Assembly (NCBI GenBank): GCA_002269645.1
Contig: NIVC01004674.1
Location: 1 to 38,427, forward strand
Length of the DNA: 38,427 bases
DNA from: Macrostomum lignano
Taxonomy: Eukaryota
Reading direction: 5' to 3'
The notes under the pieces were generated by a model, which did no database searches, was not told the origin of the DNA, and was given only the letters and a program-made list of their open reading frames with translations. Shown here in pieces: positions 1-38,427 of the stretch (the stretch's first letter is position 1; each line of letters begins with the position of its first letter). The position numbers were made by a program, and so were the translations under genes.

Positions 1-271
1 GGTTTGGGTAGGGTTTAGATAGCTTGGTTAGGTAGGGTTTAGATAGGGCTTGGTTAGGGGGTTTAGATAGGGCTTGGTTAGGGTAGGGTTTAGATAGGGC
101 TTGGTTAGGGTAGGGTTTAGATAGGGCTTGGTTAGGGTAGGGTTTAGATAGGGCTTGGTTAGGGTAGGGTTTAGATAGGGCATGGTTAGGGTAGGGTTTA
201 GATAGGGCTTGGTTAGGGTAGGGTTTAGATAGGGCTTGGTTTGGGTAGGGTTTAGTTGCGGCTTGGTTAGG
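1..271 (+). repeat. 27-bp G-rich minisatellite containing TTAGGG/TAGGG motifs (runs off window start)
   Basis: Unit TAGGGTTTAGATAGGGCTTGGTTAGGG, ~10 copies; explains the KPYLNPTLT periodic ORF. Confidence 0.95.
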
Positions 272-703
272 GGCATAATCGTCGTGTACTTTCAATGCGA
301 CTTAGAACGAAACTTGAAGTACATGGTCGAAATGATACTAAATGAAGAGCGATTCATTGCCCATAGTCAACAATTTCGGATGATGTATAAAACCTTAAGT
401 TTGAGAAAGAAACAGAAGAAACGTTTTTAACTCTACCTCGCGGCCTCTCAAGTTATAAACGAGGTGGCAGAAGCTGTTGTTTAAGGCGCATGGCAGACGT
501 TCATCGTCAGATTGACCTGCTCGAACACCTCGTTTATTCTCTCGGCAGTGTTCACCTTGTCCTAGTGGTGGCACTGGATTTTGACGGCGGGAGTCGATTG
601 GCCGACGGCGCTTCTGGCCATGGCGAGCGCCAGAGCGACGGTCAGAACGAGCTGCAGCGGGACCGGCTTCTCCATCAGGCTGAGGAGTTCTTGAGTTGAT
701 GAG
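250..703 (-). pseudogene. Possible disrupted gene for a small secreted protein, or a terminal TM exon of the upstream cadherin-like gene
   Basis: Acceptor ctatttggcag| at 704. ATG at 675 gives MEKPVPLQLVLTVALALAMARSAVGQSTPAVKIQCHH* (TAG 562-564). Coding-like GC-rich sequence continues past the stop (DKVNTAERINEVFEQVNLTMNVCHAP) with further stops and frameshifts. No family recognised. Confidence 0.3.
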
Positions 704-935
704 CTGCCAAATAGCACCCCAAATGCGGGATTAATATTGCTGAGTACAAGCCTGGCTTTGCGGGAATTGATCGAATTGTCTATGGCCCAAACAGGTGTAC
801 TCTTAATGATTGGCCATTAAGTAAAGTAACATTTCACGGTAGACCAGACGACATTTATGACCTCTAAAACCTTGCGTAAATTATTTTGCAAAACTACTCT
901 CTGTTCAATGTATCAGCGTAAAAAACAATTCATAG

Positions 936-1082
936 ACATACACTATAACATACACTTTAACATACACTATAACATACACTATAACATACACTATAACATA
1001 CACTATAACATACACTATAACATACACTATAACATACACTATAACATACACTATAACATACACTATAACATACACTATACAA
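936..1082 (+). repeat. 12-bp minisatellite (ACATACACTATA)n
   Basis: ~12 near-perfect copies. Confidence 0.95.
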
Positions 1083-1239
1083 ACTACGTATAGTGTAGTT
1101 TAGGCTTTTTAAAAAATGCATTTTAAAGTGCCTTCAGAGAGATGCAATATACCTATAAGATTGAAATCTATGATAGTAGACATCCATAAAATGATCCACT
1201 ACATGTATTGTATTCGCCAAGTACAAACGAAAAAATTTG

Positions 1240-1388
1240 TCGCAAACGGACATTTTATCTGCTCAGACAATTTTATGCGCCAACGGACGATTTTATGCGC
1301 CAATGGACAATTTTATCCACCAATGGGCAATTTTATGCGCCAATGGACAATTTTATCCGCCAATGGACATTTTATGCGCTCAGACAAT
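1240..1388 (+). repeat. 20-bp minisatellite (ATTTTATGCGCCAATGGACA)n
   Basis: ~7 diverged copies. Confidence 0.9.
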
Positions 1389-1769
1389 TAAAGTATACAA
1401 TTAAAAGAATCTACGAAAGGAATTCGTAGAAAGCTACACGAAAGCTAGCAGGTAAAACTTGTGTCCGATTATTGCTACGCACTAATCAGTGACGTCATCG
1501 GAAGAGTGTATTTTCGGTGCATTGGAGGGCGAATTTGACGATGAAAAATTGGCTGTCTCAGTTGCTGATTTAAATCTGGATTTTCGACTTTGCTACTGAT
1601 AGTAGTTGGAGAGCGTCTGCGGTTATCGGGGGCATTCAGAGTATTGGTGTTGAAAACAAAAAGCGCATTATGCAGGTCAATATTCCGAGTGGCATTTAAA
1701 AATCTATTAAAGTACAAGTTGTCAGTAATTAAGGCCAGTAATTAGCTGGGGGTTCAGCGCGTCAAGTCT

Positions 1770-4700
1770 TCACTGGCAGATTTTCCACTTGCCGCCGACT
1801 TTCACACAGGCGCCGCCGGCGTTCGGGCAACGAATGCCGAGCCGAGTGCATGGGTTGTCGGACGGCGCGGCGCAGCTGCCGCCGGAGCGCTTGAAGCCGG
1901 GCAGGCAGGCGCAGGTCTTGGCGCCCCAGACGCCTTCGCAGGACTCGGTGGCCTTGTTGCAGCTGCAGGCCGGCGCCGGGTCCTTGCAGTCCGCGGCCGC
2001 CTTCACTCCGCTGGACGAGTACGTCACCTTCACGGACGTCGAGCTGTCGTCCATGGTCGAGTCGGCCGAGCTGGTGGGCATGTACACGTCCGACACGCGA
2101 AGGCCGGTGATGCAGCCTTGGGGGGGGGGGGCGACGGGAGACATGAGCTGCCGTTTTCAGCACCGAAAGGAACTGGAGGATGGGGAACTGGAGGATGGGG
2201 AACTGGAGGATGGGGAACTGGAGGATGGGGAACTGGAGGATGGGGACGAATGGGGAACTGGAGGATGGGGAACTGGAGGATGGGGAACTGGAGGATGGGG
2301 AACTGGAGGATGGGGAACTGGAGGATGGGAACTGGAGGATGGGGAACTGGAGGATGGGGAACTGGAGGATGGGGAACTGGAGGATGGGGAACTGGAGGAT
2401 GGGGAACTGGAGGATGGGGAACTGGAGGATGGGGAACTGGAGGATGGGGAACTGGAGGATGGGGAACTGGAGGATGGGGAACTGGAGGATGGGGAACTGG
2501 AGGATGGGGAACTGGAGGATGGGGAACTGGAGGATGGGGAACTGGAGGATGGGGAACTGGAGGATGGGGAACTGGAGGATGGGGAATTCGAGGATGGGGA
2601 ATTTGACGATGCAGCTCCATTAAAATGAGATCAAGTACAGTTGGCCATGATTCAACGACAAGCCTGCCAGGTGCTACTAGAAGACAAAGCCCTGGGGCGG
2701 GCCAAGCCACTCACTGCTGGGCAGATTCATGCTGACTTTGAAGGAGTTCACGAGAATCTCCCCGGGGAGCAGGTGCACCTGCGAATATTCGTCAACTGCA
2801 AGGAAGAGCTGCGACTTGGCCGTGGACACCAGGACCTCGTGCCAGTGGCCGTCGCTGACCACTTTGGGGACGAAGGGCCGGCAGCTCGAGTCGATGCAGA
2901 ATTGCAGGGTCTCAGACTCCAGCTGCAGTTTGGGCGATTAACTTATTGCAGTGTGGGATATGCAGTGTGGGATATGCAGTGTGGGGTATGCAGTGTGGGA
3001 TATGCAGTGTGGGATATACAGTGTGGGATATGCAGTGTGGGATATGCAGTGTGGGATATGCAAGTGTGGGATATGCAGTGTGGGATATTCAGTGTGGGAT
3101 ACGCAGTGTGGGAAAACTAATATGTAGCAGTCTTGCCTTCAGCTCGAATCGGGAGGCTCCTGAGCCAGTGCTTTCAATCGTCAGCAGCTGAGTGGCGGTG
3201 GCAACTCTGGTGCGGAACCGGAGTCGCAGGCCCAGCGGCGAAGCGATCCGCAGGGGGATGTTGGAGCCGCTGCTCAGCGTCCAGCTGATGCCAATGTCGC
3301 TGGCGGCCGTGTTCAGGATAAGCAGCTCTGAGGGTGGCGGTGTGGCAGGCGGCTGGACACTGGCACAAACAGGGGCACAAACGGGAACTAGAGACACCAT
3401 GGACATCAGAGACACCATGGACATCAGGGACACCAGAGACATCAGAGACATCAGAGACACCATAGAAATTAGGGACACCAGGGACACCATAGACACCAGG
3501 GACATCAGAGACATCAGGGACACCAGAGACATCAGGGACACCAGAGACATCAGAGACATCAGAGACACCATAGAAATCAGGGACACCAGGGACACCATAG
3601 ACACCAGGGACATCAGAGACATCAGGGACACCAGAGACATCAGGGACACCAGAGACATCAGGGACACCAGAGACATCAGGGACACCAGAGACACGTAGGA
3701 AATCAGGGACACCAGAGACATCAGGGACACCAGAGACACGTAGGAAACCAGGGACACCAGAGACACGTAGGAAACCAGGGACACCAGAGACACCAGGGAC
3801 ACCATAGACACCAGGGACACCATAGACATCAGAGACATCAGGGACACCAGAGACATCAGGGACACCAGAGAAATCAGGGACACCAGAGACATCAGGGACA
3901 CCAAAGACAACAGGGACACCAGAGACATCAGGGGCACCAGAGACATCAGGGACACCATAGACATCAGGGACACCAGAGACATCAGAGACATCAGAGACAC
4001 CAGAGACACCATAGACATCAGAGACACCAGAGACATCAGAGACACCAGGGACACCATAGACATCAGAGACACCAGGGACACCAGAGACATCAGGGACACC
4101 AGAGACATCAGAGACACCATAGACATCAGAGACATCAGGGACACCAGAGACACCAGCGACACCATAGATATCAGAGACACCAGGGACACCAGAGACACCA
4201 GGGACACCATAGACCTCAGAGACACCAGAGACATCAGGGACACCAGAGACATCAGAGACACCAGAGACACCAGAGACATCAGAGACACCAGAGACATCAG
4301 AGACACCAGAGACATCAGAGACACCAGAGACATCAGAGACACCAGGGAACATCAGGGACACCAGAGACACCAGAGACACCATAGACATCAGAGACAGGGA
4401 CACCATAGACATCAGGGACATCAGGGACACCAGAGACACCAGGGACACCAGAGAAATCAGGGACACCAAAGACATCAGAGACACCAGGGACACCAGAGAC
4501 ATCAGGGACACCAAAGACAACAGGGACACAAGAGACATCAGAGACACCAGGGACACCAGAGACATCAGGGACACCATAGACATCAGAGACACCAGGGACA
4601 CCAGAGACATCAGGGACACCAGAGACATCAGAGACACCATAGACATCAGAGACATCAGGGACACCAGAGACACCAGAGACACCATAGACATCAGAGACAC

Positions 4701-7700
4701 CAGAGACATCAGGGACACCAGAGACATCAGAGACACCATAGACATCAGAGACACCAGGGACACCAGAGACATCAGAGACACCAGAGAAATCAGAGACACC
4801 AGGGAACATCAGGGACACCAGAGACACCAGAGACACCATATACATCAGAGACACCAGGGACACCATAGACATCAGGGACATCAGGGACACCAGAGACACC
4901 AGGGACACCAGAGAAATCAGGGACACCAGAGACATCAGGGACACCAAAGACAACAGGGACACCAGAGACATCAGGGACACCAGGGACACCATAGACATCA
5001 GGGACACCATAGACACCAGGGACACCATAGACATCAGAGACATCAGGGACACCAGAGACATCAGGGACACCAGAGACATCAGGGACACCAGAGACACCAG
5101 GGACACCAGAGACACCAGGGACACCAGAGACACCAGGGACACCAGAGACATCAGGGACACCAGAGACATCAGGGACACCAGGGACACCAGAGACACCAGG
5201 GACACCAGAGACACCAGAGACATCAGAGACACCAGAGACATCAGAGACACCAGGGAACATCAGGGACACCAGAGACACCAGGGACACCATAGACATCAGG
5301 GACACCAGAGACACCAGAGACATCAGAGACACCAGGGACATCAGGGACACCATAGACATCAGGGACATCAGGGACACCATAGACATCAGGGACACCAGAG
5401 ACACCAGAGACATCAGAGACACCAGGGACATCAGGGACACCGTAGACATCAGGGACACCAGAGACACCAGAGACATCAGAGACACCAGGGACACCAGAGA
5501 CATCAGAGACACCAGGGACATCAGGGACACCATAGACATCAGGGACACCAGAGACATCAGAGACATCAGATACACCAGGGACATCAGGGACACCATAGAC
5601 ATCAGGGACACCAGAGACATCAGAGACATCAGAGACACCAGGGACATCAGGGACACCATAGACATCAGGGACACCAGAGACATCAGAGACATCAGAGACA
5701 CCAGGGACATCAGGGATATCAATCAGCAGGGCTGCTGCTCACCCTTGCTGCAGGAGGCGGCGCACATTGCGGGGTCGCTGATTTTCTCATTAGTCATCCT
5801 GGTCTGGCCGGAGCAGCGGCACTGGCACAGATCCTTGCGGACGACCCCGAGGAAGCCGTAGCACACGGACTTGTCGCCGCAGAGGTAGCCGGTCTCCGAG
5901 CCGCCGCAGGAGGCGTCCTGCTGGCTGCATTTCTCGGAAGTTTTCGCAATCGGGCCGTTGTGGCCGTCCACCTTCAGGTCAACCAGCCGGTTGTTGAGCC
6001 GCACGTTACGGAAGCAGCCATTGAAGGAGCCGCCGAGTAGGACAGTGGTGCTGCTGAGAGCGAAGTCACCGGACAAGGTGCTCTCGGCCGTCTGCTGGAT
6101 GCACTCGAAGCCCGGCTCCACCGTGCAGAACACCGTGACAGTCTGGCAGCACCGGGGGGAATTGATCCGGTGTATCCAATTATAGCTGATTTATTTATTT
6201 CAACAGGGCGTAGCTCGACATAAGAGTGCCCAACTCGAGATAGATATGAGTGCCCAACTCGACATAAGAGTGCCCAACTCGAGATAGATATGAGTGCCCA
6301 ACTCGACATAAGAGTGCCCAACTCGAGATAGATATGAGTGCCCAACTCGACATAAGAGTGCCCAACTCGAGATAGATAGGAGTGCCCAACTCGAGATAGA
6401 TATGAGTGCCCAACTCGACATAAGAGTGCCCAACTCGAGATAGATATGAGTGCCCAACTCGACATAAGAGTGCCCAACTCGAGATAGATATGAGTGCCCA
6501 ACTCGACATAAGAGTGCCCAACTCGAGATAGATAGGAGTGCCCAACTCGAGATAGATATGAGTGCCCAACTCGACATAAGAGTGCCCAACTCGAGATAGA
6601 TAGGAGTGCCCAACTCGACATAAGAGTGCCCAACTCGAGATAGATAGGAGTGCCCAACTCGAGATAGATATGAGTGCCCAACTCGACATAAGAGTGCCCA
6701 ACTCGAGATAGATAGGAGTGCCCAACTCGAGATAGATATGAGTGCCCAACTCGACATAAGAGTGCCCAACTCGAGATAGATAGGAGTGCCCAACTCGAGA
6801 TAGATATGAGTGCCCAACTCGAGATGGATAGGAGTGCCCAACTCGAGATAGATATGAGTGCCCAACTCGAGATAGATATGAGTGCCCAACTCCAGATAGA
6901 TATGAGTGCCCAACTCGAGATAGATAGGAGTGCCCAACTCGAGATAGATAGGAGTGCCAACTCGAGATGGATAGGAGTGCCCAACTCGAGATAGATATGA
7001 GTGCCCAACTCGAGATAGATATGAGTGCCCAACTCGAGATAGATATGAGTGCCCAACTCCAGATAGATATGAGTGCCCAACTCGAGATAGATAGGAGTGC
7101 CCAACTCGAGATAGATAGGAGTGCCAACTCGAGATGGATAGGAGTGCCCAACTCGAGATGGATATGAGTGCCCAACTCGAGATAGATAGGAGTGCCCAAC
7201 TCGAGATAGATAGGAGTGCCAACTCGAGATGGATTGGAGTGCCCAACTCGAGATGGATATGAGTGCCCAACTCGAGATAGATATGAGTGCCCAACTCGAG
7301 ATAGATATGAGTGCCCAACTCCAGATAGATATGAGTGCCCAACTCGAGATAGATACGAGTGCCCAACTCCAGATAGATACGAGTGCCCACCTCCAGATAG
7401 ATAAGAGTGCCCAACTCGAGATAGATAGGAGTGCCCAACTCGAGATAGATATGAGTGCCCAACTCGAGATAGATAGGAGTGCCCAACTCGAGATGGATAG
7501 GAGTGCCCAACTCGAGATAGATAGGAGTGCCCAACTCGAGATAGATAGGAGTGCCCAACTCGAGATAGATAAGAGTGCCCAACTCCAGATAGATAAGAGT
7601 GCCCAACTCGAGATAGATAGGAGTGGAGTGCCCAACTCGAGATAGATAGGAGTGCCCAACTCGAGATGGATAGGAGTGCCCAACTCGAGATAGATAAGAG

Positions 7701-10700
7701 TGCCCAACTCGAGATAGATAGGAGTGGAGTGCCCAACTCGAGATGGATAGGAGTGCCCAACTCGAGATGGATAGGAGTGCCCAACTCGAGATAGATAGGA
7801 GTGGAGTGCCCAACTCGAGATGGATAGGAGTGCCCAGCTCGAGATAGATAGGAGTGGAGTGCCCAACTCGAGATGGATAGGAGTGCCCAGCTCGAGATAG
7901 ATAGGAGTGGAGTGCCCAACTCGAGATGGATAGGAGTGCCCAGCTCAAGATGTATACGAGTGCCTAACTTCTTAGCAGCAGGAGATTCTCCCAAAGAAAC
8001 TCGGTGGAACTCACGGTGAGTTTGCTGCGCCGCTCAGCTTGGCCACAATGGTGACATCCATCCAGAGCCCCTGCTGCACGAATCTGTTGGAGTGCAGCGC
8101 GGTCTGGGTGAACTCGGGCTCCATGCTAGGCACGGTGGCGGTGGTGTACAGCGGTTCGGGCACTCGGCCTAGCTGGACATTGACCAGATCTTTGGACTTA
8201 GACACCAGGGTGACAATGGTGCACAGGTTCCCGTCCGGATTCATGCACCTGCCGGCGAATTTGAATTTCAGCGTCAGCATGTCCGGCCGGCCGGCTCTGT
8301 TCGGCACCAGGTGATGGGTTGTGATGGCGTCGCTGCCGGTGCCGCCGTTGTAGCCGCGGGTCAGCAGCTCGCAGTTGGGCCCGCGAACCTCGTTCTTGAC
8401 TTCGGAGGAGGAGCACTCGCAGCTGCGGGACAGCGGGAGGGGCGCAGGCTCGGAGCTCCTGAATTCGCCTCCCGAATCCTTTGGTTTCTTGGAATTCGCA
8501 CTGCCCGAATTCAATTCAGAAACAGTCTCCACAAAACGATTTTAAGGAATGAACGCCAAAAATTCGATTTCTTAGAATCCACATCTCAAATTCGATTTCT
8601 TAGAATCCACATCTCAAATTCGATTTCTTAGAATCCACATCTCAAATTCTATTTCTTAGAATCCACATCTTAAATTCGATTTCTTAGAATCCACCCCTCA
8701 AATTCGATTTCTTAGAATCCACCCCTCAAATTCGATTTCTTAGAATCCACATCTTAAATTCGATTTCTTAGAATCCACCCCTCAAATTCGATGTCTTAGA
8801 ATCCACATCTCAAATTCTATTTCTTAGAATCCACATCTCAAATTCTATTTCTTAGAATCCACATCCTAAATTCTATTTCTTAGAATCCACATCTCAAATT
8901 CGATTTCTTAGAATCCACATCTAAAATTCGATTTCTTAGAATCCACCCCTCAAATTCGATTTCTTAGAATCCACATCTCAAATTCGATTTCTCAGAATCC
9001 ACCCTCAAATTCGATTTCTCAGAATCCACCCCTCAAATTCGATTTCTCAGAATCCACCCCTCAAATTCGATGTCTTAGAATCCACATCTCAAATTCGATT
9101 TCTTAGAATCCACCCCTCAAATTCGATTTCTTAGAATCCACATCTCAAATTCTATTTCTTAGAATCCACCCCTCAAATTCTATTTCTTAGAATCCACATC
9201 TCAAATTCTATTTCTCAGAATCCACCCCTCAAATTCGATTTCTTAGAATCCACATCACAAATTCGATTTCTCAGAATCCACCCCTCAAATTCGATGTCTT
9301 AGAATCCACATCTCAAATTCTATTTCTTAGAATCCACATCTCAAATTCTATTTCTTAGAATCCACCCCTCAAATTCTATTTCTTAGAATCCAACCCTCAA
9401 ATTCGATTTCTCAGAATCCACCCCTAAATTTCGATTTCTTAGAATCCACGTCTTAAATTCGATGTCTTAGAATCCACCCCTCAAATTCGATTTCTTAGAA
9501 TCCACATCTCAAATTCGATTTCTTAGAATCCACCCCTCAAATTCTATTTCTTAGAATCCAACCCTCAAATTCGATTTCTTAGAATCCACCCCTCAAATTC
9601 TATTTCTTAGAATCCACATTTCAAATTCGATTTCTTAGAATCCACATTTCAAATTCGATTTCTTAGAATCCACCCCTCAAATTCTATTTCTTAGAATCCA
9701 CATCTCAAATTCTATTTCTTAGAATCCACCCCTCAAATTCGATTTCTTAGAATCCACATCTCAAATTCGATTTCTCAGAATCCACCCCTCAAATTCGATT
9801 TCTTAGAATCCACATCTCAAATTCTATTTCTTAGAATCCACCCCTCAAATTCTATTTTTTAGAATCCAACCCTCAAATTCGATTTCTTAGAATCCACATC
9901 TAAAATTCTATTTCTTAGAATCCACCCCTCAATTTCGATTTCTTAGAATCCACCCCTCAAATTCGATTTCTTACAATCCACATCTCAAATTCTATTTCTC
10001 AGAATCCACCCCTCAAATTCGATTTCTTAGAATCCCTTTACTTCAAATGTGATTTCTTAGAACTTCCTCCCGAATTCGATTTCCCAGCCACTCACGGGCC
10101 GTAGCTTGGCACATCAAAGCTGGTCTTGCATTTTCCCGGGGCAGCGCAGGTCTTGGAATTGCAGGACCCCTGCAGGTCCTTAAAGGCGTCCTTGCCGCAC
10201 CGCGTTTCCCACTTGGTCGGCATGCCCAGGACGGCCTTGTCGTCCGCACTCTTGACGCTGCCAAGCTCCGCGAAGCCCTTCGAAGAGTCGTGCACCAGCA
10301 CCGATCTGCAGAATGTCTTGCACGTTGAGTAGCAGTCCTTCTCGCCGTCGACTGCGACTCCTACTTCCTGCGTGTGTGGGGAAGACGGTGTCAGCGAGAG
10401 CCTCTGTCCCACTTAATCCTTCCGCGGGAACCGCTGTCCCACCTGATTCTTCAGAGAGAGCCGCTGTCCCACCTGATCCTTCAGCGAGAGCTGCTGTCCC
10501 ACCTGATATTTCAGGGGGAGCTGCTGTCCCACCTGATCCTTCAGCGGGAGCCGCTGTCCCACCTGATCCTTCAGCGGGAGCCGCTGTCCCACCTGATCCT
10601 TCAGGGGGAGCCGCTGTCCCACCTGATCCTTCAGCGAGAGCCGCTGTCCCACCTGATCCTTCAGGGGGAGCCGCTGTCCCACCTGATCCTTCAGCGGGAG

Positions 10701-10944
10701 CCGCTGCCCTCCGCTCCTTCTACTACCGCAGTTGCAGCGAATGCAGGAGAGAATTTTCAATATGCTACTACAAGTAACAAACCGAGCACATGGTTTACCT
10801 TTGCATTGTTCCTGATGATCGTCTCAGCCTTGTCTTTGGGAATCAGGTTGCCCGAGCCGTCGTATAGCAAGATGCCGGTGCCGCCGGGGCCGCCGGAGCT
10901 GCCGGAGCTGCCGGAGCCGCCGGAGCTGCCGGAGCCGCCGGAGC

Positions 10945-10984
<40 letters not shown>

Positions 10985-12433
10985 CGCATTGCTGGTAGCA
11001 ACCGTGGCCGTGTAACCAGAATCCTTAAGCTTTTTCAGGAGATTCTTGACCTTGTCGCTTTCACCTGCAGGAGCGTGAAACAGAGCCGAGAGGCATTGAG
11101 ATGGCCTTATAAGAGGCGGCCTTATAAAATTTTATGAACGTCTGAAAATCAAAAATATTCTACTGGCCAAATCAATTCGTACCATTGACAACAACCGTCT
11201 GGGGGAGATCTGTGGGGCTGACCTTGTTGACATTGATGGTGCCCTTGAAGATGACGATTTTACCGTCGGGGCCCTTGCCGATGACCGTGAAAGGCACGTC
11301 GCAGTTGGGCAGGGCGCCTCGGTAGGCCAGCTTGTTTTTCGGCGAGCTGGACTCGTCACCGAGCAGCAGGTGCGGCAGCGGCGAGGTGATGCTGAGTATC
11401 TCGGTCACCGAGGGGAATGTGATGTAGCCGAACCCGTCCTTGAAGTTGGCGTCTGTCGGATCAAATTTCCGGCATTATTTCATGAATTCAAGTGGCTTCG
11501 GTTTGGTTGAATTCGAGCATTATTAACTATAGGGCTTAGTTATGGTATGAGAAATTTGAGTTTTTCTAATTTTATTTAACTGCTTCGAGCTTCTATCATT
11601 AACTTTCAACTAGAGAATCGTGCTATTAAAAGATTGCCTAGTCAAAACTGTACTGCATGCTTAAACCACTCTCAGTTAAAGTCCAAATCTGATGGGAATT
11701 ACATGTACATGTATACTGATCTTACCGACTATTGTTGGGAAGTACTGGTTAGTCTGAATGAGTGCTCAACAGTGTTTATCAGTTCTAATCAGTGTTCATC
11801 AGTGCTCATCAGTCCTCATCAATGCTCATCAATGCTCATCAGTGCTCATCAGTGTTGCTCAGTGCTAATCAGTGCTCATCAATGTTCATCAGTGCTCATC
11901 AGTGTTGCTCAGTGCTAATCAGTGCTCATCAATGCTCATCAGTGCTCATCAGTGTTGCTCAGTGCTTATCAGTGCTCATCAATGCTCATCAGTGCTCATC
12001 AGTGTTGCTCAGTGCTAATCAGTGCTCATCAATGCTCATCAGTGCTCATCAGTGTTGCTCAGTGCTTATCAGTGCTCATCAATGCTCATCAGTGTTGCTC
12101 AAGTGCTAATCAGTGCTCATCAGTGCTCATCAGTGATCATCAGTGCTCATCAACGTTCATCAGTGTTCATCTGTGCTTATCAGTGCTATTCGGGATTCAT
12201 CTGTGCTCACCAGTGTTCCACAATACAGAAGTTGCTGGATCAAGCTGTTTTGATTGGATGGACATCATATAGCTCACCTGCACAACGACTCATACGAGCT
12301 CGTAGGATGAGTAGATAATAAAAAACTCACCAGCGGGGCCGTTAACGTTCACGGAAAAGTCAGCGCCAACAAGAGCCACCGCAGCCGCAGCCAACAGAAG
12401 TCTGGCCAGAGTGCAGCGCCGATCTCCCAGCAT
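1770..12433 (-). CDS. Secreted-type EGF/laminin-G protein resembling the membrane-proximal region of non-chordate (type III, DN-cadherin-like) classical cadherins, ~820-835 aa, 9 exons
   Basis: Exons: 12433-12331 (signal peptide MLGDRRCTLARLLLAAAAVALVGA; in-frame TGA just upstream), 11452-11183, 11064-10799, 10367-10096, 8422-8015, 6142-5743, 3327-3137, 2922-2715, 2116-1770. Phases agree at 7 of 8 junctions; exon 5/6 is off by 1 nt. Intron 7 is GC-AG. Motifs: EGF CNSKTC..CK..CEC..GPNCE; LamG LLGGSFNGCFRNVRLNNRLVDL; LRFRTR; VVSDGHWHEV; SCITGLRV; C-terminal EGFs. These match recalled DN-cadherin motifs (GFDGCIRNLVHNSKLYDL, QLRFRTR, VVNDGQWHVV, SCLDDIRL). Confidence 0.8.
2168..2608 (+). repeat. 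15-bp minisatellite (GGGGAACTGGAGGAT)n in intron 8
   Basis: ~29 almost identical copies. Confidence 0.97.
2947..3113 (+). repeat. 14-bp minisatellite (GCAGTGTGGGATAT)n in intron 7
   Basis: ~12 copies. Confidence 0.95.
3388..5718 (+). repeat. 9/18-bp minisatellite (GACACCAGA/GACATCAGG family) in intron 6, with ~455-bp higher-order blocks
   Basis: ~2.3 kb of 9-mer variants; the rare variant ACCAGGGAACATC recurs at 4341, 4798 and 5249. Confidence 0.97.
6205..7960 (+). repeat. 20/24/29-bp minisatellite (GAGTGCCCAACTCGAGATAGATAT family) in intron 5
   Basis: Core GAGTGCCCAACTC repeated for ~1.75 kb. Confidence 0.97.
8560..10075 (+). repeat. 28-bp minisatellite (AAATTCGATTTCTTAGAATCCACATCTC)n in intron 4
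   Basis: ~54 copies. Confidence 0.97.
10405..10708 (+). repeat. 30-bp minisatellite in intron 3
   Basis: Unit GCCGCTGTCCCACCTGATCCTTCAGCGGGA, ~10 copies. Confidence 0.95.
11760..12215 (+). repeat. 10-bp minisatellite (CAGTGCTCAT)n in intron 1
   Basis: ~45 decamers. Confidence 0.95.
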
Positions 12434-12999
12434 GTCTTCCCGACAGACTCACTGCAGTTATTATTCGCCGAAAAAGTTTTCTCTATACTCAGATTTCTGA
12501 CTATTAAACTGTCAACATGAAGCGGGCAGAGTTGCATAGATAACAAGTGAAGTCTCCAGTGGACCGGGCTGATCGCTGCGATATGCATGCAGTATCTCTC
12601 TCTGGCGGTACAGGCAGGCGTCTTGGCCACAGACTGCTGCTGCGGGGCTGCTGCCATAGACAGTTCAGAACTGCTGCCCTAAGATAGCCGAGCTGAATAA
12701 AAAAGTGCATGGGGAATCTACACGAGTGTACATGTATCACTTTTATAGCTCTCTCGACTATATTTAACACGCCGGCTCTAATGTACTTTAGTCTGCCATG
12801 CCAATTTACGAGCGTACATAAATCGCATTGATTGTTATTGACACGAGATTGCCACACCAAATAAACCATTGAAAGCGGCGCCTTTCATTGTTGTACTCGT
12901 AGCTTTGGCTCTAAGTGTATTAAACTACTTGTACGAATAGCACAGTATAAGCACGAAAGAACAAATATCAAATGGAACTGATGCACGTGAATGTAAATA

Positions 13000-13885
13000 C
13001 TGATGAGTACTAAATGAACAATGATGAGTACAGATGAGCACAGATGAATGTTGATGAGCACCAATGAGCACATATGAGCACAAATGAATGTTGATGAGCA
13101 CCAATGAGCACAGATGAATGTTCATGAGCGCAGATGAGCACAGATGAATGCTCATGAGCACAGATGAGCACAGATGAATGTTGATGAGCACCAATGAGCA
13201 CAGATGAATGTTCATGAGCGCAGATGAGCACAGATGAATGCTCATGAGCACAGATGAGCACAGATGAATGTTGATGAGCACCAATGAGCACAGATGAATG
13301 TTCATGAGCACAGATGAGCACAGATGAATGTTCATGAGCACAGATGAGCACAGATGAATGTTCATGAGCACAGATGAGCACAGATGAATGTTCATGAGCA
13401 CAGATGAGCACAGATGAATGTTCATGAGCACAGATGAGCACAGATGAATGTTCATGAGCACAGATGAGCACAGATGAATGTTCATGAGCACAGATGAGCA
13501 CAAATGAGCACAGATGAGCACAGATGAATGTTCATGAGCACAAATGAGCACAGATGAATGTTCATGAGCACAGATGAGCACAGATGAATGTTCATGAGCA
13601 CAAATGAGCACAGATGAATGTTCATGAGCACAGATGAGCACAAATGAATTTTCATGAGCACAGATGAGCACAGATGAATGTTCATGAGCACAGATGAGCA
13701 CAGATGAATGTTCATGAGCACAGATGAGCACAGATGAATGTTCATGAGCACAGATGAGCACAGATGAATGTTCATGAGCACAGATGAGCACAGATGAATG
13801 TTCATGAGCACAGATGAGCACAGATAAATGTTGATGAGCACCAATGAGCACAGATGAGTGGCATATGAGTACAGATAAGCACAGA
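13000..13885 (-). repeat. 10-bp minisatellite (CTGTGCTCAT family on - strand, 30-bp higher order), inverted relative to 11760-12215
   Basis: + strand GATGAGCACA/GATGAATGTT/CATGAGCACA; its reverse complement matches the intron-1 decamer. Confidence 0.93.
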
Positions 13886-14274
13886 GACTGTGGCAGAATA
13901 AATATTGGGCTGCAAAAGAAAAGCAAGCCAATGATTGAACAAGTCACGATTTTGATTTGCAGTTCACGAGAGTTGCTGCAGCAGTTGGTCTCACAGCACA
14001 GCTTACAAAGAGTGAGGACAGCAGCTGCTGGGCTTCCAATTCGATTTATTTTCATTAATTCATTCGGTGCCAGTCAGCAGGCAGGTAAATTTTATGGGTC
14101 AGGTAGGTTTGAACAAAGCAAACCAGTTTATGACATCGACTGCAGCCGCAGGGGCTGGGGCAGGGGTCGGGGAGTGGACACAAAACAGCTACCAACGACA
14201 AGAGCATGCAAACATGTAAGGATAAATTTTAGATAATGGCTAAGGCTGACTGACTGGTTTGCACAGGAATTTGC

Positions 14275-14640
14275 ACAGCAATCCGCCATCCTTAACCTGC
14301 ATATAGATTAGCAATCCACCATCCCTAATCTGCACATAGATTAGCAATCCACTATCCGTAATCCGCACGGATTAGCAATCCACCAACCATAATCCGCACG
14401 GATTAGCAATCCACCAACCATAATCCGCACGGATTAGCAATCCACCAACCATAATCCGCACGGATTAGCAATCCACCATCCCTAATCTGCACATAGATTA
14501 GCAATCCACCATTCCTAATCTGCACATAGATTAGCAATTCACCAGCCCTAATCCACACGGATTAGCAATCCACCAGGCCTAATCTGCACACAGATTAGCA
14601 ATCCACCAGCCCTAATCCGCAGGGATTAGCAGTAATCCGC
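14275..14640. repeat. 31-bp minisatellite with internal hairpin, immediately 3' of the WDR53 stop
   Basis: Unit GGATTAGCAATCCACCAACCATAATCCGCAC; unit junctions form (C)TAATCC-GCAC-GGATTA(G). Confidence 0.93.
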
Positions 14641-14664
14641 AGCCAGCAGACGGCACGCAGGCGG

Positions 14665-17256
14665 TCAGGCGGCAGCGGACAGGTCGCAGCAGTGGACGGT
14701 GCTGCCGGAGTCGGCCACGAACACGCGGTCAGGCCGGGTGCCGCAGAGGGCGTTCACCTTGTCGCTGTGGGCGAAGGACGCGCCGGCCTGCTCGGAGTCC
14801 AGCGCCCACAAATAGCAGCGCCGGTCGTTGCCGCCGGACAGCAGCAGGTGGCCGGGCAGGCACAGCAGGGCGCTGACACCGGCCGAGTGTCCGTAGAGGC
14901 TCTCAGACTGCAGCAGGTGGCGGCCGGAGCCGCTGAACAATTCCACGGAGCCGTTCTCCAGGCCGGCTGCCACGAACTGCCCGTCGGAGCTGGCGGCCAG
15001 GCAGTGCACCAGCGGCGGGTTCACGCCGATGCCGCTGGCTGACACCGTCGACTCGGCGTCCTGCAGCTCGCTCATGTCGAATATGTTGACGGCCTCGCCG
15101 CGGTGGCCCTTCCAGTCGGTGACAACCAGGCGATAGTCCATGCCGCCTGAGATCACCTGCGGGAGGGGGACGGCGTGTGAAATGCTGAGATCCCCGGGAT
15201 GTTGATGTTGATCCCGCTGAGATCTCCGTGATCTTGATATTGATCCCGCTGAGATCTCCGTGATCTTGATATTGATCCCGCTGAGATCTCCGTGATCTTG
15301 ATGTTGATCCCGCTGAGATCCAGAATCCAGGGATGTTGATATTGATTCTGCTGAGATCCAGAATCCAGGGGATGTTGATGTTGATCCCGCTGAGATCCAG
15401 AATCCAGGGATGTTGATATTGATTCTGCTGAGATCCAGAATCCAGGGATGTTAATATTGATTCTGCTGAGATCCAGAATCCAGGGGATGTTGATGTTGAT
15501 TCCGCTGAGATCCCAGGGATGTTGATATTGATTCCGCTGAGATCCAGAATCCAGGGGATGTTGATGTTGATTCTGCTGAGATCCCAGGGATATTGATATT
15601 GATCCCGCTGAGATCTCCGTGATCTTGATATTGATCCCGCTGAGATCCCAGGGATGTTGACATTGATCCCGCTGAGATCCCAATAAAGTGAAGTGAAACA
15701 AAGGTGGCTGAAATCCCGGGCCCAAACGACTCACCTGCCAGGTGCGGGTTGGCCGGAAGATCACAGCCGATGCGATGTTGTCGTGCTTGTGCAGGGCGCG
15801 CACCAGCTCGCCGCTGACGGCGTCGAAGATTTTCACGGCGCCAGTGTCGTCAGCCGTGGCCAGCCGCCGCTCCTCCTCCAGCAGGGCCACCGAGTTCACC
15901 TCGTCTTCGGCTGCGCAGATGGACAGCAGCGGCTGTGCCGGGCTGCGCAGGTCCCAGGCGTGCACCGCGCTGCCCTGCAGGCAGGGAGAGGACACGGGCG
16001 CGGTGTGGTATCACTCCATAGTGTGGCATCACTTCATAGTGTGGGATCACTCCATAGTGTGGTATCACTCCATAGTGTGGGATCACCTCATAGTGTGGGA
16101 TCACCTCATAGTGTGGGATCACTCCATAGTGTGGGATCACTCCATAGTGTGGGATCACCCCATAGTGTGGGATCACTCCATAGTGTGGGATCACCCCATA
16201 GTGTGGGATCACTCCATAGTGTGGGATCACTTCATAGTGTGGGATCACTCCATAGTGTGGGATCACCTCATAGTGTGGGATCACTCCATAGTGTGGGATC
16301 ACTCCATAGTGTGGGATCACTCCATAGTGTGGGATCACCCCATAGTGTGGGATCACCCCATAGTGTGGGATCACTCCATAGTGTGGGATCACTTTATAGT
16401 GTGGGATCACTTTATAGTGTGGCATCACTTTATAGTGTGGGATCACTCCATAGTGTGGGATCACTTTATAGTGTGGCATCACTTTATAGTGTGGGATCAC
16501 TCCATAGTGTGGGATCACTCCATACTGTGGGATCACTTCATAGTGTGGGATCACTCCATAGTGTGGGATCACTCCATAGTGTGGGATCACTCCATAGTGT
16601 GGGATCACTCCATAGTGTGGGATCACTCCATAGTGTGGGATCACTCCATAGTGTGGGATCACCCCATAGTGTGGGATCACTCCATAGTGTGGGATCACTT
16701 TATAGTGTGGCATCACTTTTTAGTGTGGGATCACCCCATAGTGTGGGATCACTCCATAGTGTGGGATCACTCCATAGTGTGGGATCACTCCATAGAGTGG
16801 GATCACATCATAGAGTGGGATCACTCCATAGTGTGGGATCACTCCATAGTGTGGGATCACTCCATAGTGTGGGATCACTCCATAGTGTGGGATCACTCCA
16901 TAGTGTGGGATCACTCCATAGTGTGGGATCACTCCATAGTGTGGGATCACTCCATAGTGTGGGATCACTCCATAGTGTGGGATCACCATAGTGTGGGATC
17001 ACCCCAGTACCTGAGCGGCAAACAGCAGCCGACCGGAGGCAAAGCCGGGCGATGAGAACGCCAGCGATACAACGGGAGCGCCGGTGGGGCCGCCGCACTG
17101 CCACTTGGCAGTCAGGAGGCGCTGGCCGGCGTCCCATAAGCAGATGGCGGCGTCGTCGGCCCCGGAGGCCAGCAGGCTGGAGTCGTGGTCCAGCGCCAGG
17201 CAGTTCACGGATGCGGAGTGGCCGTTGGCCAGAGCGGATGATGCAGAGGTGGCCAT
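14665..17256 (-). CDS. WDR53: WD repeat-containing protein 53, 325 aa, 3 exons
   Basis: Exons 17256-17011, 15974-15735, 15156-14665, all phase 0 with GT-AG. WD40 motifs GHSASVNCL..LASGADD..ICLWD and KHDNIASAV; VISGGMD; VNPPLVHCL; GHSAGVS..LLSGGNDR; KVN..VFVAD. These match recalled WDR53. Confidence 0.88.
15187..15680 (+). repeat. Complex 25-39-bp minisatellite (GATCCCGCTGAGATC core) in WDR53 intron 2
   Basis: Repeated TTGATATTGATCCCGCTGAGATC variants. Confidence 0.92.
16003..17005 (+). repeat. 18-bp minisatellite (ATAGTGTGGGATCACTCC)n filling WDR53 intron 1
   Basis: ~55 copies. Confidence 0.97.
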
Positions 17257-17359
17257 AAAGTTTATGAAACAGTACAGTAAAGCAGGAATGGGGAAAAGTA
17301 CACAGTGGGAGACAGATGGGAGGGGTCTGTAGGGATGTCAGTTCTCAATTTAGTTGGAC

Positions 17360-19311
17360 TCAGCGGACATGGCGATTTAAGCTGCGAGCGCGATGGTTGA
17401 ACGCGTAGAAGCTGGGCCGGTTGATGTTGTCCCAGACTCTGCAAGTGCAGGTGCATGATTCATCAGCTTAGTCAGGTTGTTTGTGTTAGGGTAAACGGCG
17501 GGAGTAACTATTACTCTGGTCTAAACAACAACCTATGCCTCGTCATCTAATCAGTAGTTATTTAACCTTCCGCAGCTGAACTGCTCACTTGTTCTCAGGC
17601 TCGGCAGCAGCAAATATCACTCTGAAGTCGCCAGCAATGTTAACAATGCCAATGCAGACAATGGCAAAGCCTAGCAGGCACTCGATGGCAATGTCCAGTG
17701 GCAGCTGCTCAAATTCCTCTTCACTAAGTCGCAGGATGCGGCGATCTGTTGTGAGGCCAGGAAAAGGCAGGAAAGCAACATTAAATGGCCAGCTTTGGCT
17801 GCAGACTCTTCTAAAGCATGAAGAAAATTGTTGCACAAATTAAACATTTTATTTGGATAGCTAAAATTCAATGCAAATTTTGCTGTAATCCAGCACACTA
17901 TAACAAATGAAAACAATGCAAAATAAACCATTGACTAAGCATTTAATTATTACATATTTGGTATCTACTAGAAAAACAACTATTGCCCCTATGAATTATT
18001 ATAAAAAAATGCATGCATGGCTCATAACTGGGACTATGGAATTTAGGCCTCTATCTAAGAGCCCTTGTGTTGCTTCCTCCCAATGTTGTCACTTAAGCTT
18101 GAGTAACTATTTGCATAGGAAGATCAAATTTGCATAGCCAAGCCTATCTTTTTGGATTCATAAGTTGGTATGGCATATTTTTTATGCAATAAAAGAGCTT
18201 TTTGCAAACTTTTCATTGAAGATATCCCTATGCAGATATCTCTTGTACCAAAATATAATAATTGGTTTTTAAAGTTTTCTACTAGAAATGAACTATTTCA
18301 TGCTAATAATATATAGGCAATTAGCTTGCTATAATAGACTAGAGGATGGAATATCAGGTAAAGTTAGAATGGAATATAAAGGTTATATTATAAGGTGGAA
18401 TATATGACATGGATTATAGGGTTGATAATTGTCTCATTTATGCAGAAAAAGAAATTAGAAAATTTGTATAGTTTATAAAATTTGCCTAATGGCAATATTC
18501 CCCACTCCTAAATATATATTTCTTTTATAGTACCTGATTTTCGATCAAATGGTACAAGTTTAAAGAAAATTGGTTGAGCCATTTTTTCTAAAAACAATCA
18601 CATAGCTAGATAGCTATATGCAAACAACTAATTTTTAGTATATAAGACTACTATACAATTTCACTAAGTCATTTTTATTTTATTATACACTTGATATCAT
18701 TGAGACTAGGCCTATACTAGAAATCATGTCATGTAAAATATACTGATATGGTAGAAAGCATACATCATGGCCATATTAAAAAACGATTTGCAATATATTC
18801 TAGTGTGCATCTAACATGATCCAGAATATTGGAGTATCCAAACTCTGGAATATTGTCATATAACTAAAAATCTAGATTTTTACTTAGAATTGTGAAGTTT
18901 TTATTAAAAATATAATGATTTTTTTAATTTTGTGTTTACTTACTATTTCCACTATGAACTTCTTATGGAGACAAAAAACAGTGGCAGATATAGGATTTTA
19001 TTTTTTTAAAGTAGTGGGGCAGATTGGCCTAACTTTTTTGGTTGGCCCAAAATAACCCCTAAAAATAGGACCTAAATAAGCCCGACATAGCAGCCCTAAG
19101 ACTTAGACCTCTACATATCATTAAGGTAGGAATATAAAGTCACATTACTATTACAAACAAAGTTAAAAAATTGAATTTCACGAATGTCAGATTGTTACAA
19201 TTACAATACAATACTGTACCACAATAACTCACGCTGTGCGGCGGAATAGGCTGAATGTAGGAGAAGTATAGCACCAACTAAAGTAGCAAACCTGCCATAA
19301 GTAAATGTCAT
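17360..19311 (-). CDS. MMGT1: ER membrane protein complex subunit 5 / membrane magnesium transporter 1, 104 aa, 3 exons
   Basis: Exons 19311-19233 (MTFTYGRFATLVGAILLLHSAYSAAQ), 17745-17589 (HRRILRL..LPLDIAIECLLGF..IAGDF), 17438-17360 (KVWDNINRPSFYAFNHRAR). Phases 1 and 2 are consistent. Hallmarks H.A.SAAQH, LP.DI, RPSF..FNHR. A splice acceptor (ttttgctatag) lies 3 nt before the ATG. Confidence 0.92.
17489..17555 (-). other. Bipartite 28S rRNA-derived segment, antisense on the EMC5 pre-mRNA (candidate intronic guide RNA or rDNA fragment)
   Basis: + strand 17489-17517 GGGTAAACGGCGGGAGTAACTATTACTCT and 17535-17555 ATGCCTCGTCATCTAATCAGT each differ by one base from the conserved eukaryotic LSU sequence GGGTAAACGGCGGGAGTAACTATGACTCTCTTAAGGTAGCCAAATGCCTCGTCATCTAATTAGT. 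The central CTTAAGGTAGCCAA is replaced by GGTCTAAACAACAACCT. Confidence 0.85.
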
Positions 19312-21297
19312 CTTCTATAGCAAAAATGCTGAAATATAAAGAGCTCGAGCCGCAACTGAGTTTATTGCAGTGCTCAGTTGGTTGGTGAAGCGACTTTAAG
19401 TTTCAGAGAAATCGGAGGCAGTTTGAAAAATAGGCGTAACACTTTCTGATAGTTAAACGCAATCTGTAGTACTTAATTTAGTATATATTTCATTAGGCTA
19501 GTTTCAGTATATAAAACATGCATTGAATTCTAACTAAAAAGCATTGTCTAGTCATTACCTTTGTGTAAATAAATAAGACGATATTTAAAAGCATAGACTT
19601 GATAATTAATTTTCGTGGCAGAAAGTCTAAACAAACCATATTTAGTAGTACATGGATTTGAGATTTAGTTATATAGATAGAAGAAGACAGACAGACCTTA
19701 GAGATTTAGTATAGTGTGATGATCACCTTTTTCGTCCGTGGCGCTCAAAGTTAAACTAGGCTAGGGGTCATCTAGCAGATGTCGAGGTCCAAGTCCGACA
19801 AAATTTCATGTTGTATTTTTTTACTTGCTTTGTTTACTTTGTGAATAACAGGCTTATTTTATATCCATATTAAAAATGGTTTGTCTTGTCGGTAAGTAGG
19901 TATCTCTCTTATCTATCTATCTATTGGTGTGAACGATTTCGGAAAACGCTACTCAAACGATTTTTATGAGAGATGAGGCTTGCACTGTTCGATCAGAAAT
20001 TTTCTGGTGACAGTACACCTGTCGTGGCTAAGAAATTGCTCAATGCTAAATCATTGGGTGCGATGGGTGGTACAGTTGCAAATTGGGGCAGTAGCTAATG
20101 GGCCCAATTAATTAAGATTCATTTGGCAAAGATAATATAAAATATAAAAATATATTTATATTTATACCAATTGTTAGTGAGTCAAGTATTTAAAAAAAGT
20201 TTTTAATGCCCAGCCCACCATTTTTAATGGTGGGTTAATTTGAATACCCACCATTGGGGCTTATTGTTGTAGTATGCTCATGTAAACTTAACAATACCAA
20301 AAAGTTGCCATCTCAGGTTCTGTCTGTGGTTGCCTTTTTTAAAAGTGCAAATAAAGCCTCTTGTTGGACTTTGACTGACTTTGATCTTTTATGGACTGTG
20401 GGCTTGGGGGTCAGTGCTTGGGGTAGGTTATTTTCTGGTGAGGGTTTGCATATTTTATGTATATTGTTGCTCATTCTCTATTCTACCCATTATGCATGTC
20501 TTATCTCTGTCACCTATCTGGACCGAATGCTATGTTGCAATGCTTATTAAAATGTGTTTCTAATCAAAGGTTGACTTCAATAGACTTTTGTCACTACTTG
20601 AGAGCTAAAGCTATCGACTTTCACCTCTCTTCTTTGCAAGTAACATAACTTGCTATGCCACTGCAGGTTTGAGTTGAGGAATGAAGTGGGAGAGGGGTGC
20701 AGTATGTAAAGGTTTTATTGGATAGATTAAGGCTACCCAATTAGTTTTCTGGTATCTTTTATTTTAGAACAAAAATTGGACTAAAGAACACTGATACATA
20801 GAATGGCAACTTTTCAATGTTGCTAAATATAAATAAAATTTTAAAATAATGAAAAAATTGGTTTGAAAGTGGGTCAAATATTCAAAAAATGATTTTTCAT
20901 ACTTTCAATGTTTAAATTTTGAATTTGAATACCCCCATGGGGCTTCAAGTGCTAGTTAATGCTAATTTTGGCCTTCGTAATAAACCTTTGTTTATTGGAA
21001 ATTATATTAATAACCAAATGTTTAGTGGCAAGAAATAGACATTTGTAGGAGTTTTATTTATTTTTTTTTTCAAAATTGGCATATTTCAAAATTAGTAGAT
21101 TTTATTTTATTAAAATAATAGTTTATTCATATGCCCTGCCACTATTAGGGATATGAACTATTGCTATCATTATATAGTATTCAATTGTAGTTAAAAGTCA
21201 TTTCTATTCAATTCATTTCTCAGTCAATCAACAAAACTTGCAGCAGCCTCAGCAGCCAGGCGGCCTACCCACAGCTCTCCAGTGCCCCTAGCCAGAA

Positions 21298-21858
21298 ATG
21301 CCAGTCTTCATAGTCATGGGCCCATCTGGCTGTGGCAAGACCTCAATAGCCGCAGCCATGGCCAGCCACTTCCGTCTGCCATACGCCGAGGCAGACGACT
21401 TTCACAGCGAGGCCAGCCAGTCGAAGATGAGGCGCGGCGAGCCGCTGACAGATGCAGATCGGCTGCCCTGGCTGCTGGAGCTGCACAGGCGGGTGGCTGA
21501 TTGGCTGGCTGCTGGCCAGGATGCTGTGATCACCTGCTCGGCACTGAAGCGCTCCTACCGACGCCTGCTGATGACGGGCCGCACCGATGAGGCGTCGGCA
21601 GTGTCAACAGACGCTGATGCCTCTGCTGTGCTGTTCATTCACCTGGCCGTGCCGCGGGAGACTCTGCTGGCCCGGGTGGCGGCCAGGCGGGGCCATTTCT
21701 TCCCAGCTGGCCTGGTGGAGTCGCAGCTGGCCTGTCTGGAGCCGCCAGACCCGGCCGAGGAGCCAGCGGTGCTGGTTGACGCTGACAGGCCCGAGCCTGC
21801 CGTGCTGCAGGCTGTGATTGGCGCCGTGGCTCAGAGGCTGCAGCCGCACCGGTTTTAG
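21298..21858 (+). CDS. IDNK: Gluconokinase, 186 aa, single coding exon
   Basis: P-loop GPSGCGKT, DDFH, M..G.PLTDADR.PWL, CSALKRSYR, R.GHFFP..LV.SQL..LEPP. Upstream acceptor ttcatttctcag near 21223. Confidence 0.95.
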   Translation: MPVFIVMGPSGCGKTSIAAAMASHFRLPYAEADDFHSEASQSKMRRGEPLTDADRLPWLLELHRRVADWLAAGQDAVITCSALKRSYRRLLMTGRTDEASAVSTDADASAVLFIHLAVPRETLLARVAARRGHFFPAGLVESQLACLEPPDPAEEPAVLVDADRPEPAVLQAVIGAVAQRLQPHRF

Positions 21859-21936
21859 CAAAGGAGTCCGTGTCTTTGAAAGTATTGCTTCCTTTATTTG
21901 CATTTGCACTGACGGCAATATTTAATTACTGTTAAA

Positions 21937-22550
21937 GTAGCTCAGCAGTTGAGTAGCTCAGGGTAGCTCAGCAGTTGAGTAGCTCAGAGTAGCTCAGCAG
22001 TTGAGTAGCTCAGCGGTAGAGTAGCTTAGCAGTTAAGTAGCTCAGCAGTTGAGTAGCTTAGCAGTTAAGTAGCTCAGCAGTTGAGTAGCTCAGCAGTTAA
22101 TTAGCTCAGCAGTTGAGTAGCTCAGCAGTTGAGTAGCTCAGCAGTTGAGTAGCTCAGCAGTTGAGTAGCTTAGCAGTTAAGTAGCTCAGCAGTTGAGTAG
22201 CTCAGCAGTTAATTAGCTCAGCAGTTGAGTAGCTCAGCAGTTGAGTAGCTCAGCAGTTGAGTAGCTTAGCAGTTAAGTAGCTCAGCAGTTGAGTAGCTCA
22301 GCAGTTAATTAGCTCAGCAGTTGAGTAGCTCAGCAGTTGAGTAGCTCAGCGGTAGCTCAGCAGTCGAGTAGCTCAGCGGTAGCTCAGCAGTTGAGTAGCT
22401 CAGCAGTTGAGTAGCTCAGCGGTAGCTCAGCAGTTAAGTAGCTCAGCAGTTGAGTAGCTCAGCAGTCGAGTAGCTCAGTAGTAGAGTAGCTCAGCAGTTG
22501 ACTAGCTCAGCAGTTAATTAGCTCAGCAGTTGAGTAGCTCAGCGGTAGAG
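21937..22550 (+). repeat. 16-bp minisatellite (AGTAGCTCAGCAGTTG)n resembling the tRNA D-arm/A-box
   Basis: ~38 copies; variants GTAGCTCAGCGGTAGAG read as a tRNA D-arm. Confidence 0.93.
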
Positions 22551-22620
22551 TAGCTCAACGGCTAACCTATCTGTCTTTCTCACCAAAGTAGTCGGGGGTT
22601 CGATTCCAAGAGCGGTCACT
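22550..22620 (+). mobile_element. tRNA-like Pol III head (probable tRNA-derived SINE 5' end or tRNA pseudogene)
   Basis: A-box-like TAGCTCAACGG at 22551 and B-box GGTTCGATTCC at 22597-22607, with tRNA-like spacing. No convincing anticodon or acceptor stem. Confidence 0.6.
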
Positions 22621-23048
22621 TCACTAGTTTTTGAAATTTGCAGAAAAATAAGCCCGTGGCTTGTACGATTTATGTAATAGCTTACGCATTCTTGCTTGCT
22701 ACTGAAAGTAGAGACAACTGTTATGCATTTTAGATCTACCATTTAAAAAGTATTCATCACACTTGAATCCGTAGGGGCTTATGCGTACCTTAAGCTTTTA
22801 ATTGAAAACATAATGCTTAGAAAATCATGATTTTTTTATCTGAGAGGCTCTTTCAGAGGAACTTTCGAATTTTCAAAGTGACTAAATCCTAGCGCGTTAG
22901 CCTCCTGCTAGATGCTTTATAATATTGTGCAATTGCTAGTTTTTGATGCGTCATTTTTCACTACTTTCAGTACGAATAAGAGAATTTTATAACCGTTTTT
23001 ATGTCTCTTGTCATTTCTTTAAAATGAAATCGTTTAGACTGTTAAAAG

Positions 23049-24355
23049 CACTGGCTTCCCTCCAATCTGCGCTCACCCATCAATGTACACACTAGCTTCC
23101 CTCCAATCTGCGCCCACCCCTCAATGTACACACTGGCTTCCCTCCAATCTGTGCCCACCCCTCAATGTACACACTAGCTTCCCTCCAATCTGCGCCCACC
23201 CCTCAATGTACACACTGGCTTCCCTCCAATATGTGCCCACCCCTCAATTTAAACACTAGCTTCCCTCTAATCTGCGCCCACCCCTCAATGTACACACTGG
23301 CTTCCCTCCAATATGTGCCCACCCCTCAATTTAAACACTAGCTTCCCTCTAATCTGCGCCCACCCCTCAATGTACACACTGGCTTCCCTCCAATCTGTGC
23401 CTACCCCTCAATGTACACACTGGCTTCCCTCCAATCTGCGCCCACCCCTCAATGTATACACTGGCTTCCCTCCAATCTGCGCCCACCCCTCAATGTACAC
23501 ACTGGCTTCCCTCCAATATGTGCCCACCCCTCAATTTAAACACTAGCTTCCCTCTAATCTGCGCCCACCCCTCAATGTACACACTGGCTTCTCTCCAATA
23601 TGTGCCCACCCCTCAATTTAAACACTAGCTTCCCTCTAATCTGCGCCCACCCCTCAATGTACACACTGGCTTCCCTCCAATCTGTGCCTACCCCTCAATG
23701 TACACACTGGCTTCCCTCCAATCTGCGCCCACCCCTCAATGTATACACTGGCTTCCCTCCAATCTGCGCCCACCCCTCAATGTACACACTGGCTTCCCTC
23801 CAATATGTGCCCACCCCTCAATTTAAACACTAGCTTCCCTCTAATCTGCGCCCACCCCTCAATGTACACACTGGCTTCTCTCCAATATGTGCCCACCCTC
23901 AATTTAAACACTAGCTTCCCTCTAATCTGCGCCCACCCCTCAATGTACACACTGGCTTCCCTCCAATCTGTGCCTACCCCTCAATGTACACACTGGCTTC
24001 CCTCCAATCTGCGCCCACCCCTCAATGTATACACTGGCTTCCCTCCAATCTGTGCCCACCCCTCAATGTACACACTGGCTTCCCTCCAATCTGTGCCCAC
24101 CCCTCGATGTACACACTGGCTTCACTGGCTGTGCCCACCCCTCAATGTACACACTGGCTTCCCTCCAATCTGTGCCCACCCCTCAATGTACACACTGGCT
24201 TCCCTCCAATCTGTGCCCACCCCTCAATGTACACACTGGCTTCCCTCCAATCTGTGCCCACCCCTCAATGTACACACTGGCTTCCCTCCAATCTGTGCCC
24301 ACCCCTCAATGTACACACTAGCTTCCCTCCAATCTGTGCCCACCCCTCAATGTAC
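23049..24355 (+). repeat. 41-bp minisatellite with a 287-bp (7-unit) higher-order duplication
   Basis: Unit CACTGGCTTCCCTCCAATCTGTGCCCACCCCTCAATGTACA; identical ORF translations start at 23313 and 23600. Confidence 0.96.
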
Positions 24356-24914
24356 AGTCTTGCCCATCTAACACAGCCGAATTTAAATCCGATGGACCCT
24401 CTTATCCGCACTTACACAGCCCACATATCTGTAATTCATAGCGACAGAGAGATTTATCTCACAAACAGTCAAGCATTCCAATGCCAAGGCAAAGGATCAT
24501 GCAGACATGCAATGCGGGCGCCCTCAAAGACTATGGCACAGGGTTGCTCAAATTCATTTGGCCATCAACAATCACGCCTGTCCCGCCCTACTTGTTGTTT
24601 GTCCTAATCCCTTTAAACGGCCTTGTACTTTATGGAAATCGGCTCAAGTCAGATTGTATTGCACTCAGTTTTAATCAAATCTTGCTCATATCTTTGTGAC
24701 GCGATGCTTTGAGAGAAAAAGCAATAAATTTGAAATTCTAGAAGTGGCTACATTTGCTAATCGCATTGGCTCCATTTCTAGCTGCTTTTTTATGGATTGC
24801 CTCTGTTCTTGATTTTCAAGTGGCAATGCACTTTCCCTGCTGTAGTGGCGTTTTTGCATCTCTGAGATAATCACTGAGTGTAGAGTGATGCGCTCTCCAG
24901 CTGAGTACTGATTT

Positions 24915-25135
24915 TTCACTCTCAGACTGCCTTTCACTCTGTTCACTCTCAGACTCTGCCTTTCACTCTGCTCACTCTCAGACATTGTCTTTCACTCTGC
25001 TCACTCCTCACTCCTCACTCTGCTCACTCAGGCTGAGGCTGCAGACTCTGCCTTTCACTCTGCTCACTCTCAGACTCTGCCTTTCACTCTGCTCACTCTC
25101 AGACTCTGCCTTAATTCACTCTGCTGCTTTCACTC
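24915..25135 (+). repeat. 29-bp pyrimidine-rich minisatellite
   Basis: Unit CTTTCACTCTGCTCACTCTCAGACTCTGC, ~7 diverged copies. Confidence 0.88.
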
Positions 25136-25509
25136 TTCTTTCACAGAGATTCCCAATTCCCAGAATAAACTTTCTCTCCGACTCACCAATCTCACTGACT
25201 AACATTCTAGAAACCTACTACCCGCTCTAGCCCCGATTTTGACATTTTTTCCAGCCTTTGGCAGCCAGCCCGGACCGCGCAAGGCGTTACAGTAACAGCA
25301 GCAGCAGTAGCAGCGGCAGCAACAGCAGCACCAGAGCGGCCCTGCTGCCATCGCGCTTGCAGTCCCGGGAGCCGCCTCAGCCTGCAGCAGCAGCAGCAGC
25401 AGAATCCGCCACCGCACAGTCCGCCGCCCCCAGCCTCACCGAGTCGGCGGAAATCCCGGAGGAAGCCGGCCAAAGCTCGGCGGCCGTCACGGAGCCTCCA
25501 GCCGCCGAC

Positions 25510-25773
25510 ATGCGGTTGTCATCCGCCTGCCGCTCCGCCTGCTGCTGCTGCGGCCTCGGCCGGCGGGCCCGCCATCGTTTGGCTGGCGGTGCCGACTTTG
25601 TCCGGCGACACCTGGCCTTCGCCCTGGCCCCGGCCGCCTGCCTGCTGGCCGTGGAATCCGGCGGGCTCGTAGCCTTCGCAGTGCTGCTGCTGGGAGCGCT
25701 GCTGGGCCTCCTCAGCCTCGAGGCCTACCTGGTCTACTGCAGGAATGAGCCTCCCGAGTCCAGGTGTGACAGA

Positions 25774-25824
<51 letters not shown>

Positions 25825-25831
25825 GGCAGGC

Positions 25832-25911
<80 letters not shown>

Positions 25912-27624
25912 TCTAAGACAGACACTATGACAGACACTATGACGGACACTAAGACAGACACTAAGACATCACTAAGACACTATGACTCTAATACAAACAC
26001 TATGACAGACAGACAGACACTAAGACAGACCTGTCCCCCCCCCAGGTACTTCGTGGACCACCCGTCCCGCTATGGGCTGCCGTCCCAGACGGTGTTTCTG
26101 GACAGCGGGCGGGGGGCGCGGCTGCACTGCTACTTCATCAAGCAGCCGGGCGACTCTACCCGCCTGCCCACGCTGCTCTTCCTGCACGGCAACGCGGGCA
26201 ACATCGGGCACCGCCTGCCCAACGCGGCGCTGCTGTTCCACCAGTGCCGGGTGAACCTCTTCCTGCTGGAGTACCGCGGCTACGGCATCAGCACCGGGGC
26301 TCCCTCCGGGACCGGCCTGTACGCCGACGCCGCCGCAGCGCTGCAGCACCTGAGCCGGCGCTCCGACATCGACCCGCAGCGCGTGCTGCTGTTTGGCCGG
26401 TCCCTCGGTGGCGCGGTGGCCATCGAGCTTGCAGCCCGGCCGGAGACCGCCGCCCTGCTCAGCGGCCTGGTGCTGGAGAACACCTTCACCAGCCTGCCCG
26501 AGGCCGCCAGCGTGCTGTTCAGGCTGCCGCTGCTCAGCTCCCTGCCCGGCCTGGTCATGACCAACAGGTAAGCCTTGTCCCTACAGATCCCATCTTTACA
26601 GATCCCATCCCTAAAATCCCATTCCTACAATCCCAACCCTTCAATCCCATCCCTACAGATCCCATCCTTACAGATCCAATCCCTACAGATCCCATCTCTA
26701 CAGATCCCATCCCTACAGATCCCATCTACAGATCCCATCCCTACAGATCCCATCCCTACAGATCCCATCTCTACAGATCCCATCCCTACAGATCCCATCT
26801 CTACAGATCCCATCCCTACAGATCCCATCCCTACAGATCTTATCCCTACAGATCCCATCTCTACAGATCCCATCTCTACAGATCTCATTCCTACAGATCC
26901 CATCCGTACAGATCCCATCTCTACAGATCCTATCCCTACAGATCCCATCCCTACAATCCCATCTCTACAGATCCCACCTCTACAGATCCCATCCCTACAA
27001 TTCCATCCCTACAGATCCCATCCCTGCAGATCCCAATCCTAAAGATCCCACCTCTACAGATCTTATCCCTACAGATCCCATCTCTACAGATCTTATCCCT
27101 ACAGATCCCATCTCTACAAATCCCATCTCAACAATCCCATCTTCCGTCCTAAAAAATCCCACCGAAACATTCCACCAGGTTGAAATATCCCACTCCTACT
27201 TGTGCTACATCTAGAGCTCAATCAACTCCCCATCCTCAGGTTCAACTCCCGTGCCAAAATGCCGTCTATCCGCGTGCCGACGCTGTTCATCAGCGGGCTG
27301 CGGGACACCCTGATCCCGCCCGCCATGTCCGCCTGCCTGCACAGCCTCTGCGGCTCCGGCGTCCGCCGCCTGGAGACCTTCGAGTCCGGGGAGCACAACA
27401 CCACCTGGCAGTGCGCCGGCTACTTCCAGCGCCTCGCCGGCTTCCTGCACTTCGCCTCCGAGATGGCGCCGCAGCGCGAGGACTGGCACGCCGGCCAGCA
27501 CTCCGAGGACGAGGAAGACCAGTCGGCGGGCGCCGCTGCCGCTGCCGCCTCAGCCACCTCCGCTGCTGGCGGAGCTTCCGCCGGAACCACCGCAGATGAC
27601 ATTCCGACAATTACTGTGCTGTGA
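25510..27624 (+). CDS. ABHD13: Alpha/beta hydrolase domain-containing protein 13, ~386 aa from ATG 25510, 3 exons
   Basis: Exons 25510-25763, 26046-26567, 27240-27624 (phase 2, 2). N-terminal TM segment; LHGNAGNIGHRLPNA; EYRGYG; nucleophile GRSLGG; LENTF; FISGLRD; EHNTTWQC. The frame is open upstream to an acceptor at 25255, so the true start may lie further 5'. Confidence 0.93.
25768..25910 (+). repeat. (CAGA)n microsatellite in ABHD13 intron 1, degenerate to ~26030
   Basis: ~35 CAGA units. Confidence 0.97.
26580..27130 (+). repeat. 15-bp minisatellite (CAGATCCCATCCCTA)n in ABHD13 intron 2
   Basis: ~35 copies. Confidence 0.95.
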
Positions 27625-27689
27625 CTCTGTGCGGAACTGCGCTGCTGCTGTTAGGGATAGCAGGTCACCTGGGCAAGAGGATATTTATC

Positions 27690-27900
27690 CCTTAGACTGG
27701 GATATTAACCCCTTAGACATGGGATATTTATCCCTTTGACATGGGATATTTATCCCTTTGACATGGGATATTTAACACTTTGACATGGGATATTTATTCC
27801 TTAGACATGGGATATTTATCCCTTTGAAATGGGATATTTATCCCTTAGACATAGGATATTTATCCCTTAGACATGGGATATTTATCAGTTAGACATGGCG
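27690..27900. repeat. 22-bp minisatellite with internal palindrome GGGATA-TT-TATCCC
   Basis: Unit GGGATATTTATCCCTTAGACAT, ~9 copies just 3' of ABHD13. Confidence 0.92.
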
Positions 27901-28397
27901 ATATTTTTGGGCATGGGATATTCCAGGGGATATTTACCTGGACATGGGGATATTTACCTGGGCATGGCGATATTCACCTGAGCGTGGGGACATGCTTATT
28001 TGGGCACTGGGATGAAAGTTCACCCGAACGGCAGGCCGCGCGATCCCCTCCCTCATCTCTCTTATCCTGGCAGCGAGATTCCCTGCTTTTTGTTTCCCAT
28101 CCCGAGTTCGTGCCTTCATTTATCAAGTGTAGAGTAGAGCAAATATGATGAATTTATGATCCTCTTGATGGCTTGCGACGCGACCTTCGGTGTTCCTTTG
28201 TCCCGGCACTGTGTGTATTTTATGCTTGTCTGCTGCTTGTTTTTAGTAGCAATTTTCAAATTGCTGCTGTATGAGAATATGTCATAGCCTGCAGTGCCGC
28301 ACTGCCCGTCTCATCTATATTGGCCCCCGCTCTGTCACGCAACGCCACTCTTGCAGCTTGTTTTTTGCTCGCTATCTCTGTTAATAAATGCAATACC

Positions 28398-28411
28398 GTT
28401 GCCATGGTAAC
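28398..28411. promoter_or_regulatory. RFX X-box-like motif GTTGCCATGGTAAC
   Basis: Matches the X-box consensus GTTNCCATGGNAAC; no target gene identified. Confidence 0.5.
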
Positions 28412-29002
28412 CGGATTCCACAGTAAGCGCTCCAATGATTTCTTTCTGCTCCACCAAACTAAAGCCGGGCGATCAAACCGCTCAGTGCAGTGCATTGCGG
28501 CTCAGCTGGTGTGCACCCCGCCCCGCCGCTGGCAGTGCGAAATACACGCCTCTGCGGGCTGCTCCTTTGTTTTTTCAAGATCGCACCAGACCGTACTGTT
28601 TAATGAATCTCTTTAGGGACGCGTTTTAATTATTCTTCATTTCCTTTGAGGATCCTGGCTGGGGGAGGGGGCTGGGAGAAGTCGCTGCTCTGGTGAGTTT
28701 CCGCTCCGAGCGGTCTTCTCAAGCTAATCAAGGCTGAGAAGTACTGCTCGGAGTAACGCGATTTTAATTCCATTGCAATTTTTCTGCGACTAAATATTAG
28801 AGCCATCGCTGCAGAGGAAGTCGAGCTCGATTTTGAGCTGTGCACACATCACCCCGGGACTCGCCTAGTAGAATGTGCATGCCTGAAGATGACAATTCCA
28901 GGGCCACTGAGTCCCTGTAAGAGTGCGTGTCTGCGTACGGCATCCGTGTGCGTTCCCAAAGGTCAGCGACTGCTGCCTGCGGACCGACTGGCGCCTTGGA
29001 AT

Positions 29003-29708
29003 TAATTGGACACCTGCTCCCCTGAACCTTAATTGGACACCTGCTCCCCTGAACCTTTATTAGACACCTGCTCCCCTGAATCTTTATTAGACACCTGCCC
29101 GCCTGAACCTTAATTGGATACTGCTTACCTGAACCTTAATTGGACACCTGCTTCCCTGGACCTTAGTTGGACACCCGCTCCCCTGAATCTTTATTGGACA
29201 CCTGCTCCCCTGAATCTTTATTGGACACCTGCTCCCCTGAACTTTAATTGGACACCTGCTCCCCTGAACCTTTATTGGACACCTGCTCCCCTGAATCTTT
29301 ATTGGACACCTGCTCCCCTGAACCTTAATTGGACACCTGCTCCCCTGAACCTTAGTTGGACACATGCTTTCCCTGAACCTTAATTGGACACATGCTTTCC
29401 CTGAACCTTAATTGGACACCTGCTCCCCTGAACCTTAGTTGGACACCTGTTCGTCTGAACCTTAGTTGGACACCTGTTCGTCTGAACCTTAGTTGGACAC
29501 CTGCTTTCCCTGAATCTTAATTGGACACCTGCTTCCCTGAACCTTAATTGGATACTGCTTACCTGAACCTTAATTGGACACCTGCTTCCCTGGACCTTAG
29601 TTGGACACCTGCTCCCCTGAACCTTAATTGGACACCTGTTCACCTGAAACTTAATTGGACACATGCTTTCCCTGAACCTTAATTGGACACCTGCTCCCCT
29701 GAACCTTA
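29003..29708 (+). repeat. 27-bp minisatellite (TTAATTGGACACCTGCTCCCCTGAACC)n
   Basis: ~26 copies. Confidence 0.96.
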
Positions 29709-30260
29709 AATGAGCGCACGAACTCAAAAGCTCACTTCTCATTTCGATGCCGCACCAGAAAAGCTTCGACCGCGAATTTAAAAAACTTGATAAAAGCGGC
29801 AGACAATAAAAAAAACTGATAAAAACCAATGTTTCATTTTTACCACACGGCTTTCAACTGAATGCCCGGGGCAGAGCGGGACGACAAAACGACGATGCAT
29901 TGAAAATAAACAAAGAAAATTCTCAACCTGAACAGAGTAAAATACGGGAGATATGACGCTTAAATAAAATAATGGATTTCTATTCGGCAAAAATATGATT
30001 TCATTCTGGCTGCACCCAGGATTCAAACTGCCCAGTAAATATGCATTAACAATAATCCTCTACCAGCTTATGTACATGTGACATTACGCAAACATTGTGA
30101 CGGGCTTGGCGCTCAGCGTTGTTTATTATAAAGCAGTATAACAGCAGACAGAAGACAGGATTGAAGCTGCAATGCCCAATACGGTTAACTAGCAGTTGGT
30201 GCATGCAAATCCGCTTTGGTCATTGTGCGCCCAGTAGTGCGAATGGAGTATGGCTTCACT

Positions 30261-31290
30261 TGAGCTGTCTATGACCCAAACTGTATGAGTCAAGCTGTCT
30301 ATGACCCAAACTGTATGAGTCAAGCTGTCTATGACCCAAACTGTGAGTCAAGCTGTCTATGACCCAAACTGTATGAGTCAAGCGCTGTCTATGACCCAAA
30401 CTGTATGAGTCAAGCTGTCTATGACCCAAACTGTATGAGTCAAGCTGTCTATGACCCAAACTGTATGAGTCAAGCTGTCTATGACCCAAACTGTATGAGT
30501 CAAGCTGTCTATGACCCAAACTGTATGAGTCAAGCTGTCTATGACCCAAACTGTATGAGTCAAGCGCTGTCTATGACCCAAACTGTATGAGTCAATGAGT
30601 CAAGCGCTGTCTATGACCCAAACTGTATGAGTCAAGCTGTCTATGACCCAAACTGTGAGTCAAGCTGTCTATGACCCAAACTGTATGAGTCAAGCGCTGT
30701 CTATGACCCAAACTGTATGAGTCAAGCGCTGTCTATGACCCAAACTGTATGAGTCAAGCTGTCTATGACCCAAACTGTGAGTCAAGCTGTCTATGACCCA
30801 AACTGTATGAGTCAAGCTGCCTATGACCCAAACTGTGAGTCAAGCTGTCTATGACCCAAACTGTATGAGTCAAGCGCTGTCTATGACCCAAACTGTATGA
30901 GTCAAGCTGTCTATGACCCAAACTGTGAGTCAAGCTGTCTATGACCCAAACTGTATGAGTCAAGCGCTGTCTATGACCCAAACTGTATGAGTCAAGCGCT
31001 GTCTATGACCCAAACTGTATGAGTCAAGCGCTGTCTATGACCCAAACTGTATGAGTCAAGCTGTCTATGACCCAAACTGTATGAGTCAAGCTGTCTATGA
31101 TCCAAACTATGCAGGACTCAAATTGTCTATGACCGAAACTGTGTAGGACTCAAATTGTCTATGACCCAAACTATGCAGGACTCAAATTGTCTATGACCCA
31201 AACTGTGTAGTACTCAAATTGTCTATGACCCAAACTGTGTAGTACTCAAATTGTCTATGACCGAAACTGTGTAGTACTCAAACTGACGAC
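30261..31290 (+). repeat. 30-bp minisatellite (TGTCTATGACCCAAACTGTATGAGTCAAGC)n
   Basis: ~34 copies with 28- and 32-bp variants; diverges at the right end. Confidence 0.96.
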
Positions 31291-31601
31291 CCAAATTTCA
31301 AGGATTTAAACTGTCAATAACTTTTCCATCTTGGATTGCATGCATTAATTACATTATCGAACAATCAGATGCTACAAAGTATACAAAATTCAAATCAAAT
31401 CAAACAATATTAGACAATTATAGAAAAGTACAAAACTACTATAAATATAACTTAAACAGTAAACAGATAATTATAATACGCAGCGATCTGACACAGCTAG
31501 ATAGAATTAATAATGGGCTGGGCACAAAATCAAAAGTGATACAAAACAGTTCAAACGAGTGCAAGTTATTTAACTTGAAACAGCAAGTGGCAGCATTTCG
31601 G

Positions 31602-31750
31602 GGGAAGGAGATGAGGGAGGGGGTGAGGGAAGGAGATGAGGGAGGGGGTGAGGGAAGGAGATGAGGGAGGGGGTGAGGGAAGGAGATGAGGGAGGGGGTG
31701 AGGGAAGGAGATGAGGGAGGGGTGAGAGGAGATTGATGGGTGAGGGAAGA
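31602..31750 (+). repeat. 25-bp purine-rich repeat (GGGTGAGGGAAGGAGATGAGGGAGG)n
   Basis: ~5 copies, 3' of ERK. Confidence 0.88.
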
Positions 31751-31963
31751 AGTGAGTGACTGTAAGAATGAGCCGAATAGAAGGGGAAGAGTGAGGAAAA
31801 GAGAGGAAGAGATGAAGGGGGGGGTAAAAGCAGGGGAGCAATGGATGACGAGCTGCGCGAAGTGAATCAGTAAAGCGGATGTCCGGCCGAAGGAGACTCA
31901 GCAGACCTGCAGGCAGGGGTGGCGGCAGGTCCTCAATAGAGCAAGGAGAATCTCAGGCCGACT

Positions 31964-35285
<3,322 letters not shown>

Positions 35286-35812
35286 TTAGTATCAAGTTAT
35301 TTAGTACTGATATTTAAGATTTAAATATTTTAATTAAGTTTTAAATAAGCTTATGGACTATCCAATAGACTTGCAAAGCATGTACTAAATATAGCATAAA
35401 ACTCTCAGTTAGGCTATATATTTTCTAATTTAATAGAAAGCTAAGTTAGTAACTTGAAAATGTGAATTGCATGCACTTTACTCAAAAGGCAATTATAGAA
35501 TTATGAAATTGACTTTTTGCAAAATGTCTATCACTGAATGAATTGTAATGAACTTTTTTCCTAATATTTTTAATGCATAAATAGAACTTATATTTGATAT
35601 CTATAGATACTAAATCTTTTCTCTTTCAAATAGAATTTAAAAACTTATATGCACCAATGCCTTTAACCTATATATACCTTTGATATTGCAATATGAAAAA
35701 ACTTTTTGATAACTTGTAACTAACAATATATACAGTTGCCTCAACCAATATATATAGTTATATACAGGAAGTTAGCAAGTTTAAGTTTAGTGTAGTCTCT
35801 ACATGTATAGTT

Positions 35813-36866
35813 TGCAGACATTTAGTCAGTTGCATTGACATAAATTTGGTGTTGTTTGAAAGCAGCAAGTCATCTTTAAAATGACTTGAACTGCAATTGA
35901 TTTGGATTTGTATTTTAAGAGATATGTGCACTTGAGTAGAGGAAGATTGGTCATAGACTTACAGAAGATCAAATGAATGTACCTGCTAAAATTAGCATTC
36001 TGCTCAATGGCAATTGATATTTTTTGCATGTACAAGTTGTTTTTTTGGTCAAATGTAATACAGCAAAAAGCTTTCTCAAAACAATATAAATGAACAAGTT
36101 GTGTCAAAAAATCCTCACTGTTGCTCAATTTTGTTATACCAATCAACAAATGGAAGTGCATTTGAAGACTGGGAAAAGCAACATGCCATCTTTACACTTG
36201 GAGATCTAGGCAACTCTGAACTGTGCATGGAAACCATTCTGTCAGCACCATGATAGTGTGTGAACAAGTTCAGAGGTGGAAGAACTGATGTGAGCAATAT
36301 GCCAAGGCCAGGATGCCATGAGATCCATGACAGTAGCCGCCTAATAGATTGTATTCTCAACTTGATCAATGAAGACTACCACTAAAGCATCTGCAAAATA
36401 GCCAATAGACTAGATTGCTTGAAGTCCACAGTTTACATGTGTCTATAGAAGATGATTCATATCAAGCTGAATGCCCATTGGGTTCCCTAATATGACATGA
36501 AGCTAGATCATCATGCTTGGGTGCAACCTAGGGATTCACTCGGCTATTTCTATTGGCAACACACATGTAAGTTGCTATTGGACAGAATAGTAGTCATGTG
36601 ATTGCTTTCAGCCAATAGCAACTTATATGTGTATGTTGCCAATAGAAATGGCCAAGTGATTCCCAAGGTTGTTCATGTATGATCGTGAGTACAGAAGACT
36701 TTTGTCTAGGGTTCTATAAGTCTTTGACCAATCTCCCTTTGCTTAAGTGCATATATCTCTTAAAATACAAATACAAATTGATTGCAGTTAAGTCATTTTA
36801 AAGTAGAGACTTGCCACTTTCAAACCATACCAAACTTATGTCAATGCAACTTACCAAACGTCTGCT
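35813..36866 (+). mobile_element. Decayed mariner-type DNA transposon with ~155-bp inverted repeats
   Basis: Inverted repeats at 35813-35968 and 36712-36866. Segment 36260-36490 translates VNKFRGGRTDVSNMPRPGC..LINEDYH*SICKIANRLDCLKSTVYMCL*KMIHIKLNAHWVP*, matching the mariner N-terminal HTH region ending in the WVP(H) motif. Confidence 0.75.
36512..36681. mobile_element. Palindromic MITE-like element, copy 2 (decayed), nested in the mariner relic
   Basis: Same termini CATGCTTGGG...CATGTATG as copy 1; most CpGs changed to TpG/CpA. Confidence 0.85.
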
Positions 36867-38427
36867 ACAAGTAAAAGCAACATTATTTTCTACCCACACC
36901 TCATAAAAAAGTTAAAAGTAAAACAAAAATCTTTATAATAAACTAGTTCTTTATAGTACAAAAATATTAACAAGTTTTTTGTTTTTATTTATCTATTTTT
37001 GGAAAGATTAAAAATACAAGCCAAAAATATAGTTTGTGAATTATTGTTTTTGTCTTAGGTGTATTTTTGTGTGCAATATAAATCCATTAACATACATTGC
37101 CATATAGGAACTAGGGGGAAGCAAATTTTGTTTTGGCATATACCAGTACACAATCCTAACAAGGGTATCAAAGCAATGATAATAAGACTAACTCTAGACT
37201 TTTTTACTTTACTTTATAAAAAGGTTAAAGTACTAACAGATTTAGTTAATTTAAATTTTGTTCTTTATATTAATAAAATATAGTTATGCTTAAAATCATA
37301 TGATTTTTTTATGCTAGACTAGAGTCTGGACCATTTATGTCAAATTATTTTTATTAGTTCTTCTGCTAAGGGTTTATGTTAAGACCAACTCAAGACTAGA
37401 CTTACATTGGATATTTCTGGCATAAGTGTCAATGTCATGAATTAGACTATGGCTGACCCATAGACTAGTTAGGAGGATGGCTTTTTGTGGTGTATTGCAC
37501 ACCAAAGATGCACTATAGTTTATATAAGTTCAAGTTCCTTATTCAATGCCATTTGTTTGCACTAATCTCCTCTAAGCATTCTATTGCTACAGTTTCTTCT
37601 ATGGTAATTAACCCAGCCCAAAATTGCTAGAGCTCACCTTCTTGATCTCTTTCAAATAAGAAATATAAAGAATCTTAAGCTTATGAGTTAAATACTTCAG
37701 CTGGAGTTCAATTCACAACACTTTTTTATAGAAAATTCCGACACAAAGGGGGTTAGATGTGCATCACGCTAGAGCAATAGTAGACAAGGAAAAAATGGCG
37801 CAATTTGTTGCAAGACAAAAACATACAGTGATACAAATTTTTTATAGACAGAAAACTAGCATAGGCCCCTATGGCTATAATTTTTTTATTGGCACTTTTT
37901 TGTTTGCCAATAAATTGATAGCTTTTTTAATTAAAATACTTTAACATTATATTTTCTATGAAAAAGATTTAAATACAAGTTTTACCTGTATTTTTTTAAT
38001 GGAAAATAGTGATTTTTGTGTTCTTGTGCCACACTCAGGATCATGTCATGTACGCTGGAAATTTCCGGTGCACATTTGGGACAGCTGGCGTACACTTGGC
38101 GCACAAAATTTTTTAAAAGGGTCTTCTGGCATACACCTTGGCATATATACAATTGGCGCACCCTGCATGGCGCACACTGGAGGAGGCTGCGCCACAGCTA
38201 CTGCAAAAGACAAAATCAAAAAACGTAAAGTACGTGAAGTATGAAATTTTGCACAAAGTTTAACAATGATTTCGCAAAAAATATTATAATAACAATTGAC
38301 AACCGTTGCTTCATTTAAAATATTCTTTAAATTGTGTTTTATTTCTTCTTTTTATTCTTTACTTTTGAAATTAAAAACATAAATCTTCAAATCCTCAATT
38401 TATAATCTTTACTTGTGTGACGAGTTT

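What the first reader, a model, noticed from the sequence alone, without database searches (positions are those of the whole stretch)
1770..12433. A 'cadherin without cadherin repeats': signal peptide fused to the NC-EGF-LamG-EGF-LamG-EGF module
Motif order and residues follow the membrane-proximal region of DN-cadherin-type classical cadherins (KEVGVAVDGEKDC..C...C, CEC..GPNCE..RGYNG, FNGCFRNVRLNN, LRFRTR, SDGHWHEV, SCITGLRV). The signal peptide comes only ~90 aa (at most one degenerate EC repeat) before the NC region. An in-frame stop just upstream of the ATG argues against more N-terminal exons. No TM or catenin-binding tail follows. This suggests a secreted cadherin derivative, for example a matrix, mucus or adhesive component, or a soluble modulator.
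Basis: partly seen in the sequence, partly recalled or inferred. Interest (0 to 1): 0.7.

Follow-up and report, generated by a model that had tools for sequence, protein, structure and literature searches.

The report
Flatworm cadherin-like protein lacking cadherin repeats

Summary
A minus-strand gene runs from the ATG at 12433 to the stop at 1770, and every quoted motif is there. A 2.7-kb transcript contig from a related animal (P0002/L001) is collinear over the whole length at 46% identity. It starts with the same signal peptide after an in-frame stop and ends at the same "...CQ*", so no cadherin-repeat exons are missing upstream.

Cadherin ancestry is plausible but not proven. Profile comparison with six type III cadherins gives one collinear alignment (E 2e-15). 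With fair comparators, though, the LamG-EGF-LamG core scores best against CELSR1, then DN-cadherin, and neurexin falls within the cadherin range. Only the Cys-rich stretch before the first EGF is specific to classical cadherins (anchored z 7.7). The N-terminal 200 aa match nothing, and Pfam Ig_Shg, Cadherin and Cadherin_C are not hit.

"No TM follows" is probably wrong. The stop after CQ overlaps a phase-2 donor, and a tenth exon (679-562) is in phase. That exon has the gene's GC3 signature (85%) and encodes a hydrophobic helix plus a 17-aa tail. One 1-nt frame conflict sits at the exon 5/6 junction.

Verdict: a new variant of a known kind, of moderate interest.

The parts
12331..12433 (-). 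Exon 1: start codon and signal peptide (MLGDRRCTLARLLLAAAAVALVGA|DFSVNVNGP). The donor is CTG|gtgagt, phase 1.
   Evidence: The h-region has a Kyte-Doolittle mean of 2.7. In-frame stops lie upstream. The N-terminus is conserved with P0002.
11183..11452 (-). Exon 2: N-terminal domain of about 90 aa with no detectable family. No cadherin repeat is detectable.
   Evidence: Pfam gives no hit at E<=10. hhalign against the EC-like first half of cadherin NC gives z 0.9, and permuting that block changes the score by 0.1. The region is conserved with P0002.
10799..11064 (-). Exon 3: helix-strand-strand-helix segment interrupted by a 36-aa Gly/Ser run. The run is encoded by a GGCGGCTCC-type microsatellite (10874-10984) and is absent from the homologue.
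   Evidence: This is the only part of the single-sequence AF2 model of P0002 with moderate confidence (pLDDT 60-74, residues 139-197). There is no significant similarity to the second half of cadherin NC.
10096..10367 (-). Exon 4: 'EVGVAVDGEKD' followed by the Cys-rich N-part of a CE1-like module (C-x3-C-x3-C ... AVLGM ... CGKDAF) and the first half of EGF 1.
   Evidence: In the anchored permutation test this block adds 14 hhalign score units (z 7.7). On its own it gives E 1e-3 and is the best match in its row and column of the domain matrix. A type III HMM aligns this region of P0002 at 26.8 bits.
8015..8422 (-). Exon 5: second half of EGF 1 (CEC...GPNCE), the 'LLTRGYNG' start of LamG 1 and most of LamG 1. 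The donor is CACC|gtgagt, phase 2.
   Evidence: Against type III cadherins the EGF1 block (CE1 row) gives z 13 and LG1 gives z 9.7. A full HMMER scan of 1.84 billion proteins with this exon found only P0002.
5743..6142 (-). Exon 6: C-terminal part of LamG 1 (Cys loop VFC...EC, FNGCFRNVRLNNRLVDL) and the Cys-rich CE2-like linker. The homologue supports the acceptor cag|ACT, which is phase 0 and conflicts by 1 nt with exon 5. An upstream acceptor at 6185 would restore the frame but insert 14 aa that the homologue lacks.
   Evidence: The canonical join runs into a stop at codon 496.
3137..3327 (-). Exon 7: start of LamG 2 (LRLRFRTR...), ending at a GC-AG intron (AAG|gcaaga).
   Evidence: Gap-free collinearity with P0002 across the junction supports the GC donor. 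The UniProt model used an upstream GT and so deleted 23 conserved residues.
2715..2922 (-). Exon 8: middle of LamG 2 (SDGHWHEV).
   Evidence: Pfam Laminin_G_2 E 1.7e-9 to 7e-10. LG2 against cadherin LG2 scores 48, compared with 28 against LG1.
1770..2116 (-). Exon 9: end of LamG 2 (SCITGLRV) and a CE3-like region made of one EGF-like module plus the first four Cys of a second. The exon ends at 1774 if the donor CA|gtgaag is used. If it is not, the CDS ends at TGA 1772-1770.
   Evidence: The homologous mRNA ends at the same residue with TAG. Exons 4 and 5 have the same 'N|G TGA G' phase-2 donor pattern.
562..679 (-). Candidate exon 10. It is in phase with the exon 9 donor and encodes H-LMEKPVPLQLVLTVALALAMARSAVGQSTPAVKIQCHH-stop, which is a TM-like helix plus a 17-aa basic tail.
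   Evidence: The region has a GC spike of 63-64% within flanks of 26-45% GC. Codon-position GC is 0.68/0.43/0.85 in this frame only, matching exons 1-9 (GC3 0.80-0.87). It is the only non-repeat GC3-rich open segment outside exons 1-9 on this strand. Kyte-Doolittle means are 1.96 over 17 residues and 1.72 over 19. The acceptor is ctcctcag|C. The UniProt model makes the same exon 9 to exon 10 join.
533..538 (-). AATAAA, the only canonical poly(A) signal between the exon 9 stop and the window start. It lies 24 nt after the exon 10 stop.

Best explanation
The locus is a genuine 10-exon gene of the flatworm Macrostomum lignano. It encodes an extracellular protein of about 820-860 aa. In order, the protein has a cleavable signal peptide and about 200 aa with no recognisable family, including a microsatellite-encoded Gly/Ser linker. 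Then come a Cys-rich segment plus EGF (CE1-like), LamG 1, a Cys-rich linker (CE2-like), LamG 2 and one and a half EGF-like modules (CE3-like).

The message then ends in one of two ways. It may stop right after '...KICQ', giving the secreted form, which is the form seen in the related species' mRNA. Alternatively, a phase-2 donor overlapping that stop splices to a tenth exon, which adds a single transmembrane helix and a 17-aa stub.

The protein has no cadherin repeats and no catenin-binding domain, so it cannot be a classical adhesion receptor coupled to actin. The most likely origin (inferred) is the membrane-proximal module of a cadherin-superfamily protein, most probably a type III classical cadherin, after loss of the EC repeats and the cytoplasmic domain.

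The most likely mode of action (inferred, untested) is binding of a partner by the LamG/EGF module at the cell surface or in the matrix. This is what the EC-less amphioxus cadherins Bb1C/Bb2C do homophilically, but here there is no cytoskeletal link. The choice of splice would decide whether the product is tethered or soluble.
For: Gene reality and completeness: the splice model is, and the full-length 46% collinear homologue comes from an mRNA contig with an upstream in-frame stop and a stop after CQ. No other coding-like segments lie on this strand from 1 to 15000, and the neighbouring WD40 gene ends 2.2 kb upstream.

Organism: exact peptide matches to UniProt A0A1I8FRV8 of M. lignano.

Lack of EC repeats and cytoplasmic domain.

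Relation to cadherins: a collinear hhalign alignment to six type III cadherins covers 706 columns at probability 98.5%, E 2e-15. Per-domain z-scores are EGF1 13, LG1 9.7, LG2 7.1 and CE3 4.5. LG1 matches LG1 and LG2 matches LG2 better than the cross pairs. The N-part of CE1, which lies inside the region covered by Pfam Ig_Shg in real cadherins, gives anchored z 7.7. The best core scores are with CELSR1 (72.9) and DN-cadherin (60.7). The 'TRSF/TRGY' start of LG1 and a Cys-bounded loop in LG1 are shared with type III cadherins and CELSR1 but not with neurexin (read directly).

TM exon.

Precedent that an EC-less LamG/EGF ectodomain can mediate adhesion: Oda et al. 2002 and 2004, as summarised in PMC3216324.
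Against: Single-sequence and HMM-level searches do not single out cadherins. Exon 5 hit no cadherin among 1.84 billion proteins. The family profile scores DN-cadherin at 20.6 bits and the other cadherins at 2-9 bits, against 23.6 bits for laminin alpha-2 LG.

A real type III LG1-CE2-LG2 region matches neurexin at 184 bits and CELSR1 at 73 bits. That is far better than it matches this protein. Neurexin cassettes score 33-37 in hhalign, which is within the range of four of the six cadherins.

The NC region and the N-terminal domain show no similarity, and Pfam Ig_Shg is not hit.

Only two family members are known, so the profile is thin, and the AF2 model was unusable (mean pLDDT 36).

The exon 5/6 frame conflict leaves open that this copy is defective. 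There is no RNA evidence from M. lignano itself for either C-terminus. Function is entirely inferred.
Confidence: 0.55

Rival explanations
1. The protein is not cadherin-derived. It is a fast-evolving, macrostomid-specific member of the general LamG-EGF-LamG cassette proteins (neurexin, CELSR, Crumbs, agrin type), and the resemblance to the cadherin membrane-proximal region only reflects that shared cassette.
For: The core scores best with CELSR1, and neurexin cassettes fall within the cadherin range. HMMER bits do not separate cadherins from laminin. The cadherin LG region is itself strongly neurexin-like. NC is undetectable and Ig_Shg is not hit. The 'C.d.W....C.C..GF' motif of CE3 also occurs in neurexin and CELSR1 EGFs.
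Against: The N-part of CE1 contributes significantly and is the best match in its row and column. That region of a real cadherin has no PDB relative once its EGF is removed. There is a single EGF before LG1, as in type III cadherins, whereas CELSR1 has three. The TRSF motif and the LG1 Cys loop are shared with cadherin-superfamily members but not with neurexin. The domain matrix is diagonal-dominant.
Confidence: 0.3
2. One reading: the protein is strictly secreted, the CDS ends at TGA 1772-1770, and the block at 679-562 is not part of this message.
For: The related species' mRNA ends with TAG right after CQ, followed by 196 nt with no TM-like ORF. Termination at the same residue in two proteins of 46% identity suggests an old, conserved C-terminus.
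Against: The block at 679-562 has exon-type GC and GC3 periodicity only in the frame that is in phase with the exon 9 donor. Exons 4 and 5 also end in 'G TGA G' at bona fide phase-2 donors, so the TGA is not evidence of termination. The only AATAAA lies 24 nt after the exon 10 stop and 1.2 kb after the exon 9 stop.
Confidence: 0.35
3. This particular copy is a decaying paralogue (pseudogene), because the homologue-supported exon 5/6 join shifts the frame.
For: The canonical join gives a stop at codon 496. The M. lignano genome carries near-identical extra copies, and the UniProt model comes from a copy or assembly with several frame shifts.
Against: All ten exons are otherwise open. All Cys residues are conserved with the homologue, and GC3 is 80-87% throughout. 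A single 1-nt discrepancy at one junction is also what a long-read assembly indel would give, and an upstream acceptor at 6185 keeps the frame.
Confidence: 0.15

Closest known systems
Amphioxus Bb1C/Bb2C cadherins (Oda et al. 2002, 2004; reviewed in PMC3216324)
   Same: The extracellular region is made of LamG and EGF-like domains, is related to the type III cadherin membrane-proximal region, and has no cadherin repeats at all. They also show that such an ectodomain can bind on its own.
   Different: Bb1C/Bb2C keep a highly conserved catenin-binding cytoplasmic domain and localise to adherens junctions. The flatworm protein has at most a 17-aa tail and may also be secreted.
Type III classical cadherins (DN-cadherin, Sm1/Sm2, Ea2, Pt1/Pt2): NC-CE1-LG1-CE2-LG2-CE3 module
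   Same: Domain order is collinear from CE1 to CE3. The N-part of CE1, EGF1, LG1, LG2 and CE3 are each significantly similar, and LG1 and LG2 show positional correspondence. There is one EGF before LG1 and a 'TRSF'-type LG1 start.
   Different: The flatworm protein has no EC repeats, no detectable NC/Ig_Shg domain and one Cys fewer in CE1-N. The second EGF of CE3 is cut after its fourth Cys, and there is no Cadherin_C. Divergence is so great that Pfam LamG models score 40 bits, against 141 bits for a real cadherin.
CELSR/Flamingo LamG1-EGF-LamG2 region (PDB 8vy2, CELSR1)
   Same: It gives the highest hhalign score for the LamG-EGF-LamG core (72.9, E 9e-10). It shares the 'STRSF' start and the Cys-bounded loop in LamG1.
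   Different: CELSR has three EGFs before LamG1, and HormR/GAIN/7TM domains after the cassette. It shows no counterpart of CE1-N in the test available.
Neurexin LNS-EGF-LNS cassettes
   Same: The same cassette logic applies. hhalign scores are 33-37, within the range of several cadherins.
   Different: Neurexin has no TRSF motif, no LG1 Cys loop and no CE1-like Cys-rich segment, and it is a neuronal presynaptic receptor with a PDZ-binding tail.

Membership tests
Classical cadherin (type III/IV) | Tandem extracellular cadherin (EC) repeats with Ca2+-binding linkers | tested here: not met
   Pfam finds no Cadherin at E<=10 on the full model or the N-terminal region. tblastn with 640 aa of Sm2 EC repeats finds only noise in the window. 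The homologous mRNA is complete at its 5' end and has none.
Classical cadherin (type III/IV) | Catenin-binding cytoplasmic domain (Pfam Cadherin_C) | tested here: not met
   tblastn with the Sm2 and Ea2 TM+CP regions gives no hit better than E 2.7. Pfam finds none in the model, in P0002 or in the longer UniProt model P0001. Both candidate CDS ends lie inside the window.
Classical cadherin (type III/IV) | NC / 'Ig_Shg' domain (PF24811) between the last EC and CE1 | tested here: not met
   PF24811 hits Sm2 at E 1e-40 but neither flatworm protein at E<=10. hhalign gives z<1 for both halves of NC. Only the CE1 N-part that overlaps the end of that region is similar.
Classical cadherin (type III/IV) | CE1-LG1-CE2-LG2-CE3 order of EGF-like and LamG domains next to the membrane | tested here: met
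   One collinear hhalign alignment covers 706 columns at E 2e-15, and the domain matrix is diagonal-dominant. The feature is not exclusive, because CELSR1 and neurexin cassettes also align.
Classical cadherin (type III/IV) | Single-pass transmembrane segment after CE3 | tested here: inconclusive
   Candidate exon 10 (679-562) has a coding signature and a hydrophobic 17-19-mer. The homologous mRNA, however, stops before any TM, and no M. lignano cDNA was available.
EC-less cadherins of amphioxus (Bb1C/Bb2C type) | LamG/EGF ectodomain without EC repeats plus a conserved catenin-binding tail | tested here: not met
   The ectodomain criterion is met. The tail criterion is not.
LamG-domain extracellular proteins (Pfam Laminin_G_2) | A LamG/LNS domain scoring above the Pfam gathering threshold | tested here: met
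   LG2 hits PF02210 at 38.7-39.8 bits, above the cutoff of 22.9. LG1 is recognised only by profile-profile comparison.

The most novel reading that the evidence does not exclude
A classical cadherin was stripped down in macrostomid flatworms to its membrane-proximal LamG/EGF module. A stop codon overlapping a splice donor now lets one gene make either a soluble or a membrane-tethered, catenin-independent form. This would be a second, independent proof, after amphioxus, that this module is an autonomous binding unit, and a natural soluble modulator of cadherin-type adhesion.
Probability: 0.2. Interest if true: 0.7.

Novelty: new variant of a known kind. Interest (0 to 1): 0.45.

Why it matters
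Type III cadherins are thought to be the ancestral bilaterian form. What their large non-EC membrane-proximal module does is still poorly understood. The amphioxus EC-less cadherins are the only natural case showing that the module can bind by itself.

A flatworm protein made of essentially that module alone would be a second natural experiment. It has no EC repeats and no catenin link, it may occur in tethered and soluble forms, and M. lignano has RNAi and transgenesis. If the cadherin ancestry fails, what remains is an ordinary, lineage-restricted LamG/EGF surface protein.

Tried and rejected
(1) My first guess was amphioxus Bb1C/Bb2C. I rejected it because the only database match is a Macrostomum lignano UniProt entry with exact peptide identity.

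(2) The word-indexed protein search with the full model returned nothing, because the Gly/Ser run swamped the candidate list. Without the linker it found only the poor UniProt model. The profile search found only P0002.

(3) The UniProt model A0A1I8FRV8 is not a usable guide. It reads exon 9 and exon 10 partly out of frame, skips 23 conserved residues of exon 7, and continues into 470 aa without any domain. Its exon 10 frame (GARHGQKRRRP...) has a GC3 of only 0.43, so it is not the coding frame.

(4) I built model A with the upstream acceptor at 6185 to keep the frame. I then set it aside because the homologue lacks those 14 residues.

(5) Structure prediction of P0002 as a single sequence gave a mean pLDDT of 36, so I ran no fold search. 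Spliced window sequences are not accepted by the structure and representative-search tools.

(6) Exact-match look-ups of window ORFs for exons 5 and 9 in public assemblies found nothing, so there is no second genomic copy or downstream flank to inspect.

(7) I initially read the hhalign E-value of 2e-15 as proof of cadherin ancestry. I downgraded it after adding CELSR1 and neurexin comparators and after HMMER-level scoring.

(8) I checked whether CELSR1 has a counterpart of NC/CE1-N. The apparent hit was due to EGF repeats only.

(9) Literature searches for Macrostomum plus cadherin, and for the SRA run of the homologue, gave nothing relevant.

Full report
**What is in the sequence**

The window is eukaryotic, with short GC-rich exons and introns full of minisatellites. 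On the minus strand, open segments joined by canonical splice sites run from an ATG at 12433 to a TGA at 1772-1770. Three in-frame stops lie within 60 nt upstream of the ATG.

The exons are 12433-12331, 11452-11183, 11064-10799, 10367-10096, 8422-8015, 6142-5743, 3327-3137, 2922-2715 and 2116-1774(1770). Intron 7 is a GC-AG intron.

**Organism and independent support**

The only hit in the word-indexed 5.8-billion-protein search was UniProt A0A1I8FRV8, a "LAM_G_DOMAIN" protein of the flatworm Macrostomum lignano. It shares long exact peptides with exons 7-9 but is a frame-shifted, mis-spliced model.

An exhaustive HMMER scan of 1.84 billion representatives with exon 5 found one true relative, P0002 (E 3e-21). 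P0002 is a 797-aa ORF on a 2698-nt Logan contig from run SRR30276812. A contig that carries 2394 nt of uninterrupted CDS must be a transcript.

P0002 aligns with the window's product from the signal peptide to the last residue at 46% identity, with all cysteines conserved. The transcript has an in-frame stop 27 nt before its ATG and a TAG immediately after "...KWQVCQ".

This independently shows three things about the related species' message. It starts with the signal peptide, it has no EC-repeat exons, and at least one mRNA form ends right after the CE3-like region. Within the window the next gene on the same strand, a WD40 protein, ends only 2.2 kb upstream. A scan for GC3-rich open segments finds no further exon-like blocks upstream.

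**Gene-model details that matter**

- The homologue lacks the 36-aa Gly/Ser run of exon 3, which is encoded by a GGCGGCTCC-type microsatellite at 10874-10984.
- The homologue supports the junction "...AANSP|TVTVFC". Exon 5 ends in phase 2 at a strong donor, while the matching acceptor (first base 6142) requires phase 0.
- The canonical join therefore frameshifts to a stop at codon 496. An upstream acceptor at 6185 keeps the frame but inserts 14 residues that the homologue lacks.
- Three readings remain open: a 1-nt assembly indel, use of the odd acceptor, or a defective copy. Everything else is intact.

**The C-terminus**

The TGA after CQ is part of "CA|GTGAAG". Exons 4 and 5 end in the same "N|G TGA G" pattern at bona fide phase-2 donors, so this TGA does not by itself mark the end of the CDS.

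About 1.1 kb downstream there is a 120-nt block at 63-64% GC within flanks of 26-45% GC. It is preceded by ctcctcag| and is in phase with that donor. Its codon-position GC is 0.68/0.43/0.85 in that frame only, the same signature as exons 1-9 (GC3 0.80-0.87). Control segments have GC3 of 0.35-0.48. It is the only non-repeat coding-like segment on this strand outside exons 1-9.

The block encodes H-LMEKPVPLQLVLTVALALAMARSAVGQSTPAVKIQCHH-stop. This contains a hydrophobic 17-19-mer (Kyte-Doolittle 1.96 and 1.72) with basic residues on the C-terminal side. The only AATAAA in the 1.77 kb downstream of exon 9 lies 24 nt after this stop.

I conclude that a membrane-tethered isoform is likely in M. lignano. 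The read-through (secreted) form, the one seen in the related species, remains possible. Neither form has a catenin-binding domain. tblastn with two real cadherin TM+cytoplasmic regions and with 640 aa of EC repeats finds nothing in the window, and Pfam finds no Cadherin or Cadherin_C anywhere.

**Is it cadherin-derived?**

I took real type III sequences from the supplement of Sasaki et al. 2017 (PMC5473995). Sm1, Sm2 and Ea2 came as plain text, and DN, Pt1 and Pt2 came from an OCR'd figure, together with the authors' NC/CE/LG boundaries.

*Evidence in favour:*
- Profile-profile comparison of the two-member flatworm family with these six sequences gives one collinear alignment of 706 columns from just after the last EC to CE3 (probability 98.5%, E 2e-15).
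- Column-permutation controls give z-scores of 13 for EGF1, 9.7 for LG1, 7.1 for LG2, 4.5 for CE3, 1.5 for CE2, and below 1 for the N-terminal domain and for NC.
- In an anchored test, permuting only the Cys-rich N-part of CE1 (C..C...C ... ALVG ... CG.RDF) lowers the score by 14 units (z 7.7). Permuting either half of NC changes nothing.
- The domain-by-domain matrix is diagonal-dominant: LG1-LG1 scores 35 against 21, LG2-LG2 scores 48 against 28, and CE1N-CE1N scores 19.9 against at most 13.

*Controls that weaken the claim:*
- A real type III LG1-CE2-LG2 matches neurexin-1α at 184 bits and CELSR1 at 73 bits in the PDB.
- I rebuilt the CELSR1 and neurexin cassettes from those alignments and scored all templates as single sequences over the same span. 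The flatworm core scores 72.9 with CELSR1, then 60.7 with DN, 48.5 with Ea2 and 40.6 with Pt2. The two neurexin cassettes give 37.4 and 33.5, and Sm2, Sm1 and Pt1 give 33.4, 32.4 and 27.1.
- At HMMER level the family profile gives DN 20.6 bits and the other cadherins 2-9 bits, against 23.6 bits for laminin α2 LG.
- Pfam has a family for the NC/CE1-N region of classical cadherins (PF24811 Ig_Shg). It hits Sm2 at 1e-40 and does not hit the flatworm proteins.
- The NC/CE1-N region of a real cadherin has no PDB relative once its EGF is removed. CE1-N is therefore specific to classical cadherins as far as I could test.

By direct inspection, the "TRSF/TRGY" start of LG1 and a Cys-bounded loop inside LG1 are shared by type III cadherins, CELSR1 and the flatworm proteins, and are absent from neurexin.

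*Net assessment:* the LamG-EGF-LamG core is of the cadherin-superfamily kind, with fair support. Descent from a classical type III cadherin specifically rests on CE1-N and on the single-EGF architecture, which is moderate support. The N-terminal 200 aa are unexplained.

**Mechanism**

The shown facts are the signal peptide, the extracellular EGF/LamG architecture, the absence of EC repeats and a catenin-binding tail, and the candidate TM exon.

The inferred part is that the protein binds a partner through its LamG/EGF module at the cell surface or in the matrix. The EC-less amphioxus cadherins Bb1C/Bb2C do this homophilically (PMC3216324), but here there is no link to catenins. The splice choice at the stop-overlapping donor would give a tethered or a soluble form. 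Tissue, ligand and phenotype are unknown.

**Comparison and novelty**

The protein is not a cadherin by definition, because two defining features were tested and not met. It resembles Bb1C/Bb2C in having a repeat-less LamG/EGF ectodomain and differs from them in lacking the cytoplasmic domain. No paper in the library describes it, and it exists in databases only as an uncharacterised automatic entry.

I rate it a new variant of a known kind, with interest 0.45. The architecture is real and unusual and is testable in a tractable flatworm. The cadherin ancestry is only moderately supported and nothing is known about function.

Noticed in passing
window 2169-2601, 2947-3113, 3390-5721, 6220-7969, 8560-10062, 10391-10720, 11761-12187; also 936-1079 and 13024-13885: Seven of the gene's eight confirmed introns (all but the short intron 2) carry their own long minisatellite array, each with a different unit of 10-63 bp and up to 129 copies over 2.3 kb. 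Candidate intron 9 (936-1079) and the upstream intergenic region (13024-13885) carry one too. ORFs in other parts of the window show similar repeat translations.
   Followed up: partly
window 10874-10984 (minus strand, inside exon 3): An in-frame GGCGGCTCC-type microsatellite encodes a 36-aa Gly/Ser linker that the 46%-identical homologue lacks. It appears to be a recent coding repeat expansion inside a folded region.
   Followed up: partly
window 8013-8016 and 6142-6185: There is a 1-nt phase conflict between exon 5 (phase-2 donor) and the homologue-supported exon 6 acceptor. An upstream acceptor at 6185 would restore the frame at the cost of a 14-aa insertion.
   Followed up: partly
window 3135-3136 (minus strand): Intron 7 uses a GC donor (AAG|gcaaga). 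The public UniProt model avoided it with an upstream GT and so lost 23 conserved residues.
   Followed up: yes
UniProt A0A1I8FRV8 (P0001) versus window 560-3330: The public M. lignano model for this gene family reads parts of exons 9 and 10 in the wrong frames and runs on into about 470 aa without any domain. It probably comes from an indel-rich assembly or a damaged paralogue.
   Followed up: partly
window 1-272: A 27-bp tandem repeat (10 copies) is built from telomere-like TTAGGG/TAGGG units (8 and 25 occurrences). It is an interstitial telomere-like array at the edge of the window.
   Followed up: no
window 14665-17256 (-), 17585-17836 (-), 21298-21858 (+), 25258-27624 (+), 32740-35285 (-): The neighbouring genes are a WD40-repeat protein, an MMgT-like membrane protein fragment, a small P-loop kinase (AAA_33/SKI-like), an alpha/beta-hydrolase with a TDRQ-repeat insertion, and a MAP-kinase-like protein kinase. 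All are split by minisatellite-rich introns.
   Followed up: partly
L001 1-2698 (Logan SRR30276812 contig): This is the only other member of the family among about 15 billion proteins, from an unidentified organism. At 46% identity it is presumably another macrostomorph flatworm, and I could not trace the run to a paper.
   Followed up: partly
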